DNA of 64,000 bases from positions 29,109 to 93,108 of the forward strand of contig JBFMBF010000001.1 of NCBI GenBank assembly GCA_040755315.1. The letters run 5' to 3'. This document shows positions 1 through 64,000 of the stretch, piece by piece. The notes under the pieces are model-generated. The model worked only from the letters and a program-made list of their open reading frames with translations, ran no database searches and was not told the DNA's origin. The translations under genes and the position numbers were made by a program. The DNA comes from Candidatus Hadarchaeota archaeon. GTDB lineage: Archaea > Hadarchaeota > Hadarchaeia > Hadarchaeales > Hadarchaeaceae. How positions within the stretch are numbered: position 1 is the first letter of the stretch; every line of letters starts with the position of its first letter.

Positions 1-1
1 G

Positions 2-207
2 AAGCGCAACCTTTTCGTCCTCACGCCGGACGAGCACCTCGCCAGACTGAGCGAGGGCGGCGTGGCTCCCCTCGTCCAGACATACGTGGACTTGTGGCAG
101 CTCGGGGCCCCCGCCAGCAGGTTTGTGGAGGAGCTTGAGAAAAGATTGGCGCGCGCACCGACCAAGGCTTTTGAAGAGGTGGCGAGAGCCTTCAAGCGCC
201 CGGCGTG
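2..207 (+). CDS. 3' end of an unidentified protein-coding gene; the 5' part lies outside the window
   Basis: The frame is open from the window edge to TGA at 205-207 and overlaps the convergent rlmE 3' end. No recognisable family. Confidence 0.25.
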
Positions 208-800
208 AAGCCTATCCCGACGATGTACGTCTCGGCGCTTCCTTTCCTGGAAGCTGGTGGTTTGGAAACCTTGACGAATTCAAACTTTCTTTTTGTCTCC
301 GTCAAGAACTCGGCGAAGAGCCCACCTTGGAACACCTTCACCAAAAACTTGCCCCCTGGCGCAAGTAGCATTTCAGCCACCTTTAGGGCTTTCCGGGCCA
401 GCTCAACCGATCTGACGTGGTCGACATCCCAGACGCCGCTGATGCCGGGCGAGACATCGGAAAGGACAACATCTGCCTTGCGCGGGAGATTTTTTTTCAG
501 CAGTTCCAGCGTGGAGTCCAAGGTGATATCCGCCGAAATAAACAGGATATTTTTTTGGGGCAGTTTCTCAATTGGCTGGATGTCAACCCCAAGAACAAAC
601 CCACTTTCGCCCACCCTATCTCCGGCAACCTGGAGCCAGCCTCCCGGAGCCGCACCGAGATCGACCACAACGTCGCCGCGTTTGAAAAGGTGATAAGATT
701 TGTCAAGCTCCGCGAGCTTGTAAGCCGCCCTGCTCCTCAACCCCTCGCGCTTGGCGCGCCGGTAGTAAAACTCCCCCTTCCTTTCTTCCCTTCTACCCAT
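192..800 (-). CDS. rlmE: 23S rRNA (uridine-2'-O)-methyltransferase RlmE/FtsJ
   Basis: N-terminal YYRRAKREGLRSRAAYKL plus LGAAPGGW SAM-binding motif; length about 200 aa. Confidence 0.8.
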   Translation of the reverse strand: MGRREERKGEFYYRRAKREGLRSRAAYKLAELDKSYHLFKRGDVVVDLGAAPGGWLQVAGDRVGESGFVLGVDIQPIEKLPQKNILFISADITLDSTLELLKKNLPRKADVVLSDVSPGISGVWDVDHVRSVELARKALKVAEMLLAPGGKFLVKVFQGGLFAEFLTETKRKFEFVKVSKPPASRKGSAETYIVGIGFTPGA

Positions 801-1221
801 ACTCCACCCTCTTTTCTGCCTTCAGGCTCAGTCCCTTGAAAACTCCTATGGCGCCCCTGAGTAGCTCGTGCAAATCTCTGGAGTAAAACAGGTGGCTGTC
901 GCAGTTACAGTCACTGGACCCGAAGCCTCGGATTTGCGGAAAAGTTTTAGCCAACCCCTCGGCCACCGAGCACTCCACGCGTTTGTCAGTATTGGCCGTC
1001 ACGACATCCATGGCCTTGGCGTGGAGGAGGAAGTGGTCTATGTGCCAGTGCAGCTTCTTCTCCTTGGAGAAATGGCGCCCCACCCTTTTTTCGATGCTGC
1101 CCAAGGCAGAGCCAACGTATGCGTAGTAACCAGGTTTGAACGTCACATTTTCATCCGAGATTTTCAGCGAGAACTCGTATGGCACATGGCTGAAGAGGAC
1201 GTAGACGCCCTTCACCGCCAT
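793..1221 (-). CDS. DUF123 / GIY-YIG-superfamily (Uri-like) nuclease domain protein
   Basis: GYYAYVGSA motif near the N-terminus and a conserved HWHIDH segment; typical small archaeal DUF123 size. Confidence 0.5.
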   Translation of the reverse strand: MAVKGVYVLFSHVPYEFSLKISDENVTFKPGYYAYVGSALGSIEKRVGRHFSKEKKLHWHIDHFLLHAKAMDVVTANTDKRVECSVAEGLAKTFPQIRGFGSSDCNCDSHLFYSRDLHELLRGAIGVFKGLSLKAEKRVEYG

Positions 1222-1692
1222 TCAGCTCCTGATTGTTCTTTCTTCGGTCGCGCTTTCCCCGGGAAATTCCTCCACAAAAACAGTTATTTTTTTCACGTTG
1301 GGATACGCTGACAGCGCTCTTGCAACTTCGTCGATGAAGACTCTCGCCAGCTCCTCGACTGTTATGTTTAGCACAGGCACCCAGACGACGTCTTCAGTGG
1401 GAAACTCGTATTCACAGTTTCGCGCGGAGACTCTTATTTTTTTCCCACCCTCCAAACGCTTTAGGGATGGGTTGTCAGCCGGCATGAGAAGACGATGGTC
1501 GTAGCTCTGACATATCTTTTCCAAAAGCTGCCTGAGCTCTATAAAGTCCACCACCAGCCCCCGATTGTCCTCCTCCCCTTCCACAGTCACCCCCACCCGC
1601 CAGTTGTGGCCGTGGAGGTGCTCGCATTTCTTGTGCCCTATCACAAAGTGAGCCGCCGAGAACCCGAGGCCCTCTTTCAGTTCTATCTTCAT
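1222..1692 (-). CDS. queD: 6-carboxy-5,6,7,8-tetrahydropterin synthase (QueD/PTPS family)
   Basis: CEHLHGHNW zinc-binding motif. Start placed at the internal MKIELKEG rather than the upstream ORF extension. Confidence 0.75.
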   Translation of the reverse strand: MKIELKEGLGFSAAHFVIGHKKCEHLHGHNWRVGVTVEGEEDNRGLVVDFIELRQLLEKICQSYDHRLLMPADNPSLKRLEGGKKIRVSARNCEYEFPTEDVVWVPVLNITVEELARVFIDEVARALSAYPNVKKITVFVEEFPGESATEERTIRS

Positions 1693-1811
1693 GAGACCAA
1701 ATAAAATGCGCGTCATGGCTAAAAATGGCATGCTCAGGGATGTAGTGCGGAAGAGACAAGGACTAAATGTCTAGCACCCGACGCTCAGTAAGGTTTTTAA
1801 AGCCCCGACTT

Positions 1812-1819
1812 TTTATATT
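1812..1819 (+). promoter_or_regulatory. Archaeal TATA box (TTTATATT) for the thermosome gene
   Basis: AT-rich TATA-like octamer about 34 nt upstream of the GTG start at 1853, preceded by a purine-rich BRE-like stretch. Confidence 0.4.
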
Positions 1820-1852
1820 GATAGCACAATTCAAATGATGTAAGGTGATCAA

Positions 1853-3508
1853 GTGGCAAGTTTAGGGGGACAACCGATACTGATACTGCCTGAGAACGCT
1901 CAGAGGTACGTTGGGAGAGATGCTCAGCGGATGAACATCATGGCAGCGAGGGTTATTGCTGAGGCTATCCGCACAACTCTTGGCCCACGCGGGATGGACA
2001 AAATGCTCGTCGACTCTCTCGGGGACATCACGATAACAAACGACGGCGTCACTATTTTAGAAGAAATGGACGTGGAGCACCCGGCCGCAAAGATGATGGT
2101 CGAGGTTTCCAAGACACTGGAGGACGAAGTGGGGGACGGCACCACCAGCTCAGTGATTCTTGCCGGAGAACTGCTCAAGAAGGCGGAGGAGCTGCTTGAT
2201 CAGGACATCCACCCAGCCCCGATAACCACCGGATACAGGCTTGCGGCCGAGCGGGCATTCAAAATACTCGGGAAGATGGCAAAACCCGTCACAAAAGACG
2301 ACGACAAGATTTTGAAGCAGATAGCCGTAACGGCCCTGAGCAGCAAAGGCTCCGAAGCGCTAGGTGGAAAGCTGGCCGAGCTCTGCATGAATGCCGTGAA
2401 ACAGATAGTTGAGGTGTCGGATGGTAAAGTGGAGGCAGACATAGACAACATAAAAGTGGAGAAGAAGAGCGGCGGAAGTTCTTCGGACTCCCAGCTGATA
2501 AATGGAGTTATCCTAGATAAGGAGGTCGTGCACTCGGGAATGCCTCGGCGAGTCGAGAAGGCCAAAATTGCTCTGCTCAACTTGGCTTTGGAGGTGAAAG
2601 AAACAGAGACGGACGCCAAGATCAACATCACAGACCCCGAACAGCTCAAGAAATTCCTGGAGGAGGAGCGGAAGATGCTCAAGGAGATGGTTGATCAAAT
2701 AAAGAACGCCAGGGCAAATGTGGTCATCTGCCAGAAAGGCATAGACGACATCGCTCAACACTACCTTGCGAAGGCCGGAGTCCTCGCGGTGAGGCGCGGC
2801 AAAGAGTCTGACATGGAGAAGCTGGCCAAGGCCACAGGCGGGAAGATAGTTACCAACCTTAAAGACCTCACCGCAAAAGACCTAGGCGACGCTGAGCTCG
2901 TGGAGGAGCGCAAGATCGCCGGGGAGGAGATGCTTTTCATTGAGGGATGCAAGAACCCCAAGGCTGTCAGCCTGCTGGTGAGGGGAGGGACAGAGCATGT
3001 TGTTGACGAGGTAGAGCGGGCGGTCCACGACGCAGTTTCTGTGATTTCAGCAGCGATTGAAGACGGCAAGGTTGTCGGAGGTGGAGGGGCCCCAGAGATA
3101 GAAGTGGCGAAGGGGCTGAGAGAATATGCTGACACGGTTGGGGGAAGAGAAGCATTGGCGGTGAATGCGTTTGCTGATGCGATAGAGGCCATCCCCAGAA
3201 CACTTGCAGAAAATGCTGGGCTTGACCCGATAGATATCCTCGTCCGCCTAAGGTCCGAGCACGAGAAGAAGGGCAACGAGCATATCGGGCTTGATGTCAT
3301 AAGCGGCAAGATTCTAAACACCTTGGAGAAAGGAATAGTGGAGCCGCTGAGGGTCAAGACCCAAGCCATAAAGTCTGCGAGCGAAGTCTCCGAGATGATA
3401 CTCAGGATAGATGATGTTGTAGCGGCGACCAAGCTTGAAAAAGGAGAGAAAGAGGGACCCCCCATGCCACCTGGAGGTATGGGTGGAATGGGCGGAATGG
3501 GATTCTGA
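1853..3508 (+). CDS. ths: Thermosome subunit (group II chaperonin)
   Basis: N-terminal GQPILILPE, equatorial ATP-binding motifs ([16 protein letters not shown]), and the characteristic C-terminal [11 protein letters not shown] tail. A GTG start is plausible. Confidence 0.95.
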
Positions 3509-3523
3509 GCGGGGGGATCATCC

Positions 3524-3730
3524 ATTTCTAACAAGTACACACGCTATGAAAAAGCGAGAATAGTCGGTGCTAGGGCCCTTCAAGTGGCTATGGGCGCGCC
3601 CGTTCTGGTCGAGCTTGAAAATGGGATGACCGACCCGATAAACATCGCCCTTTATGAGCTGGATAAAGAAGCCATCCCAATAACCGTAGTTAGGAAGCTA
3701 CCCAGCCAGAAAGGTGTCAGGTTTTTCTAA
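3524..3730 (+). CDS. rpoK: DNA-directed RNA polymerase subunit K (RpoK/Rpb6 homolog)
   Basis: The translation ...[32 protein letters not shown]...PITVVRKLP matches the conserved RpoK core. No in-frame ATG/GTG/TTG lies upstream of the conserved N-terminus. The frame opens immediately after the thermosome TGA. A candidate ATT start at 3524 follows a GGGGGGA Shine-Dalgarno-like run. Confidence 0.6.
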
Positions 3731-3778
3731 GTTTGCCTCGGATTAAAAAGCCGAAAAGAACATTTCTATTTGGTTTCA

Positions 3779-4801
3779 ATGGGCGTGCAGCTAGGCGACA
3801 TAGTGGCCAAGCATGTTTTCAGGCTTGAGCAGATGAGGGGGAAGGTCATCGCGGTGGATGCGATGAACTCCCTCTATCAGTTTTTGTCCATTATTAGGCA
3901 ACGGGACGGGGAGCTGCTTCGTGATTCCAAAGGACGGATAACCTCCCACCTTTCAGGGCTCTTCTACCGCACGGCAAACTTTGTGGAGGCCGGACTCATG
4001 CCAGTCTATGTTTTTGACGGGCAACCTCCTTTCCTGAAGCGCAAGACGGTCGAGGAGCGCAAGGCCGCGAGGGCTGAGGCCTCGGTAGAGTGGAGAAAAG
4101 CCGTGGAGGAGGGGAGGGTGGAGGACGCGAGGAAGTTCGCGCAGAGAGCTGGCAGGGTTGACCAAGAAATGGTGCAGCGATCCAAGACACTACTGGACCA
4201 CATGGGCATCCCTTGGGTCCAGGCCCCCGGCGAGGGCGAGGCCCAAGCAGCGTTGATCGTCCAGCAGGGTGACGCCTGGGCCGCCGCAAGCCAGGACTTC
4301 GACAGCCTCCTGTTTGGCGCTCCGAGGCTCATCAGAAACCTCGCGATAACAGGGAGAAGGAAGCTGCCAGCAAAGGATTACTACGTGGAGGTGTTCCCAG
4401 AGGTGATAGAGCTCGAAGAGGTCTTGCGCGAGCTTGAGCTGATACGGGAGCAACTTGTCGACATCGGGATCCTGATTGGCACAGACTACAACGAAGGCGT
4501 GAAGGGGATCGGTCCAAAGAAGGCGCTGGAGCTGGTGAGGAAGCATGGGTCAGTTTCCAAAATGGGTGATTTGCTTGAGAAGTTCGAGGTGGATCCGGCG
4601 GAAGTCAGGAATATTTTTCTGGAACCCAACGTCACCAAACAGTACAAGATCAGCTGGGGAGAGCCCAACACGGAAGGGATAAGGAGCTTCCTTTGCGGCG
4701 AGCACGACTTCTCGGATGAAAGGGTCCAGAGCGGGATAGACAAGCTGACAAGGGGAAAGGCTGAGCGGGGGCAGGCATCAATCGAGAAGTGGTTTGGCTA
4801 G
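3779..4801 (+). CDS. fen: Flap endonuclease 1
   Basis: MGVQLGD N-terminus, XPG-N/XPG-I catalytic acidic residues, and a C-terminal PIP-like tail (IEKWFG). Confidence 0.9.
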   Translation: MGVQLGDIVAKHVFRLEQMRGKVIAVDAMNSLYQFLSIIRQRDGELLRDSKGRITSHLSGLFYRTANFVEAGLMPVYVFDGQPPFLKRKTVEERKAARAEASVEWRKAVEEGRVEDARKFAQRAGRVDQEMVQRSKTLLDHMGIPWVQAPGEGEAQAALIVQQGDAWAAASQDFDSLLFGAPRLIRNLAITGRRKLPAKDYYVEVFPEVIELEEVLRELELIREQLVDIGILIGTDYNEGVKGIGPKKALELVRKHGSVSKMGDLLEKFEVDPAEVRNIFLEPNVTKQYKISWGEPNTEGIRSFLCGEHDFSDERVQSGIDKLTRGKAERGQASIEKWFG

Positions 4802-5454
4802 TCTTCTTCCCAGCCGTGTTTCCCGACCAGAGGGACGAAGCTGCATCCGCCGTGCTCGGTTATCTTGACTTCATTATCGCCGCGCTTTTCAGCCACTGTC
4901 CATGTTTGGAACATGTAGTCTCGTCCAACTGGGGCGCCAATTTTTCCGTCGACTTTCAGCTGGTCCAGCAGCGGTTTCGGAATCTCCGGAGCGCAGGCAG
5001 TGATGAGTATTCTGTCCCAAGGCGCTTTTTCTAAGTACCCCAACGTCCCATCTCTTACCACGACCTCCACCCAGCCATAGCCGGTTTTCTTCAGGTTGGC
5101 TTTTGCGGACTTTGCCAGCTCCGGAATCCTTTCGATGCTTGCCACAACTCCCTCCCGCCCCACGACTTCGGCAATAAGCGCGGCGTTGTAACCCGAGCCA
5201 GTCCCTATCTCTAGGACTCTCATGTTTTTGGAGAGATCAATGTTCTCCATCATTATTGAAATCATGCTTGGTGCGGATATCGTCTGGTTCTGCCCTATGT
5301 AAAGGGGCTGGTCAGAGTAAGCATATTCCCGGGCGCTTTCAGGAATAAACTCTTCCCTCGGGACCTTTTTGAAGGCAGCGATAATTTCAGGCTTTTTCAA
5401 GTACCCCCACTCGACAAGACGATTTACAAGCTCCTCCCGCTCTTCCTTGAACAT
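4798..5454 (-). CDS. pcm: Protein-L-isoaspartate O-methyltransferase
   Basis: VLEIGTGSGYNAA SAM motif and PIMT family architecture; about 218 aa. Confidence 0.9.
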   Translation of the reverse strand: MFKEEREELVNRLVEWGYLKKPEIIAAFKKVPREEFIPESAREYAYSDQPLYIGQNQTISAPSMISIMMENIDLSKNMRVLEIGTGSGYNAALIAEVVGREGVVASIERIPELAKSAKANLKKTGYGWVEVVVRDGTLGYLEKAPWDRILITACAPEIPKPLLDQLKVDGKIGAPVGRDYMFQTWTVAEKRGDNEVKITEHGGCSFVPLVGKHGWEED

Positions 5455-5507
5455 GCTACCAAAGCAATATCACGCCGCAATCATAAGAAGATTTCAATAT
5501 TAGTTGT

Positions 5508-5684
5508 TCAGCGTTTTTTAGCATGCCTGAGTTCGGGCGGCAGAAGGTGCGGAATCCCATTTTTGATTGGGTAGCTCTGGCCGCAATTGACACACTTCAG
5601 GCTGCTCTTCCCGAGCTTCAGCTCGCCCTTGCAGGAAGGGCAGGCGAGCACCTCGAGCAGTTCTTTACTGATAGCGTCCGTCAT
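5508..5684 (-). CDS. Trm112-like small zinc-ribbon protein (UPF0434/DUF343 family)
   Basis: The 58-aa product MTDAISKELLEVLACPSCKGELKLGKSSLKCVNCGQSYPIKNGIPHLLP shows the Trm112 signature LxxLACPxCKG...C..C...YPI..GIP. It is below the 60-aa cutoff of the ORF track. Confidence 0.6.
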   Translation of the reverse strand: MTDAISKELLEVLACPSCKGELKLGKSSLKCVNCGQSYPIKNGIPHLLPPELRHAKKR

Positions 5685-5688
5685 GGTT

Positions 5689-6135
5689 TCACCTTAGGAG
5701 CAGAAGACCAGAGGCGATGAAAAACAGGGTGGCTTCGGTCGCCAGTATCTTCTTGTTTGTGGTGTAGGTCCAGAAGTCATACGTGAGAATGTTCAGCCCG
5801 CAAAATTTCTTGCTGAAGGGGTAGAGAAGCATCCTCCCCTTTTCATCGATAGCGTCAATGAATATGTGGGTGAACCCCCCCAGAGTGAAGGAGAGGGAGG
5901 CGATGATACCAAACGCCAGGTATAGAGGCACGGATAAAACGGCGAAGAAAAACAGCGTGTGCAGAACTGTGGCGGCGTGGGTTTCGGCCGTGGGCTCTTT
6001 AGGCGGGCGCCCCCTGATAAGAGTTGGGAGGGCATCCAAGCTTGAGATGTTGGCGCCCACAAGCATGGAAAGCAAGTGGAGTTGCGGGATGGCGCCGTAG
6101 ATTATCAGCGGCACCGTCAAGTGTGCGAGTATCAT
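5689..6135 (-). CDS. Membrane-bound metal-dependent hydrolase family protein (DUF457-like)
   Basis: Multi-TM protein with an H-x(3)-D motif (HIFIDAIDEKGRMLLYPFS). Start chosen at the internal MILAHL. Paralogous to 46915..47385. Confidence 0.45.
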   Translation of the reverse strand: MILAHLTVPLIIYGAIPQLHLLSMLVGANISSLDALPTLIRGRPPKEPTAETHAATVLHTLFFFAVLSVPLYLAFGIIASLSFTLGGFTHIFIDAIDEKGRMLLYPFSKKFCGLNILTYDFWTYTTNKKILATEATLFFIASGLLLLR

Positions 6136-6324
6136 TTCTTCAGCTCCTGGCCCATCCTCGCGAGGGTTATTATCAGGTAGGGGATAAAGGGTCCAATCAG
6201 TACCAAAGTGGAGAGACCCAGCTCGCGGATAATCAAGAAGAAAAGGATTAACCCCATGCCTATCCAAGCCGCTATGTAATGGAGGTTTTTTCTACCCCAA
6301 TCCTTGAGATCAACACCTACTGCC
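6132..6324 (-). CDS. Small two-TM membrane protein, hypothetical
   Basis: A 64-aa hydrophobic ORF whose stop overlaps the downstream gene's start in an ATGA arrangement, suggesting translational coupling. No family recognised. Confidence 0.25.
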
Positions 6325-6390
6325 ATCAAGTGGTGATTGCGTGAAAAGCTTATAAACAGTATTCTTTTTGCCACCCCAAGATATTGAGAT

Positions 6391-7413
6391 TTGATGCCGG
6401 AAAAGGAGATTAGGGTGAACCTGAAACGGTTAATCGTTTCAGTTATAGTGGGCGCAGTTCTCATAGTGCTTGCCCTGCTCCTCATCTCAAAGGAGAACCT
6501 CACGGATATGATGAACGCGATTTTAAAAGCAAACTACGCCTTGGTTCTCTCTGCAGTCGGGATTTTTTTCTTCGGCCTCGCTCTATGGTCCTCCCGCTGG
6601 AAGATGATATTGGCATCCGCGGGCCATAAGACAAAGTTTTCCCGCCTATACCCCATACAACTGAGCGGGGTTTTCATAAACAACGTCACCCCGTTCACGT
6701 ACAGCGGCGGGGACCCCATCGCCCGATCTTATCTGTTAAAAAAGACCCACAGTGTCCCATACTCCGCAGGTTTCGCCACGATGATAGGGGAATTCGTCAT
6801 GGATTTCCCCATATTCTTCTCGTTCCTGATTCTCGGACTGGTTCTTGGTTTCGGGACACTCTCGGCGTCAACGTTGTTGGTCCTTTTGGTCGTATGGGCG
6901 TGCGTGCTTTTCTTCTTCATGTCCATGGTACCCCGCGCCTTTTGCAGATTGAACCATCCGAAGATAGCACACTTGATTTACAGGGCCCTTAAAGCCATTA
7001 AAAGGCCGAGGCGCGAGGCCGAAATATGCCGCACATTGAACCGTTTCGTCAATCCACTGCGCATGATAGTTGATAACAGGTTCGCTCTTCCGGTAGCTTT
7101 CATCTCAATCATGATATGGATGACAATAATGATGAGATATCTGCTGATATTTGAGGCGCTTGGCATCCACCCATCCATACCTATGCTGCTCATGACCCTG
7201 ACGCTTCCGGCCATTGTCGGGCTAGTCCCAGTTCTACCCGCAGGGCTGGGGACGGTTGACTTCACCTACTATTCAATCTTCACGCTTTTCAACGTCCCGC
7301 AAAGCTTGGCGCTGAGCGCAATACTGGTGGAGCGGATGATAACTTTTGTCTTGGGAATAATAGTCGGCGCAATTGCTTTGTCATACTTGGGAGTGAAGAT
7401 CTGGAAGAAGTGA
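6391..7413 (+). CDS. Flippase-like / lysylphosphatidylglycerol-synthase-TM-region family membrane protein (UPF0104)
   Basis: About 8 TM helices and a UPF0104-like layout; located next to glycosyltransferases. Confidence 0.55.
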   Translation: MMPEKEIRVNLKRLIVSVIVGAVLIVLALLLISKENLTDMMNAILKANYALVLSAVGIFFFGLALWSSRWKMILASAGHKTKFSRLYPIQLSGVFINNVTPFTYSGGDPIARSYLLKKTHSVPYSAGFATMIGEFVMDFPIFFSFLILGLVLGFGTLSASTLLVLLVVWACVLFFFMSMVPRAFCRLNHPKIAHLIYRALKAIKRPRREAEICRTLNRFVNPLRMIVDNRFALPVAFISIMIWMTIMMRYLLIFEALGIHPSIPMLLMTLTLPAIVGLVPVLPAGLGTVDFTYYSIFTLFNVPQSLALSAILVERMITFVLGIIVGAIALSYLGVKIWKK

Positions 7414-7417
7414 CCCG

Positions 7418-8125
7418 TTATTTCTTGATTTCTCTCAAGTACCCCTTCTTTTTAACCTGTCCCGTCTTGAACAGGCCGAGGTAACCCTGCAGGTACATCT
7501 TCACGGTTGATGCGTGTCCCTTCTGTTTGGTCCTTCTTATTGAGGTAACGGCGAGCATCTTTGGTTCAAATTTTTCTTTCCCGTACTTGTTCATTCTAAT
7601 GGAAAGATCGACGTCGTCCAGCATGTCCAAGTCTTCCCTGAAACCGCCGGCTTTGATGTAAGTTTCTCGGAGATAGGCGCAGCTTGCTCCAGAGAAGTGA
7701 TGTGAGCCAAAGAATGAGAACAGCCTTCGAATCAAGTCTGCGCCTAAAAAGAAGATTATTTTGTCCAAAAAGCTTCCACTTTCCGGGAGCAGCGGGCCGC
7801 CGACGCCGACTACTCCCTTTTTGAAAGCCTTGTCCACGACTTCTAGGTAGTTTGGCGGGACTGTGGTGTCCCCGTCGACAAAAACAACGATTTCTGAATT
7901 GACCTTCCGGACGGCGAGGTTCCTAGCCGCCGTTGCCCCCTTCCCCTCGTCGAAGATTATCTTGTTCGTGTACATTTTGGCCACCTCAACAGTGTTGTCC
8001 TTGCTGTGGCCGTCCACCACCACGAGCTCGTAATCCTTGAAAGTCTGATTTTTGATGCTCTCCAGACACCGACTTATGGTTTTTCCCTCGTTGAAGGTCG
8101 GGACTATCACCGAGATTCTCATCAT
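7418..8125 (-). CDS. Glycosyltransferase family 2 (dolichyl-phosphate sugar synthase-like)
   Basis: ISVIVPTFNEG N-terminus, DGHSKDNT, and a DGD motif; paralogous to the two downstream GT2 genes. Confidence 0.8.
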   Translation of the reverse strand: MMRISVIVPTFNEGKTISRCLESIKNQTFKDYELVVVDGHSKDNTVEVAKMYTNKIIFDEGKGATAARNLAVRKVNSEIVVFVDGDTTVPPNYLEVVDKAFKKGVVGVGGPLLPESGSFLDKIIFFLGADLIRRLFSFFGSHHFSGASCAYLRETYIKAGGFREDLDMLDDVDLSIRMNKYGKEKFEPKMLAVTSIRRTKQKGHASTVKMYLQGYLGLFKTGQVKKKGYLREIKK

Positions 8126-8159
8126 AAAGCCATTAATCTACCATCGTATAGATTTTGTG

Positions 8160-8861
8160 ATGATAAGTGTAATAATCCCAACACTGAATGAGGGCGCATA
8201 TCTAGAAAGGATACTGATCGCAATCAAGGACCAAACCCACCAAAATTTTGAGATAATAGTTTCCGACAGCCACTCGGACGACAACACCCAGGAGATTGCT
8301 AAGAAATACGGCGCAAAATTGGTGCAGTCCGAGAGGTTAGGGCCCGCCGTTGGGAGAAATCGTGGTGCTGAGATTGCAAAGGGGGAAATTCTAGTGTTTT
8401 TGGATGCGGACACGATTCCCTCAAAAAAGGTGCTAGAGACAATGGACAAAATACCGAACGAGAGAAAAGACGTCGTTGGAGGAACATGCGCCTTGTACCC
8501 ATCTAGAGGGAGCTTGTTGGATTGGCTGATTTTAGCTTTAGCCAATGCAGCCCTCAGGTTGATAATGCTTGGTGGCACCCCACAAGATACAGGATGCTGC
8601 AGTTTTTACAGGCGGGAAGTTTTCGAAAAAGTGGGAGGGGTAAGAGAGGATCTTAAGCTCAACGAAGCCCATGATTTGGCGATAAGGACAAAACCGTATG
8701 GAAAATTTATTTACATCAAGGTCCCGGCTTTCACCTCCATGCGCAGGTACAAGAAAGAGGGATACTTAAAAACAATCATGATCTACATCGATGCGGCCCT
8801 GTCCTACTTCCAAAGCAAACAGGTGCCCAAATCAAAGTTTGTGTTCGAGCCCGTAAGGTGA
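8160..8861 (+). CDS. Glycosyltransferase family 2
   Basis: MISVIIPTLNEG, SDSHSDDNT and a DAD motif; roughly 55% identical to the adjacent paralog at 8925..9626. Start taken at the internal ATG. Confidence 0.8.
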   Translation: MISVIIPTLNEGAYLERILIAIKDQTHQNFEIIVSDSHSDDNTQEIAKKYGAKLVQSERLGPAVGRNRGAEIAKGEILVFLDADTIPSKKVLETMDKIPNERKDVVGGTCALYPSRGSLLDWLILALANAALRLIMLGGTPQDTGCCSFYRREVFEKVGGVREDLKLNEAHDLAIRTKPYGKFIYIKVPAFTSMRRYKKEGYLKTIMIYIDAALSYFQSKQVPKSKFVFEPVR

Positions 8862-8924
8862 AAACTCAATGACGGAAGATATTTCGCCAAATATTCTTAA
8901 CCAACATGAAGTACAGGTGGGTCT

Positions 8925-9626
8925 ATGATCAGCGTAATCACCCCTACCCTGAACGAAGGCAAATATCTGGAAAAGTTAATGAAAGCGCTGAAGGCGCAGG
9001 ACAACCAAGATTTTGAAGTAATTGTTTCCGACAGCCACTCGGACGACAACACCGCCGATATCGCGAAGAAGTACGGCGCGCGGGTCGTCCTTTCGGAAAG
9101 GTTGGGTCCAGGCGTCGGCAGAAACGTGGGTGCAAAAGCCGCCAAGGGAGAAATACTTCTTTTCATAGATGCCGACACAACACCTTCTCCACATCTCATC
9201 TCAAAGGTGAAAGCGATGTTGGAAAAGAGAAAAAGCGTGATTGGGGGTACTTGCCAGTTTTACCCATCGCAGGGGAACGTCCTAGACTGGTTCGTCTACG
9301 CTATTACAAACGCTGCGGCGCGGGCGATGATAGCCACCGGGACGCCGCAGGACCCGGGGTACTGCTTCTTTTACAGGCGGGAGGTTTTTGAGAAACTTGG
9401 AGGTCTCAGGACCGACCTGTCTTTCAATGAGACTCACGACCTGGCCATGCGGTCAAAGCAGTACGGAAAGTTCGCATTCCTCAAAGCGCCCGTTTTCACT
9501 TCGTTGAGGCGGTACAGAAAGCTAGGGTATCTAAAAACCATCAAGACTTACTTGGGTTCAACAATTTATTATTTAAGAACCGGCCAGACGCCTGCGGAAA
9601 AGTTCGAGTTCAAGCCGGTCAGGTGA
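8925..9626 (+). CDS. Glycosyltransferase family 2 (tandem paralog)
   Basis: MISVITPTLNEG, SDSHSDDNT and a DAD motif; same length (233 aa) as its upstream paralog. Confidence 0.8.
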   Translation: MISVITPTLNEGKYLEKLMKALKAQDNQDFEVIVSDSHSDDNTADIAKKYGARVVLSERLGPGVGRNVGAKAAKGEILLFIDADTTPSPHLISKVKAMLEKRKSVIGGTCQFYPSQGNVLDWFVYAITNAAARAMIATGTPQDPGYCFFYRREVFEKLGGLRTDLSFNETHDLAMRSKQYGKFAFLKAPVFTSLRRYRKLGYLKTIKTYLGSTIYYLRTGQTPAEKFEFKPVR

Positions 9627-9630
9627 AAAA

Positions 9631-10944
9631 ATGCGAAAAAACATAGGTATCCTAGGCGGGGGCCTTGCTGGCCTGACAGTCGCCAGCCTTTTGAAGCATG
9701 ATTTTGAGGTCCTTGAGAAAAACAGAGATTGCGGAGGACTGTGCAGGAGCTACAAAGAAAAAGGGTTCACTTTCGATTATGGCGGAGGCCACATCATCTT
9801 TTCCCGCGATGAGCCGATTCTGAAGTTCATGCTGGAAAAACTTGGAAAGAACTTCCTGAAGAGGAGAAGGAACACCAGAATTTTTTTTAAGGGGCGGCTA
9901 GTGAAATATCCTTTTGAGAATGGGCTTTCGGAATTGCCGCCAAAAGACAACTACGATTGCCTTTACGAGTTCCTGAAGACATGGCTCAAGCAGAATCGAG
10001 AGGGATTGCCCGAGCCCAGGAACTTTCAGGAGTGGATGTACAACACCTTCGGGAAAGGAATAACTGAAAAATATCTGCTACCCTACAACCGCAAGGTATG
10101 GAACTTTGAGCCAAGGCTGATGGGCGTCGATTGGGTGAAGGGGCGCGTCCCTCAGCCGCCGCCAGAGGACATCGTGAAATCTTCTCTTGGGCTGACCACT
10201 GAAGGTTACACCCATCAGCTGTTCTTCTATTACCCCAAATTAGGCGGGATTCAGGCCCTGATCGACTCGATTGAAAGTCAAGTGAAGAATAGGGTAACAG
10301 TTGGTTTTGACGTCAAGAGGGTGGAGAAGGACGGGAAAAAATGGGCCGTGTCAGACGGAAACGAAGAGAAAATTTTTGATCTTGTCGTCTCGACGGTGCC
10401 AGTAACAGACTTTTCAAAAATCTACAGAAACACTCCGTCAGAAGTAAGGAGGGCCGCAAGGAGCCTGAAGTACAACTCTCTAATCACGGTGCTGCTTGGC
10501 TATGATGTCCCGAAGATCAACAACATAAATTGGCTCTACTTCCCGGGGGAGAGAGACGGCCTTTTCAACAGGGCCAACTTCACATTCAATCACAGCCCAT
10601 GGGTGGTTCCGAAAGGAAAGAGCTCCGCGATAGTCGAGATAACCTGCCCCCCTGGCGGGAGCTTGTGGAGGGCCAGCGACAAGAAGCTGGCGAACCACGC
10701 AGTCAAGAAGCTGGACGAGCATGGGTTAGCTCCGGCTTCAGAAGTCTGTTTATCCAAAGTCATGAGGACCAAATATGCATATGTGATAAACGACCTGAAC
10801 TACTCAAAAAACGTGAACGTTTGCCGGGACTATTTCAAGGATGAAGGCGTTGTCCTGTGCGGTAGGTTCGCTGAGTTCAAGTATTTGAACATGGACGCCA
10901 CCATAAAAAGTGCCATGGAGACGGCCGCGCAGCTCAATAGATGA
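9631..10944 (+). CDS. FAD-dependent UDP-galactopyranose mutase-like enzyme (Glf family / amine-oxidase-like fold)
   Basis: N-terminal GGGLAGL Rossmann motif, NRDCGG and FDYGGGHIIF resembling UGM motifs, and a C-terminal GRFAEFKYLNMD resembling the UGM C-terminal GRLAEYKY motif. Confidence 0.5.
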   Translation: MRKNIGILGGGLAGLTVASLLKHDFEVLEKNRDCGGLCRSYKEKGFTFDYGGGHIIFSRDEPILKFMLEKLGKNFLKRRRNTRIFFKGRLVKYPFENGLSELPPKDNYDCLYEFLKTWLKQNREGLPEPRNFQEWMYNTFGKGITEKYLLPYNRKVWNFEPRLMGVDWVKGRVPQPPPEDIVKSSLGLTTEGYTHQLFFYYPKLGGIQALIDSIESQVKNRVTVGFDVKRVEKDGKKWAVSDGNEEKIFDLVVSTVPVTDFSKIYRNTPSEVRRAARSLKYNSLITVLLGYDVPKINNINWLYFPGERDGLFNRANFTFNHSPWVVPKGKSSAIVEITCPPGGSLWRASDKKLANHAVKKLDEHGLAPASEVCLSKVMRTKYAYVINDLNYSKNVNVCRDYFKDEGVVLCGRFAEFKYLNMDATIKSAMETAAQLNR

Positions 10945-12037
10945 CTTGGAGGCCGTTGTAGAATTCTTCTAGCTTTGTCGTGCACTTTTCTATTGAGTAG
11001 CTTTCCGCCGTCTTTCTGGCGTTTTTCCTCATCCCCTCAGATGGTTCAAATTTCTGCATTAAGGCAGATAGGCTCCCGATGTTTTCGGGCTTGAAAAGGT
11101 AGCCGTTCTCACCGTTTCTGACTACCTCCGGAATAGCGAGGGCGTTCGCGCCTATGACAGGCGTCCCGCAGGCCATGGCCTCTGCGACCACCAGCCCCTG
11201 CGTCTCGCTTTTGGACGCTATCACGAGGGCATCGGCAGCGGAGCAGTACAGCGGCTTGAGCTTCTCGGGGACAAAGCCCTTGAATGAAACTCTCTTTCGG
11301 AGGTGTTTCTTATCCACGAGTTTTTTCAGCTTCCCTGTCGCAGGCCCCCTGCCCACCAGCAGTAGTTTTCCATCCACTTCAGTCATTGCGCGAATGACAA
11401 GGTCCAGATTTTTCTCGTAGCTCACCCGCCCTAGGCACAAAAATATCCTTTCATCTTCCAGCCCGAGCTTTCTCCTTGCGGTTTTTTTGTCAATCGGGTG
11501 CAGCGCCTTGATGTCTATCCCAGTGGGTATGACCTCTATCGGCTTCTTTATACCGTGTTCTCTCAGCAGCCTTTTCAAGGCCGCGCTCGGTGTTATCAAC
11601 TTTTTGTGCCTTTTGTAAAAGGCCCTGCAGAAACGCCAGGAGACCAGCTTGAGCACCGGCTTCCCAACCCTTGACACGTACTGGTAGTATTCAGAGAGCA
11701 GCGTGTGGAAAGTAGAGACCCGCGGTATTTTCTGGAACTTGGCGACCCTCCAGCCGAAGAATCCCATCGTGAACGGAGAGTGGGTGTGGACTAGGTCAAG
11801 TTTCGGTGCCCTGTCTCTTCCTTGCGGCACGGCTATCTTGAACTCAGGGTACCTGCGGAAGGACACGGCGGGATAGGAGTGCACTTCCATACCTTCCATG
11901 TGCCTCACGTTGGTCTTGGGGCAAAAAACATGGACCTCGTGCCCCCTCTTTTCAAGCTCGGCACCGAAACTGAGCAGGGAGGTTACCACCCCGTTTTTCT
12001 GCGGCAGGAACGTGTCAGTGAAGAATCCTATCCTCAT
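10934..12037 (-). CDS. Glycosyltransferase family 4 (GT-B, retaining)
   Basis: MRIGFFTDTFLPQKNGV N-terminus and an EAMACGTPVI C-terminal GT4 motif. Confidence 0.8.
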   Translation of the reverse strand: MRIGFFTDTFLPQKNGVVTSLLSFGAELEKRGHEVHVFCPKTNVRHMEGMEVHSYPAVSFRRYPEFKIAVPQGRDRAPKLDLVHTHSPFTMGFFGWRVAKFQKIPRVSTFHTLLSEYYQYVSRVGKPVLKLVSWRFCRAFYKRHKKLITPSAALKRLLREHGIKKPIEVIPTGIDIKALHPIDKKTARRKLGLEDERIFLCLGRVSYEKNLDLVIRAMTEVDGKLLLVGRGPATGKLKKLVDKKHLRKRVSFKGFVPEKLKPLYCSAADALVIASKSETQGLVVAEAMACGTPVIGANALAIPEVVRNGENGYLFKPENIGSLSALMQKFEPSEGMRKNARKTAESYSIEKCTTKLEEFYNGLQVIY

Positions 12038-12085
12038 GCTCTCCCTTTAAAATATGCCATACCACGTAAATGTATAAGTGATGTG

Positions 12086-13096
12086 ATGATAGGGATGATT
12101 CTTTGTGGCGGGTTGGGAAAGCGTTTCCGCGCGGTCAGCGAGGACATCCCTAAGGCGCTCTTCGAGATAAAGCCCGGCTACACAATCACGGATCGCCAGC
12201 TCTTCCAGTACAGGAGCGCTGGCGTGGACAAAGTGGTCCTGCTTACGGGCCACATGGGAGACAAGATAAAGGCAGCCCTCGGGAGCGAGCGAATGGGAGT
12301 CAGGTTGGAGTATGTTTGGGAGGAACACCCCATGGGGACCCTTAACGCCATCCGCCTCGGCATGGAAGCGGTGGGCGAGGACGCTTTTGTCAGCAACGGG
12401 GACGTGATGGCAGACCTAAACCTGAAAAAAATGTGGGGTGAATGGAAGAAGTCCGGCCTCAAAGCTTCGATATTCGTGGTGCGGATGAGGAGCCCGTACG
12501 GTATCATAGAACTCGGGGGGAGAAAGATCCAGGCCTTCAGGGAGAAGCCGCTCCTGAGGCACTACATGAACGCCGGTTTTTACTGCATTTCAAAAGATGT
12601 GTTGCCGGTTCTTGAGAAGTTCAAGTTGGGGAACATAGAGACTACTGCATTCCCTGAGCTGGCCGCGAGGGGGCAGTTGACTTATCACAAGGAGGGTGGG
12701 CAGCCCTTTTGGGTCTCTGTGGACACCCCAAAGGAGCTGGAGATGGTCAAGCAGGAGTATTCCAACAGGACGGACAAACCCTGGGGCTACGAGAAAGTCC
12801 TGAAGCTGGATAAAAGCGGCATGGAAAAGATGCTCTACATAATGGAGGGGCACAGGACATCGCTCCACTACCACAAGGTAAGGGATGAGACGCTGACGGT
12901 CATGCAGGGCGCTGGCTGGGTAGAGTTTGAGGATGGGAGGCGGCAGGGCATCAAGAAGGGCTCGGTCGTCCACATAAAGCCCAACACAGTCCACAGCTTC
13001 ATAGCCCGCAGCAACCTGCTATTCAAAGAGGTTTCGACCCCACACCCAGAAGATGTGGTGAGGGTGAAGGACTTTTACAGTTTCAGGTTAGGGTGA
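12086..13096 (+). CDS. Sugar-phosphate nucleotidyltransferase fused to a C-terminal cupin (mannose-1-phosphate guanylyltransferase / mannose-6-phosphate isomerase-like)
   Basis: N-terminal MILCGGLGKRF NTP-transferase motif. The C-terminal KPWGYEKVL...SLHYHK...VHSF segment is typical of cupin type-II PMI domains. Start taken at the internal ATG to avoid overlapping the divergent gene. Confidence 0.7.
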   Translation: MIGMILCGGLGKRFRAVSEDIPKALFEIKPGYTITDRQLFQYRSAGVDKVVLLTGHMGDKIKAALGSERMGVRLEYVWEEHPMGTLNAIRLGMEAVGEDAFVSNGDVMADLNLKKMWGEWKKSGLKASIFVVRMRSPYGIIELGGRKIQAFREKPLLRHYMNAGFYCISKDVLPVLEKFKLGNIETTAFPELAARGQLTYHKEGGQPFWVSVDTPKELEMVKQEYSNRTDKPWGYEKVLKLDKSGMEKMLYIMEGHRTSLHYHKVRDETLTVMQGAGWVEFEDGRRQGIKKGSVVHIKPNTVHSFIARSNLLFKEVSTPHPEDVVRVKDFYSFRLG

Positions 13097-13113
13097 GGCT
13101 GGCGGGGCAAAAG

Positions 13114-13779
13114 ATGGCGAGCAAAAGATCGTCAGTCTGGATTTTCGCGGCAGTGGTAACGGTCGTGGCGCTTGTTTCCGTTGTCTTTTGGACAATAGCA
13201 GCTTCCACGCAGGAGGAGACGTGGGAGAGCTTGGGTTATCCCAGCGCGTTTCTTCTGGGGATCATCGGGGCTTCTTCCGTAGTCGTTCCAATCCCGACGA
13301 CCGTAGTTCTCCTTGCAATCGCGGGGTCCAGGATTTTTGACCCAACGCTTCTTGCGGCGGCGTTCGGCTTGGGGTCGGCGGTGGGGCAGCTAACCAGCTA
13401 TGCCGTAGGTTACGCCGGCGGCATGGTAGTCAGCAAGAAACAGAGGCGCCAGTTGGACGCGATGTTGAAAATTTTTGAGAGGTATGGGATGATCGCTGTT
13501 TTCATCTTCGCGCTGACCCCCCTGCCGGACAGCATTCTATTCATCCCGCTAGGTTTGGTCCACTACAGCTTGTGGAAAGTTTTCGTCGCGGCGGCGGCAG
13601 GGAAAGTCGTGATGTCGCTCATAATCACACATGTTGGTGAGGCGGTCGGGCAGGTTACGGAAAACTGGATTTTTGGAGTGGTCACGGCGGCGCTTCTGGG
13701 CCTGGTAGTCTTTGCCATGTTCAGGATCGACTGGGAAAAGCTGGTCCAAAAATATCTGCCTGAAAAGCGCAAGAAGTGA
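13114..13779 (+). CDS. DedA / VTT-domain (SNARE-associated) family membrane protein
   Basis: Multi-TM protein with a YAVGYAGG...PLPDSILFIPLG VTT-domain pattern. Confidence 0.55.
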   Translation: MASKRSSVWIFAAVVTVVALVSVVFWTIAASTQEETWESLGYPSAFLLGIIGASSVVVPIPTTVVLLAIAGSRIFDPTLLAAAFGLGSAVGQLTSYAVGYAGGMVVSKKQRRQLDAMLKIFERYGMIAVFIFALTPLPDSILFIPLGLVHYSLWKVFVAAAAGKVVMSLIITHVGEAVGQVTENWIFGVVTAALLGLVVFAMFRIDWEKLVQKYLPEKRKK

Positions 13780-13794
13780 AAATTATATCCAGAA

Positions 13795-14877
13795 TTACTT
13801 GAACCTTTTCTCAAGCTCGGCCATCATAGCTTTGTATCCAGGAGCGTATTCGAGCTCCTCCGGGACCAGCGTCGCCGGGTGCACGAACCCCTGCTCGCGC
13901 ATGTACTCGGCTTTTTCAGTGGCCTTGTTCCTGTAGTAGTCCCAGTCAGGCGTGTCGAACGCGTCCGTGTATGCCGTGAACTTCCCCTCGTGCATGCTGA
14001 AGAGTATGCCGCTCACGATTGGTATGCAGAAGTTGGAGGTTGCGGACGGTCTCATCTTCACCGGCATCAGCGGCAGGTGGTGGCTCCCCCTCGTGTTGCC
14101 CGCAACATAGTGGACTGTTTTGAAAACGGAGCATGTCTCTTCAGTCGCCGGGAACTTTTTCTGCATCCTCACTATCGCGGCAGGGTCGTCTTTCCCGACA
14201 TAGGTGCCGGCGATGTTGTGTAGCCTGTCCGTGGTGGCGGCGAGAATAGGCTCATTGTCTTTGTTTCTCACGGCGTCTATGACAAATTGTCCTGGATACA
14301 TCAATGAAGCGGCTATAAGAAAATTGTCTTGGGGTATGTTCAGCGCTGCTTTTTTCCCTGTCATAACGTCCATCACGGTCATAACCAAACCGTTTACCAG
14401 CGATGGGTTTACTATCAGCGCCGTGTTTGCAGAGGGCTCACAGAACAGCCGGTAAAAGGGGAAGTTGAAGGCGCCAGGTTCCGTCTTGTCGGCCGTGAAC
14501 AATGCGAACGCTTCATTTGGCCTTTCCTCAAACTCCATCTCTGCGACGCCCGGCCCCATGCCCTTGACATTGCCAGAAAAGGAATCCTTCAAAATATCTT
14601 GCCCCGCGCCGTACAAACCCTGTTTTTTTGCGACTTCTGTGCCGGCCCTGAAGGCGTCCCAGCAGAGCTTGTGTATTTCAGAATTGTTCACGCCTTTCGT
14701 GTGGCTCAACAGAATGTGTATGTCGTCTCCCGTATATCCCACGTAACTGTCGATGAACAATCCTTTTCCATTCTTTTGAACAAAATTTTTCACTGTTTCA
14801 AGCAATTCATCGCTTGGTCTTGTATGCCCCCCGATGCTCCCAACGTCAGCTTTGATGGCTGTCAGAGTTATTCTCAT
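13795..14877 (-). CDS. fbp: Fructose-1,6-bisphosphate aldolase/phosphatase (class V FBPase)
   Basis: MRITLTAIKADVGSIGGHT N-terminus and overall conservation with the archaeal bifunctional FBP aldolase/phosphatase; about 360 aa. Confidence 0.9.
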   Translation of the reverse strand: MRITLTAIKADVGSIGGHTRPSDELLETVKNFVQKNGKGLFIDSYVGYTGDDIHILLSHTKGVNNSEIHKLCWDAFRAGTEVAKKQGLYGAGQDILKDSFSGNVKGMGPGVAEMEFEERPNEAFALFTADKTEPGAFNFPFYRLFCEPSANTALIVNPSLVNGLVMTVMDVMTGKKAALNIPQDNFLIAASLMYPGQFVIDAVRNKDNEPILAATTDRLHNIAGTYVGKDDPAAIVRMQKKFPATEETCSVFKTVHYVAGNTRGSHHLPLMPVKMRPSATSNFCIPIVSGILFSMHEGKFTAYTDAFDTPDWDYYRNKATEKAEYMREQGFVHPATLVPEELEYAPGYKAMMAELEKRFK

Positions 14878-14919
14878 TCATCCACACATCTGATTGATTT
14901 TGGTGGTTTTTAAACTATG

Positions 14920-14927
14920 CGGTTTTG
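14920..14927. repeat. Left 8-bp target-site duplication (CGGTTTTG) of the IS insertion
   Basis: An identical octamer recurs at 15994..16001, immediately outside the inverted repeats. Confidence 0.55.
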
Positions 14928-15993
14928 GGTTCTGCGCTCTTAAAAGGGTAGCACACCAATAACAGAGTGGCTGGGTTTGGGGGTGGTTATGAAAAACCAA
15001 AGGAGATGAGAGTATGAACCCCAAACAAAACCCAAAATGCCCAGCCTGCGGGGCTGGCTCGTGGAAAATAGGTCTTAGCAAGACCAGCCACCAGCGCTAC
15101 AAGTGCCCGAAGTGCGGCAGGAAGTTCGACGAGCGGGACGGGACGCCGTTCCACCGGCTGCGAAAGCCGGAGAAGGCGCTTCTGGTGGCAACCGTGCTGT
15201 ATACGAACTATCCGCTGTCGAGCTACCAGGTAAAGGAAATCGTCGGGCTGTTCGGGATTGACGTCTCGGCCAGGCAGATTGAGCGATGGCCCGAGCGGTT
15301 CGGGCCGTCCGTGAAGCGCATCTTCAGGAAGTACAAAATCCGGTTCTCCAAGGTCTGGCACGTGGACGAGAAGTTCGTGCCCCACGACCGCGTCCCCTCA
15401 CCGAAGCGCAAGCGCGGCGAAAAGAAGTGGCTCTACCAGATTACCGTTCTGGACTCCAAGAACAACGTCGTGGCGAGCTTTCTCGCCGAGGAGCGCAACA
15501 CAGAGGCCGCCAAGAAGGTCCTGAGGCGGGCGAAGGAGACGGCGGGATTCTCACCGGATTTCATCGTGAGCGACGACTGCCCAATCTACGACAAGGGAGT
15601 CAACGTGCTCGGCAGGCGTACGAAGCACGTCACCGCCCACTTCGAGGGCAAGCTCATGCCGCACGGCAAGGGCGTTGTTCTGCTGAGCAACAACCGCATA
15701 GAGCGCTACAACTCAACGCTCGCCCCGAAGGTCCGCTCCATGCGGGGCGTGAAGAGCGCCGAACGCGGCGACATGTTCTTCCAGGTGTACAACTTCATGC
15801 ACAACTTCTCCCGGAAGGGGAGAATGAAAAGAATTCTCGGGCGGCTCGGCCTCAAGCTGGGCTGGGACGGGCTGACGAAGCTGTTCCACCTGGCGAGGGA
15901 CTTCTGAAAAAGCGCAGGGCGCGTCTGCTGATTGGCAAGTCACAAAGGGAACCGTCAGACACACAAATAATACCCTACGTCAGTCGCGGAACC
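14928..15993 (+). mobile_element. IS6-family-like insertion sequence (about 1066 bp) with imperfect terminal inverted repeats
   Basis: Left end GGTTCTGCG... versus the reverse complement of the right end GGTTCCGCG... (8/9 at the tips, plus an internal AGGGTA match). A single transposase ORF sits inside. The element is flanked by an 8-bp direct repeat. Its GC content (about 62%) is higher than the surrounding sequence. Confidence 0.6.
15014..15907 (+). CDS. DDE transposase, IS6-family-like, with an N-terminal zinc ribbon
   Basis: CPACG...CPKCG zinc finger, then WHVDEKFV...KKWLYQITVLDSKNNVVASF resembling the IS6 DDE core (DETYIK...KWxYLYRAID pattern). Confidence 0.6.
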   Translation: MNPKQNPKCPACGAGSWKIGLSKTSHQRYKCPKCGRKFDERDGTPFHRLRKPEKALLVATVLYTNYPLSSYQVKEIVGLFGIDVSARQIERWPERFGPSVKRIFRKYKIRFSKVWHVDEKFVPHDRVPSPKRKRGEKKWLYQITVLDSKNNVVASFLAEERNTEAAKKVLRRAKETAGFSPDFIVSDDCPIYDKGVNVLGRRTKHVTAHFEGKLMPHGKGVVLLSNNRIERYNSTLAPKVRSMRGVKSAERGDMFFQVYNFMHNFSRKGRMKRILGRLGLKLGWDGLTKLFHLARDF

Positions 15994-16001
15994 CGGTTTT
16001 G
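15994..16001. repeat. Right 8-bp target-site duplication (CGGTTTTG) of the IS insertion
   Basis: Identical to 14920..14927. An 8-bp duplication is the size characteristic of IS6-family elements. Confidence 0.55.
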
Positions 16002-16023
16002 TGCCCGTCTGAGACTTGGAAAC

Positions 16024-16593
16024 CTAAGCAGTTTGGGCGTATGCCAGCGCGAAGGACCCGATTAACCCGATAAGGAAGGACACGGTCACGCACATGATCA
16101 GGTTGGAGAATGGAAGGGCCCCGGCGCCCGGCTTGGTTGGACGGCCCCTCAGGCGGGAGAGGACCTGGTAGGAGCGCTGGGTCCCTAGGTGCGCCGCCCA
16201 AATGGTGAGCGGAAGGTTGACGGTCAGAACCAGCACGATGAAGAAGACTGACCAAAGCTCGGCCCCGGGGATGGAAAGGATGTTCCACCTGCCAATCATG
16301 GCTTCCATGGCCAGCAGGATGGAGCTGTCAGCCACTCCCCTCGCGAAGAAGAAGATGGCCGCGCCGGCGCCGAAGAATATCTGGGAGAGCACGAAAGCCG
16401 CGATGACGGTGACGGGGAAGTAGAGCAGGGGCTGCCACCAACTCATGGCGGAAGGCTGGGGGACCCCCACGGCCTGGCCAAGCTCTGCGAACACAGTTGT
16501 GGTTCCGCCGCCCCACTTGCCGAATACCACGCCGAAGACCCAGCTGCCGATTATCAGGAGCCACATGGAGTAGTGAACGTACTGTTCCCGCAT
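16024..16593 (-). CDS. Polytopic membrane protein, hypothetical (possibly SpoIIM/DUF95-like)
   Basis: About 5 predicted TM helices, high GC (about 60%), and GC3-rich codon usage. No confident family call. Confidence 0.35.
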   Translation of the reverse strand: MREQYVHYSMWLLIIGSWVFGVVFGKWGGGTTTVFAELGQAVGVPQPSAMSWWQPLLYFPVTVIAAFVLSQIFFGAGAAIFFFARGVADSSILLAMEAMIGRWNILSIPGAELWSVFFIVLVLTVNLPLTIWAAHLGTQRSYQVLSRLRGRPTKPGAGALPFSNLIMCVTVSFLIGLIGSFALAYAQTA

Positions 16594-16671
16594 TTCACCA
16601 CGCAGAGTCTTCGCGAGGGTTTAATTGATTTTGGGCAAGGTATTTTTCCGGAGAGCGAGAGTCATTTTTGG

Positions 16672-16748
16672 GCCGCCGTGGCTCAGCCTGGTAGAGCGAC
16701 GGTTTCGTAAACCGTAAGTCGAGGGTTCAAACCCCTCCGGCGGCTCCA
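16672..16748 (+). tRNA. tRNA-Thr (anticodon CGU), CCA encoded
   Basis: Manual cloverleaf: acceptor GCCGCCG/CGGCGGC, D-arm GCTC/GAGC, anticodon stem ACGGT/ACCGT with loop TTCGTAA, T-arm GAGGG-TTCAAAC-CCCTC, discriminator T, and CCA. Confidence 0.85.
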
Positions 16749-16790
16749 CCCATGTTCAAAACATTTAAAAGTGTTTAAAACAATTATAAA

Positions 16791-17033
16791 TTGATGAAAA
16801 GCAAGCTAACCCTCATCCCCATCCGACCCGAAACACGCAAAAGGCTCAAGAGCCTCGGGCGCATGGACGAAACATACGACGATGTTATCAACCGTCTGAT
16901 TGAGAATCGCATCCTCGAACTTGTCCTACCTCGCGAGCCTGCAACAAAGAAGGAACTCGAGAGAGCGGCCAAAAGAGCGGACGCGGAACCTTATGTACCC
17001 CTCGAAGATGTCCTCGAGAGACTTGGGCTTTAA
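16791..17033 (+). CDS. VapB-type antitoxin (PF02697-like)
   Basis: LTLIPIRPETRKRLKSLGRMDETYDDVINRLIE matches the archaeal VapB antitoxin pattern (I.I.DEVYERLKKLK....SFSDVIERLLE). It overlaps the downstream toxin gene. Confidence 0.55.
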   Translation: MMKSKLTLIPIRPETRKRLKSLGRMDETYDDVINRLIENRILELVLPREPATKKELERAAKRADAEPYVPLEDVLERLGL

Positions 17034-17289
17034 AATCAGGCTCTCAAAGCAGGTTGAGAAGTACCTAGAGAACCTGAGAAGCGTCTCTCCGAGAGAGGCC
17101 GAGCGTTGTGCCGGAGTCTTGAGAGAACTCGCGAAAGATCCCTTTACTCCTCGACCAGGCGTGGATATCAAAAAACTACACAGGGTGAGGGGCCTTGATT
17201 ACCGTCTCCGTGGGGGCCGCCACAGGTTTTACTTCGCCGTCATGGAGGAGGAACAAACCGTGCACGTGAAGCTCGCGTACTTCAAATGA
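17008..17289 (+). CDS. RelE/ParE-family type II toxin
   Basis: GFKIRLSKQVEKYLENL N-terminus and a C-terminal KKLHRVRGLDYRLRGGRHRFYFAVMEEEQTVHVKLAYFK segment typical of RelE/ParE toxins. The start overlaps the antitoxin 3' end by about 26 nt. Confidence 0.6.
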   Translation: MSSRDLGFKIRLSKQVEKYLENLRSVSPREAERCAGVLRELAKDPFTPRPGVDIKKLHRVRGLDYRLRGGRHRFYFAVMEEEQTVHVKLAYFK

Positions 17290-17450
17290 CATACAAGCTG
17301 TGTGAATGTAGATTTTGAGGAGTTGGAACTCTTCACCCTCTAGAAACGATGAATCTAAACTATTTTCTGCATCTCAACGGCGGCTCCACAAACGAAAGCG
17401 ACCGTTCCGATAATGTTGCATATCTTTATGAGAGTAACACGCACTAATAT

Positions 17451-18773
17451 GTGACGAAAATGATAAGAAGCAAAGCAGTAGTAATAGGACTTTTTGCGGC
17501 ATCGTTGCTGGCCGTTTTGTCGCTTGCTATTTTCAGTGGTGGAGTGTTGAAACAAGGAAGTCCAGGGGGAAAACCCACACCATCTGGGCCGGAATCTGGA
17601 ACAACTGGGACAAATATCCATTTTGGAGTGGTAGGCGCTTTACCCAGTTTTCCAAATGAGCTGAGAGAAGCGGGGGTTGGGATCGTGAGGGTGGGGATAG
17701 ATTGGAGCGTGACAGAACCGACAAATGATTCGTACAACTGGACACAGCTGGACACCATGGTCCAAAGTGCGGAAAACGCCGGCGTTGAACTTCTTGGTTA
17801 TTTTATTTACGCGCCCCAGTGGGCCAAGAGAAATCCAAGTTCTAACCAAGATATCTGTGAAATTAACAACATGAATGATTTCAGGCAATTTGCCAAAGAT
17901 GTCGCGAAAAGATATGATGGCAGCAATCCGGCGCTTGGAGAAATGAAATACATAGAAATTCTCAACGAAGTTACCTTCCCCAATTTCTATGAGCAAAATC
18001 CGATTGATACATATTCAGATTGGTTGATAAACGGTTATGGAGGAGTTAAGGAAGGAAACCCAAACGCGGTTGTTTTAATCGGGGCATTTTTCGACCCTCT
18101 CGATCATGCGGGGGGCGTCTTGGAAAATGAAAGAGTGTTCATAGACAAAATGTTGCAAGATTACAGCCAATATTACGATATAGTCAACTTCCACAGCTAC
18201 TCCAATTACGACAATGGGATTACAGAAACGGCGCAATACGTAAAAGAGCGCATGGCGCAGTTTGGAGTTAACAAACCGATGTGGATCACAGAAACCAATA
18301 CCATGTTTTCTTATGCAGACCCAGATTGGCAAAATAAGAATGCAAGGGATGTGGTAAAAATGTACGCCCGGGCCTTCGGAGAAAATGTTGAAAAAGTGTT
18401 TTGGTTTACTTTTGTGGGGCTTCCATTGCCCGCAGAGGACTCCGTAAACGGCATCGTGCCAAAAAATGTCACTTTAGGTTGGAATGTGAAGGGATCTGCA
18501 GTATACCACCCCAGACAAGCATATTACACTTATAAGTTAATGACTTCCAAATTGCGCGGATTTGTCTCTTCACAAAAAATTTCGGATAAACAGTACAAAT
18601 TCACTTTCACGGACAACAACCCAGTATATGTCTTGTGGGGCAGTGGGGGTTCATTACCATCGGAAATAACAGGGACAGTTAAAGTCACGGATTATCTGGG
18701 CAACGAACAGACCATAGGCGCTTCTAGTGTCGTCTTGAGTGACAATCCTGTTTTCATTACACAGCTCACGTGA
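17451..18773 (+). CDS. Secreted / membrane-anchored glycoside hydrolase (TIM-barrel clan GH-A, GH5/GH39-like)
   Basis: N-terminal TM/signal anchor and an ILNEV motif for the acid/base Glu. The WITETN motif would hold the nucleophile Glu. AT-rich (about 47% GC) compared with its neighbours. Confidence 0.55.
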   Translation: MTKMIRSKAVVIGLFAASLLAVLSLAIFSGGVLKQGSPGGKPTPSGPESGTTGTNIHFGVVGALPSFPNELREAGVGIVRVGIDWSVTEPTNDSYNWTQLDTMVQSAENAGVELLGYFIYAPQWAKRNPSSNQDICEINNMNDFRQFAKDVAKRYDGSNPALGEMKYIEILNEVTFPNFYEQNPIDTYSDWLINGYGGVKEGNPNAVVLIGAFFDPLDHAGGVLENERVFIDKMLQDYSQYYDIVNFHSYSNYDNGITETAQYVKERMAQFGVNKPMWITETNTMFSYADPDWQNKNARDVVKMYARAFGENVEKVFWFTFVGLPLPAEDSVNGIVPKNVTLGWNVKGSAVYHPRQAYYTYKLMTSKLRGFVSSQKISDKQYKFTFTDNNPVYVLWGSGGSLPSEITGTVKVTDYLGNEQTIGASSVVLSDNPVFITQLT

Positions 18774-18836
18774 TGGCGCCCGCCCGAAATTTTCAAATCA
18801 AGCCCTCCAAAGAAAGTTCCAGGTGAAACCGAAAAC

Positions 18837-19667
18837 CTACCCGAAAAAGAATCTGGGAAAAGCCGGTTCACACTCCACTCCCATCTCCCCGCAGACTTCT
18901 TCCACTTTCGACGACACCTGCCCCCACCACTTTGAACCCTTTCCCGTGAGGAACTGCATGCGCCCCGCGAGCCCCGGCCTCTCCTTCTGCAGCAGCGGGG
19001 TCATCCGCTCCAGAACGCCCGCCCTGAGGTTGAGCTTGTCGTAGATCAGGCGGCTCCCGGAACTCTTCGCCGCTTCGACGACTCCCCTGATGCTTTCCTC
19101 GGAGTCGGTTAGTCCCGGGATTATCGGCCCCAGGAAAATCCAGGTGTCGACCCCCCGCGACGAGAGTTCTTCGACCGCCCCGGCCCTGGCTTCCGGCGGC
19201 GACGCCCCCGGCTCGAGTTTTTTCGCGATTCCCCCGTCCATCGTCGTTATGGTGAACCCGACCTCGAAACCCTTTGGCTTGATTAAATCCTTATCCCGAA
19301 GCACCAGGGCCGACTTGGTCTGGATGCAGACGTCGAACCCGTGCGATGAGAGAATTTTGATGCATTTTCTGGTCAGCTCCAACTTCGCCTCTAGGGGCTG
19401 GTAGGGATCGGTCACCGTCGCTACGCCGACCGTCCCCTTTTCCCTCCTTCGGACCTCCTTAGCGAGGACTTCGGCGATGTTCTCCTTCGCCCGGACCACC
19501 TCCCCCCAGCGGTTGAGGAGCCCCCTGTCCCTGATCACCGAAGGCGAGTAGCAGTAGAGGCAGCCGTGCTCACAACCGATGTACGGGTTGAGCGAGTACC
19601 TCAGCCCGGGCAGCCTGCTCAAGGATAGAGCAGATTTGCAGGTTATTGTTGAGTACTCTGCGCTCAT
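18837..19667 (-). CDS. Radical SAM protein, SplB / DNA-repair-photolyase-like family (COG1533)
   Basis: CEHGCLYC is a CxxxCxxC radical SAM cluster motif; about 276 aa, typical for this family. Confidence 0.65.
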   Translation of the reverse strand: MSAEYSTITCKSALSLSRLPGLRYSLNPYIGCEHGCLYCYSPSVIRDRGLLNRWGEVVRAKENIAEVLAKEVRRREKGTVGVATVTDPYQPLEAKLELTRKCIKILSSHGFDVCIQTKSALVLRDKDLIKPKGFEVGFTITTMDGGIAKKLEPGASPPEARAGAVEELSSRGVDTWIFLGPIIPGLTDSEESIRGVVEAAKSSGSRLIYDKLNLRAGVLERMTPLLQKERPGLAGRMQFLTGKGSKWWGQVSSKVEEVCGEMGVECEPAFPRFFFG

Positions 19668-19897
19668 ATGGGCTTCACCAGCGGCCCCGATTGGTTGGGA
19701 AAATTATTGAATACTTTCGGCGCTTTTTGAAGCCGCGAAGAAAAAGCGGTTTTAACGCGGCCAAAAAGGCGATTTAGGAGTGTTTGCAGCGGGTGAAAGT
19801 TCTTAAATATTACTTTCGCCGACCTCTCTCCCCAAAAACCGTTTGAATGCTCTAAGTCAAATCGAGCTAGATGAGTACACGAGGAGACCTCTCCGGC

Positions 19898-21130
19898 ATG
19901 TTTTGGCAAGTTAGCGATTTGCAACCTATCCCTGATTTATTATACGAAAAGGTTCATTTATGGGATTTCCCCCCGTCCCGTGTCTTTGTAAAACTGAACG
20001 AGCCCTGTCGGCGCTGGCTTTTTGATGAACTCCATATGAGGTGTCAAACCAGTCATTTACTCTTCATCTTGAACACAAGGTGCAAGGCTTATGGCATTGG
20101 CCGAAGGTACAATAGAGGACACATTCGTACTTGGAAGAATGGAAGTAAAAGCGATAATGGCAAGATAAAGGATGCCCGTATCCCACTGTGGGTTCTAATC
20201 GAATTTTCAAAGTTGTTATCTGGTTCTGTCAACGATGGCGGCACCATCATGCGCCAAATTGAAAGAGAAGTTGAATACTGCGCCGCTAGCGGCAAGTCGA
20301 TACCGGTTAGGTTCAAATTTCCTCTTTTATTGACGCCGGAACTAGTTTCCGTTATTTTCCATTTATGCGGCGATGGGCATATTGGTACAGAAACTGATAC
20401 TTCCCATTATAGGCAAACAAACAAAACAGCATTCCAAAACTTTGCACGTAAATTACATAACTCATTTGGAGATTTTAGGGAAACGATAGTGGAAGATTCT
20501 AAAATCATTATACCAAGAATCATTACAGATTTTTATCAGCACTATTTTGGCATTAATAAGTGCAGGTGGAACACAGCACGCATACCCAAGCGCATTAAAG
20601 CGCTTGGGAGAGAGTTTCTTGTTGCTGGGTTGGCGGCATTTATTGTCGACGAGGGGCATGTCGGCGACCATCTGGAAATCTACTCATCTAACCCCAATCT
20701 GTTGGCAGACATAAGAGAAATTGCCCAGAAGCTCGGGCACGATTCAACAGATATCCACGCCAAGTACCGATATGGGGTTTTGAATGGATACAGATTTTTA
20801 ATCAAGAAACAAGGCGCGCTGATTTTTTACAAAGATGTCAAAGACCTATCCGAGCGATTTCCAATGTGCGGTTTAGCTCATAAAAGCGCCTGTTTAGAAC
20901 TGGGGGTTAAAATTAAAAAGCGCGGATGGCAGAAGATGCATAATGGTGTTACTAAACACAACATATTGTCATTACTACAAAGCCCGATGACTGTTCAGGA
21001 ATTATCAGAACGGATACTTATCCCAGCCGCATCTGTTCGAGAGCATTTGTCGCAACTCCGGGCGGCAGGGAAAGTCAGACTTTTTGGAAAACATGGCAGG
21101 AGGACATTATGGTTAAGTAAAGTCCAATAG
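19898..21130 (+). CDS. Free-standing double-motif LAGLIDADG endonuclease-like protein with a C-terminal winged-helix domain
   Basis: Two LAGLIDADG-type motifs (VIFHLCGDGHIG and LVAGLAAFIVDEGHVG) and a C-terminal wHTH (MTVQELSERIL...LSQLRAAGKV). AT-rich (about 43% GC). The start could also be the ATG at 19871. Confidence 0.5.
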   Translation: MFWQVSDLQPIPDLLYEKVHLWDFPPSRVFVKLNEPCRRWLFDELHMRCQTSHLLFILNTRCKAYGIGRRYNRGHIRTWKNGSKSDNGKIKDARIPLWVLIEFSKLLSGSVNDGGTIMRQIEREVEYCAASGKSIPVRFKFPLLLTPELVSVIFHLCGDGHIGTETDTSHYRQTNKTAFQNFARKLHNSFGDFRETIVEDSKIIIPRIITDFYQHYFGINKCRWNTARIPKRIKALGREFLVAGLAAFIVDEGHVGDHLEIYSSNPNLLADIREIAQKLGHDSTDIHAKYRYGVLNGYRFLIKKQGALIFYKDVKDLSERFPMCGLAHKSACLELGVKIKKRGWQKMHNGVTKHNILSLLQSPMTVQELSERILIPAASVREHLSQLRAAGKVRLFGKHGRRTLWLSKVQ

Positions 21131-22435
21131 CTTCCTTTGGGTTAGTTTGTCTTTCAAAATTCTGCTCACGCTTATCCATTTTTTGATTGGGACGCTTAAA
21201 GCGTTTGATAAGTATTCCAACGCTTTTTGGAAGGATGTAAATTTTACAGGTTCCTTCGCCAACAATGCCCTGACCGATTCACGCGTTAACCAGACCCCCA
21301 CGGGCAGAATGTATCCCGGCCTGATCTCCCTGAGCACCAGCGCCGACGCTTGCCTCTTTTCCTCTTCAAGCTTCTCGGCCACCGCCAGCCTGGAGGAGAA
21401 ATAGCAGCCCCCAACTTCCGGGTAAGTGGTCCTCCCTTGGTAAGGCTCCCAGTCTGCAAGCATCGCTGGTGCCGTAGCCCACCTGTCAGGGTTCCATGTC
21501 GTCCCAGGGAACCAAGCTTCAATCCACTCAAAGCTCCATTTTTCAGGCGCGAGGATGGCCACAAACCTGTTGTCAAGCTGCTCAAAGTAGTAAACGCGGT
21601 ACTCGTCAATTGTGTCGAACTGCTTTATTCTGTCCACCAGCTCCTGCGAGATTATCGAGTCGACGGCGGTAATGCTCCAGCGGGTCGGGACCAGCCTTCG
21701 CCTGTCCCCCGTGCCGAACATCCCGAGGCTGAAGGAACGCTGGATTTGGGTCACAAGCACGCCGTCGTGGTAAAGGTCCAGCACGGCGTCTGCAGCCTTC
21801 AGGTCCCTGTCGTAATACGCATTCTCTATCTTGGGGTTGGTGTTCACGTCAGATGAGCTGAAAGACTTCATAGGGGCCGATGGGCCAAATGGCTGAATCT
21901 CGCTTCCCAAGGTGATTGTTTTTGAAGGCAGCCTGTCAAGATTGACCTCGGCGTCAACCGGCTGCTTCCCCATCGCCAGCTCCTGCATAGAGTCTATGAG
22001 TCTGCCGCCCTCGCGGGCATCGTGGACGCTGGCTTTTGCCATTCCTCTTATCAGTGAGAACCGGTAGTCTACGATCTCCTTAATGTCCTTCCCGACCCAC
22101 AGTTCCGGCGTGTCAAGTATGGTCGTGTCCCCCTTGAAAGGCGGGACCATCGGCCCAATGTAGACCTTAGGATAGCCGATTCTCCCCACAAAGACGCCTG
22201 GCGGGGTGGAGCCCTCGATTCTTGTGGAAGTTATTTTCAGCGACGACCTGGCCAGAGACTGCGCCCGCGCCACCACAGGGCAGCTGAGCTTCCCGCAGAG
22301 CATCCTACCCCCCTTGCAGAGCAGACACATGGAGCCGGATCGGCCCGGGTTCAGCTTGAAATCATTTGGCGTAAAATTTCCCAGGTATTCACGCGATATT
22401 ACGTCCTGCAGCCACCGGGTCTGGTATATGGGCAT
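21113..22435 (-). CDS. Nre-family putative DNA repair protein (DUF650/DUF651-like)
   Basis: N-terminal Cys cluster CLLCKGGRMLCGKLSCPV; about 440 aa, matching archaeal Nre proteins. The assignment is tentative. Confidence 0.4.
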   Translation of the reverse strand: MPIYQTRWLQDVISREYLGNFTPNDFKLNPGRSGSMCLLCKGGRMLCGKLSCPVVARAQSLARSSLKITSTRIEGSTPPGVFVGRIGYPKVYIGPMVPPFKGDTTILDTPELWVGKDIKEIVDYRFSLIRGMAKASVHDAREGGRLIDSMQELAMGKQPVDAEVNLDRLPSKTITLGSEIQPFGPSAPMKSFSSSDVNTNPKIENAYYDRDLKAADAVLDLYHDGVLVTQIQRSFSLGMFGTGDRRRLVPTRWSITAVDSIISQELVDRIKQFDTIDEYRVYYFEQLDNRFVAILAPEKWSFEWIEAWFPGTTWNPDRWATAPAMLADWEPYQGRTTYPEVGGCYFSSRLAVAEKLEEEKRQASALVLREIRPGYILPVGVWLTRESVRALLAKEPVKFTSFQKALEYLSNALSVPIKKWISVSRILKDKLTQRKLLDFT

Positions 22436-22489
22436 GTTTTCAGGCCCAATTTATCTTTGAGCGGTTGCCCTAAAAATGCTGGGAGAATG

Positions 22490-23650
22490 TTAAAGGTGGG
22501 CTCTTAAAAATTTAACCAGGCGACGGCGGAGCTGAAATGCTTCAACTCTCAATGCCCCGAGCCGCAAACCTGAGATTATTACTCCTGTGGCTGAGACGAC
22601 AGCCAATATTTCCATGGCCTTGGGTCCGGTAAATGTCGGGGGCGCGTCCTGTAGGTATCCCCTGACGTCGCGTCCGTAGACGCTGGGAGTGAAGTTGTCG
22701 TAACTAAGCAGCAGGTTCGGCGCCCAGTCAGCACTGAAAACATAAGCAATCCAGCTCTCGCCCCTTGCCTCCAAAGCTGCCAGGGAATATTCATCTGTCT
22801 CCGCCCATAGCGTGATGACATTTTCCACCTTGGGGCTCCAATCGTAGTAGGATGTTCTCTTGTAAGACACATTATTGTCCGAGATCGGGTACTTGGCGGC
22901 CCAGTAGAGGTCCCTCGCGTAGTGCAGCCCGCTCACCAGAATCATCTTGTAAGGGTCGTTTTTCCTTATCCTGCCGATGATGTTTTCCTCGGCGAAAGCC
23001 TTCCATCTAAGCCACCCCACTTCACAGTTGTCGTTTTTCGGCCACTTTACTTCGTTGAATATCTCGTAGGCCACAACCGTGTTTTCGTACCTGTAACGCA
23101 GGCTCGCCTCCTCCCAAAAGCTGAACAGCCACTCATTCTTGTAAAGAAAAATGTTCTCAGTCTGTTCGCCGGTGGGCTCCGTGTGGTAAGTCTCCTCAGG
23201 AGGGTAACCAACTGAGTGGAAGTCAAGTACAATCATAAGGCCATTCTTCCTCGCCTCCACGACCGCCCTGTCAACATCACCCCACGGGGGAACATTTTCC
23301 CAGAGGTAGTAAATTACTGGGTAGACTGGAACCCGGATGGTGTTTGCACCCCAGGCCTTGATCTCAGCCATGTATTTTGAGAAATCCACTCCCTTGTTGT
23401 CAAGCATGATGGGCGGCATTATCCCCACTCCTTCGAACTTGATTTTCGTGTCACTTAGGTAGAAACCGTTGTCCCTTGCCACGACGTAGGGCTGCACCTC
23501 CCCAGAGGTAGCTATCGTGAATGGCATTCTTTGCCAGGCGAACCTGATCGCGAAGTACGACGCTGAGAAAAGCAGGAGTATCAAGAAGAACACAAAGAGG
23601 CCGCTCCAAATGCAAACAGATGTACGCCGCTTCATCGTCTCATCACCCAA
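22490..23650 (-). CDS. Membrane-anchored glycoside hydrolase family 5-like (cellulase-like)
   Basis: N-terminal TM anchor, GANTIRVPV, and an EIFNEV acid/base motif with a later conserved Glu. Confidence 0.55.
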   Translation of the reverse strand: MGDETMKRRTSVCIWSGLFVFFLILLLFSASYFAIRFAWQRMPFTIATSGEVQPYVVARDNGFYLSDTKIKFEGVGIMPPIMLDNKGVDFSKYMAEIKAWGANTIRVPVYPVIYYLWENVPPWGDVDRAVVEARKNGLMIVLDFHSVGYPPEETYHTEPTGEQTENIFLYKNEWLFSFWEEASLRYRYENTVVAYEIFNEVKWPKNDNCEVGWLRWKAFAEENIIGRIRKNDPYKMILVSGLHYARDLYWAAKYPISDNNVSYKRTSYYDWSPKVENVITLWAETDEYSLAALEARGESWIAYVFSADWAPNLLLSYDNFTPSVYGRDVRGYLQDAPPTFTGPKAMEILAVVSATGVIISGLRLGALRVEAFQLRRRLVKFLRAHL

Positions 23651-23757
23651 AAGTGGTTATTGCAAACTTCAGCTTCATAGTGGCACCCGCGTCATAAAGT
23701 AATGCAACCCCAGTCTATAAATCCTTTAGACCTGTAAGTCAATGAAGTTCTGAGGGG

Positions 23758-24753
23758 ATGTCTTTGGAGTACAATCTTGAGGAAGATAGGGTGTGCCAGT
23801 TCCTGGAGCAGCAAAGCGCCAAGAAGGCAGCGATTCAGCTACCGGGTGGCATAAGACTCCGCCAAATCGAGGTGGCGAAGGTTTTTGAGAAGAAGGGAGT
23901 CCAGCCGGTGTTCATGGCTGGCAGCTGCTTCGGGGCATGCGATTTGGCGGACAGGCAGGCAAAGCAGCTTGGATGTGATGTGCTGGTTCATTATGGCCAC
24001 GCGGACATGGGGCTGTCAACTTGCCTCCCGACGCTTTACGTCGAGGCCAGGGCTCCGTCCGACCCGTCAAAAGCCGTCGAGAAGGCCATCTCCGGCTTCA
24101 GGTTCAAGCGGGTCGGGCTCATCACCACAATCCAGCATGTCGGTCATTTGGAAAAGGTTACAGAACTCCTTCGCTCGCGCGGGCTGGAGCCAGTGGTGGG
24201 CGGTCCGGGGCCGCGGGCCAGATACCCCGGGCAGCTTCTCGGTTGTGACTTTGGCTGTGCCACCTCAATCTCCAGCAAAGTGGACGGTTTCATTTACATT
24301 GGTACCGGCAACTTTCATCCGTTAGGCGCGGCTCTCGCCACGGGAAAGGAGGTCCTTGCGGTCAATCCAACTGACGGAGCCAGGCCTATCTCGCCGGATT
24401 TGGGCGGGTTCATCAGGGGAAGAAAGGCGGCGATAACCGCAGCCAGCGCGGCCGAGAGAGTGGGTGTAGTGGCAAGTTCAAAGCCGGGGCAGGCCCGCTT
24501 GGGACTTGCGGAGGATATCGTGGAAACATTGAGAAAGGCGGGGCGCGAAGCCAGCCTTCTTGTGGTGGACGATGTTGTCCCCGAAAGTCTGGCGGACTTC
24601 GGGCTGGACGCGGCCGTCTGCACGGCGTGCCCGCGGATAGCAACGGACGACGTGGAGAGGTTTGAGTTTCCCGTCATCACGCCGTTCGAGGCCAAGGTTA
24701 TGCTTGGGTTGGAAAAATTGGAACCATACAGGCTGGACGAGTTCAGCAGGTAG
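23758..24753 (+). CDS. dph2: Diphthamide biosynthesis enzyme Dph2 (2-(3-amino-3-carboxypropyl)histidine synthase)
   Basis: Three-domain Dph2 layout with conserved Cys residues (SCFGACD, GCDFGCAT, CTACPR); about 331 aa. Confidence 0.8.
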   Translation: MSLEYNLEEDRVCQFLEQQSAKKAAIQLPGGIRLRQIEVAKVFEKKGVQPVFMAGSCFGACDLADRQAKQLGCDVLVHYGHADMGLSTCLPTLYVEARAPSDPSKAVEKAISGFRFKRVGLITTIQHVGHLEKVTELLRSRGLEPVVGGPGPRARYPGQLLGCDFGCATSISSKVDGFIYIGTGNFHPLGAALATGKEVLAVNPTDGARPISPDLGGFIRGRKAAITAASAAERVGVVASSKPGQARLGLAEDIVETLRKAGREASLLVVDDVVPESLADFGLDAAVCTACPRIATDDVERFEFPVITPFEAKVMLGLEKLEPYRLDEFSR

Positions 24754-24790
24754 TTTTAAACCTTGAGTGGATAGTTAAGGTGGGATTTAA

Positions 24791-25369
24791 ATGACGGAGA
24801 TAAAGACGGGGGATTTTGTCCTTCCAGGTGACTTTCTGTCCACCGCGGAGGAGTTCGTCCCTGGTGAAGGCGCATACGACGAGGGCGGCAAAATCTACGC
24901 CGCCAGCACAGGCGTTGTTCTGGTTGACTCAAGAAACAAGAAGATTTCAGTTTTCTCAAGGCCAAAGGGTCCGCCGGCACTCAGGCCTGGGGACGCGATA
25001 ATTGGCCGCGTGGACGATGTGAGGGAGCAGTCGGTAAACGTAGAGATAGGTGCCATGAGGGGAAGAGAAGACAGGGAGCTCCCAGCGCCTAAGATGGGGT
25101 CAATCCACATCTCTCAGGCGAACACGAGTTACGTGAGGGATTTGAGCCATCTCTTCAAAGTCGGAGACATAGTCAGGGCGAAAGTGGTCGGCACCCAAAG
25201 GGAGCAGGCGCAGCTGACAACGGCAGCAAAGGAGTTTGGGGTTCTGGTAGCCAGCTGCTCGCGATGCAAGACGACTCTGGATCGGGACGGGACGAAGCTC
25301 CGGTGCCCGAACTGTGGCAATGTTGAGAACAGGAAGACCGCCAGTGACTACAGGCAGGGAGCCCTCTGA
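24791..25369 (+). CDS. csl4: Exosome complex RNA-binding protein Csl4
   Basis: N-terminal beta domain, S1 domain, and a C-terminal zinc ribbon (CSRCKT...CPNCG). Confidence 0.8.
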   Translation: MTEIKTGDFVLPGDFLSTAEEFVPGEGAYDEGGKIYAASTGVVLVDSRNKKISVFSRPKGPPALRPGDAIIGRVDDVREQSVNVEIGAMRGREDRELPAPKMGSIHISQANTSYVRDLSHLFKVGDIVRAKVVGTQREQAQLTTAAKEFGVLVASCSRCKTTLDRDGTKLRCPNCGNVENRKTASDYRQGAL

Positions 25370-25410
25370 TAGGAAAAATCAGGAAAAAGATAAAACTCCA
25401 CGTTGACAGT

Positions 25411-25614
25411 TCAGCCCAGGTGATCAGGGCGATGGAGGCTCTCGAGAGATCGGGATTGGAGGTCGAGGCCGAGTTCTGGCCAAGCTCTCTGCAGGTCACC
25501 GTGGCCGGAAGCAAGGAAGAGATAAGGGAGGTCGAGTCAAAGTTGCGCAGCGTTTTTAAGCAGGGTTTAAATAAGCGGAGGGGGAAATCCCTGAGGGATG
25601 AGGATGCAGCTTGA
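25411..25614 (+). CDS. Small hypothetical protein between csl4 and rpoL
   Basis: Open frame from 25372; the only canonical start is GTG near 25411. The translation (VIRAMEALERSGLEVEAEF...) is alpha/beta-like. No family recognised. Confidence 0.2.
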   Translation, partial: SAQVIRAMEALERSGLEVEAEFWPSSLQVTVAGSKEEIREVESKLRSVFKQGLNKRRGKSLRDEDAA

Positions 25615-25882
25615 GCTAGTTGAAAAAGGGGACAAAAGCAGAAAAATCAAGATAGTTGGAGAGGACCACACTTTCTGCAACCTTCTCCGGCACGAGTTGC
25701 ATCAGGACAGGAATGTCGAGGCGGCGGCGTACGCAATTGAGCACCCCCTGACCGAGCACCCGAAGTTCTTTGTAAAGTCGGAAAAATCCCCGGAAAAAGC
25801 CATGTTGGACGCGGCCGAGAGGGTATCGGAACAGCTTGACGAGCTTCGTGGGCAGTTCCAGAAAGCGATAAAGGGAAAGTAG
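25598..25882 (+). CDS. rpoL: DNA-directed RNA polymerase subunit L (Rpb11 homolog)
   Basis: IVGEDHTFCNLLRHELHQD...AAYAIEHPL is the RpoL signature; about 94 aa. Located after csl4 as in many archaea. Confidence 0.8.
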   Translation: MRMQLELVEKGDKSRKIKIVGEDHTFCNLLRHELHQDRNVEAAAYAIEHPLTEHPKFFVKSEKSPEKAMLDAAERVSEQLDELRGQFQKAIKGK

Positions 25883-25903
25883 GGAAACTCTTTTGGGTCT
25901 GGC

Positions 25904-26506
25904 TTGAAAGACGTGAAGTTCTGGCAGGTAAAGCCGGAGATAAGGATTCTGGGCGTGGACGACGGGCCACTGGACGCCCCCGGAAAAGAGGTTCCGCTTG
26001 TGGGAGTGGTCTTCAGGGGAGGGAAGTGGATAGACGGCGTCCTTAAGACAACTGTAACAAAGGACGGAACTGACGCAACTGAAAAGCTGGTGGAAATGGT
26101 GGGGGGGAGCCGCCACTTGGAGCAGTTGAGGGTGGTGATGGTGGACGGAGTAACGTTCGCCGGCTTCAATGTCATCGATGTCAGAGAGGTTTTCAGGAGG
26201 CTCAGCATACCGGTCATAGTTGTTTCAAGGGAGATGCCGAACTTGGGAGACATCCTGAAGGCGGTCAGGCATCTACCGGAATGGAGGAAGAGGTGGTTGG
26301 CACTGAAAAAAGCCGGGAAAATACACCGGCTGGAAATCAGGCGGAGAAAGGGGGCTGTTTACATCCAGGCAGTAGGGCTGAAGCTTGAGGACGCCGCGCG
26401 GATAGTGCAGTTGAGCTCCACTAGGAGTCTGGTACCGGAGCCACTTAGAGCGGCGCACATGATAGCAACGGCGATGGTGAAGGGGGAGAGCCATGGCAGG
26501 GTCTAA
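25904..26506 (+). CDS. UPF0215 / DUF99 family protein
   Basis: Begins with the VKPEIRILGVDDGP motif characteristic of DUF99; about 200 aa. Confidence 0.5.
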   Translation: MKDVKFWQVKPEIRILGVDDGPLDAPGKEVPLVGVVFRGGKWIDGVLKTTVTKDGTDATEKLVEMVGGSRHLEQLRVVMVDGVTFAGFNVIDVREVFRRLSIPVIVVSREMPNLGDILKAVRHLPEWRKRWLALKKAGKIHRLEIRRRKGAVYIQAVGLKLEDAARIVQLSSTRSLVPEPLRAAHMIATAMVKGESHGRV

Positions 26507-27131
26507 GTCAAACGGGAGGCTCTCCGGGGCAAGGAAGGCAGTGGAGCGCCGGTTGTTCCAAGGAGTAGGAAGGTGGGTGCTCGAGTTCCTGCTCACCCTC
26601 GGCATACTATACTTCGTCTTCGCTGGGGCGTTGATTCTAATTTTCAGAACCGACTCCTACTGGATGGCCGTGACATCGGGCAGCATGGTACACGAGGGGC
26701 AGGACTGGGAGTCTTATTTTGAGGATGTCAACGTCCGCAAGTCTTTCCTCGTCAACCAGGGCCTCACACAGGTTGCGGAGAATACTCCAACATTTGATGC
26801 TTCGAAATTCCCGATTCAGGGAGGGTTTGAGAGAGGGGACCTTCTTTTTATTCAGGGCGTGGGCTCGGTTTCTGATATCTCCGTTGGTGATGTTCTGATA
26901 GTCGATCGCAGCCCATACACCATCCCTCTGACACACAGGGTTCTAGCCGTTTGGGAGGATAGTGGGGCAGTGAGGTTTACCACAAAAGGGGACCACAACA
27001 CTTATCTCGTGAATGACTCTAACACCCCTTGGCCAGACGATTTGATCATCTATCCAGAAAGGATAACAGGCAAGGTGGTTTTTGTCATCCCGAAGCTTGG
27101 GAACATAGCTCTGTGGTTCCAGAACAGGTGA
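26493..27131 (+). CDS. Archaeal signal peptidase I (Sec11/S26B type)
   Basis: N-terminal TM then the TSGSM box containing the catalytic Ser. Confidence 0.7.
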   Translation: MAGSKSNGRLSGARKAVERRLFQGVGRWVLEFLLTLGILYFVFAGALILIFRTDSYWMAVTSGSMVHEGQDWESYFEDVNVRKSFLVNQGLTQVAENTPTFDASKFPIQGGFERGDLLFIQGVGSVSDISVGDVLIVDRSPYTIPLTHRVLAVWEDSGAVRFTTKGDHNTYLVNDSNTPWPDDLIIYPERITGKVVFVIPKLGNIALWFQNR

Positions 27132-27135
27132 GGAG

Positions 27136-27528
27136 ATGAAGAAGAAGCCGGAGCTTTCGGTGGATGTCGTCATCAAGGCACGGGAAGGGGTGGTGTTGAT
27201 CAAGCGGAGGAAGAACCCCTTCAGGGGAGGATGGGCGCTCCCGGGTGGTTTCGTGAAGTACAAGGAGAGGGTAGAGGACGCCGCCGTCAGGGAGGTTAAG
27301 GAGGAGACGGGCCTGGAGGTCGGGATTGAAAGGCTGGTCGGGGTCTACTCCGCCCCGGACAGGGATCCCCGCGGGCACACGGTCACAGTGTGTTTTTTGG
27401 CGAGGCCGGTGGGAGGCAGGCTGAAGGCCGGGTCGGACGCGGCCGGCGCCAGGTTTTTCAAGAAAATACCGTGGAGAAAGGTGGCGTTCGACCACGCGAA
27501 GATTTTAAAGGACGCGGGTTTCAGGTGA
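27136..27528 (+). CDS. NUDIX hydrolase
   Basis: Nudix box GGWALPGGFVKYKERVEDAAVREVKEETGL. Confidence 0.75.
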   Translation: MKKKPELSVDVVIKAREGVVLIKRRKNPFRGGWALPGGFVKYKERVEDAAVREVKEETGLEVGIERLVGVYSAPDRDPRGHTVTVCFLARPVGGRLKAGSDAAGARFFKKIPWRKVAFDHAKILKDAGFR

Positions 27529-27532
27529 AGCT

Positions 27533-27859
27533 ATGCAGTTTTGCAAGAAGTGCGGGTCGCTGATGTTGCCTAAGAAGATTGATGGGGACGTTTTTCTCAC
27601 GTGCACTTCATGCGGCCACTCCGTGAAGGCTGAGGGGTCCGAGGAGTACAAGATGGTGAAAAAAAGCGAGGATAAGGAGGAGGTCACGGTCGTGGAAGAA
27701 AAATCTGGGCCAGCTTTACCTACAACACGAGCACATTGTCCTAAATGTGGCCACGGTACTGCATACTGGTGGATGCGGCAGACGCGTGCAGGGGATGAAC
27801 CAGCAACACGGTTTTACCGCTGTGTAAAATGTGCCCACACTTGGAGAGAATACACATAG
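27533..27859 (+). CDS. tfs: Transcription factor S (TFIIS-like; RpoM-like C-terminal zinc ribbon)
   Basis: N-terminal zinc ribbon CKKCGS...CTSCGH and a C-terminal zinc ribbon CPKCGH...RAGDEPATRFYRCVKCAHTW with an acidic DE loop. Codon usage shifts to AT-rich from about 27700 onward. Confidence 0.85.
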   Translation: MQFCKKCGSLMLPKKIDGDVFLTCTSCGHSVKAEGSEEYKMVKKSEDKEEVTVVEEKSGPALPTTRAHCPKCGHGTAYWWMRQTRAGDEPATRFYRCVKCAHTWREYT

Positions 27860-28028
27860 TAACTGATTATTTCGGTGCTTCTGTAGATGAGATAGACTCA
27901 AAACACAAAAAAGTGTGCCAAATCTCAAATTAGGCGGCGCTTAAAAGTGCTTGGGAGAAAGCCGAATACTTTCTGCAACCTCTACAAAAGTAGTTTAAGA
28001 TTTAGCAATTACCATAAACAGACACATC

Positions 28029-28823
28029 ATGAAAATGAAATGGTCGGAAGAAGAAATAGAAACGCTAAAAAAAGGATATTCAAAAATGGGGAGCCCATAC
28101 CTAACAACTGTTTTGAACAGAACTCAATGTGCAATAAATGTAAAGGCCAAAAGGTTAGGGTTGAAAGGATTTTCTGGGCACTGCCGCCGTTACAGCATGG
28201 ATGAAAATTATTTTGAACTAATAGACCACCCCAGACGCGCTTATTTACTTGGTTTACTGATGGCAGATGGTTATGTGTTTGGGAATAAAACGGCAAGTTA
28301 TGGGGTAGAACTGGGGTTGAAAATTTCTGATAGAGAACTTGTTAACATGTTAAAGACTGAACTTAAGGCGGAACACCCAATAAGAATACGCCCTCGAGGA
28401 AATACTGCGGATATTAGACTGATAGTGTTTTCAAAAAAATTGGCAGAATCATTAGTTGGGTGGGGAGTGAAGCAGAGGAAATCGCTAAGAGAGCGTTATC
28501 CACCTATTTTAGATGATGAAGAGCTCCACAGATTCTTTATTTTAGGATATTCTGATGGCGATGGCAGCATCAGCATCGACCAACAAGGCAAGTATAGATA
28601 CCTGAAGTGGCAACTTGTTGGGAACGGGAGATTTACCCAAACGGTTGCGTGTATTGTCCAAAAATTTTGTGGAGCAAGGGGCACCGTTTTCAAAAGCAAA
28701 AAAGTGCATGGAGATTTTACCGAGTTGCGATTTTGGGGGAAAGAAGCTGAAAAAGCCCTTCGATGGTTATACGGCAATGACACAACGAAAATTGGATTAA
28801 AACGCAAGAGGAAAGCTGGTTGA
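28029..28823 (+). CDS. LAGLIDADG homing endonuclease (double-motif, free-standing)
   Basis: Two LAGLIDADG motifs (YLLGLLMADGYV and FFILGYSDGDGSI). AT-rich. Located immediately 3' of tfs and followed by a duplicated tfs 3' end. Confidence 0.75.
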   Translation: MKMKWSEEEIETLKKGYSKMGSPYLTTVLNRTQCAINVKAKRLGLKGFSGHCRRYSMDENYFELIDHPRRAYLLGLLMADGYVFGNKTASYGVELGLKISDRELVNMLKTELKAEHPIRIRPRGNTADIRLIVFSKKLAESLVGWGVKQRKSLRERYPPILDDEELHRFFILGYSDGDGSISIDQQGKYRYLKWQLVGNGRFTQTVACIVQKFCGARGTVFKSKKVHGDFTELRFWGKEAEKALRWLYGNDTTKIGLKRKRKAG

Positions 28824-28833
28824 AGTGGATTAA

Positions 28834-28916
28834 TGCAAAAAACATGTAGCTCCACATCCACCGACACGCTTTTACCGTTGCACGAAATGCAAGAAGGTAT
28901 GGAGGGAGTACGCGTA
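28834..28916 (+). pseudogene. Displaced native 3'-end remnant of tfs
   Basis: Translates to CKKHVAPHPPTRFYRCTKCKKVWREYA*, aligning with the intact TFS C-terminus (...DEPATRFYRCVKCAHTWREYT*). Codon usage is GC3-rich like native genes. Upstream homology is decayed and contains a stop. Confidence 0.6.
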
Positions 28917-28925
28917 GGTGGTTGA

Positions 28926-29270
28926 ATGGAGGAGGTCAGACCTGTCGTGAAGCCCGCAGTCCCCAGAAGGGTCTCCGAGGTGGTCCCGGGGGAGGAAAGG
29001 GTGAAGGTGGCTGGGAATGTCGTGGACAAGCAGGAGTCAGAGTTCACCATTGACGATGGGTCGGGGAGGCTGCTCGTGGTTGCGGAGGATCCGTCGCTGG
29101 CCGTCGCTGTCGATGTCGGCGCCAAGGTCATTGTTTTTGGAGTGCCGATGGGGCTAGAGGGGTCGGCCGAGCTCCACGCCGAGATAGTGCAGAGGGTGGA
29201 CAGGCTGAACCTTGAGCTTTACGTAGGGGCATTGCAGGAGATGGAAAAGCTGAGGCAGGAGGTCGGCTGA
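28926..29270 (+). CDS. OB-fold nucleic-acid-binding domain protein, hypothetical
   Basis: VKVAGNVVDKQESEFTIDDGSGRLLVV resembles the tRNA_anti-codon/OB-fold pattern; immediately upstream of the PCNA gene. Confidence 0.35.
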   Translation: MEEVRPVVKPAVPRRVSEVVPGEERVKVAGNVVDKQESEFTIDDGSGRLLVVAEDPSLAVAVDVGAKVIVFGVPMGLEGSAELHAEIVQRVDRLNLELYVGALQEMEKLRQEVG

Positions 29271-30025
29271 TGGTCAGGGTGAAGATGGAGGACTCGAAGG
29301 TCTGGAAGTCATGCGTGAAGGCCATGGTCAACATAATCGAGGAGGCCTCTTTCAAGTTCACCCCCGAGAAGGTCAAGATGATGGCGATGGATCCGTCTCA
29401 TGTCGCCCTTGTGGACTTTGAGCTTCCGGCATCCGCTTTCAGCGAGTATGAGGTGGAGGAGCCGGCCACCATCGGGGTCAACCTTATGGAGATGGACAAG
29501 GTTCTCTCCAGGGCGAAGCCGGACGATGAGCTTGCAATGGAGCTGGACGACAAGCAGAGCAGGCTGAACTTCACTTTCAAGGGGGCTTCAACCAGGAAGC
29601 TGAACATGGCGCTGATAGACGTGAGGGAAGCGGAACTGAAGGAGCCGAAAATTCAGTTCACGGCCACGGCCGAGGTGCTGGCCGGAGTCCTCCAGGATGG
29701 GCTGAAGGATGCTGAGCTGGTTGGGGACAAGGTGAGGTTTGACGTGAAGGACAAGGAGCTTTCCATGGTGGCGGAGGGGGACAAGGGGACATCCGAGCTG
29801 AAGCTTGGGGACAAGGACGAGGGGCTGGTGAAGCTCAAGGCGGACAGGCCTGCCGGGGCGACGTTCGGCATAAGGTATCTGGCGGACATGGTTGGCGGTG
29901 CGGGATCAGGGGACCAAGTCAGCATAAGCTTGGGCTCCGACCTGCCGATCCAGCTGGACCTCCCGATAGCCGGGGGGAAGGGGAGACTGCGCTTCCTGCT
30001 GGCGCCGAGGATAGAGGCTGAGTGA
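29270..30025 (+). CDS. pcn: DNA polymerase sliding clamp PCNA
   Basis: Two-domain PCNA fold with conserved segments (IDVREAELKEP linker region, LAPRIE C-terminus); about 250 aa. Confidence 0.9.
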   Translation: MVRVKMEDSKVWKSCVKAMVNIIEEASFKFTPEKVKMMAMDPSHVALVDFELPASAFSEYEVEEPATIGVNLMEMDKVLSRAKPDDELAMELDDKQSRLNFTFKGASTRKLNMALIDVREAELKEPKIQFTATAEVLAGVLQDGLKDAELVGDKVRFDVKDKELSMVAEGDKGTSELKLGDKDEGLVKLKADRPAGATFGIRYLADMVGGAGSGDQVSISLGSDLPIQLDLPIAGGKGRLRFLLAPRIEAE

Positions 30026-30076
30026 GTCGCTGGCATCAGGGTTAAATGGTTTTTCAGATAGATATGGAGGGAGAAG

Positions 30077-31294
30077 TTGTCGGAATCTTTGAAGCCTAAG
30101 GATAAATTGTTTGACGAGAGTTACGTGCTTGAGTACATTCAGGGACTTGAGCGGAGGCTCAGGGATCTGGAGCAGGAAAAAAGGCACATCGAGGGGGAGT
30201 ACCTTAAGGTGGACAGGTCGCTCGCCAGCCTTCGAGCCGAGTTTGACCGCCTCAAGGCCCCGCCCATGGTGGCTGCGACAGTCCTGGATCTGCTCGAGGA
30301 CGGCAGGGCTGTGGTCAGGAGCAGCACAGGCCCACACTTCGTCGTCACGGTTTCCAACTTTGTGAAGTCGGACGACATAAAGCCTGGCTGCAGGGTCGCC
30401 CTCAACCAGAGGACCCTGAGCATAATGGAAATCCTGCCATCAAAGAGGGATCCGTTTGTCCTCGGGATGGAGATAGAGGAAGCGCCCGCAGTGTCTTACG
30501 GGGACATCGGGGGGCTGGAGGAGCAGATCAGGGAGGTTAAGGAGACGGTGGAGCTTCCGCTTCTCAAGCCAGAACTCTTCAAGAACGTCGGGATAGACCC
30601 CCCGAAGGGAGTCCTCCTCTACGGGGCTTCCGGCACCGGCAAGACTCTGGTGGCCCGGGCGGTGGCCCACGAGACAAAGGCCGCCTTCATCAGGGTCATA
30701 GGCTCGGAGCTCGTCCAGAAGTACATCGGGGAGGGGGCCAGGCTGGTAAGGGAGATGTTCGACCTTGCCCGCGAAAAGGCGCCGTCCATAGTCTTCATCG
30801 ACGAGCTGGACGCCATCGGCGCGAGGAGGCTCGACAGCTCCACTAGCGGAGACCGCGAGGTCCACAGGACCCTCATGCAGCTGCTGGCCGAGATAGACGG
30901 CTTCGACCCGAGGGGGGACGTCAGGATCATAGGGGCAACCAACAGACCGGACATCCTTGACCAGGCGCTTATGCGTCCGGGCAGGTTCGACAGGCTGATT
31001 TACTTCCCGCTGCCTGACGAGAAGGCGAGGCTCACTATTTTCAAAATCCATACAAAGAGCATGAATCTGGAGAAAGGTATAGACCTCGCGGCGTTTTCCC
31101 ATTCAACAGACAAGGCGACGGGGGCTGACATAAAGGCCATCTGCACAGAGGCGGGGATGTTCGCCATCCGCGACGAGAGGGGCTGTGTTGAGCAGGGAGA
31201 CTTTGACCGGGCGATAGCGAAGGTTCTCCCGCCGAACAAGTTTGTGGAAGTGCAGGACTTCGTGCCCAAGCCTGAAAAGATGTATGGCTACTGA
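30077..31294 (+). CDS. pan: Proteasome-activating nucleotidase (PAN, AAA+ ATPase)
   Basis: N-terminal coiled coil, OB domain, Walker A GASGTGKT, Walker B IVFIDELD, and second region of homology. Probable TTG start following a GGAGGGA SD-like run. Confidence 0.9.
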
Positions 31295-32157
31295 CGCGGT
31301 TTCCCTTTAATTTTGAAGCGATTCAGGAGCAGGAGTATAGATGACCAGACTACGGCCACCCACAAGAGCAGGATAAAGATGCTCCACCCCGGAGAAGTTA
31401 AGAAAGTAAGCGACACGAAAGAGTTCAGCAATGTCTGTGTCAAAATCAAAAAGAAGTTGTGCGTGGCGTGAAATGATATCGGGCAAATCAGGTTTTGTCT
31501 TGTCTTGAAGTAGATGTAACCAAAAAAGAAACCAGCTGGCAATATCCCCAGAAATGCGTTGATCAACTGGACTTGGACGATGCTCCAAGTCGCTCCGGGC
31601 AACAGCTGCCAAACTTTAATGATGGTGACAAAAGAAAAATGAGCCATCGCGAAGAGCAGAGATGCAACAATAAGAGATTTTAAGTACCCATATCTTAATT
31701 TGAAGATCCTCTGAATGTAACCTCGGAATGCGGCTTCCTCGACCGCAGCGAGAACCAGCAGCACTTCAAAAGTGATTAGCAGGGTGGCAATCATCACAAC
31801 TGCCGGGGTTTCAGTAGCCGGAAGTGAAAGCACCGACACCAGTCCGGCCCACCTGAAAAGGCCGAACAGCGCCATCAGCGATAGTGAACTCACGGCGCCC
31901 AAAATTACTCCAAGAAGAGCCAGGCGGGGCCAACCCTTCACTCGTTTGAAACCCAAGTCCTTCAGAGTGAACCCCTGAAACCCGTTAAAAATCACTAAAC
32001 AAGCGAACATGAACGGGTAGTAAAAAAGCGTCAATACGACGGCGGTCAAAGCGGAAGGCTGTTCCAAATCAACGCCATACCAAGCCAGCAGGTGCAGAGT
32101 GGAATAATAAATCAGAAAAAGCAGGATGGGAAGCAAAACAGAAGGGCGCTTTTTCAC
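31288..32157 (-). CDS. CPBP (CAAX protease / Abi) family intramembrane metalloprotease
   Basis: EEAAFRGY (EExxxR motif) and FAMAHF (FxxxH motif) within a polytopic membrane protein. Confidence 0.7.
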
Positions 32158-33557
32158 GCTATCAGCCGGTCGGCATTTTTTCGTTTTTTTCTTGTTTTGA
32201 GTTTTGTTAGAAGCAACTTTGTGACTGCCCTCGGGTCGGCTCTTCCCCTGGTCAACCCCATGACCTTGCCGGCAAGGAAGTTCAGCGCCTCCTTCTTACC
32301 CTCTCGGTAGTCCTTGACCGCCTTCGGGTTCTCCTTGATTGCTTTAGATACAGCCGTTGCCAGCTCCGATTTTTTCAGCGGAATCAACCCCAGCTTCGCC
32401 AGCAGCTCCTCTGGTTCAGCTGGACGCTCGGCCAGCTCCCGCAGGACCATCTCCCCCTGCTCTGGGGTCACTCTCTTGGCTTTCACAAGCTTGAGCAGGC
32501 CAGACAGCTGCAGCGGCGTGAACTTGACATCCGCCGCCCGCAGGTTCATGTAGTTAAGCACCTTCTTCAGCTTGGTTCTGAACCAGGTGGCGGCCAGCTT
32601 TGGGTCAACCTCTTTGGCCACCTCCTCGTAAAGGTCCGCAAGCTCCCGTTCGCTGGCTATGACCTCCGCCGCGGGCTTCTGGATTTTGTACTGCTCCACG
32701 AGGCGCTGCTCCCTGAGGTGCGGCGCCTCAGCCATTTTCCCCCTGACTCCATCAACCCTAACTTCGTCAAGAATCAGCGGGAAGATGTCCGGGTCGGGAA
32801 TGTAGCGGTAGTCCTCCTCCATCTCCTTTGTCCTCATCGGCACAGTTGTCATCTGGCTCTCGAGGTAGGCCCTGGTCTCGCGCGTGACGGCCTCCCCGCG
32901 CTTGAGCTTGCCCCGCTGCCTCATTATCTCAAACTTCAGGGCCTTGTAGGCGCCCTTCACGGAGTTGATGTTTTTGACCTCCACCCTTCCCCCGCCCTCG
33001 AGTGAAATGTTGACATCGGCGCGCATGGCCCCGCCCGCCTCCGGCCTTACCTTCCCCGTGTACTCAAGCACCCGCGTGAGCAGGCGCAGGAACTTCCGGG
33101 CCTCCTCGGGAGACTTCATGTCAGGCTCGGTCACGATTTCCACGAGCGGCACCCCGGACCTGTTGTAGTCCACCGTCCCGGCCACAGGGTCGTACTGCCC
33201 GGGGTCCTCCTCCATGTGGACCTCCCTTATTCTCACGCCCTCGAGCGCCCCTTCCTTGGCGATGGGCAGGCTGGTGCGCTGGTAGCCGGAAGGCAGGTCG
33301 GGATAGTCGTAGTGCTTTCTCTGGACAAATATTGTTTTGCCAGTGATTATCCGGCACCCAAGCATTAATGCAATTTCAATTGCCGCATCGACCGACCGTT
33401 CATTAGGCGGCAATGGCTTGGCTCCTGGCATCCCCGTGCAGATGTGGCAGACGTTCGTGTTTGGCGGGACATCCTGGTAGTTGGTGGGGCAGTTGCAGTA
33501 CATCTTTTGCCCGGTCGTCAGCTGCTGGTGGACCTCCAGCCCGATTTTTATCTTCAT
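32154..33557 (-). CDS. gatB: Asp-tRNA(Asn)/Glu-tRNA(Gln) amidotransferase subunit B
   Basis: MKIKIGLEVHQQL N-terminus, conserved GatB core, and a GatB_Yqey C-terminal domain; about 467 aa. Confidence 0.9.
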   Translation of the reverse strand: MKIKIGLEVHQQLTTGQKMYCNCPTNYQDVPPNTNVCHICTGMPGAKPLPPNERSVDAAIEIALMLGCRIITGKTIFVQRKHYDYPDLPSGYQRTSLPIAKEGALEGVRIREVHMEEDPGQYDPVAGTVDYNRSGVPLVEIVTEPDMKSPEEARKFLRLLTRVLEYTGKVRPEAGGAMRADVNISLEGGGRVEVKNINSVKGAYKALKFEIMRQRGKLKRGEAVTRETRAYLESQMTTVPMRTKEMEEDYRYIPDPDIFPLILDEVRVDGVRGKMAEAPHLREQRLVEQYKIQKPAAEVIASERELADLYEEVAKEVDPKLAATWFRTKLKKVLNYMNLRAADVKFTPLQLSGLLKLVKAKRVTPEQGEMVLRELAERPAEPEELLAKLGLIPLKKSELATAVSKAIKENPKAVKDYREGKKEALNFLAGKVMGLTRGRADPRAVTKLLLTKLKTRKKRKNADRLIA

Positions 33558-34921
33558 GATGCAGCCTCCAGCGCCTTCATCACGCGGAACACCTCAGACT
33601 CCCCGAGAACCTTTCCTTGAACTTGCAGACCCACTGGGATTCCACCAACATCCCCCGCCTTGACCACACCTCCGCATATTCCAGCGAGGTTGGTTGGGAT
33701 GGTAAGGTAATCATATCCGTACATGTCTATTGGGGTGAGCTTCGTCCCGAACTTGTGAGGAAGCTTCGGTACCGTCGGCCCGACAATGACGTCCACCTTC
33801 CCCAATGCCGCCATCAGTTCCTGCTGGATTAATGTCCTGACCTGGAGAGCCCGCTGGTAGAACTTCCCGCGGTATTCCTTCTGGCTGATGTAGCGCCCGC
33901 GCAGGATTCTCCTCAGAACCTCCTCTCCACAGACCTCCTCTATCTTCTTCCCGTACTTCCTCCCGTCAAACTTCCTGGTCCCCGAGAAGAACTCCACAGA
34001 GACTATCAAGTAATATGCTGGGAGGCCGTGCTCGAGGTTGGGCAGCTCAACATCCACAATTTCCGCGCCAAGGTCCCGCAGCTTTTCAACAGCCTTATCG
34101 ATGACTCCCATGACCGCCGGCTCCGTGAGTTCGGTGAACTTGCGGCTCACGCCAACCCTCATCCCCTTGACCCCGCCGTCGAGCTGGCCCATGTAGCTTA
34201 CTTTGTCAACGTCCAGCATCACGCACTCGTTTGAGGTCTTGCCAGCAATCGTTTCGAGAAGCAGAGCCGCGCCAGCGACGTCGGGAGCCATCGGCCCTAT
34301 CTGGTCCAAGCTCATCCCCAGGTCGATCAGCCCCTGCCTTGGGACAAGCCCGTACGTCGGCTTCACCCCGACTATCCCGCAGTGGCTCGCTGGGTTCCTG
34401 ATGGAGCCACCGGTGTCTGTCCCGATGCACAGGTCGGCCAGCCCCCCAGCCACCGCCGCCCCCCCGCCGCTGCTGGAGCCGCCGGGGATGTGGCCTGGGG
34501 CGGCAGGGTTGTCTGTCGGGCCGAAGGCGCTCGTCTCCCCGCTTGAGCCGCACGCAAACTCGTCCATGTTGTTCATCCCGATGACAATTCCACCCTCAGC
34601 TCGTACACGCTTCACAACTTCTGCGTCGTATATCGAGACGTAATTTTCAAGGGTGTGGGAAGCGCAGGTGGCCCGGAGGCCCGTGACGTTGATGTTTGAC
34701 TTGATTCCAATCGCAAGGCCGGCAAGCCTCCCGACTTTCTCGCCGCTTTTGAGCTTCCTGTCAATCGTTTCGGCTTCTGCTGGGGCATTCTGGTTCAGCT
34801 CAATGAAGGCGTTTATCTCCTTGTTCAGCTTTTCAATCCTTTCGAGCGTCTGCCACATGTTTTCCACGGCCGAGAGCTCCCCACGCCTTATTCTCTCGAG
34901 CTTCTCTAGCGTCCCGCCCAT
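33554..34921 (-). CDS. gatA: Glutamyl-tRNA(Gln) amidotransferase subunit A (amidase signature family)
   Basis: GGSSSGGGAAVAGG amidase signature and a Ser-cisSer-Lys triad context; about 455 aa. Confidence 0.9.
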   Translation of the reverse strand: MGGTLEKLERIRRGELSAVENMWQTLERIEKLNKEINAFIELNQNAPAEAETIDRKLKSGEKVGRLAGLAIGIKSNINVTGLRATCASHTLENYVSIYDAEVVKRVRAEGGIVIGMNNMDEFACGSSGETSAFGPTDNPAAPGHIPGGSSSGGGAAVAGGLADLCIGTDTGGSIRNPASHCGIVGVKPTYGLVPRQGLIDLGMSLDQIGPMAPDVAGAALLLETIAGKTSNECVMLDVDKVSYMGQLDGGVKGMRVGVSRKFTELTEPAVMGVIDKAVEKLRDLGAEIVDVELPNLEHGLPAYYLIVSVEFFSGTRKFDGRKYGKKIEEVCGEEVLRRILRGRYISQKEYRGKFYQRALQVRTLIQQELMAALGKVDVIVGPTVPKLPHKFGTKLTPIDMYGYDYLTIPTNLAGICGGVVKAGDVGGIPVGLQVQGKVLGESEVFRVMKALEAAS

Positions 34922-35160
34922 TTTGCTACCTCCACCTTCAGGTTGCCGGCCTCGTCGGAGCCGGGCATCACTGAAATGAACCTCTTCCTGAACCTCGCCA
35001 GCTCGTCGGGCGGCGTGGGCGTCCCATCTGGCCTGACGATGTTGTGCTCCTCTTGGCTGTAGTACATCTCCTTGGTTTCGGGAAGACTCTTGGCAGCCTC
35101 GACAAACGACTCTACAATCTCCTCCGCGCTTTTTTCAATCTCCTTCAATTTTTCGGCCAT
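34906..35160 (-). CDS. gatC: Amidotransferase subunit C
   Basis: Small (84 aa) acidic helical protein immediately upstream of and overlapping gatA, in canonical gatCAB order. Confidence 0.55.
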   Translation of the reverse strand: MAEKLKEIEKSAEEIVESFVEAAKSLPETKEMYYSQEEHNIVRPDGTPTPPDELARFRKRFISVMPGSDEAGNLKVEVAKWAGR

Positions 35161-35233
35161 TTTAACCCCACTTGATATGTTTGTGCCATATGAAAAACTT
35201 TAGTTATGGGGCGCTATTGTATTATTGAGTTGG

Positions 35234-36262
35234 ATGAAAAAGGTCGCAAAGTTCTGGAAGGAAATGCCCGGCGGAAAGGTCGGCTGCTCCCTCTGCCCGT
35301 GGAGGTGCACGATAGCAGACGGGAAGGTTGGTGTCTGCAGGGCCAGGAAAAACGAGGGCGGGAAGCTTTACTCCCTTGTTTATGGTTCTCTTGTCTCGAT
35401 GGCAGTTGACCCGATCGAGAAGAAGCCGTTCTACCACTTTTACCCGGGCAGCACTTCATTCTCTATCTCTGCGCCGGGATGCAACTTCTCATGCGGGCAC
35501 TGCCAGAACTGGTCTATTTCCCAGGCCAGCGTGGAGAGCGTGCCGTTTGAAGATGTCCCGCCGGAGAAGGTGATCGAGCTGGCCAAGCGCTACGGGTGCA
35601 AAGGGATTTCCCACACGTACACGGAGCCGACAATATGGTCCGAGTACGCGATTGACGTGGGGAAGCTTGCCCACCGCTCGGGGCTTTACAACTCATTTGT
35701 GACAAACGGCTACATCACTATTGAAGCATTGGAGGAGCTCGGCCCATACCTTGACGCCTCGAATGTCGATGTCAAAGCTTTCACGGACCGCTTCTATAAA
35801 GAGGTCTGCCATGTGGCCGGCATCCGCCCGGTCCTAGCGACATGCGAGTGGCTGGTCGAGAACGACAAGCATCTAGAGGTGACATATCTAGTGATTCCGG
35901 GTGAGAACGACTCCAGTGAGGAGATCTACAAGTTCTGCAAGTGGGCGGCGGAGAAGCTTGGTCCCAATGTTCCCATCCATTTCAGCCGCTTCTACCCCCA
36001 CTACAGGATGGCCGACCGCGAGCCCACGCCGGTCAGGACACTCGAGGGCGCCCTTGACATAGCGAAGAAGGCGGGGCTGCTCTATGTTTACATAGGGAAC
36101 GTCCCCGGGCACGAGTTTGACAACACATACTGCCCGAAGTGCGGGGAGATGCTTGTAGAAAGGCAGGGTTTCGACATCCTTCAGTACAAGTTGAAAGACC
36201 ACAAGTGTCACAAGTGCGGGGCGGAGATAAACATCCGCGGGGAATACAGCCCAGTCAGGTAA
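35234..36262 (+). CDS. AmmeMemoRadiSam-system radical SAM enzyme (PFL-activase-like)
   Basis: CxxCxxxC-type cluster (CNFSCGHCQNW), an N-terminal CSLCPWRC...C cluster, and PIEKKPFYHFYPGS typical of TIGR04337. A C-terminal CPKCG...CHKCG zinc ribbon is also present. Confidence 0.6.
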   Translation: MKKVAKFWKEMPGGKVGCSLCPWRCTIADGKVGVCRARKNEGGKLYSLVYGSLVSMAVDPIEKKPFYHFYPGSTSFSISAPGCNFSCGHCQNWSISQASVESVPFEDVPPEKVIELAKRYGCKGISHTYTEPTIWSEYAIDVGKLAHRSGLYNSFVTNGYITIEALEELGPYLDASNVDVKAFTDRFYKEVCHVAGIRPVLATCEWLVENDKHLEVTYLVIPGENDSSEEIYKFCKWAAEKLGPNVPIHFSRFYPHYRMADREPTPVRTLEGALDIAKKAGLLYVYIGNVPGHEFDNTYCPKCGEMLVERQGFDILQYKLKDHKCHKCGAEINIRGEYSPVR

Positions 36263-37607
36263 TGCTGTTTATGGCCTTTTCCAGTTCTTCCATGCCTATT
36301 TTCACAAGCTGCCCGGCTCGCTCCTCTGTCTTTGCCTCGGCGAAGCACCTGAACAAGGGCTCAGTGCCCGAGGGCCTCAGCAGCAGCCAGCCGTCGTCGA
36401 AGTCCACCCTCAAGCCGTCTATCCTGTTAAGCTTGTACTTTGAGAACCTCTCGGACAGGACTTCCAGGACCTTTTGCTTTAGCTCGTTTGGGCACTTGGC
36501 TCTCTGCTTCACCTGGTAGTAGTTTGGCAGGGTGGAGTTTAGCTCCGAGACGGTGCCTCCGCTCTCGTCGACAGCAGCCATGAACTGGATTGCAGTCATT
36601 ATTCCCTCCCGGCAGTAGGTCCAGTCGAAGAACAGCACCCCTCCGTTCTCCTCGCCGCCGAGGTCGCCGCCGTGTTTCTTGAACTCTCCGACTATCTCCG
36701 GCTCCCCCACGCGGGTCCTTGTCACGGTGCCGCCGAGCCTCGCGGCCATGTCGTCTATCACGGAGCTGGTCGCGACTGTTGTTATTATCCTTGGAGATTT
36801 TCTCCCCATGAGGTGGTGCATGGCAGCAAACGCGAACACCCTGTCCCCGCTCAGTATTTTTCCTGTCTCGTCCACCACCAAAGTCCTGTCTGCGTCGCCA
36901 TCGTGGGCAATCCCGGCATCAGCCTTGCAGGCGACCACTGTCTTGGCAAGCTCTCCCAGGTTTTCGGGCACGGGCTCCAGCTTTCGGCCGGGGAAGGTGC
37001 CGTCCAGCTGGGAGTTCATGGAGATCACCTGGCAGCCGAGTTCCCTGAGCAGTTGTGGCGTGACCAAAGTCCCGACCGCGTTGGCGCAGTCCACCACCAC
37101 CCTGAGCTTCCGCTTGAACTTGGGCACTTTCTTCAGGGTTGATTGTATGTAAGGGGCGATGGCGTCAGCAACAGCAGTTTTTCCTATCTCCTGCCACCCG
37201 ACGGTCTTCCCAACCTCCAGCGCACGTTCTATTTCCTTCTCGCGCTCCCGCTCGAAGCCGGCTCCGTCTGACCCCCAAAACTTCATCCCGTTGTACTCCG
37301 CAGGGTTGTGGGAGGCGGTGATGATCACTCCGGCATCGCATGAGAAGTGGGGGATGGCGAACGATAGGACAGGCGTCGGGGTCAGGCCGAGCCTCAGAAC
37401 ATCGCACCCGCCCGCGAGGAGCCCAGCCGTGACGGCGTTTTCGATCATGACGCTTGATGTCCGGTTGTCGTGCCCCACGGCGACCTTTTTTTTCCCGCCC
37501 AGGTGGTTGGCCAGAGCCAGCGCCAGCTTGAAAGCCATCTCAGGAGTCAGCTCCTTGTTGGCCAGCCCGCGGACGCCGAATGTTCCGAAAAGCTTTGCCA
37601 AGATCAC
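36255..37607 (-). CDS. Phosphoglucosamine mutase / phosphomannomutase (alpha-D-phosphohexomutase family)
   Basis: KLFGTFGVRG N-terminal motif and GIIITASHNPAEYNGMKF active-site Ser loop. Start set to a GTG near 37607; the ATG-based ORF to 37757 would overlap the divergent gene. Confidence 0.8.
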   Translation of the reverse strand: MILAKLFGTFGVRGLANKELTPEMAFKLALALANHLGGKKKVAVGHDNRTSSVMIENAVTAGLLAGGCDVLRLGLTPTPVLSFAIPHFSCDAGVIITASHNPAEYNGMKFWGSDGAGFEREREKEIERALEVGKTVGWQEIGKTAVADAIAPYIQSTLKKVPKFKRKLRVVVDCANAVGTLVTPQLLRELGCQVISMNSQLDGTFPGRKLEPVPENLGELAKTVVACKADAGIAHDGDADRTLVVDETGKILSGDRVFAFAAMHHLMGRKSPRIITTVATSSVIDDMAARLGGTVTRTRVGEPEIVGEFKKHGGDLGGEENGGVLFFDWTYCREGIMTAIQFMAAVDESGGTVSELNSTLPNYYQVKQRAKCPNELKQKVLEVLSERFSKYKLNRIDGLRVDFDDGWLLLRPSGTEPLFRCFAEAKTEERAGQLVKIGMEELEKAINSIT

Positions 37608-37699
37608 CAAGAGTAATAATCTGTCAGCTATTAAATCGTGCCTGTTTTTTTGCAAAGTTAGCTTTATTTCGGCGTCGAGAATTCTAAGTAAGGGGTATA

Positions 37700-38410
37700 A
37701 TGGCGAGCAAAAGTAAGATACGCGAGATTTACGAGGCGGATATTTACACACATCCAAAATTTTCTGAGGGAGTGCGGCTCAAAAAGCGAAAGGCCAAGGA
37801 GTCGAGAAACAGAAAAGCACTGGCCCAGATCAATGAACACGTTAAACTCAGAAGCGATTACAGAGTTTTGGATATCGGCTGTGGTCGTGGAGATTTTTTG
37901 TCACTTTTACCGGTCAAGAACAAGTATGGTGTAGAAATCAACCCAAAGGAGGTAAAAAGAGCAAGAGCAATAGGAATAGATGCGCGGGCGTTGGACGTAG
38001 AAAATGATCGGTTGCCGTACCCAGACAATTACATGGATTTGATTTTGTGCATGGAAGTGTTGGAGCATTTGTTTAACCCATCTTTGCTAATGTCCGAAAT
38101 GAAAAGGGTGTTAAAAAAAGGCGGTCACATTTACGCCACGGTTCCAAACGATCTTTACTGGCTGGGGAGCAGGATGAGAGTGTTTTTTGGGAAGCCGTTC
38201 ATAAAGTATGCTAAGGGTGCTTTACATCTCCACATAAAATTTTTTAACAAAGAAGTGTTGTCCAATCTTTTTGAAGAGGCAGGATTCAAAATAGTTTATG
38301 CCGGAGGGTTCCACTCAAAATCATTTCCCGCTTCTTTGGAAAAGTTCTTTGCCGCCCGTTTTACAAACTTGTTTGTTTCCACATACTCCATCGTTGCCAA
38401 AAAACCATGA
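37700..38410 (+). CDS. Class I SAM-dependent methyltransferase (Methyltransf_11-like)
   Basis: VLDIGCGRGDF motif I, acidic motif II, and LKKGGHIY motif. AT-rich compared with neighbours. Confidence 0.65.
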   Translation: MASKSKIREIYEADIYTHPKFSEGVRLKKRKAKESRNRKALAQINEHVKLRSDYRVLDIGCGRGDFLSLLPVKNKYGVEINPKEVKRARAIGIDARALDVENDRLPYPDNYMDLILCMEVLEHLFNPSLLMSEMKRVLKKGGHIYATVPNDLYWLGSRMRVFFGKPFIKYAKGALHLHIKFFNKEVLSNLFEEAGFKIVYAGGFHSKSFPASLEKFFAARFTNLFVSTYSIVAKKP

Positions 38411-38474
38411 CAATTTTTTCAATTGTTTGACCCGGATTAAGTGAGTATTAAATCTGATACAGGCAGTTTATCGT

Positions 38475-38552
38475 GGGCCCGTGGCCTAGTATGGATAAGG
38501 CGGCAGCCTTCTAAGCTGCAAATCGTGGGTTCAAATCCCACCGGGCCCGCCA
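38475..38552 (+). tRNA. tRNA-Arg (anticodon UCU), CCA encoded
   Basis: Manual cloverleaf: acceptor GGGCCCG/CGGGCCC, D-arm GCCT/AGGC, anticodon stem GCAGC/GCTGC with loop CTTCTAA, T-arm GTGGG-TTCAAAT-CCCAC, discriminator G, and CCA. Confidence 0.85.
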
Positions 38553-38621
38553 TTAAAAATCTTGCACGTTTTTCCGGCTTACCTGCTATTTTAAAATACA
38601 GCGGATATTGTAGGGGGACGA

Positions 38622-39506
38622 ATGGCCAGAATAAGCATAATTGGCAGCGGCGTCGTCGGGACGATAGTCGGCAAGGGATTCAGGAGCTTGGGCAACGACG
38701 TGGTTTTTTACGACATCAGCGAGAAAAAAGCGAGGCAGCTGAGGAACCAGGGTCTTGACGCCACAACCGACATCGCCTTGGCGGCCAGGAAGACGGACGT
38801 TTCTTTCATATCGGTGCCGACTCCTTCAAAGGCCGGCAAAATAAACCTGGACTGCATAAAGTCCGCGGTGGAGAGCCTCGGCAGGTGCATCGGCGAGAAG
38901 AAAAGGTATCACCTGGTGGTAGTCAAAAGCACGGTGGTTCCGACCACGACGGAAAAGGTCGTCATCCCGCTGCTCCAGAAAAGCTCTGGCAAAAGGGTCG
39001 GGAGAGAAATGGGCGTCTGCATGAACCCCGAGTTCCTGACGGAAATCCAGAAGTCATGGACAAAAGAAAAGGATTTCACGCGGGACTTCTTCAGCGAGGA
39101 GAGAATCGTCATCGGAAGTTTCGACAAGAAGTCCGGCGACGCGCTTCAGAAGCTTTACAGGCCCCTCAAGGCCCCGGTCTTCCGGACAAACCTCAGCACG
39201 GCCGAGACCGTCAAGTACGCGAGCAACTGCGCCTTGGCGTCCAGAATTTCCTACTGGAACGAGATTTTCTTCATATGCCAGAAAATAGGCGTCGACTCTA
39301 ATTTCGTGGCCCAGGTCGTGGGCATGGACAGCAGGATAGGGAGGTATGGAACTATCCACGGGAAGGCATTCGGAGGCAAGTGTCTGCCCAAAGACCTCGA
39401 TGCATTCATAGCTTTTTCCAGAAGCGTTAGCCACGAGCCGAAGCTCCTCAAGGCCGTCGCCGACATAAACAAAAGGATCGGAAAGGAGCGCGGGGTGAGA
39501 GAGTGA
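38622..39506 (+). CDS. UDP-glucose/GDP-mannose dehydrogenase family protein, N-terminal and central domains only
   Basis: N-terminal IIGSGVVG Rossmann motif and a catalytic-Cys motif GGKCLPKD. It ends at 294 aa, lacking the usual C-terminal UDP-binding domain. The stop overlaps the start of the next gene. Confidence 0.6.
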   Translation: MARISIIGSGVVGTIVGKGFRSLGNDVVFYDISEKKARQLRNQGLDATTDIALAARKTDVSFISVPTPSKAGKINLDCIKSAVESLGRCIGEKKRYHLVVVKSTVVPTTTEKVVIPLLQKSSGKRVGREMGVCMNPEFLTEIQKSWTKEKDFTRDFFSEERIVIGSFDKKSGDALQKLYRPLKAPVFRTNLSTAETVKYASNCALASRISYWNEIFFICQKIGVDSNFVAQVVGMDSRIGRYGTIHGKAFGGKCLPKDLDAFIAFSRSVSHEPKLLKAVADINKRIGKERGVRE

Positions 39507-40354
39507 AGGTGGTCATCCCTGCGGCGGGGCTCGGGACCAGGCTCCTCCCAGCCACTAAAGAGCAGCCGAAGGAGATGCTTCCCCTCTTTGCGAAGGCCAG
39601 CGATGGCCAGCCCTACCTAAAGCCTCTCCTCCAGCTGGTTTTTGAGCAGCTTTATGACCTTGGCCTCCGCGAGTTCTGCTTTGTCATCGGGAGGGAAAAG
39701 AGAGCAATCGAGGATCACTTCACGCCTGAGCCAGACTACATCAAAATGCTGGAGAAGCTTGGGAAAGACGATGTGGCAAATGAGCTCGCTGGTTTTTACA
39801 GGAAGGTCGAGAAGTCAAAGCTGGTATGGGTAAACCAGCCAGAGCCCCGGGGTTTCGGCGACGCGGTGCTCAGGGCAGCGCCGTTCGTCGGCGATGACTT
39901 GGTGTTCGTGCATGCGGGAGACACTTACATAATCTCCGGCGAAGCCAAGCATCTCAAGGAGCTGATATGTACCCACAAAAAGATGGACGCCGACATGACC
40001 TGCCTCATCCGCGAGGTGGAGAACCCGAGGCAGTTCGGTGTCGTGGAGGTGGAAAAAGTCGCGGGCAAACTCTTCAAGCTGAAAAAGGTCGTGGAAAAAC
40101 CGGAAAAGCCAAAGACAAACCTTGCCATCATGCCAATCTACATCTTCCGCCCAGCGATCTTCAAGGCCCTGGGGGAGGTTCCGCCGGGGAAGGGCAACGA
40201 GATACAGCTTTCGGACGGCATCCAGAGCTTGATAGACTCCGGCCTGGCCTGCTATGCCATCAAGCTGACGTCCAGGGACATCTGGCTGGACATCGGGACG
40301 ATTGAGACATACTGGAATGCTCTGAAAACATCGTTTGAGCGGGCGGTTGGTTGA
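39503..40354 (+). CDS. UTP--glucose-1-phosphate uridylyltransferase-like sugar nucleotidyltransferase
   Basis: VIPAAGLGTRLLPATKEQPKEMLP GalU-type signature. Confidence 0.7.
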   Translation: MKVVIPAAGLGTRLLPATKEQPKEMLPLFAKASDGQPYLKPLLQLVFEQLYDLGLREFCFVIGREKRAIEDHFTPEPDYIKMLEKLGKDDVANELAGFYRKVEKSKLVWVNQPEPRGFGDAVLRAAPFVGDDLVFVHAGDTYIISGEAKHLKELICTHKKMDADMTCLIREVENPRQFGVVEVEKVAGKLFKLKKVVEKPEKPKTNLAIMPIYIFRPAIFKALGEVPPGKGNEIQLSDGIQSLIDSGLACYAIKLTSRDIWLDIGTIETYWNALKTSFERAVG

Positions 40355-40355
40355 C

Positions 40356-41303
40356 ATGGCTAGAAAAAAGACGGCCGTTGTGACGGGCGGCTCTGGATTC
40401 ATAGGGTCGTGGGTTTGCGAGCGGCTCCTGCAAGATGGGTTCGGCGTCATCTGCGTGGACAACATCAGCTCGGGGAACAGGAGGAACATCGCCCACCTGC
40501 GAGATAATGAAAACTTTGAGTTCATGGAGCAGGACGTGAGGGAGCCGATGAACATCCGCGCACGGGTTGACACAGTTTTCCATCTCTCCTCGCGGGCGTC
40601 TCCGGTTGATTTTGTGGAGCATGCTGTTGAAATCTTGATGACGAACTCAACTGGGACTAGGAACTCGCTGGAGCTGGCCAGGAAAAACAAGGCCCGCTTT
40701 CTGCTGGCGTCGTCCTCCGAGGTCTACGGGAACCCTCTCGAGCATCCACAGAGGGAGACATACTGGGGGAACGTCAACCCCAACGGCGTCAGGTCCTCAT
40801 ATGACGAGTCAAAAAGGTTCTCCGAGGCCCTCACTTCAGCATACGTCAGAAACCACGGGCTGGACGCAAGGATTGCGCGGATTTTCAACACATACGGCCC
40901 AAGGATGAGGAAGGACGACGGAAGGGTGATCCCAAACTTCACATCCCAGGCGCTGAGCGGAAGGCCAATCACGGTTTATGGGGACGGCTCACATAGCCGG
41001 GCGTTCTGTTATGTGGAGGACTTGGTGGACGGGCTGGTGAGGCTGGCATTCAAAGGAGGCCTGAAGGGGGAAGTGGTCAATGTTGGAAACCCGAGGGAGG
41101 TGAAGGTTCTCGAGGTCGCGAAGCTGGTGAAAAAAATAACGGGCACCAAATCCGAGATTGTTTTCAAGCCCCTGCCAAAAGACGACCCCGTCCGACGGAG
41201 GCCCGACATCTCCAAGGCGAGGAGGCTTCTGAAGTGGGAACCCAAAGTGCCGCTGGAAGCTGGGTTGCAGAAAACCATAGAATACTTCAAAAAATTTAGT
41301 TGA
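40356..41303 (+). CDS. UDP-glucuronate decarboxylase-like (UXS) extended SDR epimerase/dehydratase
   Basis: TGGSGFIGS Rossmann motif, a YDESKR catalytic YxxxK, and overall UXS-like layout; about 315 aa. Confidence 0.65.
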   Translation: MARKKTAVVTGGSGFIGSWVCERLLQDGFGVICVDNISSGNRRNIAHLRDNENFEFMEQDVREPMNIRARVDTVFHLSSRASPVDFVEHAVEILMTNSTGTRNSLELARKNKARFLLASSSEVYGNPLEHPQRETYWGNVNPNGVRSSYDESKRFSEALTSAYVRNHGLDARIARIFNTYGPRMRKDDGRVIPNFTSQALSGRPITVYGDGSHSRAFCYVEDLVDGLVRLAFKGGLKGEVVNVGNPREVKVLEVAKLVKKITGTKSEIVFKPLPKDDPVRRRPDISKARRLLKWEPKVPLEAGLQKTIEYFKKFS

Positions 41304-41318
41304 ACCAAGCGCCGTCCG

Positions 41319-42266
41319 TCATTTTTCCACTTTTTCCCAGTATTCAAGGGTGTCGGCGAGGGTTTTTTCTATGGGGACTTTCGGCTCCCAGCCGCACTCC
41401 CTCCTTATCTTGGCGTTGTCCCCCACCACGATGGGCTCGTCAGTCGGGCGCAGTTTTTTCGGGTCAACCTCCACGTTCACTTGCAGGCCGGAGATTTCGA
41501 GCAGCTTGTCCAGAATGTCCCCTATCCTGAGCGGCTTTGAGGAGCAGATGTTGTAGACATCGCCGAACTTTCCCTTTTCCAGCAGGACCCAGAAGGCGTC
41601 CAGCGTGTCCTGAATGTCCATAAGGTCGCGCACCACGTCCAGGTTGCCCACGTGTATGACTGGCGCCGCCTCCCCGCGCTTTATCCCAACAATCTGGCGG
41701 CAGAAGTCTGAGCAGGCGTCACCCACCTTTCTCGGGCCGGTGGCGCCGAAAATCCTCACGCGTACTGTCTTCATCCCGTAGTTTTTGAAGTACTGGTAGG
41801 CGAGGAGGTTCTGGGCCACCTTGCTCACGCCGTACGGGCTGACTGGAAGGAGCGGGTGGTCCTCCCTGATGGGCGGCTCATCCTTTTTTATGAGCCCATA
41901 CTCAGCGCTCGAGCCGGCCACGAGTATCTTTGGGTCGAGCCCCAGCTGCCTCACGGACTCGAAGAGGTAGACAGTCCCCATCACGTTCGTGTCCATCGTC
42001 TCGACCGGGTCTATCCAGGAGACATCCGGGCGGCTCTGGGCGGCGAGGTGGAAGATGATGTCAGGGGAGCTTTCCTTAACGGCGTTTCTCACCTCAGGCA
42101 GGCTACGCATGTTGCATTTTATCAGCTTTATTTTATCCCGCGCATGCTCGATGCCACCCATGCCGGCGTCCCTGACGGTCCCGAACACCTCCATTTTTTT
42201 CGCCGTGAGAAAGTCGGGGAGATAGCTCCCGATGAAGCCGTTTATTCCAGTAACCAATGCTCTCAT
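41319..42266 (-). CDS. NAD-dependent epimerase/dehydratase (GDP-mannose 4,6-dehydratase / Rmd-like)
   Basis: VTGINGFIGS and a YGVSK catalytic YxxxK; extended SDR fold. Confidence 0.65.
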   Translation of the reverse strand: MRALVTGINGFIGSYLPDFLTAKKMEVFGTVRDAGMGGIEHARDKIKLIKCNMRSLPEVRNAVKESSPDIIFHLAAQSRPDVSWIDPVETMDTNVMGTVYLFESVRQLGLDPKILVAGSSAEYGLIKKDEPPIREDHPLLPVSPYGVSKVAQNLLAYQYFKNYGMKTVRVRIFGATGPRKVGDACSDFCRQIVGIKRGEAAPVIHVGNLDVVRDLMDIQDTLDAFWVLLEKGKFGDVYNICSSKPLRIGDILDKLLEISGLQVNVEVDPKKLRPTDEPIVVGDNAKIRRECGWEPKVPIEKTLADTLEYWEKVEK

Positions 42267-42358
42267 TTAAGTCCCTCGATATTTGGTCTATCCGCGGATA
42301 TTAAACTCTGACTAAGCACATGTTTGGCAACCTTGAGACTTGCATCGTCATCAATCGG

Positions 42359-42372
42359 TGAACGTTCGCAAT
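42359..42372. promoter_or_regulatory. Operator-like palindrome, copy 1 (imperfect: GTGAACGTTCGCAAT)
   Basis: Shares the AACGTTCGCAA half-site with copies 2 and 3; about 95 bp upstream of the epimerase start at 42266. Confidence 0.4.
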
Positions 42373-42408
42373 CGCGCCAACTTCTCCAGAAATTGTTTTT
42401 GTGAGCAG

Positions 42409-42422
42409 TGCGAACGTTCGCA
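42409..42422. promoter_or_regulatory. Operator-like perfect 14-bp palindrome, copy 2 (TGCGAACGTTCGCA)
   Basis: Perfect dyad; its centre lies 52 bp from copy 1, about five helical turns. Confidence 0.45.
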
Positions 42423-42423
42423 A

Positions 42424-42663
42424 TCATTCAACGCCGCACTTGGCGCCGCGGATGAGGTTTACCCTTGCCCCACGGTTGCGGCAGAAGTGGGCCACTTCCA
42501 AGGCGACGCCCAGCTTCTCGGCCTCGACCACGCTGTATTGGATTCGCCTCGCCAAACCCATCGATTCCAGACGACCAAGCAAGCAGTACAGGCTGCGCGG
42601 CGCCTTGCCCTTGAAATCATATATCACGTAGTTGCGAACGTTCGCAATCTTCGTTTTGCTCAT
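42424..42663 (-). CDS. Small putative DNA-binding / regulatory protein, hypothetical
   Basis: An 80-aa ORF (MSKTKIANVRNYVIYDFKGKAPRSLY...) with native-like GC3-rich codons. A TTATAA TATA-like element lies about 30 nt upstream on its strand. The 16-bp palindrome lies within its first codons. No family assignment. Confidence 0.3.
   Translation of the reverse strand: MSKTKIANVRNYVIYDFKGKAPRSLYCLLGRLESMGLARRIQYSVVEAEKLGVALEVAHFCRNRGARVNLIRGAKCGVE
42632..42647. promoter_or_regulatory. Operator-like perfect 16-bp palindrome, copy 3 (TTGCGAACGTTCGCAA)
   Basis: Perfect dyad about 150 bp upstream of the GHMP kinase start, within the first codons of the small minus-strand ORF. Confidence 0.45.
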
Positions 42664-42798
42664 TTTTTCCCGCCGAAGCTTTGCGTGAACGATCCTTATA
42701 AGCAAGAAAAATGTCCCCAGCCGACGCGTACCTGGCTAAAACTTGCGCCATTCACCAAACGCCTAAATATGTCGCTGCGAACTCGTTATTGGATAGTC

Positions 42799-43779
42799 AT
42801 GATAATAACAAGAACTCCTGCCAGGATAACTTTTGGCGGGGGCGGCACAGACCTGCCGTCTTATTACTCAAAGCGCGGGGGGCTCGTGATCGGCGCGGCG
42901 ATAGACAAGTACATCTACATCGACCTCCACGACATCTTCATCAACAAGGTCATCGCCCACTACTCAAAGTCCGAGATGGTGAACCACGTGAACCAGCTGA
43001 AGCACCCGATAATCAGGGAGGCCCTGAAGCTGACGGGAGTTACAAAGAAAATAGAGGTGGGAAGCATGGCGGACATACCCGCGAGGGCAGGCCTGGGCTC
43101 TTCCGGAAGCTTCACAGTCGGCCTGCTGAGGGCGCTTCACTTCCACAACAGGGAGTATGTCCCGCCGCAGGAGCTTGCTGAGGAAGCCTGCAAGATAGAG
43201 ATAGACATTCTGAAGGAGCCGATTGGGAAGCAGGACCAGTACATCGCGGCTTTCGGAGGCATAATTTCCCTGATTTTCGAGAAGGACGGCAAGGTGATAG
43301 TGGAACCGCTGAGGATGAACAAAAAGACAATAGAGGACCTGGAGAGGAACCTGCTCCTGTTTTTCACTGGGTTTTCAAGGACTTCCCACGTCGCCCTGAA
43401 GAGGCAGGACAGGCTCACCAAGGAAAAGGACGAGGCGATGCTGAAAAGTCTGGATGAGATAAAAGAGATTGGTTACAAGTCTAGGGACGCCCTGAAAGCC
43501 GGTGACACCAGGCGTTTCGGGGAGCTTATGAACCTTCATTGGCAGAGCAAGAAGAAAAGGTCCGGCAAGATCAGCAACCCAAAAATAGACCGGTGGTACA
43601 AAATCGCGCTGAAAAACGGCGCCATCGGCGGGAAGCTGGTCGGCGGAGGGGGAGGCGGCTTCCTAATGTTTTACGCGAAGGATAGAAGATGGCTTAGGGA
43701 GACCATGGCCAGAGAAGGCCTGGAAGAGGTAAAGTTCAGGTTTGATTTCGAGGGTTCAAAAGTCATAGTTGGAATGTGA
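42799..43779 (+). CDS. hddA: GHMP-family sugar kinase, D-glycero-D-manno-heptose 7-phosphate kinase (HddA)-like
   Basis: MIITRTPARITFGGGGTDLPSYY N-terminus matches HddA-type kinases, and PARAGLGSSGS is the GHMP ATP-binding motif. Start at the internal ATG; the upstream ORF extension covers the regulatory region. Confidence 0.6.
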   Translation: MIITRTPARITFGGGGTDLPSYYSKRGGLVIGAAIDKYIYIDLHDIFINKVIAHYSKSEMVNHVNQLKHPIIREALKLTGVTKKIEVGSMADIPARAGLGSSGSFTVGLLRALHFHNREYVPPQELAEEACKIEIDILKEPIGKQDQYIAAFGGIISLIFEKDGKVIVEPLRMNKKTIEDLERNLLLFFTGFSRTSHVALKRQDRLTKEKDEAMLKSLDEIKEIGYKSRDALKAGDTRRFGELMNLHWQSKKKRSGKISNPKIDRWYKIALKNGAIGGKLVGGGGGGFLMFYAKDRRWLRETMAREGLEEVKFRFDFEGSKVIVGM

Positions 43780-43788
43780 GAAGGGAAG

Positions 43789-45084
43789 ATGAGCTTGAAA
43801 ATAGCTGTTTTCGGTTTGTGGCATCTGGGGTGTGTCAGCGCAGCAGGCCTGGCGGAGATGGGTCACGATGTCGTGGGCACCGACTTCGACAGGAAGGTTG
43901 TTGAAGGCCTGTCAAAAGGGCGCCCGCCAATCTACGAGCCAAGGCTGGAGGAGCTGATAAAGAAAAATGCCAAAAGAAAAAAACTGTCTTTTGTTTTTGA
44001 CAAAAAAACCGCCCTGAAGGGCGCGGAGTTCATATTCATAACATTCGACACGAAAGTTGACGAGAAAGACAGGGCTGACCTCGGGGAGACAAAGCGCGCC
44101 GCGGCGGAGATTGCCAAGCACGTCAGAGATGGTTCCGTCATCGTCGTCAGCAGTCAAGTGCCCGTGGGAACGTGCGCCGAAATAAAAAATGTCGTTTCCA
44201 GAGGCGCGGAGGTGGACATTTGTCACGTTCCGGAGAACCTGAGGCTCGGCACCGCTTTGGATTCATTCTTGAAGCCGGACAGGGTGGTCATAGGCGCGAA
44301 TGAAGTTTCCACCATGAGGAAAGTCAAGAAGCTTTTCCAGCCGCTCGGGTGCGAATTGATCACGATGGGGGTGGAAAGCGCCGAGATGGCAAAGCACGCG
44401 CTGAACGCTTACATGGCGGCCTGCATCAGCTTCATAAACGAGATTTCAGACCTGTGCGAGCTCAGCGGGGCCTCGGCCTCGGACGTTGTCAAGGCTCTGA
44501 AGACAGACAGGAGGGTCAGCCCCCACGCCCCCATAAATCCCGGCCTGGGCTTTTCGGGGGGGACGTTGGCCAGGGACGTCCAGGTTCTGAGGTCTTACGG
44601 CGACAAGGTGGGATATGACACGAGAATGCTGGACGCCGTCTTCAACATCAACCAAGCCAGGAAGCAGCTTGTCCTGAAAAAACTTGAGAAATCTTTTGGC
44701 AGCGTCAGGCGGCTTCAAGTCGGGATACTCGGCCTGACTTACAAGCCCGGCACAGACACCCTCAGGCGGTCTCTTTCGCTGGAGGTGGCGAAGGGGCTGG
44801 CTGCTCGCGGCGCCAGGGTGAGGGCGTATGACCCGAAGATTTCAAAGCCGATCCCGGGACTGCCAAGGCTCGAAGTTTGCAATGACGTGGAAGATGTGGC
44901 CAGAGGGAGCGATGTGCTGGTGCTGCTCACAGAGTGGCCAGAGTTCAGGGCCCTGCCGCTGAAGAGGATAAAATCACTGATGAAAAAGCCGGTTTTTTTC
45001 GACGCGAAGAACTTCCTCTCTCCACAGGAGTTTAAGAAACTGGGCTTCAGATACATTGGAGTGGGTGGTGGATTTGAAGCTTAA
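43789..45084 (+). CDS. Nucleotide-sugar dehydrogenase (UDP-glucose 6-dehydrogenase / UDP-ManNAc dehydrogenase family), full length
   Basis: N-terminal VFGLWHLG Rossmann motif, central dimerisation domain, and the C-terminal UDP-binding domain; about 431 aa. Confidence 0.8.
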   Translation: MSLKIAVFGLWHLGCVSAAGLAEMGHDVVGTDFDRKVVEGLSKGRPPIYEPRLEELIKKNAKRKKLSFVFDKKTALKGAEFIFITFDTKVDEKDRADLGETKRAAAEIAKHVRDGSVIVVSSQVPVGTCAEIKNVVSRGAEVDICHVPENLRLGTALDSFLKPDRVVIGANEVSTMRKVKKLFQPLGCELITMGVESAEMAKHALNAYMAACISFINEISDLCELSGASASDVVKALKTDRRVSPHAPINPGLGFSGGTLARDVQVLRSYGDKVGYDTRMLDAVFNINQARKQLVLKKLEKSFGSVRRLQVGILGLTYKPGTDTLRRSLSLEVAKGLAARGARVRAYDPKISKPIPGLPRLEVCNDVEDVARGSDVLVLLTEWPEFRALPLKRIKSLMKKPVFFDAKNFLSPQEFKKLGFRYIGVGGGFEA

Positions 45085-45928
45085 AGGAAAGGTCGCAATC
45101 GTCACCGGCGCCAGCATGGGGATAGGCCTGGCAATAGCTGAGGCTTTCGCAAAAGAGGGCTGCAACCTGACAATAGTGTCGAGGAACTTGGGCGACGTGA
45201 GCAAGGCGGCGGCGGGGCTGAAGAAACACGGCGTAGATGTCCTTCCTTTGAAGTGCGACGTGTCGAGGCCTGAGGAAGTTGAAGAAATGGTCAAAAAAAC
45301 TGTGAAAAAATTCAGGAAGATAGACATCCTGGTCAACAACGCGGGGATTTACGGGCCTCTCGGGCCGCTGGTCGGCAACGATTTTGGGGAGTGGGAGAAG
45401 ACCATAAAGATAAACCTGCTCGGCACCGTGATTTGCACGAAGTCTGTTCTTCCCCACATGATCAAGGCCGGGAAAGGCAAGATAATCAACCTCTCGGGCG
45501 CAGGCACTGGAGGCCCCGCGACCCCTACGATAAGCGCTTATGTAACCTCAAAGGAAGCGGTTGCCAGGTTCACGGAAGTTGTCGCGGAAGAGGTGAAGAA
45601 CCACAACATCCATGTCAACTCAATCGCTCCCGGCGCCGTCAACACGAGGCTGCTCGACCAGGTCTTTGCCGCCAGGGACAGGATGGACAAAAAATTCGTT
45701 GAGAAATCCATAAAGCAGAGGAAGACTGGGGGGACTCCGCCTGAGAGGGCCGCGCGGCTCGCCCTGTTTTTGGCGTCAGAGGAGTCGGACGGGATAACCG
45801 GGAAGCTGATCAGCGCGGTGTGGGACGATTACGGAGGCTTCGCCGCCAGGCTCGATGAGATAAATGACACTTCCATCTACACACTGAGAAGGATAGACGG
45901 CGTGCTTTACAAGGAGGTCGAAAAATGA
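45056..45928 (+). CDS. Short-chain dehydrogenase/reductase (SDR) family oxidoreductase
   Basis: KVAIVTGASMGIG motif, NNAG, and a YxxxK-like catalytic region. The start may be a downstream GTG/TTG (45065-45074), since the ATG at 45056 overlaps the upstream gene by 29 nt. Confidence 0.7.
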   Translation: MEWVVDLKLKGKVAIVTGASMGIGLAIAEAFAKEGCNLTIVSRNLGDVSKAAAGLKKHGVDVLPLKCDVSRPEEVEEMVKKTVKKFRKIDILVNNAGIYGPLGPLVGNDFGEWEKTIKINLLGTVICTKSVLPHMIKAGKGKIINLSGAGTGGPATPTISAYVTSKEAVARFTEVVAEEVKNHNIHVNSIAPGAVNTRLLDQVFAARDRMDKKFVEKSIKQRKTGGTPPERAARLALFLASEESDGITGKLISAVWDDYGGFAARLDEINDTSIYTLRRIDGVLYKEVEK

Positions 45929-46908
45929 GGGTCGGGATAATCGGGGCGGGCCTCATCGGGAACAAGCGGGCAAACAACCTCGGGGCCGCGAAGCTTCTCT
46001 GGGTCGCAGATGTCGTTGCCGAGCGGGCGAAGAAGCTTGCGGAAAGGCATGGCTGCAGTTTTACCTCCGACTGGCGGGAGGTCGTGGAAGACGACTCGGT
46101 CGACATTGTCATTGTCTCGACAACAAACAACGCCCTCGCCCCCGTTGCAATCGAGGCGATAAAAAAAGGCAAGCACACGCTGATTGAAAAGCCCTGCGCC
46201 AGGAACCCTAGGGAGCTGCTGGGCGTCATCAACGCTGCTAGGCGGCACAGGGGCGTGAAGGTCAAGGCGGGGTTCAACCACCGCTTCCACCCGGCGCTGG
46301 CCAAGGCCAAGCAAATCTTTGATTCCGGGGAAATCGGGCCTCTCATGTACATCCGGGCCAGGTACGGCCACGGTGGCAGGAAGGGTTATGACAGGGAGTG
46401 GCGGGCCAATCCAAAAATCTCGGGCGGCGGGGAGATGTTGGATCAGGGAATCCACATCATCGACCTGGCGAGGTGGTTTGCCGGGGATTTCGACCAGGCC
46501 ATCGGGCACTGCGGCACCATGTTCTGGGACATGGATGTGGAGGATAACGGCTTCGCGCTGCTGAAGAACAAGAAGGGCCAGATAGCGTCTTTGCACGCCA
46601 GCTGGACCGAGTGGAAGAACCTTTTTTCGTTCGAGGTGTTCTGCAAGCGGGGGAAGCTTGAGGTCAACGGGCTCGGCGGCAGCTATGGCGAGGAAACTCT
46701 GACTTGCTATAAGATGAAGCCCGAGCTTGGCATCCCGGACAAGTTTGTTTACGGCTGGCCGGGAGACGACGTATCGTGGAAGCTCGAGTTCGAGAACTTC
46801 TTGGACGCCATCAAGAACAACAAGGCGCCCCTGGGCACCCTGCAGGATGCCTATGCCGCCATGAAAATAATTTTTGATGTTTACAGCTGGAGCAGGAAGC
46901 ACGGCTGA
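45925..46908 (+). CDS. Gfo/Idh/MocA family oxidoreductase (UDP-sugar 3-dehydrogenase WbpB-like)
   Basis: MRVGIIGAGLIG N-terminal Rossmann motif and a conserved EKP motif; about 327 aa. Confidence 0.75.
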   Translation: MRVGIIGAGLIGNKRANNLGAAKLLWVADVVAERAKKLAERHGCSFTSDWREVVEDDSVDIVIVSTTNNALAPVAIEAIKKGKHTLIEKPCARNPRELLGVINAARRHRGVKVKAGFNHRFHPALAKAKQIFDSGEIGPLMYIRARYGHGGRKGYDREWRANPKISGGGEMLDQGIHIIDLARWFAGDFDQAIGHCGTMFWDMDVEDNGFALLKNKKGQIASLHASWTEWKNLFSFEVFCKRGKLEVNGLGGSYGEETLTCYKMKPELGIPDKFVYGWPGDDVSWKLEFENFLDAIKNNKAPLGTLQDAYAAMKIIFDVYSWSRKHG

Positions 46909-46914
46909 AGGCGG

Positions 46915-47385
46915 CTATTTCCGGCGCATTTTCAGGGCCATGAAGATTCCGGCCGAGATTACAACCGCGACGACTGCGGGGGCCCAGCTGTCCGCCTGGA
47001 TGAGACCTAGCTGGAAGCCCCAAGCCCAGCTGAAGGGGAATAGGAGGACCATCCCCCCTCCGGCGTGCAGAAGCAGAGAGTCCAGCGCAAAGTGGACGGC
47101 GACGCCGGCCGTGAGTAGCAGGAAGCTTCGCCTTCTGTTTGAGAACATCAGGGAAATCAGCCCGGCAGAGAGGAGGCCACCGGTTATGGTGTGGAAGGGC
47201 AAGAGGGCGCCGGAGGCGTCGACGCCCGCAAAGCCAAGCAGGTACCCGATGTAAACTATGTCTGGGAGGACGCCACCGAGCATCAGCAGGGCAATGTCTT
47301 TTTGTAGCAGTTTGGGGTTCTTGAGCTGGAAGAGCTTGCCGCCGATCCACGGGACCAGGACATGGGCGATCCAATCTGGCATCAT
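46915..47385 (-). CDS. Membrane-bound metal-dependent hydrolase family protein (DUF457-like), paralog of 5689..6135
   Basis: HFALDSLLLHAGGGMVLLFPFS aligns with HIFIDAIDEKGRMLLYPFS of the paralog; polytopic. Confidence 0.45.
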   Translation of the reverse strand: MMPDWIAHVLVPWIGGKLFQLKNPKLLQKDIALLMLGGVLPDIVYIGYLLGFAGVDASGALLPFHTITGGLLSAGLISLMFSNRRRSFLLLTAGVAVHFALDSLLLHAGGGMVLLFPFSWAWGFQLGLIQADSWAPAVVAVVISAGIFMALKMRRK

Positions 47386-47834
47386 CTCCTCTCCACGAAC
47401 ATGAACTTCTTCGCCGCGAACTTCCAGCTCCTGAAAAAGACGAAGACAAGGATGGCGGCGCCGGCCAGCGAGCGGGCTAACTCGAGGTAGTAGCTCGCGC
47501 GGTCGTAAACCACAACGCTGCTGGAGGCCAAGCGGTAGTTTTCGCCAAGGGTGCCCAGAACCTCCACTAAATCCCCGGCCTTTGCCGATAGCGGCGCCAC
47601 CGTGAAGTTCAGCTCTCCGGACGACACCACAACACCGTTTTCCGCCACGCTTGCGACCGTCCCGAAGACGAAGACTTCTCTCCCCACGTAACTCTGGTAG
47701 CCCGAGGCGATTTCATCAGAAGTGGGATATGGCCGGTGGCGCTTGTACTCAAGGCCGCTGTAAATTGATAGCGCGGCGATGGCGAGCAAGAGCAGGGCTG
47801 CAACTGCCCAAGTTTTGCCCTTCATTAATAGCAC
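47382..47834 (-). CDS. Hypothetical membrane protein (N- and C-terminal TM helices flanking a beta-rich domain)
   Basis: Hydropathy pattern only. The stop overlaps the downstream DUF457 start in an ATGA arrangement. Confidence 0.3.
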   Translation of the reverse strand: MLLMKGKTWAVAALLLLAIAALSIYSGLEYKRHRPYPTSDEIASGYQSYVGREVFVFGTVASVAENGVVVSSGELNFTVAPLSAKAGDLVEVLGTLGENYRLASSSVVVYDRASYYLELARSLAGAAILVFVFFRSWKFAAKKFMFVERR

Positions 47835-48763
47835 TCTATCAACATCTTGAGGCCCTTCTCGAACGGAACCTTGGCCTCGAACCCGAGGAGCTTCCTCGCC
47901 TTTGCTGTGTCCGCCTGGTGCCTGTAGACGTAGCCGGTGATGGGGTTCGGCGCGTACTTGGGCTTGATGTTTTTGCCCAAGTAGCTGCTCAAAAGGGCGG
48001 TGGCGTCGTTGACTGATATCGTCCTGCCGGTCCCGACGTTGAAGACCTCTCCCGCCACTCCTTTTCTGGTCGCGGCCAGGAAGTTTGCTTGGGCGACATC
48101 TCCCACGTAGACGAAGTCCCTCGTCTGCTTACCGTCGCCGTAGATCAATGGTCTCTCCCCCTTCTTCATCCCCCAGACGAACTGCGTGATAAGGTTGGCG
48201 TACTTCCCCTTTGGCCCCTCCCCCGGCCCGTAGACGCTGAAGTACCTCAGCCCGACGGTTTCGAGGCCGCGCTCGGCCGTGAATGTTTTTGCGAGGTGTT
48301 CCGCCGCGAACTTGGTCATGGAATAAAAGTTCCCGCATTTCTGGATGAAAACGTCCTCTTTGAATGGAGTTGGCAGGGAGCCGTAGATGGTCGAGGTGGA
48401 GGCGTGCACCACCCTCTTCACGCCGTTTTCATGGGCCCAGCGGAGGAGGTTGGCGAACCCCATCACGTTGACAGATATTCCGAGGCCGGGGTCGGGGACG
48501 AACATCTGGGATGAAGAGACGGCGGCCTGGTGGAAGACGTAGTCCACCCCGCGGGTCGCCTTTTTCACAATTTTTTCGTCCCGGACGTCGCCCTTGATCA
48601 GTTCTATTTCTTTGGCGACGTCGTCAAGGTTGTCTGATTTCCCGAGGAAGAAGTTGTCGAGGACGCGGACTTCCCACCCTTTTTTGAGGGCGCCCTTCAC
48701 GATGTTGGACCCTATGAAGCCGGCCCCGCCCGTGACCAGAACTTTCAGACAATCACCTTTCAA
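47825..48763 (-). CDS. NAD-dependent sugar epimerase (UDP-glucose/UDP-GlcNAc 4-epimerase, WbpP-like)
   Basis: VTGGAGFIGSN and a YSMTK catalytic YxxxK; about 312 aa. Confidence 0.8.
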   Translation of the reverse strand: MKGDCLKVLVTGGAGFIGSNIVKGALKKGWEVRVLDNFFLGKSDNLDDVAKEIELIKGDVRDEKIVKKATRGVDYVFHQAAVSSSQMFVPDPGLGISVNVMGFANLLRWAHENGVKRVVHASTSTIYGSLPTPFKEDVFIQKCGNFYSMTKFAAEHLAKTFTAERGLETVGLRYFSVYGPGEGPKGKYANLITQFVWGMKKGERPLIYGDGKQTRDFVYVGDVAQANFLAATRKGVAGEVFNVGTGRTISVNDATALLSSYLGKNIKPKYAPNPITGYVYRHQADTAKARKLLGFEAKVPFEKGLKMLIECY

Positions 48764-48915
48764 AGATACGACTCCCGTTATTAAAGACTAGATTATCAAA
48801 TACTCCGTCAGTCCTCCGCTTCCAGTGGGTGATTTTTCCGGCTCGGCTCTTGACCCGGCCAAATGAGAAAACTGGCAGCATAACTTTTCAAGGTGAGAGG
48901 CTGAAGTGCAGAATC

Positions 48916-49719
48916 TTGAGACCATTAGCTGTTGCTTTAGTCCTTTTGTTTGTATCAAATTATCTCGTTCCGCTTTCCTCGGCTCTTGAAGAAAATTCAA
49001 GTGCAACGTTTTCATTTACCATCCCGCAAGATGAAAACGCTCAGCCTGAAAATTTCGCGCAGGGTTCGGACGCAACTTCTCCGGACAACGGCGAGAACTC
49101 GGACCACCCGGAACCGGAGAATCTGGTCTGGTACTACGCCGAGAACCTGTGGGCCCCGGCAGACGTGCACAGCCCGTTCGCAGACAGGGTTTTCTTCATA
49201 AACGCGCCCTATGACCCGACTGAGGGCCTTCCCGAGAATATGCTGGGATTGCCAGATGGTGCATACTGCGACCTCAACGGCGGCCAAACCACCGTGGGCT
49301 TCCCGAACGAGTCCAGGAACGCTTTTCTAGATTACGGAGTGCCCATCCCTCCCGGCACTGACCTGATCATCTTCGACCGCGGGTACTTCGACTTCCCGGC
49401 GCTCGTGACTTTCGGTTTCGGTGTCCCGTTGGACGCGGACAACGATGGGATGGCGGACAATCCGTCCGGCGTTGCCAGCTACATTGGTGGTGCGGTTTCT
49501 CCACTGCAGTACGGCTCAGTTGAACCCCTGAACCTGGCGTTCTTTGATATAGGTGACTACGGTCAATTGAATCCAATACCAAATGACCTGTTCGTATCTG
49601 TCGACGATGCGGGCGACTACGACATAGACTCGTTCGAGATAGGGTTTTCAGTTTTAGATACAGCGCCGCCCACTTCCATGGTTCTGCCGTTCGACGGCAA
49701 GGCCTTCGTGGGGATCTAG
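48916..49719 (+). CDS. Secreted protein; stand-alone diverged duplicate of the N-terminal domain of the giant protein at 50587..58242
   Basis: About 90% aa identity to residues 1 to about 265 of the giant protein, including the signal peptide (MRPLAVALVLLFVS...SSA). It diverges after ...MVLPFDG and stops seven codons later. About 30 nt of upstream leader are also duplicated. Probable TTG start. Confidence 0.55.
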   Translation: MRPLAVALVLLFVSNYLVPLSSALEENSSATFSFTIPQDENAQPENFAQGSDATSPDNGENSDHPEPENLVWYYAENLWAPADVHSPFADRVFFINAPYDPTEGLPENMLGLPDGAYCDLNGGQTTVGFPNESRNAFLDYGVPIPPGTDLIIFDRGYFDFPALVTFGFGVPLDADNDGMADNPSGVASYIGGAVSPLQYGSVEPLNLAFFDIGDYGQLNPIPNDLFVSVDDAGDYDIDSFEIGFSVLDTAPPTSMVLPFDGKAFVGI

Positions 49720-49852
49720 CACACTTTGGCCACGTTCAAATCCGGTAGATGATTGGACAGATCATATGCTGAAAAGTATCCGACACAGGGGGTTTCGTTG
49801 AGTCGGCTGGTACAAATCTCAGATTCGTAGCAAAAACAGCGGCGGGCGAAAT

Positions 49853-50485
49853 TTATCCCACCCGATTAACACCGGAGATTGTTAGTCCGGAAGGCGGGGT
49901 GGAAAATCCATCTCCATAACTGCTTGCTGTTAGTTCTAACACATCTCCTCTGTTCCACAGCATTGCGGCGGGTTTATGACCGGTTCCGTAACTGTTGGTT
50001 TCTTCGTTGTCATTGTCCACCCACAAATAAAGATACGCGTTTTCCCCATGCTCAAGTTTTCCAACTACAGTAACTGGTACGTGCAAACTCCAGCGAACAA
50101 ATGCGTTTTGGGCCGCAGAAGCCGCCCAGTAGCCATTCTCCTCCACATACCCTCGTGCGTAATTCTCCTGCCCCTTCACATCAGCGACAAATGTGCCCCA
50201 TCCGCGCGTGGTGTTGCTTATTTTTACGATTAGACCATGGTCTTTGTCTCCAACATATCTAAGAGATTTTACAGTTGTATAAAATCGTATTACCATATTT
50301 TCATTGCTAAATATTTCGCTAGAAGTTGTGTCACTGTCAAATACCTCTGCATTGAATTCCCCCACAACAGGATCTACTGTAGGAATAAATGGCGATTGTG
50401 TGACAATCAAAATCACAGTTGTCGTGATAGCAATAACTGTAACAATGCTTACAATTTTCCATTTTTTAGAACGAATGGCTTTCAT
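49853..50485 (-). CDS. Hypothetical membrane-anchored protein (N-terminal TM plus an extracytoplasmic domain of about 180 aa)
   Basis: AT-rich (about 40% GC). Start at the internal MKAIRSKKWKIVSIV; the longer ORF to 50686 is the antisense of the duplicated leader. No family recognised. Confidence 0.4.
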   Translation of the reverse strand: MKAIRSKKWKIVSIVTVIAITTTVILIVTQSPFIPTVDPVVGEFNAEVFDSDTTSSEIFSNENMVIRFYTTVKSLRYVGDKDHGLIVKISNTTRGWGTFVADVKGQENYARGYVEENGYWAASAAQNAFVRWSLHVPVTVVGKLEHGENAYLYLWVDNDNEETNSYGTGHKPAAMLWNRGDVLELTASSYGDGFSTPPSGLTISGVNRVG

Positions 50486-50586
50486 CTGTTGAACACCTTT
50501 TGAGCAAACCTCAGTTAATAATTCACGCCAAGTCTTAAATAATAAGTGGCCGAAGTTTCCAAGGTGAGAGGCTGAAATGCGGAATC

Positions 50587-53500
50587 TTGAGGCCGTTAGC
50601 TGTAGCTCTGGTCCTTTTGTTCGTGTCAACTTATCTCGCCCCGCTTTCCTCGGCTCTTGAAGAAAATTCAAGTGCAACGTTCTCATTTACCATCCCGCAA
50701 GATGAAAACACTCAGGCCGAAAACTCCTCGCAGGGTCCGGACGCAACCTCTCCGGACAACGGCGAGAACTTGGACAACTCGGAACCGGAGAACCTCGTCT
50801 GGTACTACGCCGAAAACCTGTGGGCCCCGGCAGAGGTGCACAGCCCGTTCGCCAACAGGGTTTTCTTCATAAACGCGCCCTATGACCCGACCGAAGGCCT
50901 GCCGGAGAACATGTTGGGGTTGCCGGATGGAGTATACTGCGACCTCAACGGCGGCCAGGCGACCGTGGGATTCCCAAACGAGGCCAGGAACGCTTTTCTA
51001 GACTACGGGGTGCCCATCCCTCCCGGCACTGACCTGATCATCTTTGACCGTGGAAGCCTTGACCTGCCGAACCTCGTGACTTTTGGTTTCGGTGCCCCTG
51101 TGGACGCGGACAACGACGGGATGGCGGATAATCCATCTGGCGTTGCCAGCTATATTGGAGGAGCAGTTTCTCCGCTGCCGTATGGCTCCATCGAACTCCT
51201 GAACCTGGCGTTTTTTGACATCGGCGATTACGGTCAATTGAACCCAATACCAAACAACTTGTTTGTGTCTGTAGACGATGCAGGCGACTACGACGTGGAC
51301 TCGTTTGAGATAGGGTTTTCGGTTCTAGATACAGCGCCGCCCACTTCCATGGTTCTGCCGTTCGATGGCGAGGAATACTGGAAGGAGCTTGAGCCGGGAC
51401 AGAGTTTTTCCGTCAGCGCGGTGGCGGCCGACAACGTTGGAGTGAGAAATGTCCAGCTCTGGTATAGGTATTCGCTCGACAACTGGACGGACAACGTGGC
51501 ATGGAAGAAGCGCGGCTGGCAGCTGTATGGGGCGGACGTGAGCGGCGCCGATGGATGGAGCTGGAACTTCACACCCGAGAAGTACGGGTACTACGAGTTC
51601 GTCAGCGTGGCGACTGATTCGAGTGGGAACCGGGAGGACAAGGAAAACGTGTTTAGAGATAACTTGGCGGAGGCGAGATGCAGAGTGGCGAAGGATCTGG
51701 TGAGAGTGGCGGTGATCTTCGCGGAACCAAACGATGTTGATAATTTGGGCCAGCGGAATTGGGTTGATCCACAAACTGGACAAACAGAAAACTTACCAAC
51801 TCGTGAATTTTTCCGAAGGACTTTTGGAATACTGAAGAGTTATTGCGATGAGGTTTCATCTGGGGCGTTGGCAGTTAGGTTAGAAGACGAAGATATACAC
51901 GATGCAAATGGTATTTGGTATACGCTTGGCATGCCGCAAAACAACTATCTTTATTTTTACAGACCAGCGGGCAGCTGGACATATTCAAATCAATTTCTCA
52001 TAGATGCGATAAACGCGGCGGATGTTGATATCGTGTATGGAGACTATAAAGCAGTTATTGTCGTTGGAGCACTTGGTACTTTTCCAGGGCTCTTTGCTTA
52101 CTATGGCGGGGCAGATTATAAACTGGAAGAAGTCAAGACTAACACAGATGAAATAGCGTACAACCCAATATTTTTTGACGAGTTAGATGTAGATCCAAAT
52201 GACCTTACGCTAGCTCACGAAGTTGGGCATGCGCTTGGAAAAATACTTGCTAATGAAAAGCTTCCAGAGCTTTACAATACAACTGGATCATGGGGAGATG
52301 TAGATGGCTGGGATCCAATGGGGAATGAGCGTTGGCCGGTCCACTATTCTTCTTGGAGTAAGGAGCGCCTGAAGTGGCTCAACTATCAAAAAGGCGACCT
52401 TACTTCACCTCTAGGCGGCGTTCTCGCTGGCCATATAGATGCACTACCAACTCTTGCTTATGGTGACAACGTATATTTCCTCAAGGTCGATCGGCAGGAC
52501 CAGTGGTGGTGGGGCTGGGGAAACGAGGTCTGGTACGCGTTGGAGTTTAGAACAAACGATCCAAGTGTTAGTAAGGGAGACACAGATGTGCGGGGCACCG
52601 GTTTGGTCATTTACCAAGTAGACTATAGTTGGGAACTGTGGGGGCTAAAATCATATACACGCGTAAATGTTGTAGAAAACGATCAAGACCCGGCCAGCCC
52701 AACTTGGCTTTTACCTTGGGAAATTTACCACTCGGGAATAGGTAATGGAGCGATATTTGCTGCGGGAGAAATTTTTTACCACACGGACGAGGCGTTTCCT
52801 TGGGGCAAAGTTCCCAGCATGAATTTTGTGGTGCAGTATCCATACCCGAAAAGCAGCGCCACAGCCGTGATGTTCCAGATTCCATACGAACTCCGCGGAG
52901 CACTGGCGTCGGCTTCTGTGCAACCGTCGCCGGACTTGGATTTGCATGCTTACGCTGCAGATGGCAGACATGTGGGGGTTAATTATGAAACCGGCGAATA
53001 TGAGATTGAAATAACTGGGGCAACTTCGTCAGGCGACCTATTCCAGGGGAGCGAATGGATTTCAGTTCCTTCAGGCATCGATGCTTTTTTTGTCGTTAGC
53101 AGCCGCGATGTGAAGGAGGCTATACAAGCAGGCGTTGAGCTTGAGAACGAAGCCGGCCTCTATGCCATCAGAGTGGCCCATACAGATGAAAACAGAAATC
53201 TGTATTTCTCACATGCAATTGGACGAGAAATAATGCCTGGTGAAGAAATTGCCCACACGACCACCGCAAGAGTTAAAATAGAAAATATTGCCACCAAGCC
53301 TTTCTCACCGAACCGCGATGGCATAAAAGACACGGCCACTGTTTCATATTTACTTATCGACAACTTCTGGCAAAAGGCCAAGGTTTTAATTGACATTTAC
53401 AATGACGACAACAAGCTGGTTAAAAGGTTGTTTTCGGATTGGGAGAACGCTGGCCGCGATGGTCTGCTTTATTTGTATACATGGGACGGCCGAGATGAAG

Positions 53501-56500
53501 ATGGAGCCATTGCCCCAGACGGAGTTTACACTGTTCGAGTAGACGCGGCGGATGCAATGGGAAACCGTGACGAGGCAAGTGCACAAGTGATTGTTGACAC
53601 CACTTATCCGGTGTCGCTCGTCGAGTCCCCACGGCTCTGGCAAAATACAGAAAACTTTACGGTAACCGCGACAACATCGCATGATTTGAGCGGGATTGAA
53701 AACGTGGAGTTATGGTACAGGTACAGCCCTGACAATCTCTCGTGGTCTGACTGGCAACTTTACGGCTTCAACAACGAGGAACCATATTCCTGGAATTTCA
53801 TGGCAGAAAACGACGGATTTTATGACTTTTACAGCAGGGCAACCGATTGGGCAGGCAATGCCGAGCCACGCCCGAGGAAAGGGAATTGGTCGATGTATGG
53901 GGCCAATCCAGGTCAGACGTTTTACTCCAACTCGTCCGTGCCCCTGCGTCCCGCTTTAGCTTGGAGCAGAAATTTCGAGTCTGAGATATGTGCCCCCGTG
54001 ATTGCCGACAACATGGTTTACGTCGTCAAAGAGGACGGCATAGCTTCCCTCCAAGCTTCGACCGGCAGCACGGTATGGGAGCACTCAGGGTTGGGGTACG
54101 GCGGACCGGAAGTAACATACGGCCCGGCGGTAGTCGGCGGAAACGCGTACGCGTTCTTCGGAGTTGATGGCGAAGGATATCTGTACAGCCTGGACGCAAA
54201 CACGGGGGAAATTCTATGGCGCGCGGCCCCGCCTTACGGCGCCGACTACACGATGAAGGTGCTGGTGGCGGACGGCGTCGTCTACCGGGTTTTCGTGGAC
54301 GACTACGGCAACCCCGCGCAGGTCGTCGCCCTCAACGCCCAGAATGGCAGCTACATTTGGGATACCGGCGACATGGGTGGCAACTTGTACGCCGTGGAGG
54401 ACGGACGCGTTTATCTTAGCCGCGGGGCAAGCGGCGCTGACTGGGTGGATGCCGCCACTGGGGAGTTCGGGGGGCATTACGTGTACCTCGTCGACGGGGA
54501 GATTGTTTCATGCCCATACGACGGCTCAACCCGTCTCGATTTTCTTTATGAAGAAGAGATCGAGGTCGAATACGGCAGGCGTTACGAGTTCTATTTCTGG
54601 TGCCCGAAACATGGCCATGTTGTTGTCCGTGAAGGGCAGGAGATGGAAAAAACGTTTGCCGGGCAGCGCTTCCCTGTCGAGCCGAGGGCCCTGGCGGTGG
54701 CCGATGGCATCGCATACATCTACGGAGAGGACGGAAGCCTGCGTGCCGTTGACACCGCAACGATGCAGACACGCTGGAGCGCCGAGCTTCTCCAGACACC
54801 CAGGCTGCCGGGGTACACCCGCGTCCGGCACGATGGGGCGCTGGCCGTGGGGGACGGCAGGGCTTACCTCGACTTGCGGGAGGTGTATTCTGCATACGAA
54901 GGGGGGCGCTGGATAACCACTTCGTACCACACCATTTACACGGTGGATTCTTCCACCGGAGAACTCCTCTGGGGTTATGATTTCGGGTGGTGGCCGCTGG
55001 ACGGAGGCTGGAGTTTGCACCACCCATACTTGTCTTTAGCCGCTGTGGACGGGAAACTCGTAGTCGGCTCGCCAGACGGGTTGTTCATCCTGAACGGCGG
55101 CAATGACTCAATTGTCTGGAAGAACGAAGATGTGGGCTTTGGAAAGGTCGCTCTGGCGGGAGGAGGGATTTACTACGCGGCCGGAAATAGCCTGTTTTAT
55201 TTCGAGCCGTCAAAGGTCCAAGTCGGCGTGGACACCGCTCCGCCAGATTCGCTCGTTACCCCGATTGAACCCCACTGGCGAACGCTTGGGCCGCTTGAAG
55301 TTAGCGCCACAGCGTCCGACGCGCTGAGTGGAGCCGAAAACGTAGAGCTCTGGTACCGGCACTCGACCGACAACGTGACATGGAGCGGCTGGAAGCCGTA
55401 CGGAAACATGTCGGCCGGAGAAGCGCTGCACAAGGTGAAACTCAGGATAGAGTTCCCGGAAAAAGTCAAGTGGGTGAACGGCGGGGTCATGGTCGGCAAT
55501 CACGTCTTCCAGCAGACTTACGAGGAGAACTCAGTCTTCGAGCTGGAGACCCCCGCGGCGTTCAGAAGAGGCGACACCGTTCAGTGGTACATAGATATGT
55601 GTGTGGAGGGGGCAGGCGGAGAGGTGGAATACTGGACGGGTTACCAAACCCTCGCAATCGAGGACAAGGATGTTTTAATCAATATGGTCATTCATGATTT
55701 GACGGACGAGCGGGCTTTCTCGTTCATGATTTCCGAATACCTGACGCCCCAGACGTTCCAAATCACGTTCACCCCTCCTGCGGGAGACGGCTTGTATGAT
55801 TTTTACTCCATCGCCATTGACCGGGCCGGAAACCGCGAGCAACCCCCCGAAACGGCCGATACAAGAGCTGGCGTCGATACGACTCCTCCCGAATCCCACG
55901 CTAACCCAATAACACCATACTGGCGCAACGCAAACGCTGTGCCGTTTGAGGTGACCGCAACGGCGTTCGATGGGTTAAGTGGCGTAAAGCGGGTGGAGCT
56001 GTGGTACCGATATTCTCCCGACAACCGGAGTTGGGGCAACTGGGCGATGTTCGGCACAGATAATGGGTCGCCCTGGCAATGGCAATTTGATGCGCCCGAA
56101 GGCGACGGATTTTACGAGTTCTGCAGCGTTGCCACAGATGAGCTTGGGAATGCTGAGTTCCTTGTGCCAGTGTTCGTGGACGAATTCGCCGGCACTTTGG
56201 ATTCAACGACTTGGGCGGTCGGGAAGGTGAAAGTCAAGAACGACAGCGCGGCAGTGTCGGGCGGGCACCTGCAACTGGCCTCAAGGGCGGCCACGGCGGG
56301 CACCTATGGCGCGATTTACGCGGTTTCTAATTCTCCATTCGACTTCAGCCGGGGCTTGATATTTGACGTTTCAATGTCTGTGCCAACGGACAACGCGCCA
56401 GCCGACTTCAGGAGCGAGTTTTACCTGGCGCCAGACTACACGACAACGGCAAACCCGCACGACCAGCCGAACTGGATCCGGGTCTCCGCGAGCGTTGACC

Positions 56501-58242
56501 GGGACGGGGTGCGCTGGATGCTCCAGCGACGTCGCGGCGGTGGCGGAGTCGGCACACTCGGCGAGAACGAAGAAATCCTCGACAACGTGGAACCCGCCGA
56601 AGAGTCCCACATGTACACCTCCGGCCCCACCACCAAGCTAAGCGGCACATGGAAGATTTTCATTGACAGCGAAAGCATCACGGTCTGGCTGGACAGCGAG
56701 CTGGTGGAGCCCGCCAGGTCGCACGAGCTGAACTTCACAAGCGCCTACCTTTACCTGGTCGAACGCACGAAGGTCGCGCCCGTCTACACGGTAAGCTTTG
56801 ACCACGTTATTGTGCAGGAGTTTTCGGCAGACGCCAGCGTCGGCATCGACACCGTCCCGCCCAAATCGTCCGTTGACCGTATTTCACCCTACTGGCAGGC
56901 CTCGGCGCCGTTCACGATAACAGCCACGGCTTCCGACGGGATGGCCGCGCCCCCCAGGGAAGATTTTGAGGGCAAAACAATTTCGAGCCTTAGAGGGCAG
57001 GGCTGGAAAATCTACCTAGAGCCCGGCTCTTCCCCTGCTCCATCGTCGGAAGTGGTCGATGGAGTGCTCAGGATGACCAACACCTCTGGGAACTGGTACG
57101 GCCTGTATTACCCGGCTGAGTGGACCGACTACACGCTGTCCTTCAGGGCGAGATACTCAGCATACGCAGCTGTAACGCTGTTCCACATGGGAGACCCGGT
57201 CGAGGCGACATCGTTAGAGTTGATTCCGAGCTATGCTTTCAGGTTCGGGGAGACCTACTCCCTGCTCGGCTGGTACGGCCCGGGCTACGGCGGCTGGTGG
57301 CAGAGCGGCCCCGGGGTGGCGCCGGACATCTGGCATGATTTCGAGATAAGGGTCGACGGGACAAGCTTTGAGGTAAGTGTCGACGGGGCGCAGGGGCTCG
57401 CCTTTACCAGCGACAGGTGGTTGAGCGGGGGAATCGGGTTCATCGTGGCGGGGGGAACGCTGGAGATTGACGATGTGGTTGTGGCCGGAGTTGATTACGT
57501 GCCCACCAGCGGCGTCTCGGACGTGAAACTGTACTACAGAAGCTCGTTCGACGGACTGAACTGGGGTGGGTGGAAGCTGTTTGGAGAAGACGGCACGGCG
57601 CCGTACGAGTGGTCGTTCGACATCCCAGCTGGCTACGGATTCTATGAGTTCTACTCTGTCGCCACCGATGTCGCGGGAAACGTCGAGGCGCCTCCGGGTT
57701 GGGCCGACGCCAGCTGCGCCACCCTGATACAGGCGACAGTCGACATAGACCCCGACACCCTGAACCTGAAGAGCAAGGGCAAGTGGATAACGGCCTACAT
57801 TGAGCTGCCGGATAGCCTTGATGTGGCAAACATTGATGTGAGCACTGTGGCCATCGAGGGCGACACCTTCCTTGAAGGGGCATTGTTCGCCGAGTCCCGG
57901 CCAACGAAAATCGGCGACCATGATAGCGACGGAATCCCGGACTTGATGGTCAAGTTCAACAGGTCGGCCGTTCAGGGGCTGGTGAGTGTTGGCGACAACG
58001 TTGAGCTGGTTGTGGTTGGGAAGTGGAACGAGATTCCATTCCGCGGGAGCGACAGCATCCGGGTAATCGACCCCGGCCAGAGCTGCGATGAAAGTCATGA
58101 GGACAAGCCAAACGCTCCGCCAAGCCATTCAGTAAGTCATCCGGGACAAGGCCAAGGCGATCAAGGACATGGTAACTCCGGCGGGAATCAAGGACAGGGC
58201 AACAGAAACAGTGAAAAAACCGGGAAGGGTAAGAGGAATTGA
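50587..58242 (+). CDS. Giant secreted multidomain surface protein (2551 aa)
   Basis: The signal peptide is followed by an N-terminal domain with no recognised family, then an HExxH (LAHEVGHALG) zincin-like, M6/InhA-like peptidase region. An FlgD-Ig-like domain follows (FSPNRDGIKDTATVSY...WDGRDEDG). There are at least five copies of a roughly 110-aa module (DTxPPxS...VELWYRYSPDNxSW..W..YG...P..W.F....GDGFYEFYSVATD..GN.E.PP). A PQQ-type beta-propeller segment (LYSLDANTGEILW, VVALNAQNGSYIWD) and two concanavalin/LamG-like (DUF1080-like) jelly-roll regions follow. The tail is Gly/Gln/His-rich with no C-terminal TM anchor. Confidence 0.8.
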   Translation: MRPLAVALVLLFVSTYLAPLSSALEENSSATFSFTIPQDENTQAENSSQGPDATSPDNGENLDNSEPENLVWYYAENLWAPAEVHSPFANRVFFINAPYDPTEGLPENMLGLPDGVYCDLNGGQATVGFPNEARNAFLDYGVPIPPGTDLIIFDRGSLDLPNLVTFGFGAPVDADNDGMADNPSGVASYIGGAVSPLPYGSIELLNLAFFDIGDYGQLNPIPNNLFVSVDDAGDYDVDSFEIGFSVLDTAPPTSMVLPFDGEEYWKELEPGQSFSVSAVAADNVGVRNVQLWYRYSLDNWTDNVAWKKRGWQLYGADVSGADGWSWNFTPEKYGYYEFVSVATDSSGNREDKENVFRDNLAEARCRVAKDLVRVAVIFAEPNDVDNLGQRNWVDPQTGQTENLPTREFFRRTFGILKSYCDEVSSGALAVRLEDEDIHDANGIWYTLGMPQNNYLYFYRPAGSWTYSNQFLIDAINAADVDIVYGDYKAVIVVGALGTFPGLFAYYGGADYKLEEVKTNTDEIAYNPIFFDELDVDPNDLTLAHEVGHALGKILANEKLPELYNTTGSWGDVDGWDPMGNERWPVHYSSWSKERLKWLNYQKGDLTSPLGGVLAGHIDALPTLAYGDNVYFLKVDRQDQWWWGWGNEVWYALEFRTNDPSVSKGDTDVRGTGLVIYQVDYSWELWGLKSYTRVNVVENDQDPASPTWLLPWEIYHSGIGNGAIFAAGEIFYHTDEAFPWGKVPSMNFVVQYPYPKSSATAVMFQIPYELRGALASASVQPSPDLDLHAYAADGRHVGVNYETGEYEIEITGATSSGDLFQGSEWISVPSGIDAFFVVSSRDVKEAIQAGVELENEAGLYAIRVAHTDENRNLYFSHAIGREIMPGEEIAHTTTARVKIENIATKPFSPNRDGIKDTATVSYLLIDNFWQKAKVLIDIYNDDNKLVKRLFSDWENAGRDGLLYLYTWDGRDEDGAIAPDGVYTVRVDAADAMGNRDEASAQVIVDTTYPVSLVESPRLWQNTENFTVTATTSHDLSGIENVELWYRYSPDNLSWSDWQLYGFNNEEPYSWNFMAENDGFYDFYSRATDWAGNAEPRPRKGNWSMYGANPGQTFYSNSSVPLRPALAWSRNFESEICAPVIADNMVYVVKEDGIASLQASTGSTVWEHSGLGYGGPEVTYGPAVVGGNAYAFFGVDGEGYLYSLDANTGEILWRAAPPYGADYTMKVLVADGVVYRVFVDDYGNPAQVVALNAQNGSYIWDTGDMGGNLYAVEDGRVYLSRGASGADWVDAATGEFGGHYVYLVDGEIVSCPYDGSTRLDFLYEEEIEVEYGRRYEFYFWCPKHGHVVVREGQEMEKTFAGQRFPVEPRALAVADGIAYIYGEDGSLRAVDTATMQTRWSAELLQTPRLPGYTRVRHDGALAVGDGRAYLDLREVYSAYEGGRWITTSYHTIYTVDSSTGELLWGYDFGWWPLDGGWSLHHPYLSLAAVDGKLVVGSPDGLFILNGGNDSIVWKNEDVGFGKVALAGGGIYYAAGNSLFYFEPSKVQVGVDTAPPDSLVTPIEPHWRTLGPLEVSATASDALSGAENVELWYRHSTDNVTWSGWKPYGNMSAGEALHKVKLRIEFPEKVKWVNGGVMVGNHVFQQTYEENSVFELETPAAFRRGDTVQWYIDMCVEGAGGEVEYWTGYQTLAIEDKDVLINMVIHDLTDERAFSFMISEYLTPQTFQITFTPPAGDGLYDFYSIAIDRAGNREQPPETADTRAGVDTTPPESHANPITPYWRNANAVPFEVTATAFDGLSGVKRVELWYRYSPDNRSWGNWAMFGTDNGSPWQWQFDAPEGDGFYEFCSVATDELGNAEFLVPVFVDEFAGTLDSTTWAVGKVKVKNDSAAVSGGHLQLASRAATAGTYGAIYAVSNSPFDFSRGLIFDVSMSVPTDNAPADFRSEFYLAPDYTTTANPHDQPNWIRVSASVDRDGVRWMLQRRRGGGGVGTLGENEEILDNVEPAEESHMYTSGPTTKLSGTWKIFIDSESITVWLDSELVEPARSHELNFTSAYLYLVERTKVAPVYTVSFDHVIVQEFSADASVGIDTVPPKSSVDRISPYWQASAPFTITATASDGMAAPPREDFEGKTISSLRGQGWKIYLEPGSSPAPSSEVVDGVLRMTNTSGNWYGLYYPAEWTDYTLSFRARYSAYAAVTLFHMGDPVEATSLELIPSYAFRFGETYSLLGWYGPGYGGWWQSGPGVAPDIWHDFEIRVDGTSFEVSVDGAQGLAFTSDRWLSGGIGFIVAGGTLEIDDVVVAGVDYVPTSGVSDVKLYYRSSFDGLNWGGWKLFGEDGTAPYEWSFDIPAGYGFYEFYSVATDVAGNVEAPPGWADASCATLIQATVDIDPDTLNLKSKGKWITAYIELPDSLDVANIDVSTVAIEGDTFLEGALFAESRPTKIGDHDSDGIPDLMVKFNRSAVQGLVSVGDNVELVVVGKWNEIPFRGSDSIRVIDPGQSCDESHEDKPNAPPSHSVSHPGQGQGDQGHGNSGGNQGQGNRNSEKTGKGKRN

Positions 58243-58947
58243 ATGCAGGCCGTAATTCTTGCCGGAGGTATAGGTACTCGGCTCAAGCCGCTGACTGAAA
58301 AAGTACCTAAAACCATGATTCCCGTCTACGGCAGGCCTTTCCTCGAGTACCAGCTCAGCCTTCTCAAAAGGAGTGGGATTTCCAACGTCGTGCTCTGCAT
58401 CGGCTACTTGGGCAGCAAGATCAAGAAGCACTTCGGCAACGGCGAAAAGTTCGGGCTGAAAATCAGCTACAGCGAGGAGGGGAACAAGCTTCTGGGGACG
58501 GCCGGGGCGCTGAAGAAGGCCGAGAGATTGCTTGAAGACGAGTTTTTCGTCACCTACGGGGACGCCTACCTCATGCTGGACTACAGGGGCGTCATGCAAC
58601 GCTTCAAAAAGAGCAAAAAGCTCGGGCTGATGGTCGTCTACAAGAATTTTGACAAGTACGACCGGAGCAACGTCGTGGTTGGAGGAGGCCTGGTGAAGGT
58701 CTACAGCAAGAAGAGAAAGGCCCCTGGGATGGTTTACATAGATTTCGGGGTCTCCGCCTTCAGGAAGGAGGCGCTGGCCTTGGTGCCGAAGAATAAGGTG
58801 GTGGACCTGGAGGACTTGAACCAGAAGCTCATTGAAAAGGGGGAGCTGCTTGCGTTTGAGACCGACCAGAGGTTCTACGAGGTCGGCGGGCCAGAGAGTT
58901 TGAAAGAGTTCGAAGCGCTGATGTCGTCAGGAAAAATCAAAATTTGA
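58243..58947 (+). CDS. hddC: Sugar-phosphate nucleotidyltransferase, D-glycero-D-manno-heptose 1-phosphate guanylyltransferase (HddC)-like
   Basis: MQAVILAGGIGTRLKPLT NTP-transferase signature; short (234 aa) like HddC. The start immediately follows the giant gene's stop. Confidence 0.6.
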   Translation: MQAVILAGGIGTRLKPLTEKVPKTMIPVYGRPFLEYQLSLLKRSGISNVVLCIGYLGSKIKKHFGNGEKFGLKISYSEEGNKLLGTAGALKKAERLLEDEFFVTYGDAYLMLDYRGVMQRFKKSKKLGLMVVYKNFDKYDRSNVVVGGGLVKVYSKKRKAPGMVYIDFGVSAFRKEALALVPKNKVVDLEDLNQKLIEKGELLAFETDQRFYEVGGPESLKEFEALMSSGKIKI

Positions 58948-59126
58948 AGGCAGGCACCCCACCATCGCGGTTGACAAATGGTGCCCCAATTTTCCGGAAG
59001 CGCCAATGTGTGCAGCGGTATTTTTACTGGTTTTCAATTTTTGCATTGATTCAACTGAACTTATAATTGTTTATATGTTTGGTTAACTGGGCAAAAAATG
59101 TTTTTCAGCACAACACACACAATTTT

Positions 59127-59151
59127 GAGCCGGAATCCCGTCCGGTCCGCT
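59127..59151. repeat. Direct repeat copy 1 (TGAGCCGGAATCCCGTCCGGTCCGC)
   Basis: 23/25 identical to a second copy at 59957..59981. The repeats flank an AT-rich two-gene cassette. Each contains the short dyad GCCGG...CCGG(C/T). Confidence 0.5.
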
Positions 59152-59229
59152 TTTGCACGGGTTATCCACTGGAAAACGAACGCCAACCTGCAGAAAGCTT
59201 AATACTCTTTTCAGCTTTTGTTAATATTG

Positions 59230-59724
59230 ATGTACTACGAAAAAGTTTTGCGAGAGTTGAACGCAAGGGGGATCCTGTATATCGTGGCCGGAGGAATAGC
59301 CGTGAATCTACACGGCGTGCCTCGGGCAACGTCCGATTTGGATATACTTTTGTACTTGGAAAGTTCCAACGTTGGTAAACTTGTGGACATCATGAAAAAA
59401 CTTGGGTACAAGCCACGGGCGCCGGTCAGTTTCACCGATATAACTCTCGAAAACCTAGAAAAGTGGGTCAAAGAAAAACACATGAAGGCGTTCAGTTTTA
59501 TAAATCCCAAAGTACCGTACGAAGAAGTGGACATCATCTTAGACCATCCATTGGACTTCGAACGAGTTTACAAAAGAATAGAGTTCATAACAGCCAAAAA
59601 CGTGTCCATCCCGCTCATTTCACTGGATGATTTAATCAAACTGAAAAAACACTCTAAACGTTTACAGGATTTGTCCGATGTAGAGGCTTTAAGAAAGGTG
59701 AAAAAAATGAAAAAGGTGGCTTGA
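59230..59724 (+). CDS. Nucleotidyltransferase-fold protein (minimal NTase, AbiEii/DUF1814-like), hypothetical
   Basis: ILYIVAGGIAVNLHGVPRATSDLDILL resembles the GG...R.T.DLD motif of minimal nucleotidyltransferases. AT-rich. Confidence 0.4.
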   Translation: MYYEKVLRELNARGILYIVAGGIAVNLHGVPRATSDLDILLYLESSNVGKLVDIMKKLGYKPRAPVSFTDITLENLEKWVKEKHMKAFSFINPKVPYEEVDIILDHPLDFERVYKRIEFITAKNVSIPLISLDDLIKLKKHSKRLQDLSDVEALRKVKKMKKVA

Positions 59725-59725
59725 C

Positions 59726-59899
59726 ATGGAAAGAAAAGGTTTCAGGTACAACACTACCAAAGAAACAATAACAAATTACGCTGGGTTATCAGCCAGACAG
59801 AAACTGGAATGGTTGGAAGAAGCCAACAGATTTTTTTACAACTCCATGTCTCAAAGTAAAAGAAAAATAATGGAAAAATTCAGGTCTGGAAAGATTTGA
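59726..59899 (+). CDS. Small hypothetical protein (57 aa) immediately downstream of the NTase gene
   Basis: MERKGFRYNTTKETITNYAGLSARQKLEWLEEANRFFYNSMSQSKRKIMEKFRSGKI. Adjacent to the NTase stop; below the ORF-track size cutoff. No family recognised. Confidence 0.2.
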   Translation: MERKGFRYNTTKETITNYAGLSARQKLEWLEEANRFFYNSMSQSKRKIMEKFRSGKI

Positions 59900-59956
59900 A
59901 CGGGTTGATAAAAAAGAAAAAATTGGATCCGCCTTCGGCACAACCCGCCCATTCAT

Positions 59957-59981
59957 GAGCCGGAATCCCGCCCGGCCCGCG
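59957..59981. repeat. Direct repeat copy 2 (TGAGCCGGAATCCCGCCCGGCCCGC)
   Basis: Lies 8 nt beyond the transaldolase stop codon, so it could double as that gene's 3' hairpin. Confidence 0.5.
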
Positions 59982-59988
59982 GTTTGGA

Positions 59989-60663
59989 TTACTTCTTTTC
60001 CGCTTTCTTGAACTCCACCCAGCACTTGTCGAACTCAGCAATGGTCTCCTCTGTCTTCGGGTGGTACACCATCTGCATCAGTATCTTGTAGGGGATTGTG
60101 ATAACGTGCGCCCCGGCCACGGCCGCCTCCGCCACGTTCTCCGGCGCCCTTATGCTGCCAACGATGATCTTTGTGTCAAGGCCGCCCTGGTCGATTATGC
60201 TCCTGGACTCCCTGATTATCCTCACCGGGTCTATCCCCGCGTCCTTTGTCCTGCCGAAGAAGATGCTGGCATAAGTCGCCCCGGCCTTGGCCGCCAGCAA
60301 GACCTGGTTGGTGTTGACTAGGACCGTCATGTTGGTCTTGATGTTTTCCTCGCTGAGCTTGCTGACGATTTTCATGCCCAGCCCATCCGGGTACATCGGG
60401 ACCTTGATCACGATGTTCTTCGGGTTCCAGCTTGAGTACTCCCTGGCCTCGTCAAGCAGATCCTTCAAGGAGCAGTTTGTCCCCGTCAGCTCCACGCTGA
60501 GCGGCCCGTCCACAAGATCGAGTATCTCGCGGGCCCTGTTCTTGAAGTTGACGCCCTTCTCCGCCAAGAATATCTTTTGGTTGGTAGTAACTCCGGTAAA
60601 GATTCCCCATGGCAACAGCTCCTTGATTTCTTTAACGCTGGCGGTGTCAAGGAATAATTCCAC
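59989..60663 (-). CDS. tal: Transaldolase / fructose-6-phosphate aldolase (short TalC/Fsa-type)
   Basis: MELFLDTAS N-terminus and a conserved Schiff-base Lys context (IVIKVP); about 224 aa. GTG start overlapping the gmhB stop. Confidence 0.8.
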   Translation of the reverse strand: MELFLDTASVKEIKELLPWGIFTGVTTNQKIFLAEKGVNFKNRAREILDLVDGPLSVELTGTNCSLKDLLDEAREYSSWNPKNIVIKVPMYPDGLGMKIVSKLSEENIKTNMTVLVNTNQVLLAAKAGATYASIFFGRTKDAGIDPVRIIRESRSIIDQGGLDTKIIVGSIRAPENVAEAAVAGAHVITIPYKILMQMVYHPKTEETIAEFDKCWVEFKKAEKK

Positions 60664-61250
60664 TACCTCACCTCTTTCCCGATGATTTTGGCCGCCTCGA
60701 GCAGGTTCGGGACGACAAAATCTGGCTTCGCACGCTTCTCATCCATTAACCTTAGCAAATCGCTCTTTAAATAACCTATCAGGAAAGTTCTGCACCCGGC
60801 AGCTTTCCCGGCCTGGATGTCGGTCACGCTGTCGCCGATCATGTAGCTTTTTTTGAGGTCTATCCACAGGTCCTTCGCCGCCATCAGCAGCAGCCCCGGC
60901 TTCGGCTTCCGGCACCTGCACCTGGCCCTGTATTTTTTGAGCCTGGCCTGAGGGTGGTGGAAGCAGTAGTACTCGGCGTCTATGCGGGCGCCGCCTTTTT
61001 TGAGCCCCCGCAGCATCTTCTGCCGGATTTTTTCAAAAAGCGCCATCGTGGTCTTGCCCTTGGCTATCGCTGGCTGGTTCGAGGCGATGACGACCTTCAG
61101 CCCCATTCGGTTGAAAATCCTGATGGCCTTCGCGACGTTCGGGAGCAGCCTGAACTGCCGCGGGTTCAGCGGGGAGTCCGCCACGCCAAGCTCCGGGAAG
61201 TAGACTATCTCGTTTATAACGCCGTCCCTGTCAAGGAATACTGCCCTCAC
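60663..61250 (-). CDS. gmhB: HAD-IIIA phosphatase, D-glycero-D-manno-heptose 1,7-bisphosphate phosphatase (GmhB)-like
   Basis: VFLDRDGVIN motif I and GDSVTD motif; about 195 aa. Confidence 0.7.
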   Translation of the reverse strand: MRAVFLDRDGVINEIVYFPELGVADSPLNPRQFRLLPNVAKAIRIFNRMGLKVVIASNQPAIAKGKTTMALFEKIRQKMLRGLKKGGARIDAEYYCFHHPQARLKKYRARCRCRKPKPGLLLMAAKDLWIDLKKSYMIGDSVTDIQAGKAAGCRTFLIGYLKSDLLRLMDEKRAKPDFVVPNLLEAAKIIGKEVR

Positions 61251-61260
61251 GGATGCCCCT

Positions 61261-61863
61261 TCAGGATTTTGTTATCAGCTCACGCAGTCTCGCAGCGAGG
61301 AGGTGGGAAAGCACTGAGTGGAAGCCCTCCACCTGCGGCGTTGAGTTGGCCGGCACCACCACGCAGACATCCGCCACCTTCTTCAGCATGCCGCCGTCGA
61401 AGCCCGAGAAGCCGATGACCTTCCCGCCGTTGTCCTTGACGAACCTGACGGCCTTCAGGAGGTTCTGTGACCACGGCCCGGCCTTGTCGGCGCCAGCCCC
61501 CCCATGGACGCTGAATGCGACGAAGATGTCCCCCCGGTTCATCAGGTTCCTCAGCTGTTCAACGTACACATTTTCCCATCCGAGGTCGTTTGTGATTGCC
61601 GTGGTGAGAGGGATGTTTTCATTGAGGGAAATGGTCCTGAACCTCTTCTTGCCGTGGACCGAGGTGAACTTTGACAGGTCGGCCGCGAGGTGCATTGCCG
61701 TTGCAGCCGACCCCCCGTTGCCGGCCGTGAATACCTGTTTCCCCTCTTTCCAGGCCTTGAACAAGAGCCCGACAGCCCTAGAAATGTTTTCCTGGGAAAT
61801 GCTGCCCGCTATCCCAGCGACACCATGCAGATAATTGTCCACGAACGCCTTGTTTTGCACCAT
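61261..61863 (-). CDS. gmhA: Sedoheptulose-7-phosphate isomerase (SIS domain; GmhA)
   Basis: SIS-domain pattern VFTAGNGGSAATAMHLAADL and HGGAG, matching phosphoheptose isomerase; about 200 aa. Confidence 0.8.
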   Translation of the reverse strand: MVQNKAFVDNYLHGVAGIAGSISQENISRAVGLLFKAWKEGKQVFTAGNGGSAATAMHLAADLSKFTSVHGKKRFRTISLNENIPLTTAITNDLGWENVYVEQLRNLMNRGDIFVAFSVHGGAGADKAGPWSQNLLKAVRFVKDNGGKVIGFSGFDGGMLKKVADVCVVVPANSTPQVEGFHSVLSHLLAARLRELITKS

Positions 61864-61948
61864 TCACCCAAGCTCTGTCTACTGGACAATAAAAATCTTC
61901 TTGGGCAAGGCTAAAATAAGCGCCATAGACTAGTCTTTTGGTGTTCAA

Positions 61949-62896
61949 ATGCGGGAAGCTTTGTTCCAGATGTACAGAAAAATATTCAGTAGAAGCATCA
62001 TATTGCTTTCGAAGCTGGGAATCAAGCCCACAGGCCATGGCATTTGCGGATTTTATCCAGCAAAATTGTTTGACAGCTTCGTTCGCTCCAGCGTTTCTCC
62101 AGAGTCCGTAGAAGTTCTGGGGCACAAGATGTTTCTTGATCCTAAGGATTCCCTTTTCCTGTCGATTAACAAGGTTTACGAGCCTTTAACAACTGAGCTT
62201 GTAAAACAAGAGGTAAAAAAAGGGGACGTGGTTCTAGATGTCGGTGCCCACATAGGGTATTTCACATTGATTTTTGCCAGGCTTGTTGGAAGCACTGGGA
62301 AGGTATTTGCGTTTGAACCTGAGCCAAACAACTTTGTGTTGCTTGAAAAAAATGTGCGGGCGAACGGCTACGGCAACGTGGCGCTGGTCCAAAAGGCGGT
62401 GTCAAACAAAACCGAGAAAATCAAATTGTATTTGTCCGGTGATTTCACGGTGGATCACGCCATTTACAACTCGGGTGGCAAAAAGTTTGTTAGTGTAGAC
62501 TCGACGCGGCCGGATGATTTTATAAAGAATCACGGCTGGCGGGTTGATTTTGTAAAAATGGACATCCAAGGTGCGGAGGGGCTGGCGATAGAGGGGATGA
62601 AATCCATCATCCAAGAAAACAAAAATATAAAGATGGTTATCGAGGTCTGGCCAGTTGGGCATAAAAAGGTCGGCACAAATCCCAGAGATTTTTTAGAGTT
62701 TCTTTTGAAAGAGGGATTCAAACTTTACGAAATCAACGAAGGTCAGAAAAAAATAGAGCCGGTCAGAATAGACGAATTCCTAAAAGTGTACACTCCTGAA
62801 AAGGAAAATTTCACAAATGTATTCTGCACCAGGGAAGCGTGGTCTCCCGGGGCGTTACTCAAAAAGGCCGATGTTCTCGGACATCCAGCCGTCTAA
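61949..62896 (+). CDS. FkbM-family SAM-dependent methyltransferase
   Basis: VLDVGAHIGYFTL and FAFEPEPNNF are typical FkbM-domain motifs. AT-rich. Confidence 0.7.
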   Translation: MREALFQMYRKIFSRSIILLSKLGIKPTGHGICGFYPAKLFDSFVRSSVSPESVEVLGHKMFLDPKDSLFLSINKVYEPLTTELVKQEVKKGDVVLDVGAHIGYFTLIFARLVGSTGKVFAFEPEPNNFVLLEKNVRANGYGNVALVQKAVSNKTEKIKLYLSGDFTVDHAIYNSGGKKFVSVDSTRPDDFIKNHGWRVDFVKMDIQGAEGLAIEGMKSIIQENKNIKMVIEVWPVGHKKVGTNPRDFLEFLLKEGFKLYEINEGQKKIEPVRIDEFLKVYTPEKENFTNVFCTREAWSPGALLKKADVLGHPAV

Positions 62897-63892
62897 TTTC
62901 GCCACGCCCTCTTCAGGGCTTACGGCAGGCTTCCAGCCGAGAATTTTCTGAGCCTTTGTCGTGTCTGAGATGTAAACTTTCTGGTCAGCCGGCCGCCAAT
63001 CTGCGAACGAAATTTTTGGTTTCTGCCCAGTAACGCGTTCCAGGAGGTCGACCAGCTCCAGAAGCGACAGGGTGTTTTTCACCCCGCCCCCCATGTTGAA
63101 AACTTCATGCTTCGGTCCGCTGCGCAAAAATTTGTCAAAAGCCCTCACCAAATCCTCGACGTAAAGCACGTCCCTGACCTGTTTCCCGTCCCCGTAGATT
63201 TTTATCTTTTTTTTCAGCTTCGTCGCCAGCGTGAGCCAGGCAATCCAGCCGTGCTCCTCCACGCCGAACTGTCGCGCGCCGTAGATACAGCTCATCCGGA
63301 ACACCCCGGTTTTCAGCCCGTAGGTGTGGGAATAATCCTGCATGTAAATGTCCCCCACAAGCTTCGAGCAGCCATATGGCGTGTGCCAGGTCCTGTCGAC
63401 CGGGAAGTCCTCCGGTATGCCGTTTTTGTACTTCTTGTCTGCGAAGATGTACCTTCTCCTACCTTCGGCCACAGGGACCTTGTTCACGTTGTCCCCGTAA
63501 ACCTTGTTGGTCGAGCAGTACACCACGGAAGAATCGTTCTGGCGCGCCGCTTCCAGCACGTTGAAAGTGCCCAGAGCGTTGACATCGAAATCCAGCTGAG
63601 GGTCGTTGATCGAAGTTCTGACGGCAACTTGGGCGGCGGTGTGGATTATCGCGTTCGAACCCTTCGCCGCAGTTTTCAGGTCTTCGGGCTTTCTCACGTC
63701 GCCTTTGATCAGCTTCACATTTTTGAGCTTTTTCAGGTAGTCCCAGTTGAACGTTGGCGCGCCGACTTCCTCGCCGAGCATCTTCCACCTTGAAAGGTTG
63801 TCCAATATCACTACTTCATCAGATTTTTTTGAGTAGTATTCCGCGGCGTGCGAGCCGATAAATCCCGCCCCACCAGTGATCAGCACCTTCAT
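62855..63892 (-). CDS. NAD-dependent sugar epimerase (CDP-paratose 2-epimerase-like extended SDR)
   Basis: MKVLITGGAGFIGSH and a YGCSK catalytic YxxxK. Start taken at the internal MKVL. Confidence 0.75.
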   Translation of the reverse strand: MKVLITGGAGFIGSHAAEYYSKKSDEVVILDNLSRWKMLGEEVGAPTFNWDYLKKLKNVKLIKGDVRKPEDLKTAAKGSNAIIHTAAQVAVRTSINDPQLDFDVNALGTFNVLEAARQNDSSVVYCSTNKVYGDNVNKVPVAEGRRRYIFADKKYKNGIPEDFPVDRTWHTPYGCSKLVGDIYMQDYSHTYGLKTGVFRMSCIYGARQFGVEEHGWIAWLTLATKLKKKIKIYGDGKQVRDVLYVEDLVRAFDKFLRSGPKHEVFNMGGGVKNTLSLLELVDLLERVTGQKPKISFADWRPADQKVYISDTTKAQKILGWKPAVSPEEGVAKLDGWMSENIGLFE

Positions 63893-64000
63893 TGAACCAT
63901 CCTCCATCTCCTTCTGAATTGCTAAAAGCAATGTTATTTAGCTTTCGCCTGCCTAGGAAGGAAGAGAGGTTAAAACGGAGAGTAGCGCGGGTGCCGAGAT

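Follow-up and report, generated by a model that had tools for sequence, protein, structure and literature searches.

A LAGLIDADG endonuclease cassette that carries its own 3′ end of the transcription factor gene tfs in a Candidatus Hadarchaeota genome

A free-standing double-LAGLIDADG endonuclease gene lies between tfs and an OB-fold gene in a Candidatus Hadarchaeota MAG, joined to a foreign 3′ part of tfs that stands in place of the native one, and the displaced native end of tfs is found on the far side of the endonuclease gene (Table 1). The window, by which we mean the whole stretch of DNA analyzed (64,000 nt), belongs to a 100.9-kb chromosome-like contig with archaeal informational genes. 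A sister genome has the empty site, the mosaic arrangement recurs in a second lineage, the endonuclease gene is present at the same locus in a third, and the modeled protein has a tandem LAGLIDADG fold. The best model for these observations, which we consider probable, is intron-less homing in which the 3′ end of the target gene travels with the endonuclease; within it we infer that cleavage occurs, where the target lies, how the break is repaired, and in what order the events took place.

The locus was compared with those of related genomes. L001 is an endonuclease-free sister genome of the window and the reference for its cassette; a single search of genome contigs with PCNA as the query returned one relative, L001. 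The endonuclease-free L012 is the reference for the lineage of L002, which with L003 and L004 is represented by three separate assembly records (ENA, JGI, and Logan) that are 100% identical over their common sequence. The window, L001, L002, and L012 make up a GC-rich clade. Gene order tfs–OB-fold gene–PCNA was seen at all loci compared. The endonuclease is present in the window, in L002 to L004, and in L005 to L008, always between tfs and the OB-fold gene, and is absent from L001, L009, L010/11, and L012/13, in which the OB-fold gene comes directly after tfs without a downstream cassette. Its presence is polymorphic among close relatives, and the empty site is intact.

Table 1. Features of the tfs locus, in coordinates of the window
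Feature	Position	Strand	Basis or remark
Native 5′ part of tfs, codons 1–56 (N-terminal zinc ribbon and linker)	27533..27700	+	Within L001 alignment; GC3 0.76
Foreign 3′ part of tfs, codons ~57–108 and stop	27701..27859	+	GC3 0.28; low L001 identity
Cassette spacer, variable part	27860..27963	+	Bounded by imperfect 20-nt direct repeat 27865–27884 / 27964–27983
Promoter-like block 5′ of endonuclease gene	27964..28028	+	Conserved in window, L002, and L005
Free-standing endonuclease gene	28029..28823	+	N-terminal three-helix HTH and monomeric double-LAGLIDADG core; 264 aa as called
Frameshifted tail of endonuclease ORF	28806..28849	+	DNA and protein alignments, translations
Right junction, non-homologous filler	28850..28857	+	L001 similarity resumes at 28858
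Displaced native tfs 3′ end, 19 codons and TAG: PPTRFYRCTKCKKVWREYA and stop	28858..28917	+	Alignment to L001/L012
Native OB-fold gene, downstream flank of insertion	28926..29270	+	91% protein identity to L001

The tfs gene (27533–27859, + strand) is an intact 108-codon ORF, as a sequence-only reading of this DNA had stated. Its product matches TIGR01384 TFS_arch with 104.2 bits (cut-off 64.75) and Pfam Zn_ribbon_TFIIS at 4.9e-21 (Pfam domains PF02150 and PF01096) and has, as TFS proteins do, an N-terminal RPB9-type ribbon and a C-terminal TFIIS-type ribbon bearing four Cys and the acidic DE hairpin; C69, C72, C97, C100, D88, and E89 fall on columns invariant in 43 TFS sequences. The same reading had noted an abrupt change of codon usage near 27700 toward the composition of the AT-rich endonuclease gene, and both points were borne out. 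The GC3 profile across tfs is non-uniform, with a maximum-likelihood change point at codon 55 (27695) and GC3 of 39/51 (0.76) before against 14/50 (0.28) after (Fisher p = 1.2e-6), and GC3 of the endonuclease gene is 0.35. The neighboring genes have GC3 of 0.77–0.81 and the host ~0.78, and GC3 of the L001 tfs is uniform (0.76 and 0.74).

Divergence from L001 follows the same division. The native 5′ part of tfs is ~88% identical in DNA to L001, with pS of 0.42 and pN of 0.044, equal to the flanking genes (host pS between window and L001 is ~0.42–0.5). The last 147 nt of tfs (27713–27859) have 63% DNA identity to L001, and pS is 0.97 over codons 57–108 and 0.94 over the last 48 codons. At the protein level, identity to L001 is 91% in the N-terminal half of TFS and 62% in the C-terminal half, and the latter is 79–81% identical to other Hadarchaeota TFS and to the cassette allele of L002. 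The foreign part encodes a complete C-terminal TFIIS-type zinc ribbon with its acidic DE loop, in frame, so that the gene is kept intact. Approximately 52 tfs codons beside the endonuclease are of foreign type both in the window and in L002, the pattern expected of co-conversion. Because the left junction lies in the hypervariable linker, it can be placed only to ~27695–27704.

Native sequence borders the cassette on both sides: window positions 27137–27700 align to L001 positions 4926–5489 with 88.5% identity, and 28858–29300 align to 5589–6031 with 87.4% identity. The cassette (27701–28857, 1157 bp) stands in place of 99 bp (33 codons) of native tfs, with junctions relative to L001 at tfs nucleotides 168/169 and 267/268. 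In the empty site of L001, the OB-fold gene begins 8 nt after tfs, and in the window the displaced tfs end is likewise followed by the 8-nt GTGGTTGA and the ATG of the OB-fold gene. Around the junction the cassette alleles differ from the L001 and L012 alleles at 7 of 22 nt (for example, GAG CCA TCG vs. GAA CCA GCA). The sequence-only reading had set the insertion point in the zinc-ribbon and acidic-loop region; the junction does fall just after the acidic-loop DE codons, but what was exchanged is the whole C-terminal domain.

The displaced end lacks a start codon, and stops in its frame lie ahead of it. It matches the native ends of L001 and L012 at 52/60 nt and the intact tfs end of the window at 39/60 nt, its residues are identical to those of L001 (17/17), and a direct repeat search pairs 27800–27831 with 28858–28889. 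Alignment of this remnant to a tfs 3′ end is significant, and the homology to tfs that had been proposed for it is real. It had been described, however, as a GC3-rich, decayed copy of the last 25–30 codons of the intact gene at 28834–28916, lying directly after the endonuclease stop. Instead, it is a nearly undecayed native allele of 19 codons and a stop that starts at 28858 and has a moderate GC3 of 0.55; the stop codon occupies 28915–28917, one base beyond the proposed end, and the 34 nt directly after the endonuclease stop (28824–28857) are not of tfs origin but consist of the frameshifted endonuclease tail and the junction. The argument that the remnant is young draws on eight substitutions only; when polarized with L012 as outgroup, ~3 fall on the window branch, too few to date the insertion.

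The L002 lineage has the same architecture. Relative to L012, its junctions lie at tfs nucleotides 169/170 and 277/278, GC3 within its tfs shifts from 0.83 to 0.45, and it has its own remnant, RFYRCTKCEKVWRKYA followed by a stop. In both lineages the remnant starts with the sequence that follows the DE codons. At its right end, the L002 cassette carries a tfs–OB spacer of the L005/L010 type plus ATG (GGATGGAGGCCAAGCATG), which is absent from the native loci of the GC-rich clade. In L005 to L008, the endonuclease gene is a clean intergenic insert relative to L009. Protein identity of the endonuclease is 72–74% in all three pairs of window, L002, and L005, whatever the distance between the hosts: host proteins of the window and L005 are 43–62% identical, and pN between these two is 0.157 for the endonuclease against 0.23–0.42 for host genes. 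The empty site, the mosaic, the native remnant, and the recurrence in L002 to L004 and in L005 to L008 together support the homing footprint that the sequence-only reading had proposed, and the three checks named there all came out in its favor.

A single, older entry into the ancestor of the GC-rich clade, with vertical descent in the window and L002 and later loss or back-conversion in L001 and L012, would also explain part of this distribution, and on that view the window lineage was not invaded recently. Both junctions of the window cassette coincide with those of L002, and the two remnants share the first 23 nt, with an ACG at a codon that reads ACT in both endonuclease-free relatives. 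For the pair of window and L002, pS of the endonuclease (0.66) is similar to host pS (0.58–0.70), so divergence alone is compatible with long co-residence in that clade. We nevertheless regard an old resident as unlikely: the remnant has neither an indel nor a stop and shows one amino-acid change in 19 codons, whereas neutral decay over the depth of the clade should have erased it; the cassette, with GC3 of 0.28–0.35, has not been ameliorated in a host of ~0.78; and L001 and L012 are of native type and GC3-rich across the 99–108 bp that were replaced, so a loss would have required the native allele to be imported again.

The endonuclease gene, recognized as a double-LAGLIDADG gene in the sequence-only reading, encodes the motifs LLGLLMADGYV (D80) and ILGYSDGDGSI (D178), and its start is likely at 28035 by comparison with homologs. 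The protein matches Pfam LAGLIDADG_3 with 35.2 bits (cut-off 22.5; 1.5e-8) and PHROG 4645, "endonuclease," at 1.4e-33, and the LAGLIDADG_1 match of the second motif is sub-threshold (19.3 vs. 23.1). D80/G81 and D176–G179 are invariant in 32 homologs. An AlphaFold2 model (pLDDT 88.1, pTM 0.78) contains two alpha-beta-beta-alpha-beta-beta-alpha repeats in tandem. Foldseek against the PDB gave I-Tsp061I, I-AniI, and I-OnuI as best matches (E of 2e-9 to 1e-8, probability 1.00) with moderate TM-scores of 0.47–0.59, and phmmer against the PDB returned nothing at E <= 1, so these structural relatives are found by fold comparison only. With dN/dS of 0.08–0.11 against L002 and L005, the invariant catalytic Asp residues, and the fold model, the enzyme looks functional, and activity is predicted. 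In the window copy, a 1-nt deletion within 28806–28812 relative to L002 and L005 leads to a stop at 28821–28823. The ancestral frame runs on as ESWLKWINAKNM to a stop ending at 28849, and the tail motif WLKWMEAK is kept in both homologs. Since the deletion removes a tail conserved in both, the window copy may have lost some of its function; alternatively, the base call in the MAG consensus may be in error there.

A donor search covering 5.8 billion proteins, JGI metagenomes, and IMG/VR found no cassette closer than 72–74% protein identity; the nearest cassettes are ~74% identical with saturated synonymous sites, and all other endonuclease relatives in those searches are <=35% identical and lie in phage-like contexts. 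Searching the window with the endonuclease by tblastn gave no further copies. Other AT-rich islands of the window are unrelated accessory genes. Public annotation names the endonuclease, and its protein names give no sign of the chimeric tfs or of the remnant.

Ordinary homologous or illegitimate recombination could in principle have made the mosaic, with an inactive or domesticated endonuclease, for example a WhiA-like DNA-binding regulator, carried along and not the cause. The frameshift near the 3′ end of the window gene would fit such a passenger, as would the co-occurrence of LAGLIDADG and HTH domains in the non-nuclease WhiA family and the JGI label WhiA on some distant homologs. We find this improbable, since one gene recurs at one site in three lineages, is distributed sporadically, and shows similarities that do not follow those of the hosts, the junction falls at one codon in two lineages within the most conserved motif of tfs, both catalytic Asp residues are invariant with dN/dS ~0.1, and the nearest relatives outside the cassettes are free-standing phage endonucleases (PHROG 4645). 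An assembly chimera of two co-occurring Hadarchaeota populations joined in the conserved tfs can be set aside as highly improbable: the source is a MAG and conserved genes are typical points of strain chimerism, but two switches would be needed, of which the second (28857/28858) joins non-homologous positions and duplicates the tfs end, which is not an assembler product, native sequence stands on both sides at an equal 87–88% identity to L001, and the architecture is also present in three separate records of another lineage.

The spacer between the tfs stop and the endonuclease start is 169 nt long. Its variable part aligns between the window and L005 and is missing from L002, and RNA folding of 27860–27990 gives z = −2.85. 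The block 5′ of the endonuclease gene is conserved across the three cassette lineages, unlike the remainder of the spacer, and contains a TATA-like TTTAAG at ~27994–27999, roughly 30 nt 5′ of the endonuclease ATG. From archaeal BRE/TATA spacing, we regard this block (27964–28028) as a putative promoter. An Rfam scan of 27300–29300 at E <= 1 matched no family, the spacer included, and splicing from 27700 to 28858 would remove 33 essential codons with two zinc-binding Cys residues; an intron or ribozyme was rejected on these grounds. An intein was rejected as well, the endonuclease having its own ORF in a frame other than that of tfs, and the tfs ORF being continuous and complete without splicing.

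In the homing model, the cassette (27701–28857) would be a mobile free-standing homing-endonuclease unit made up of a tfs 3′ end, a spacer with a promoter-like block, and the endonuclease gene. The enzyme would cut endonuclease-free tfs in or near the codons of the conserved RSADEPST acidic loop, a target suggested by the position of the junction, and repair of the break would use a donor that has the cassette as its template. The imported, in-frame, AT3-rich copy of the zinc ribbon would keep TFS, a core transcript-cleavage factor, intact, and the final 19 codons of the original tfs survive as a dead remnant 3′ of the cassette. As the imported 3′ end differs at many positions in the target stretch, an invaded allele would be both functional and resistant to re-cutting. 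The history likely began in lower-GC Hadarchaeota, where the endonuclease gene would have been a simple insert in the tfs–OB intergenic region, as is seen in L005 to L008. On entry into the GC-rich clade, the right side would have been joined without homology at the break, giving rise to the remnant, and the composite would then have spread within the clade, giving identical junctions in the window and L002. Arrival in the window lineage was probably well after its split from L001.

It is possible, and we put it forward tentatively, that the cassette is a discrete natural "home-and-rescue" gene-drive unit with fixed ends, consisting of a recoded cleavage-resistant TFS catalytic domain, a promoter, and the endonuclease, that is actively circulating among deep-subsurface Hadarchaeota. 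If so, each invasion would exchange the catalytic zinc ribbon of TFS between lineages >25% apart in DNA, homing endonucleases would drive the exchange of alleles at the level of domains in core transcription genes of archaea, and the locus would be direct evidence of ongoing inter-lineage DNA exchange in an uncultured phylum. More generally, the locus is an unusually clean natural record of homing in an archaeal chromosome, with filled site, empty site, imported end, and discarded end, and two further lineages appear to show other stages in the life cycle of the element. It implies that uncultured archaea of the subsurface exchange DNA, and it points to a hazard for gene trees, in that the C-terminal domain of Hadarchaeota tfs may not share the history of the remaining gene. 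The locus also offers a compact endonuclease of a thermophile lineage with a predictable candidate target, the RSADEPST-coding stretch of tfs. Literature searches that paired homing endonucleases with Hadarchaeota or with TFS turned up no relevant work.

Phages had been named in the sequence-only reading as the main precedent; that precedent is valid in part, but mobile-ORF hybrid genes of fungal mitochondria are closer. These comprise atp6 of Allomyces macrogynus, atp6, atp9, cox2, and nad3 of Glomus, atp9 of Rhizopus, and cox2 of Mortierella (PMC3630166). In both systems, the gene core is followed by a foreign in-frame C-terminal part, a LAGLIDADG (or GIY-YIG) ORF, and a native remnant, here at 27701–27859, 28029–28823, and 28858–28917, respectively. 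In Glomus, the native remnant is 91–98% identical to the sister taxon and 64–81% to the inserted copy (PMC3630166), and the remnant in the window is likewise closer to the sister genome (52/60 vs. 39/60 nt). Horizontal arrival is inferred for both, and the mechanism is presumably shared. The present case differs in that it lies on an archaeal chromosome and not in a mitochondrial genome or other organelle, that its target is the transcription factor gene tfs rather than a respiratory-chain gene, that its endonuclease is a separate ORF with a promoter-like block whereas the atp6 and nad3 cases are fused in phase, that the enzyme has an N-terminal HTH and is most closely related, outside the cassettes, to phage endonucleases, and that an entire structural domain was exchanged. 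As far as our literature search found, this layout is apparently undescribed in an archaeal chromosome, and a strategy of "bring your own gene end," hitherto described for the fungal mobile ORFs, would extend to an archaeal core transcription gene.

Intron-less homing with co-conversion has been described in phages (PMC2988022). As in the window, the phage endonuclease genes lie between genes and not in an intron or intein, are sporadically distributed, and are accompanied by co-converted flanking sequence of the target gene, and the resident allele is presumably protected by differences in the neighboring gene. The phage enzymes, however, are GIY-YIG or HNH proteins and not LAGLIDADG, and they act during co-infection of one cell. 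Phage homing also normally leaves no second, partial copy of the target gene, since homologous recombination takes place on both flanks. The LAGLIDADG enzymes of archaeal introns and inteins (I-DmoI, I-Tsp061I, and PI-PfuI, among others) share the catalytic fold, archaeal I-Tsp061I being the best structural match, and the targeting of highly conserved sequence in an informational gene. Their sequence relationship to the window endonuclease is remote, and their hosts are spared by RNA or protein splicing, whereas here the host would be spared by a replacement gene end. To our knowledge, nearly all other LAGLIDADG enzymes known in archaea come from introns of rRNA genes or from inteins. In synthetic "home-and-rescue" or "cleave-and-rescue" drives, engineered with Cas9 in insects, a nuclease directed against an essential gene is coupled to a copy of the targeted part that has been recoded and resists cleavage; the cassette would follow the same logic in a natural, protein-guided, archaeal form, the analogy being functional only.

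The window comes from a Candidatus Hadarchaeota MAG; its transcription factor S (TFS) and its endonuclease each match, at 100% protein identity, NCBI entries of such an archaeon on a 100.9-kb contig. The transcription factor S gene (tfs; see table), in whose product Pfam detects an N-ribbon of RPB9 type and a C-ribbon of TFIIS type, changes codon usage abruptly, as the sequence-only reading had claimed: GC3 is 39/51 before the change point at 27695 and 14/50 after it (Fisher p = 1.2e-6), and it is 0.77–0.81 in the neighboring genes against 0.35 in the endonuclease gene. A PCNA-based scan using one genome per species identified an endonuclease-free sister, Hadarchaeota MAG026 (L001; PCNA 94% identical), in which tfs is compositionally uniform (GC3 0.76 and 0.74). 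The proportion of synonymous differences (pS) between the window and L001 is 0.42 in the 5′ part of tfs, similar to the flanking genes (0.40–0.51), and 0.94 in the last 48 codons, above the random level because the codon biases of the window tfs 3′ part and L001 are opposed. Protein identity to L001 drops from 91% in the N-half to 62% in the C-half, which is 79–81% identical to other Hadarchaeota TFS; all four Cys residues, as well as the DE pair, are retained in the carried 3′ end.

L001 lacks the endonuclease, and its OB-fold gene follows tfs by 8 nt. Alignments with L001 flank the cassette on both sides (see table), so 1157 bp in the window replace 99 bp of L001-type tfs (nt 169–267, 33 codons). 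The uninterrupted arrangement sought in relatives, tfs followed directly by the OB-fold gene, was found in four endonuclease-free lineages (L001, L009, L010/11, and L012/13). The nudix, tfs, OB-fold, and PCNA genes are 0–8 nt apart in the endonuclease-free relatives, which suggests that they form one operon; in the window, 1.06 kb of cassette lies between the OB-fold and PCNA genes and the genes upstream of them.

A genuine tfs end does follow the endonuclease gene, a repeat search pairing 27800–27831 with 28858–28889. It had been read as the last 25–30 codons; the homology to tfs stands, and the length is 19 codons plus a stop, translating as PPTRFYRCTKCKKVWREYA, with the preceding 34 nt not derived from tfs. 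The remnant matches the L001 C-terminus at 17/17 residues and 52 of 60 nt, against 39 of 60 nt for the window's own intact 3′ end, a comparison by which it is the displaced native tfs end and not a decayed copy of the current one. With it, the 8-nt junction of the original locus, GTGGTTGA, and the bases immediately before the OB-fold start codon have been preserved.

Coordinates of features in the window and in related loci
Feature	Window position	Position in related locus	Details
tfs	27533–27859		108-residue transcription factor S; TIGR01384 104 bits, cut-off 64.75
Cassette	27701–28857		
Direct repeat in spacer (27860–28028)	27865–27884; 27964–27983		Imperfect, 20 nt; GATTATTTCGGTGCTTCTGT / GAATACTTTCTGCAACCTCT
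Block 5′ of endonuclease start	27964–28028		
LAGLIDADG endonuclease ORF	28029–28823		264 residues, two LAGLIDADG motifs; Pfam LAGLIDADG_3 35.2 bits, cut-off 22.5
Remnant	28858–28917		Stop 28915–28917
Junction before OB-fold start codon	28918–28928	L001 5649–5659	
Left flank	27137–27700	L001 4926–5489	88.5% DNA identity
Right flank	28858–29300	L001 5589–6031	87.4% DNA identity
Shared right-end motif		L002 2860–2895; L005 5775–5810; L010 3350–3380	
Endonuclease-free tfs		L009 44–370; L010 3001–3324	
AT-rich islands	17251–18800; 19701–21250; 37601–38500; 50151–50700; 58951–60050; 61851–62900		

Close homologs of the endonuclease form only two clusters among 5.8 billion proteins (74% and 72% identity), both on Hadarchaeota-like contigs and in the same slot, tfs/endonuclease/OB-fold/PCNA. 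One lineage is represented by three separate assembly records (L002–4) that are 100% identical over shared sequence. Compared with its endonuclease-free relative L012 (~82% identical), tfs nt 170–277 are replaced in L002, at junctions that are the same as the window's to within a few nucleotides; GC3 of tfs shifts from 0.83 to 0.45, and a remnant, RFYRCTKCEKVWRKYA plus a stop, lies immediately 5′ of the OB-fold gene. This remnant is more decayed than the window's: it matches L012 at 46/60 nt, three of its amino acids have changed, and a stop lies in frame just upstream of it. The other lineage comprises four contigs (L005–8), mutually 99.3–99.9% identical, where comparison with endonuclease-free L009 shows the endonuclease gene cleanly inserted between genes, with a return to native sequence 13 nt ahead of the OB-fold start codon. 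There the remnant is absent, tfs is uniform in composition, and the GC3 values of the host (0.45–0.52) and of the endonuclease gene (0.39) are close. Two of these contigs, L005 and L006, come from one metagenome (JGI sample 3300025021); they are 99.5% identical over shared sequence and differ in upstream gene calls (endonuclease dU, 189 vs. 184 aa; next ORF, 181 vs. 187 aa); both contigs carry the LAGLIDADG endonuclease, so the element looks fixed, not polymorphic, in that population. The endonuclease-free tfs genes of L009 and L010 have GAA CCA codons (not GAG CCA TCG), as in cassette-type alleles, and share with them the H(T/V)WREY ending; these alleles could be resistant by nature or could have stayed behind when the endonuclease was lost.

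The endonuclease, which has no second copy within the window, matches PHROG 4645 “endonuclease” (1.4e-33). Its AlphaFold2 model, built with 32 homologs, is confident (pLDDT 88, pTM 0.78) and places a domain of three helices at the N-terminus, ahead of two alpha-beta-beta-alpha-beta-beta-alpha repeats; the top PDB matches are the monomeric LAGLIDADG enzymes I-Tsp061I, I-AniI, and I-OnuI (E ~2e-9, probability 1.00). The acidic residues of both LAGLIDADG motifs are invariant family-wide, and a dN/dS of 0.08–0.11, with synonymous distance saturated, shows long-term purifying selection on the protein. Relative to both homologs, the window gene has a 1-nt deletion within 28806–28812 (context AAGAG-GAAAG) that moves its stop forward to 28821–28823; the lost tail, WLKWMEAK and conserved in both L002 and L005, is readable in the +1 frame to 28849. 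The deletion is either early decay after invasion or a MAG consensus error. This frameshift leaves room, for the window's copy, for an endonuclease that is a passive, inactive passenger, a reading argued against by the recurrence of the site, the conservation of the motifs, and purifying selection.

A ~65-nt block 5′ of the endonuclease start is common to all three cassettes and contains a TATA-like TTTAA(G/A) ~30 nt before the ATG; the spacer outside it is variable. In the window and L005, the 20-nt repeat bounds an extra segment of ~80–100 nt (27885–27963 between the window copies), whereas L002 has a single repeat copy without the segment, an indication that sequence between the repeats was deleted or inserted. 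The RNA of 27860–27990 folds better than shuffled sequence (z = −2.85); it has no Rfam match, and no RNA family was found in 27300–29300. The tail end of the L005 endonuclease gene is native tfs–OB intergenic sequence common to endonuclease-free L010, ATGGAG(G/A)CCAAATATGGAAGAA. The L002 cassette contains this L005/L010-type motif plus ATG, GGATGGAGGCCAAGCATG, although natives of the GC-rich clade have a different 8-nt spacer. On this ground the composite cassette seems to include a piece of the donor tfs–OB spacer and a scrap of the donor downstream gene start, which suggests that it arose in a genome of the L005/L010 type.

Endonuclease protein identity is 72–74% in all three pairs (window, L002, and L005), and host protein identity is 65–75% between the window and L002 and 43–62% between the window and L005. 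For the latter pair, the proportion of nonsynonymous differences is 0.157 in the endonuclease and 0.23–0.42 in host genes. Because it is better conserved than PCNA across this distance, the endonuclease gene has moved horizontally. The next relatives, outside Hadarchaeota and 27–35% identical, are free-standing genes on phage-like contigs (L014–L016, L018, and L027–L030); some adjoin YonJ/YonG-type genes, and one lies between structural-looking genes, with a C-terminal extension AP2-like by eye. Six more AT-rich islands in the window (GC 0.34–0.41; window mean 0.53) carry accessory-type genes, including a glycosyl hydrolase, an ArsR-type HTH protein, SAM methyltransferases (among them FkbM type), and a DUF6036 nucleotidyltransferase; these islands, too, may have been acquired horizontally, and none is related to the endonuclease.

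Both remnants start right after the acidic DE hairpin codons, within the stretch encoding RSADEPST, the most conserved motif of TFS/TFIIS. The endonuclease would cut endonuclease-free tfs alleles in this stretch, and the left break end would then invade the donor and copy its tfs 3′ part, spacer, and endonuclease gene. When the cassette first entered the GC-rich clade, the right end would have been joined without homology at the break, leaving the native 19 codons as a remnant that could later be used as right homology arm in further transfers. Such use would explain why the window and L002 agree in both junctions, and why the first 23 nt of their remnants are identical, including ACG where both endonuclease-free relatives have ACT. 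Of the 22 nt around the junction, 7 distinguish the carried 3′ end from the alleles of L001 and L012, differences that could confer immunity to recutting. Alternatively, the cut could fall at any point of the replaced 99 bp; in phage intron-less homing, the insertion lies at a distance from the cleavage site (PMC2988022).

The remnant in the window is free of indels and stops and contains a single amino-acid change at a host pS to L001 of ~0.42–0.5, and cassette GC3 is completely unameliorated; with small numbers (eight remnant substitutions, ~3 on the window branch), these features argue for a probable arrival well after the window–L001 split. They also speak against an insertion as old as the clade with later losses, an improbable history whose only support is that the window and L002 coincide in their junctions and that the endonuclease has diverged between them about as far as the host has. 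An assembly chimera is very unlikely: no homology underlies the second junction, which generates a duplication, and another lineage shows this architecture in separate assembly records.

A literature search for homing endonucleases linked to Hadarchaeota or TFS found no such paper; in Haloferax, a free-standing LAGLIDADG gene has been noted, without target or mosaic (PMC5867893). The cassette is well documented and biologically neat, and mechanistically not unexpected. Its layout is that of fungal mitochondrial mobile-ORF gene hybrids, in which a foreign C-terminal part and an endonuclease ORF precede a native C-terminal remnant closer to sister species, as in Allomyces atp6 and Glomus atp6, atp9, cox2, and nad3 (PMC3630166). 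The process would match the intron-less homing of free-standing endonucleases in phages (PMC2988022). Four features set the cassette apart from both systems: an archaeal chromosome as host, tfs as target, an enzyme that joins an HTH to a double LAGLIDADG and is related to a phage endonuclease family, and the exchange of a whole catalytic domain.

Follow-up and report, generated by a model that had tools for sequence, protein, structure and literature searches.

Introduction

Cas2 proteins are homodimers for which an origin in mobile or toxin-like genes has been proposed, and Cas2 itself is not known to bind DNA sequence-specifically. The DNA-binding domains of E2 and EBNA1 are dimers of ferredoxin-like subunits that read palindromes. 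The locus described here, located in a 64-kb window of Hadarchaeota DNA (the window being the whole stretch that was analysed), places a gene for a small Cas2-like protein among three copies of a palindrome, or dyad, in the interval between divergently transcribed genes for an epimerase and a GHMP (HddA-like) kinase. Judged from sequence comparison, the three dyads and the small gene are one compact, self-contained module, confined to Hadarchaeota and inserted between the divergent promoters of the two sugar genes. Considerable confidence attaches to the view that the gene is real, that its product is Cas2-like, that the dyad-ORF architecture is conserved and co-varying, and that the unit is an insertion. 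The material throughout consisted of metagenome-assembled genomes (MAGs) and metagenome contigs.

Results

The small gene and its dyads

The original prediction had described a perfect 16-mer, a perfect 14-mer and a degenerate third copy of the palindrome in this interval, and the window search bore out the positions of both perfect copies, together with the 52-bp centre-to-centre separation of the two left-hand copies. Translation of the ORF likewise placed the 16-mer inside codons 6-11 (IANVRN), and the TTATAA element assigned to the ORF was present where expected, with a TATA box at the same position in homologues. The degenerate copy was also recovered, at 42357-42370; the earlier coordinates (42359-42372) denote this site in a register 2 nt away. 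The principal features are as follows.

42632 to 42647: dyad 1, the perfect 16-mer TTGCGAACGTTCGCAA, in codons 6-11 (IANVRN), 15 nt downstream of the ATG
42409 to 42422: dyad 2, a perfect 14-mer beginning 1 nt past the stop codon, 224 nt from dyad 1
42357 to 42370: dyad 3, the degenerate copy GGTGAACGTTCGCA (12/14), 52 nt from dyad 2
42424 to 42663, minus strand: Cas2-like gene of 79 codons plus stop (TGA at 42424-42426), encoding a basic 79-aa protein
42696 to 42701, minus strand: module TATA box TTATAA, ~33 nt upstream of the ATG
42669 to 42683, minus strand: conserved leader CAAAGCTTCGGCGGG, downstream of the TATA box and ahead of the ATG

Exact copies of TGCGAACGTTCGCA were found at 42409-42422 and 42633-42646 and nowhere else in the window, in which the chance expectation for one given 14-mer is 64000/4^14 = ~2.4e-4; the right-hand copy extends to the perfect 16-mer at 42632-42647, which encodes I6-A7-N8-V9-R10-N11 of the minus-strand ORF. 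All matches in the window to the 10-nt dyad core with at most one mismatch were confined to the epimerase/kinase intergenic region, and a 17-nt direct form, nGnGAACGTTCGCAATC, was common to all three dyads. A fourth weak dyad (42685-42694), lying beside the TATA box and 51 nt from dyad 1, was not conserved in homologous promoters and was treated as a chance occurrence.

The encoded protein contains 15 K+R against 6 D+E residues, giving a net charge of ~+9. The current annotation of its gene is hypothetical only. Homologues 60-82% identical were identified in Hadarchaeota, in addition to a singleton at 37% annotated as 'Hadesarchaea archaeon' (same phylum), so that the lack of conservation in relatives which had been envisaged as telling against the gene was not encountered. 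The ORF is under purifying selection (dN/dS 0.10-0.17 at dS 0.56-1.4), and an equally placed TATA box, (C)TTATAA or TTTATA, is present in L001, L006, L012, L002, L008, L010 and L031. The homologues, the dN/dS values and the conserved TATA box together uphold the claim that the small ORF is a true gene, conserved and equipped with an archaeal promoter of its own. The leader CAAAGCTTCGGCGGG is near-invariant in the window, L001, L006 and L012, and recognisable in L010; it probably holds the transcription start region plus a Shine-Dalgarno-like GGCGGG.

Relationship of the protein to Cas2

The AF2 model (pLDDT 85, pTM 0.74) was of a ferredoxin-like b1-a1-b2-b3-a2-b4 protein, with elements at E9-16, H23-34, E38-42, E45-48, H51-63 and E67-74. 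When compared with the PDB using Foldseek, the model's top matches were mostly Cas2 (E 6e-3 to 6e-2; TM 0.5-0.59). PADLOC matched ten of the 12 family members, to Cas2 models only (best E 4e-4), and the Pfam CRISPR_Cas2 model gave a weak match in five of the 12 (best E 0.042, below the gathering threshold). By hhalign, comparison with Cas2 gave a pairwise E of 0.011, with VIYD corresponding to VvYDV and wIQYSVvE to wvQnSVFE. D16 of VIYD thereby aligns with the aspartate of the Cas2 YD motif. It is kept in 11 of the 12 sequences aligned, all of which have Q42 and at least 90% of which have S44. Two helix-turn-helix models, HTH_23 (E 0.017) and HTH_29 (E 0.04), were each a weak Pfam match in a single member of the 12. 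With the window protein alone as the query, Pfam and NCBIfam returned no match. PDB profile searches returned spurious matches only, with no Cas2 among them.

These signals, consistent across comparisons in which the family-model scores were sub-threshold, point to the protein being a divergent and distant relative of Cas2. The RHH, wHTH or AbrB fold that had been suggested for it did not survive the model check, in which the fold was ferredoxin-like and Cas2 was the only sequence and fold relative. The homodimeric state established for Cas2 fits a dyad-type site.

With regard to genomic context, neither cas1 nor other cas genes were called within 4-6 kb of the module in L001-L006, L030 and L031, and no cas genes were found near the array in L008, L010 and L011; the neighbours in the window are sugar-nucleotide enzymes.

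Conserved layout and co-variation of dyad and gene

About ten homologous Hadarchaeota loci set in unrelated gene neighbourhoods (the window, L001, L002-L005, L006, L008, L012, L023 and L025) were found to share one layout, in which a dyad in codons ~6-10 is followed by another exactly 224 nt on, shortly past the stop codon, and by 1-12 more downstream. Dyad 1 occurs with the same sequence and position in L001, L002, L004, L006, L008 and L012, and the 224-nt distance between dyads 1 and 2 recurs in the window, L001, L002, L004, L006, L012 and L023. The degenerate dyad 3 of the window is the counterpart of the unit that opens the downstream arrays of relatives; in L001, L006 and L012 this third copy is free of mismatches and stands at a distance of 62-63 nt. 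The five-helical-turn spacing proposed earlier as a sign of cooperative sites was not a conserved trait, dyad spacings among relatives being 51, 62-63, 70-73, 84 and 87 nt, and thus without consistent helical phase. For dyads 2 and 3 in particular, 52 nt apart in the window, the relatives' values are 62-63, 51, 71-72 and 84 nt.

The five codons within the dyad are identical in six loci, synonymous positions included, compared with 14 of 40 other invariant-residue codons, and the non-coding dyads remain perfect at divergences (dS 0.6-1.4) at which the spacers are barely alignable. Both observations speak for selection acting on the nucleic acid. In the site profile (n=51) the conserved block extends over ~15-16 nt, with a weak signal to ~20 nt, and all 12 core positions, including those of the would-be loop, are invariant in the 51 sites. 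The homologue P0016 (L030, 37% identical) is accompanied by another dyad, TTGCGCAGGTGCGCAA, of the same 16-bp geometry, located at the start codon and 9 nt past the stop. P0012 (L031) is associated with four copies of the variant GGCGAACGTTCGCC and has no in-gene dyad, and the in-gene site is therefore dispensable in at least one lineage.

By its co-occurrence with the ORF in all homologous loci and its co-variation in the distant homologue, the dyad is, on these comparative grounds, tied specifically to the ORF, and this linkage makes a self-recognising, probably autoregulated small protein a reasonable reading. The autoregulated small regulator of the original prediction is thus retained as to the linkage of ORF and dyad, but neither the DNA-binding fold proposed for it nor its control of sugar genes was substantiated. 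The further suggestion of a regulon-wide operator was not sustained, there being no other copy in the window, and paired archaeal copies in the genome and metagenome collections occurring exclusively inside these modules.

It is highly improbable that the dyads are instead bound by a host factor encoded elsewhere (LacI-like or another dimeric regulator), with the ORF as a passenger. In Massilia and Pseudoduganella the identical 14-mer pair does occur where a LacI-type operator would be placed, but the Hadarchaeota dyad is present only within the module, at fixed positions relative to the ORF, changes as the protein diverges, and has no further copies in the 64 kb. Bacterial matches in the collection scans for the paired dyad came from Massilia, Pseudoduganella and Saccharothrix; in Massilia, where one locus was examined, genes for a LacI-family regulator and a dioxygenase flank the pair, and the bacterial matches are accordingly read as unrelated operators.

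Arrays in relatives

In L002, L004, L008, L011 and L023 the downstream dyads form arrays with a period of 70-73 nt (~71), a spacing that is not helically phased. Array size ranges from 2 to 14 copies, varying even between near-identical genes (L002 versus L004), and the units are in all cases oriented like the gene. The spacers comprise two alternating related types conserved between genomes (L002_6239 versus L011_2314: global alignment score 49 over 57 nt), which indicates that they arose through tandem duplication rather than acquisition. In L002 two array segments of one orientation have a whole ATPase gene between them, and L010 looks as though the stretch from dyad 1 to a dyad further downstream, with the body of the ORF, had been deleted. 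Genes for AAA_14/DUF4143 and ATPase_2 proteins flank the long arrays in L002-L005; a functional tie to these genes was considered and rejected, no such link being seen at L008, L010, L011, L001, L006, L030 or L031. Outside the core, T at -2 and TT at +15/+16 are conserved but are not mirrored on the opposite side, an asymmetry that suggests a polar process, possibly at the level of the transcript.

The last observation bears on an alternative in which the dyads act within the transcript, as hairpins or as a 16-bp duplex formed over a long range by the 5' and 3' dyads, and the Cas2/VapD-like protein, as an RNA-binding protein or endoribonuclease, binds or cleaves its own mRNA at these sites and so autoregulates translation; in array-bearing relatives, the ~71-nt repeat transcript would be processed to small RNAs, as in Cas6/CRISPR or type III toxin-antitoxin systems. 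Endoribonuclease activity has been reported for several Cas2 and VapD proteins (according to the names of their PDB entries), and the topology of the AF2 model is RRM-like. The common orientation of array units and gene, and the pyrimidine/T-rich tract conserved asymmetrically 3' of the dyad, would also suit such a module, as would the dyad of L030, which overlaps the start codon and has a non-palindromic, tetraloop-like AGGU centre, and the minimum-free-energy fold of the predicted transcript, in which dyad 1 pairs with dyad 2. RNAalifold applied to the spacers, however, recovered only the trivial dyad-dyad helix with no covariation, Rfam gave no match at E <= 1, local hairpins amounted to only -5 to -9 kcal/mol at 37 C, and the whole-transcript z-score was just -0.9. 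Many array units moreover contain T5 runs, at which archaeal transcription would be expected to terminate early. Further points against are that the L002 array lies partly beyond an oppositely oriented gene, that the loop positions are invariant in the 51 sites, and that the minimal loci (the window and L030) are without a repeat RNA to serve as antitoxin. Both forms of the alternative, whether confined to the mRNA or extended to processed arrays, are accordingly considered unlikely. C/D-box-, ToxI- and crRNA-like small RNAs were also sought in the array units and rejected, there being no conserved C/D boxes by eye, no covariation and no Rfam match.

Insertion between the sugar genes

Three related Hadarchaeales contigs were found to carry the same divergent epimerase/kinase pair with its members 73-114 nt apart, and with neither ORF nor dyad between them. 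Empty orthologous sites were recorded at L033, L034, L035 and L036, a presence/absence polymorphism from which it follows that the window carries a ~430-bp insertion. Homology to the empty sites L034 and L035 stops at CTGACTAAGC (42308-42317) and restarts at CATTCACCAAACGCCTAAATATG (42749 onward), the two blocks being separated in the empty sites by only ~9 nt; the boundaries were aligned manually, by eye, and are good to ~5 nt. The relevant features are as follows.

42318 to 42748, minus strand: inserted module of ~430 bp, comprising promoter, Cas2-like ORF, three dyads and degenerate end motifs
42316 to 42331: downstream end motif GTTGCCAAACATGTGC (gene orientation), abutting the boundary; degenerate, and homologous to the relatives' right terminal repeat AGCTAAACACGTAC
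42731 to 42748: upstream end motif GCGCAAGTTTTAGCCAGG (gene orientation), abutting the boundary; degenerate, and homologous to the L001 left terminal repeat GTACGTGTTTAGCT
42298 to 42305, minus strand: epimerase TATA-like element TTTAATAT, outside the insertion, conserved as ATATTAAAC in L034 and L035
42763 to 42770, plus strand: GHMP-kinase TATA-like element CTAAATAT, outside the insertion, conserved as CCTAAATAT in L034 and L035

At L001, a fresher copy, the homologous module ends in a perfect 14-bp terminal inverted repeat, exactly flanked by an 8-bp direct duplication, CGGAGACT. The terminal repeat is partial in L006, in direct orientation in L012, and undetected in the array-bearing loci; in the window, the pairing of the two end motifs was not significant (993/2000 shuffles), and no target duplication was recognisable. 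Two copies were found on different contigs of one MAG (L008 and L011), and decay was frequent among copies (frameshift, in-frame stop, 5' truncation and ORF deletion). The suspicion that the palindrome might be part of a MITE proved half right, in that the unit as a whole behaves like a small transposable insertion, whereas the dyad is not scattered over the genome as a repeat. A phage or plasmid origin was rejected: a paired-dyad scan of viral contigs gave 0 matches, PHROGs gave no match, and Foldseek against BFVD was uninformative.

The original prediction had assigned to the small protein the role of a local transcription factor, with operators controlling the epimerase and the HddA-like kinase. 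The dyads do sit between the divergent sugar genes, dyads 2 and 3 precede the epimerase ATG by 90-155 nt, and the small gene is transcribed in the same direction as the epimerase gene, on which read-through or incidental effects are possible. Against this, the three relatives retain the same pair across a 73-114-nt intergenic region devoid of ORF and dyads, both TATA elements lie outside the insertion, and none of the homologous modules is beside sugar genes, their neighbours being MoaC, NrdD, EF-2, EF-1alpha, RpoH and ATPase genes. Regulation of the adjacent nucleotide-sugar genes by the small protein was consequently set aside as a very remote prospect.

A different use of the same sequences is envisaged if the Cas2-like protein, with a catalytic Asp at the end of b1, were to cut or nick the dyad, as a duplex or an extruded hairpin. 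By analogy with RAYT or IS200-type genes and their cognate palindromes, such a nuclease or recombination module would drive cassette rearrangement, array expansion and contraction, and perhaps its own propagation. The match of D16 to the Cas2 YD aspartate in 11 of 12 members, the precise bracketing of the ORF by dyads, the apparent deletion of the ORF body between dyads in L010, the variation in array length (2-14 copies, and even between L002 and L004) and the ATPase gene between same-orientation array segments in L002 are all in keeping with it. The insertion, however, ends outside the dyads, at a separate terminal inverted repeat with target duplication, an arrangement that suggests the action in trans of a conventional DDE-type transposase; the empty sites have no dyad, and the dyad is hence not the target site; homologous recombination between identical 16-mers or 71-nt units accounts for changes in copy number with no dedicated enzyme; and no HUH/Tyr or other recombinase motif is present. 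Both the cleavage itself and the rearrangements it would drive are judged quite improbable.

Discussion

Proposed mechanism

The reading preferred here is of a protein that recognises its own dyad. In the proposed sequence of events, the Cas2-like protein would form a two-fold-symmetric dimer that reads the dyad as duplex DNA; an occupied site just within the coding region would throttle expression of the protein's own gene; and the post-stop and downstream sites would provide a cooperative multi-site loading platform serving the element itself (through insulation, maintenance or recombination) and not the neighbouring genes. Movement of the element would probably be catalysed in trans by a separate transposase.

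Conservation and co-variation make it somewhat more likely than not that the protein recognises its dyad. That recognition is of duplex DNA and coupled to autoregulation is a more tentative proposition, to which somewhat less than an even chance is given. In favour of DNA over RNA are the absence of conserved spacer RNA structure, the weak hairpins, the invariant loop and the bacterial use of the same 14-mer as an ordinary operator for a dimeric DNA-binding protein. Counting against autoregulation, the in-ORF dyad covers neither the TATA box nor the inferred transcription start but follows the latter by ~30-45 nt, an unusual place for the site of an archaeal repressor; dyad 1 occupies the ORF from 15 to 30 nt, no operator overlaps the promoter or start, and in L030 the dyad overlaps the start codon. 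The whole chain, from binding of its own dyad by a Cas2-like dimer, through autoregulation, to downstream sites as the element's loading platform, may be regarded as evenly balanced between right and wrong.

Significance

The locus presents a Cas2-fold protein in a new setting: its gene stands alone, is under selection, and is carried on a mobile mini-element in which it is physically interleaved with the protein's palindromic repeat. The joint presence of a Cas2-like gene and regularly spaced palindromic repeats on a mobile element is relevant to how CRISPR adaptation modules evolved. Should binding be confirmed, sequence-specific recognition would have its first example among Cas2 relatives, and the locus would afford a compact pairing of protein and 16-bp site from a thermophilic archaeal lineage. 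The stronger proposition, that a stand-alone Cas2 homologue has become, or ancestrally was, the sequence-specific recogniser of its own palindromic repeat, and forms a Cas2-derived system not described before, in which gene and regularly spaced repeat array move together on a very small transposable element, is speculative and rather doubtful. If true, it would represent a natural 'Cas2 plus repeats' module outside CRISPR, without Cas1, spacer acquisition or effectors, and would inform either the origin of the association between Cas2 and repeat arrays or their fate after CRISPR decay.

At a practical level, arrays with a ~71-nt period and up to 14 repeats beside a 'cas2' gene are at risk of being miscalled as CRISPRs. 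The sugar-nucleotide cluster of the window has ordinary short divergent promoters, and the extra 430 bp should not be taken as their regulatory region.

Comparison with known systems

The 14-mer TGCGAACGTTCGCA is identical to a LacI/GalR-type operator of Massilia, where a pair of copies separates a LacI-family gene from one for a dioxygenase, but that host belongs to another domain of life and the archaeal loci have no LacI gene; the match is one of sequence convergence only. ParR/parC, omega/heptads, EBNA1/FR and papillomavirus E2 resemble the module in having a small protein beside a presumed binding-site array, with a possible autoregulatory site. Unlike these systems, the module is chromosomal, has neither partition ATPase nor replicon, and has a 71-nt period far exceeding typical iteron spacing. 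It departs from type III toxin-antitoxin (ToxIN-like) systems in having its array downstream rather than upstream, unstructured spacers, and zero or one unit in the minimal loci.

With RAYT/REP and IS200/IS605 systems the module has in common a gene bracketed 5' and 3' by one short palindrome that overlaps the gene's 5' end, and an RRM/ferredoxin-type protein core. It differs in that its protein lacks an HUH motif and a catalytic-Tyr helix, in that its palindromes are not dispersed over the genome, and in its terminal inverted repeat and target duplication, which are absent from IS200/IS605. Features that recall a MITE or small insertion sequence are the terminal inverted repeat and 8-bp duplication of L001, the presence/absence polymorphism, a size of 430-460 bp, variable intergenic insertion sites, and decayed and truncated copies. 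In contrast to a MITE, it carries a conserved, selected gene that is not a recognisable transposase, occurs at very low copy number (1-2 per genome fragment), and has a terminal repeat that is degenerate in the window and direct in L012. No cognate transposase was identified in the loci examined.

The relatives' repeats are like those of a CRISPR array in being clustered, regular (70-73 nt), short, palindromic, directional and beside a cas2-like gene. Only ~16-20 nt are conserved per repeat, however, compared with direct repeats of ~23-50 nt in CRISPR; the first repeat lies inside the ORF; there are no leader, cas1 or effector genes and no Rfam CRISPR-DR match; and the spacers are not unique acquired foreign DNA. 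Identification of the array as a true CRISPR was rejected on the short repeat, the related spacers and the absence of cas1.

The closest relationship is with Cas2 and the Cas2/VapD superfamily of ferredoxin-fold nucleases, whose size (~80-100 aa), b1-a1-b2-b3-a2-b4 order, YD motif at the end of b1 and Q-x-S-V-(F/V)-E strand are all echoed by the window protein. As with Cas2, the gene adjoins regularly spaced repeats, and Cas2 was the sole family returned by Foldseek, Pfam, PADLOC and hhalign apart from the single-member HTH matches. Unlike Cas2 proper, the family scores below family thresholds and has no cas genes within 4-6 kb, and the C-terminal D-S-(V/I) of the Cas2 alignment A4 is replaced by GA(K/R)V.LI.G. 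The window protein further differs in bearing an N-terminal ANVRN peptide encoded by the repeat itself, and in residing within a mobile unit of 430 bp.

The dyads and the small gene

Re-reading of the sequence bore out the palindromic dyads and the small open reading frame (ORF) within the window as originally described, together with two flanking genes that both belong to a nucleotide-sugar cluster:

41319-42266, minus strand: SDR epimerase/dehydratase gene
42357-42370: dyad 3, GGTGAACGTTCGCA, matching at 12 of 14 positions
42409-42422: dyad 2, exact TGCGAACGTTCGCA
42424-42663, minus strand: small ORF, 79 residues
42633-42646: dyad 1, exact TGCGAACGTTCGCA, extending to the perfect 16-mer TTGCGAACGTTCGCAA at 42632-42647
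42799-43779, plus strand: HddA-like GHMP kinase gene

No further exact copy of TGCGAACGTTCGCA was found in the 64-kb window, for which the chance expectation of one given 14-mer is ~2.4e-4, and every window match to the 10-nt dyad core with at most one mismatch lay inside this same region. All three dyads share the 17-nt direct form nGnGAACGTTCGCAATC. The 16-mer serves as coding sequence for residues I6-N11 of the small ORF, and dyad 2 starts one base after its stop codon.

The product was 100% identical to a hypothetical protein of 'Candidatus Hadarchaeota archaeon', with eight further relatives at 60-88% identity, every source-named one of which was from Hadarchaeota. When 1.84 billion representative proteins were searched exhaustively with a profile, only ten matched, one of them a spurious repeat protein, which makes this a very small family. 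Pairwise dN/dS values of 0.10-0.17 at dS 0.56-1.4 indicated purifying selection on the protein. The small ORF is a real gene, known only from Hadarchaeota.

Insertion between the sugar genes

The divergent epimerase/kinase pair recurs, together with the downstream genes, in three related Hadarchaeales contigs whose kinases are 77-82% identical to that of the window; neither small ORF nor dyad was present in their epimerase/kinase intergenic regions (73, 114 and 111 nt). Homology between the flanks of the window and the empty sites stops at ...CTGACTAAGC (42317) and restarts at CATTCACCAAAC (42749), a combination indicating that the window holds an insertion of ~430 bp (~42318-42748). The TATA-like elements of both sugar genes fall outside 42318-42748, and the empty sites have conserved them; the original suggestion that the ORF and dyads regulate the sugar genes is accordingly abandoned.

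In GCA_030018345.1 (L001) the homologous unit is 462 bp long, and its ends form a perfect 14-bp inverted repeat, GTACGTGTTTAGCT...AGCTAAACACGTAC, with a perfect 8-bp direct duplication, CGGAGACT, on the outside; repeat and duplication together take up 5899-5920 and 6355-6376. This is a transposition signature, and the copy looks like the outcome of recent transposition; no candidate transposase was found for it. The end motifs of the window are homologous to those of L001, though degenerate and on their own not significant. The window copy is otherwise intact in its promoter, ORF and two perfect dyads, the third dyad and the ends having decayed.

The gene content of the sugar cluster itself varies among related Hadarchaeales (the window as compared with the empty-site loci L033-L036). 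An extra SDR epimerase/dehydratase gene at 40335-41303 (plus strand), between a nucleotidyltransferase gene and the minus-strand epimerase, is absent from L033. A 294-residue UDP-glucose/GDP-mannose dehydrogenase-like ORF (38622-39506), immediately preceded by a tRNA gene (38475-38549), has the N-terminal and central domains and lacks the C-terminal UDP-binding domain; its syntenic counterpart in L033 encodes 422 residues with all three domains, and the window ORF may be truncated or rearranged. At 50587-58242 (plus strand), a 2551-residue ORF with a PQQ-type beta-propeller, several bacterial Ig-like domains and a 3-keto-disaccharide-hydrolase-like domain probably encodes a giant surface protein, adjoining the glycosylation gene cluster.

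Homologous modules and dyad arrays

Homologous modules were located in entirely different contexts, the module being the sole part that these loci have in common with the window:

L001: GH31 and MoaC
L002-L005: AAA_14/DUF4143 and ATPase_2 ATPases
L006: NrdD and its activase
L008: Memo and a radical SAM protein
L010: a 303-residue ORF and a THUMP methyltransferase
L011: a formyltransferase and EF-1alpha
L030: EF-2 and GATase
L031: RpoH (Rpb5)

The dyad goes with the gene and not with its surroundings. Most of the homologous loci have an exact dyad within the N-terminal codons, a second exactly 224 nt downstream of the first and just past the stop codon, and 1-12 additional dyads farther downstream; in L010, L011 and L031 either the in-gene dyad or a portion of the ORF is absent. 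Six loci have all five dyad codons in common, as against 14 of 40 codons for other invariant residues. A protein of 37% identity from a Hadesarchaea MAG (P0016, in L030) is bracketed by a different dyad of like 16-bp geometry, TTGCGCAGGTGCGCAA, one copy being at the start codon and the other 9 nt past the stop, and P0012 (in L031) has lost its in-gene copy and is followed by four copies of GGCGAACGTTCGCC. These two cases constitute co-variation, the dyad changing as the protein diverges, and with the fixed layout shared across unrelated contexts they uphold the earlier view that ORF and dyads belong together.

The downstream dyads of L002, L004, L008, L011 and L023 are arrayed in 5-10 units at a period of 70-73 nt, all oriented like the gene. 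Their spacers are of two alternating, mutually related types conserved between genomes, from which it follows that the arrays grew by tandem duplication. The 10-copy array of L002 (6239-6812) is followed by an opposite-strand ATPase_2/MCM-WH gene (6849-7883) and then by four more dyads of unchanged orientation (8044-8414), the last of which precedes an IF-2B-family gene by 43 nt; L003 and L005 show this arrangement too. The ATPase gene appears to lie within the dyad array or to have entered it by insertion.

Several copies have decayed:

L008 and L025: frameshifts
L010: no ORF body between dyad 1 and a dyad farther downstream
L011: 5' truncation
L012 (3823-4253, minus strand): in-frame TAG in place of a conserved Glu codon (GAG)
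P0008, P0010, P0012 and P0013: read-through products

The Hadarchaeum contig L010 (6150-6300) retains promoter, ATG and dyad 1 with a second dyad 72 nt on, and looks like a deletion through recombination between dyads. For the TAG of L012, pseudogene mutation, sequencing error and recoding are all possible explanations; in this locus the 14-nt end motif is a direct, not an inverted, repeat. Such turnover fits a dispensable, selfish element, and it shows that dyads or array units do recombine with one another.

A paired-dyad scan of 185,579 genomes and JGI metagenome contigs yielded archaeal matches solely in these modules, and an equivalent scan of viral contigs yielded none. Bacterial matches came from Massilia, Pseudoduganella and Saccharothrix. 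In Massilia niastensis (L007) an identical TGCGAACGTTCGCA pair at 3418-3488, likewise listed for L009 and L013-L018, separates two genes:

L007, 2332-3366, minus strand: LacI-family regulator gene
L007, 3536-4426, plus strand: catechol-dioxygenase-type gene

Judged from this one Massilia locus, the bacterial matches seem unrelated to the archaeal system: the position of the pair between LacI-family and dioxygenase genes marks it as an ordinary LacI-type operator, and its resemblance to the archaeal dyad is convergent. Soil metagenome contigs L021, L022, L024 and L028 (GC 0.52-0.55) contain exact 14-mer pairs 78-80 nt apart without a homologue of the small gene.

Identity of the protein

Searches of Pfam and NCBIfam with the single window sequence returned nothing. 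A confident AlphaFold model (8-sequence alignment; pLDDT 85) displayed the ferredoxin/RRM-like topology b1-a1-b2-b3-a2-b4, in place of the fold classes originally suggested for a small regulator. Foldseek matches in the PDB were headed mostly by Cas2 structures (3exc, 2ivy, 4es2, 5g4d, 1zpw, 3oq2 and others), at weak scores (E 6e-3 to 6e-2; TM 0.5-0.59). Pfam CRISPR_Cas2 was the commonest weak match (5 of 12 family members), all PADLOC matches were to Cas2 models (10 of 12 members; best E 4e-4), and hhalign against five pre-aligned PDB Cas2 sequences matched VIYD with VvYDV and wIQYSVvE with wvQnSVFE (pairwise E 0.011). Because these four approaches agree, the protein is termed Cas2-like and is probably a remote Cas2 homologue. 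Formal membership of the Cas2 family was set aside, since scores fell short of the thresholds, neither cas1 nor any other cas gene was found near the module in any locus, and the adjacent array is not a CRISPR, its repeat being too short (~16 nt) and its spacers mutually related instead of unique.

Possible mode of action

What is shown is a gene under selection that encodes a very basic Cas2-like protein and is interleaved with a perfectly conserved dyad at set positions, the whole being carried on a small insertion. The protein probably recognises the dyad, in that a perfectly two-fold-symmetric site of 14-16 bp suits a homodimer; Cas2 proteins are homodimers. Recognition as duplex DNA is favoured on four grounds: all 12 core positions, the centre included, are invariant in 51 sites; the spacers have no conserved RNA structure; local RNA hairpins are weak (at 37 °C, -5 to -9 kcal/mol), in a host lineage that is presumably thermophilic; and T5 runs within array units would be expected to end archaeal transcription early. 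Occupancy of dyad 1, ~30-45 nt beyond the inferred transcription start, would limit expression of the gene itself, and the protein may, as originally proposed, be autoregulatory. The arrays, like dyads 2 and 3, would offer several sites for cooperative loading in service of the element.

Against this model, Cas2 proteins are not known to read sequence, dyad 1 lies inside the ORF and off the promoter, and the 71-nt period lacks helical phasing. Conservation around the dyad is also asymmetric (T at -2, TT at +15/+16), which hints at a polar, possibly transcript-level process. On a rival, RNA-level reading, a Cas2/VapD-type RNase or RNA binder could act on the mRNA that encodes it, at 5' and 3' hairpins, as well as on transcripts of the arrays; the minimum-free-energy fold does pair dyad 1 with dyad 2. 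Retention of the Asp of the YD motif is consistent with a further alternative, a nuclease or recombination role.

Comparison with known systems

The searchable literature contained no account of this Hadarchaeota element, nor of a Cas2 homologue that stands alone with a palindromic repeat array of its own. Precedents exist for each ingredient, and the element is therefore not categorically new: the protein is a variation on the known Cas2/VapD-fold proteins, and the module on the known small elements that have terminal repeats and duplicate their target.

Follow-up and report, generated by a model that had tools for sequence, protein, structure and literature searches.

A partial 5' duplicate of a giant surface-protein gene in a Hadarchaeota genome, probably kept as a stand-alone secreted protein

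A stretch of 64,000 nucleotides from a Candidatus Hadarchaeota MAG (hereafter the window) carries two diverged copies of the same 5' gene end, one of which (copy 2) opens a giant gene with a product of 2551 residues, and the other of which (copy 1) forms a small gene of its own. The question raised by this locus is what the short copy is: a stand-alone secreted paralogue of the N-terminal domain (N-domain), a remnant of recombination or insertion, or a donor for gene conversion of the giant gene's 5' end, the three options that a sequence-only reading had listed. The first of these is the best supported, as the open reading frame and signal peptide of copy 1 are intact, dN/dS is low, its branch shows no acceleration, the conserved residues are kept and stand-alone homologues are found. 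Judged from these sequence comparisons, copy 1 is probably an expressed, secreted stand-alone N-domain paralogue of a giant-type gene, and a small secreted one-domain protein as the ordinary outcome of partial gene duplication is the most likely reading. Copy 1 offers a clean, datable case in which partial duplication has set one domain of a giant multidomain surface protein free, and it comes from a phylum which has no cultured members and whose cell surface is almost unknown (a literature search on Hadarchaeota surface proteins found nothing). It overturns nothing current, and its value lies mainly in annotation and in the evolution of archaeal surface proteins.

Extent and authenticity of the repeat

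The earlier reading had placed the repeat at 48885..49695 and 50556..51366, with about 88-90% nucleotide and 90% amino acid identity. BLASTN comparison confirms it and extends it to an ungapped match of 821 nt at a constant offset of 1671 nt, with 87.7% nucleotide identity (101 mismatches, 0 gaps), which is the sole long repeat of this region within the 64-kb window (Table 1). The coding portion accounts for 786 nt, likewise 87.7% identical, in which 235 of 262 amino acids are the same, and upstream of the TTG starts at 48916 and 50587 the leader is clearly homologous over 34 nt; indels are absent throughout, the non-coding leader included. As had been stated, the homology stops at ...MVLPFDG and copy 1 terminates within 7 codons, reading KAFVGI (6 codons) and a stop. 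A small hairpin, GCCGT-TCG-ACGGC, read from the sequence, sits on the 3' end of the homology.

The origin of the sequence from a metagenome bin could suggest that the duplication was created during assembly. This is effectively refuted by the 101 of 821 positions that differ between the copies, mostly third codon positions, and by another deposited assembly, GCA_040752175.1, in which two short contigs match 48453-49510 and 49530-51588 at 100% identity; the second of them joins the 3' end of copy 1, gene X and copy 2. The argument that roughly 10% divergence speaks against an assembly duplication is thus upheld, with an actual divergence of 12%.

Table 1. Features of the copy-1 and giant-gene region, in window coordinates
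Feature	Position	Strand	Details
Copy-1 upstream module	48864..48915	+	TATA-equivalent TGAGAAAA 48864-48871; 20-nt spacer; SD-like GGTGAGAGG 48892-48900; leader to TTG
Repeat copy 1	48882..49702	+	821 nt, 87.7%, gapless against 50553-51373
Copy-1 gene, 267 aa	48916..49719	+	MEW6221775.1, AB1476_00430
Copy-1 signal peptide, aa 1-23	48916-48984	+	
Copy-1 acidic disordered linker, aa 24-83	48985-49164	+	
Copy-1 beta-sandwich domain, aa 84-247	49165-49656	+	DADNDG loop 49432-49449
Copy-1 Ig-module stub, aa 248-261	49657-49698	+	
Hairpin GCCGT-TCG-ACGGC	49686..49698	.	Sequence reading
Copy-1 private tail, KAFVGI and TAG	49699-49719	+	
Convergent spacer, copy-1 stop to gene X stop, 133 nt	49720..49852	.	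No homology to giant gene or L006
Gene X, 210 aa (AB1476_00435)	49853-50485	-	Probable start ATG 50485; matches deposited entry
Divergent intergenic region, gene X/giant gene	50486..50586	.	TATA-like TTAAATAA 50535-50542; GGTGAGAGG 50563-50571; leader
Repeat copy 2, leader and first 262 codons of giant gene	50553..51373	+	Gapless match to copy 1
Giant gene, 2551 aa	50587..58242	+	MEW6221777.1
HEVGH of the M6-like metalloprotease	52216-52230	+	

The public annotation treats copy 1 as an ordinary protein beginning at the TTG of 48916, under the name hypothetical protein. Its AlphaFold model shows a confident beta-sandwich over residues 84-247 (block pLDDT 86-97) between a disordered linker and a disordered tail; Pfam and NCBIfam searches assign it to no family, and it has no membrane anchor and no sorting signal. 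Upstream, the common ancestry of the DNA extends to the TATA-box position at -52..-45 in a three-way alignment of copy 1, copy 2 and the related MAG L006, and the spacing of 20 nt from this position to GGTGAGAGG is identical in copy 1, copy 2 and L006b. Copy 2 and L006b have TTAAATAA here, compared with which the octamer of copy 1, TGAGAAAA, is degenerate and poorer. The upstream module would act as a promoter. A pattern search with the leader DNA returned only the contig of L006 among genomes, and in metagenomes 60 matches, all due to chance, as none is homologous beyond the ~21 nt of the pattern. A 27-codon open reading frame in the +1 frame, with an ATG/GTG ideally spaced from GGTGAGAGG, was rejected as the true coding frame: of the 9 codons that differ between the copies in this part, 7 do so synonymously in the TTG (signal-peptide) frame, and the +1 peptide is not conserved. 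Downstream, a tRNA-like string, GTTCAAATCC, was considered as an integration site and dropped, since the spacer contains no tRNA match and no Rfam match.

Derivation of copy 1 and the selection acting on it

Copy 1 is truncated relative to its parental gene. Its last 14 homologous residues are a stub of the first Ig-like module of the 2551-residue parent type, and it ends within this repeated module, which starts with DT[AT]PP.S...P..W. The contig begins, outside the window, with a third copy of the 5' module (P0001), which the contig end cuts within one codon of the point at which the homology between copies 1 and 2 ends. At residue 262 this outgroup has E, as does the giant gene. Since copy 1 ends inside a repeated Ig-like module and P0001 shares E262 with the giant gene, the short form is the derived one, and copy 1 stems from a giant-type gene and not vice versa.

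Copy 1 is under purifying selection. The comparison with copy 2 which had been proposed as a check gives dN 0.052 and dS 0.49 (Nei-Gojobori), an omega of 0.106 which, being pairwise, averages over the whole history, so that a copy 1 that had been part of a full-length paralogue until recently would give the same numbers. The differences are distributed 22/10/65 over the three codon positions, nonsynonymous changes are depleted compared to neutrality (binomial p 5e-21), and omega lies between 0.05 and 0.30 in each 150-nt segment. With P0001 as outgroup, 13 amino acid changes are private to copy 1 and 11 to copy 2 (Tajima test p 0.68), and copy 1 is therefore not the faster-evolving of the two. 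The relaxed selection that marks a pseudogene, with an omega near 1 and a faster branch, is absent. Nor is there any of the degradation by frameshifts which had been named as the sign of a plain pseudogene, as the 262 aligned codons contain no indel or stop and the TTG start is retained.

The occurrence of three diverged copies of the module in one genome invites another reading, in which copy 1 is a homology reservoir or donor cassette recombining with the 5' end of the giant gene to vary its N-domain. The signal-peptide region is more alike between copies within a genome (88.5% and 92.9%) than between genomes (81-82%), a pattern that either concerted evolution or independent duplication could produce, and the private substitutions are weakly clustered along the protein (runs test p 0.07). 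However, a search for mosaic conversion tracts, which the sequence-only reading had recommended, detects none (max-chi2 p 0.30 for all sites and 0.12 for third positions; longest identical run 41 nt, p 0.35), the dS indicates that the copies have not exchanged sequence for a long time, and diversifying selection would leave the opposite of the observed omega of 0.1. Moreover, the copies are direct repeats, between which crossing-over would delete gene X. Partial copies of one gene end beside the full gene are known from the CDI cdiA-CT/cdiI and Rhs orphan modules and from the pilS, vls and Mycoplasma vsa silent cassettes, which copy 1 resembles in being an extra partial copy beside a full surface or secreted gene, with a conserved stretch in common. 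These systems are built of displaced 3' ends or promoterless internal cassettes subject to mosaic exchange and diversifying selection, and classical silent cassettes have no start codon or signal peptide, whereas copy 1 is a 5' end with its own start codon and signal peptide, without a mosaic and under purifying selection. The suggestion of a gene-conversion donor is hence unsupported, and we regard such a role as very improbable.

Gene X and related loci

The gene that separates the two copies, gene X, had been described as an unrelated, AT-rich (about 40% GC), membrane-anchored gene on the opposite strand. Its GC content is indeed low (43.6%, falling to 37.8% in local windows of 400 nt; GC3 0.38), and it lies on the minus strand and encodes an N-terminal TM helix followed by an all-beta domain, but the word unrelated is misleading, as all its homologues adjoin either homologous M6-protease/Ig-like surface-protein genes or relics of the 5' module shared by copy 1 and the giant gene. 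Far from being an unrelated insert, gene X is a conserved neighbour of these surface-protease genes, and the locus flags this small membrane-anchored protein as a conserved companion of M6-protease surface proteins in archaea. It belongs to no Pfam or NCBIfam family, its AlphaFold model, based on 3 sequences, is too poor for use (pLDDT 47), and no convincing direct or inverted repeats that might mark a mobile element flank it.

The giant protein consists of a signal peptide, linker, N-domain, repeated Ig-like modules, an M6-like metalloprotease, a PQQ-type beta-propeller and LamG/3-keto-disaccharide-hydrolase-like domains, in this order, without a C-terminal anchor, and its gene is a sharp GC3 mosaic with a low-GC3 module at 51787-53586. 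Over the protease region its body is 32-46% identical (locally up to 65%) to P0032-P0037 and to the proteins of L003-L005, M6 (InhA-like) metalloprotease surface proteins of uncultured archaea. Like the giant protein, these have the HExxH motif, Ig-like modules with an ELWYRYS motif and gene X as neighbour; unlike it, they have no N-domain (L003 has DUF2341 instead) and no duplicated 5' end. Two large genes of the M6-protease/Ig-like type enclose gene X in each of L003, L004 and L005. A comparison with related strains had been advised; in the related MAG L006, X is flanked by two dead, truncated relics of the leader/signal-peptide module (45 and 33 homologous codons), the second of which converges with another X just as copy 1 converges with gene X in the window. 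The genes flanking the L006 locus show no synteny with the window, and in no other genome searched was a stand-alone orthologue of copy 1 found.

Such arrangements give rise to the main rival reading, in which copy 1 would be a 5' end stranded not long ago as a relic, now functionless and bound to decay. Two full giant paralogues would once have surrounded X, as in L003-L005, until a deletion or cassette replacement removed the upstream body and left the promoter-proximal 0.85 kb, and the clean dN/dS would reflect the past of copy 1 within a full-length gene. The relics in L006, the disordered stub with which copy 1 ends inside an Ig-like module and its degenerate TATA-equivalent are consistent with this history. 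Truncated paralogues and gene relics from partial duplication or deletion are likewise 5' fragments that end arbitrarily inside a domain and run into a few out-of-context codons, as the L006 relics also illustrate. In contrast to such relics, copy 1 is free of the expected decay and bears the selection signature of a working gene. Its 801 nt without indel, nonsense or start-codon change limit the period of drift to at most ~0.02-0.03 substitutions per site, or about a tenth of its branch, if ~0.1 indel per substitution and ~4.5% nonsense substitutions are assumed, which are our own rough figures. In addition, the relative-rate test reveals no excess change on copy 1, and the 133-nt spacer holds no trace of a former gene body. 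We therefore consider it unlikely, though less so than a donor role, that copy 1 is a functionless relic. The earlier option of a recombination or insertion remnant survives only if the event was recent, or if it gave rise to a copy that was kept afterwards; the L006 relics point in this direction.

In two genomes X genes adjoin gene fragments, three in all and each of them a 5' end. Together with the cut of P0001 near the homology end and the GC3 mosaic of the giant gene, this hints that the module of promoter, leader and signal peptide (with or without the N-domain) could be a recurrent recombination anchor in these Hadarchaeota, at which giant bodies and X are exchanged and old 5' ends left stranded upstream, copy 1 being the youngest or a co-opted orphan. 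The stranded 5' ends would then mirror the arrays of orphaned 3' ends known from CDI and Rhs systems, a scenario that we judge to be a long shot.

The N-domain family and the proposed role of the copy-1 protein

Homologues of the N-domain number 27 among 1.84 billion representatives, 13 of them at E<=1e-10 and covering query residues ~85-258, and the homology spans the whole domain of ~165 residues. The N-domain is absent from Pfam, NCBIfam and PDB (a sequence-profile search of PDB was empty), and scans of GTDB species genomes and of metagenome contigs returned none. A Foldseek search against PDB gave jelly-roll matches without significance, the best at E 0.026 and none below 0.001, with CBM35, CBM6, CBM32 and Eph ligand-binding domains among the top ones. 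The only homologue with an organism name, P0004, is from the cyanobacterium Symploca sp. SIO1B1, and going by this single member those outside the archaeal copies are presumably bacterial. Most homologues are ~210-250 aa long and consist of an N-terminal hydrophobic leader and the N-domain; since these rare relatives are mostly one-domain proteins, the stand-alone format is normal for this domain. Both homologues scanned (P0005 and P0008) have a PEP-CTERM signal, and the remaining full-length members can be aligned with this tail. The analysis thereby defines a rare, unannotated extracellular domain family common to one archaeal lineage and to mostly unnamed (one cyanobacterial) PEP-CTERM-type proteins.

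Small proteins such as P0004, P0005 and P0008 share with copy 1 the homologous domain (phmmer E 2.5e-21 to 1e-10, 33-40% identity), its DxDxDG loop, the stand-alone format and a similar length. The archaeal copies differ from them in having no PEP-CTERM or other C-terminal sorting signal (no PEP-CTERM match occurs in copy 1 or the giant protein), in an additional acidic linker of 60 residues, and in that two of the three are, or probably are, the N-termini of far larger proteins. The calcium-loop-like D-x-[DN]-x-D-G motif is conserved across the family, and every invariant and near-invariant column is kept in copy 1, including D173, D177 and G178, which with other near-invariant columns are also found in copy 2 and P0001.

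In the preferred reading, that of a retained stand-alone paralogue, the 5' part of a giant-type surface-protein gene would have been duplicated and the duplicate maintained as a functional gene, the copied segment comprising the core-promoter position, leader, TTG, signal peptide, acidic linker, one complete beta-sandwich domain and 14 residues of the next Ig-like module. Copy 1 would be transcribed from its own, possibly weaker, promoter and its product exported by Sec with cleavage behind SSA (residue 23), to give a free acidic protein of a predicted ~26 kDa and pI ~4 made up of a flexible linker and one domain. This protein may share its binding partner with the N-domain of the giant protease/adhesin, and would either work alongside the giant protein or compete with it. 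The partner is probably a cell-surface or matrix glycan, as nucleotide-sugar and glycosyltransferase genes surround the locus.

The duplicated 5' region and its derivation

The leader and N-terminal region of the giant gene are present twice, exactly as the sequence-only reading had described, in an ungapped alignment of 821 nt at an offset of 1671 nt with 101 mismatches, and a window-wide search found no other repeat of this kind. Over the coding part (262 codons) copy 1, the short gene, and copy 2, the 5' part of the giant gene, are 87.7% identical in DNA and share 235 of 262 residues. One 100,902-nt Candidatus Hadarchaeota contig has deposited proteins identical to the products of these two genes, of the intervening gene X and of the genes on either flank. 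Two short contigs of a second assembly, GCA_040752175.1 (JBFMFF010000531.1 and JBFMFF010001125.1), are 100% identical to positions 48453-49510 and 49530-51588, the latter contig spanning the 3' end of copy 1, X and the giant gene's first kilobase. Because these contigs of another deposited assembly are identical and one of them joins all three genes, an assembly artefact is excluded for practical purposes, which bears out the earlier case against an assembly duplication. Both were deposited in a 'Candidatus Zixiibacteriota' bin, yet match the Hadarchaeota contig perfectly, and probably represent binning contamination.

Both copies start with TTG, the sole in-frame start codon on offer in copy 2. 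Their clear upstream homology comprises 34 nt with GGTGAGAGG, and in a three-way comparison L006b, from a related MAG, bridges the two further upstream: an octamer at -52 to -45, TTAAATAA in copy 2 and L006b and TGAGAAAA in copy 1, is separated from GGTGAGAGG by exactly 20 nt. The three upstream regions evidently descend from one promoter region. A +1-frame ORF of 27 codons begins in each with GTG or ATG 5 nt past GGTGAGAGG, a spacing ideal for Shine-Dalgarno, while the real TTG lies 15 nt from it. One shared TGA closes all three ORFs, and L006a, from the same MAG, reaches that TGA in frame but without GGTGAGAGG. As the peptide is not conserved, the ORF may matter for translation control only, if at all.

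The copy-1 protein consists of a predicted signal peptide (residues 1-23, ...SSA|LEEN), an acidic linker of 60 residues (13 D+E, zero K or R), a beta-sandwich confidently modelled at residues 84-247 (block pLDDT 86-97) and a tail, residues 248-267, disordered in the structure model. The tail opens with DTAPPTSMVLPFDG and aligns to the start of an Ig-like module (VDT[AT]PP.S...P..W ... ELWYRYS) found four further times in the giant protein; copy 1 ends 14 residues into this module, which is itself absent from it. Residue 262 is E in the giant gene and in a third, outgroup copy, and a private K in copy 1. Since a primordial one-domain gene would not have the Ig-module stub, and the outgroup and giant gene agree in this E, copy 1 is, by its residues, derived from a giant-type gene.

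Constraint on copy 1 and its domain family

The proposed dN/dS comparison (Nei-Gojobori) gave 67 synonymous and 30 nonsynonymous differences, with dS 0.49, dN 0.052 and omega 0.106; by codon position the differences number 22, 10 and 65, and the probability of so few nonsynonymous changes under neutrality is 5e-21. As a pairwise omega cannot tell which copy is constrained, the third copy (82-83% identical to each window copy) was used as outgroup. Private replacements number 13 in copy 1, 11 in copy 2 and 29 in the outgroup (relative-rate test of copy 1 against copy 2, p 0.68). Had the copy-1 branch been neutral over its full length (about 0.25 substitutions per site), replacements of the order of one hundred would be expected. 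Copy 1 also keeps all columns that are invariant or near-invariant across the wider domain family. The dS near 0.5 indicates that the copies have long been without sequence exchange. The earlier suggestion of a donor cassette for gene conversion finds no support in a search for mosaic tracts: differences are evenly spread (p 0.30 across all sites and 0.12 across third positions in the maximum chi-square breakpoint test), no identical run exceeds 41 nt (p 0.35), and the somewhat lower synonymous divergence in the first 300 nt is not significant by these tests.

By sequence, the N-domain has no relative in Pfam, NCBIfam or PDB. By structure, its only matches are jelly-roll domains (CBM35, CBM6, CBM32, Eph ligand-binding domain), all of them non-significant (best E 0.026). 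When 1.84 billion representative proteins were scanned exhaustively with HMMER, only 27 relatives emerged, one of them from a named organism, the cyanobacterium Symploca. Most are proteins of 210-250 residues with an N-terminal hydrophobic leader and the domain; a few carry it inside very large adhesin-like proteins or after a trypsin domain. Nearly all of them share a D-x-[DN]-x-D-G loop, a motif that suggests calcium binding. PEP-CTERM was confirmed in both relatives scanned, P0005 and P0008, and the other full-length relatives align to that tail. Two papers tie PEP-CTERM proteins as a class to exopolysaccharide-dependent aggregation (PMC9850573, PMC9012009), a link that serves here as an analogy only. 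A signal peptide followed by the domain alone is, to judge from these sequences, the usual family format, which makes copy 1 plausible as a functional unit.

With omega, branch symmetry and family format taken together, the best explanation, in which we place moderate confidence, is one already among those offered by the sequence-only reading: copy 1 would be a secreted N-domain paralogue that stands alone, has been retained and is probably expressed, arisen by partial 5' duplication of a giant surface-protease gene. Such an event is well known in kind; the lineage is interesting but poorly known. Of the alternative that copy 1 is a recombination remnant, the long-dead form is made impossible by the clean sequence and symmetric branch lengths. 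A relic stranded very recently is the main rival, though a rather unlikely one; lacking any disabling change, copy 1 can have drifted neutrally for at most about 0.02-0.03 substitutions per site, or approximately the final tenth of its branch, a bound that rests on our own rough indel and nonsense rates.

The third copy and relics in a related genome

What speaks for recent stranding is found in L006 (Hadarchaeota MAG026, GCA_040757795.1), where an X homologue lies between two truncated fragments of the 5' module (promoter position, leader, start and signal peptide). The upstream fragment is homologous from the start codon on, for 45 codons; the downstream one comprises a TATA-like box and the leader and remains homologous for 33 codons up to a stop. 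Relative to these relics the X homologue is oriented opposite to the window, and a second X follows the downstream fragment on the opposite strand, convergent as are copy 1 and X. The fragments are clearly dead, showing that this locus type sheds the 5' ends of its large genes, and copy 1, even as a retained paralogue, may have begun as a similar by-product. Across the signal-peptide region, copies from one genome are 88.5% and 92.9% identical, against 81-82% between genomes, a pattern compatible with independent events as well as with old concerted evolution.

The third copy, comprising signal peptide, linker and N-domain, lies upstream of copy 1, at a distance of 85 locus-tag steps (81 annotated proteins) and an estimated tens of kb. 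It is truncated at ...PFDGE by the contig end, which is at most one codon from the end of the copy-1/copy-2 homology and may be an assembly-graph fork with, for example, the body of a second giant gene or a strain variant beyond. We consider it improbable that the 5' module acts as an anchor for recurrent recombination and leaves 5' orphans behind.

Gene X, the giant gene and their surroundings

X encodes 210 residues with an N-terminal transmembrane helix and a predicted all-beta ectodomain. Among 5.8 billion proteins, just three clusters represent it. This AT-rich gene had been taken as unrelated; in three loci (L003-L005) its homologue is tightly packed in one operon with a large gene on each side, both sharing homology with the M6-like protease and Ig-like modules of the giant gene, so that X is a conserved partner, not an unrelated insert. 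In L003, 1045-aa and 166-aa gene calls look like a single gene interrupted by a stop or frameshift; the former really begins at an upstream GTG, with which it regains a signal peptide, followed by a linker distantly like that of copy 1.

GC3 is low in X (0.30-0.50) and drops sharply to 0.34-0.52 in the giant gene's M6-like protease module, while the N-terminal 400 and C-terminal 1550 residues show the genome's usual 0.60-0.81. This makes the giant gene a mosaic in composition, with the switch 400 nt downstream of the duplication boundary. The module is also the part best conserved with L003-L005, and its composition suggests that it was acquired or replaced via recombination. An HEVGH zinc-metalloprotease motif occurs in the giant protein, whose match to the M6 (InhA-like) domain model falls short of the model cut-off and whose homologues are named 'M6 family metalloprotease-like'; the public name reflects just a minor portion of the protein.

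The surrounding genes form a surface-glycan island with UDP-glucose dehydrogenase, SDR and GFO/IDH/MocA oxidoreductases, two NAD-dependent epimerases or dehydratases, a sugar nucleotidyltransferase and an FkbM methyltransferase; two adjacent GT2 glycosyltransferases, diverged tandem paralogues, lie further upstream. Further low-GC3 islands include genes for a GH5-like hydrolase, an HTH protein, a DUF6036 nucleotidyltransferase and an FkbM methyltransferase.

Features of the duplicated region, its surroundings and related loci (window positions unless stated)
Feature	Position	Strand	Details
Copy 1	48916-49719	+	AB1476_00430; 267 aa; deposited as hypothetical protein, same TTG start
X	49853-50485	-	AB1476_00435
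Giant gene	50587-58242	+	AB1476_00440; 2551 aa; deposited name only 'PQQ-binding-like beta-propeller repeat protein'
Repeat	48882-49702 and 50553-51373
Protease module	51787-53586		aa 401-1000
HEVGH motif	52216-52230
+1-frame ORF	48906-48989; 50577-50660; L006 10629-10712
Family-2 glycosyltransferases	8052-8861; 8925-9626		72% nt identity over 255 nt
Low-GC3 islands	17451-21130; 59000-59900; 61800-62900		GC3 0.44-0.52; most genes of genome 0.63-0.80
Third copy (P0001)	outside window	opposite	MEW6221694.1, AB1476_00005; first gene of copy-1 contig
5' module relics	L006 9699-9920; 10586-10752
Second X paralogue	L006 10850-11001	-	at contig end
Split gene calls	L003 6290-10004
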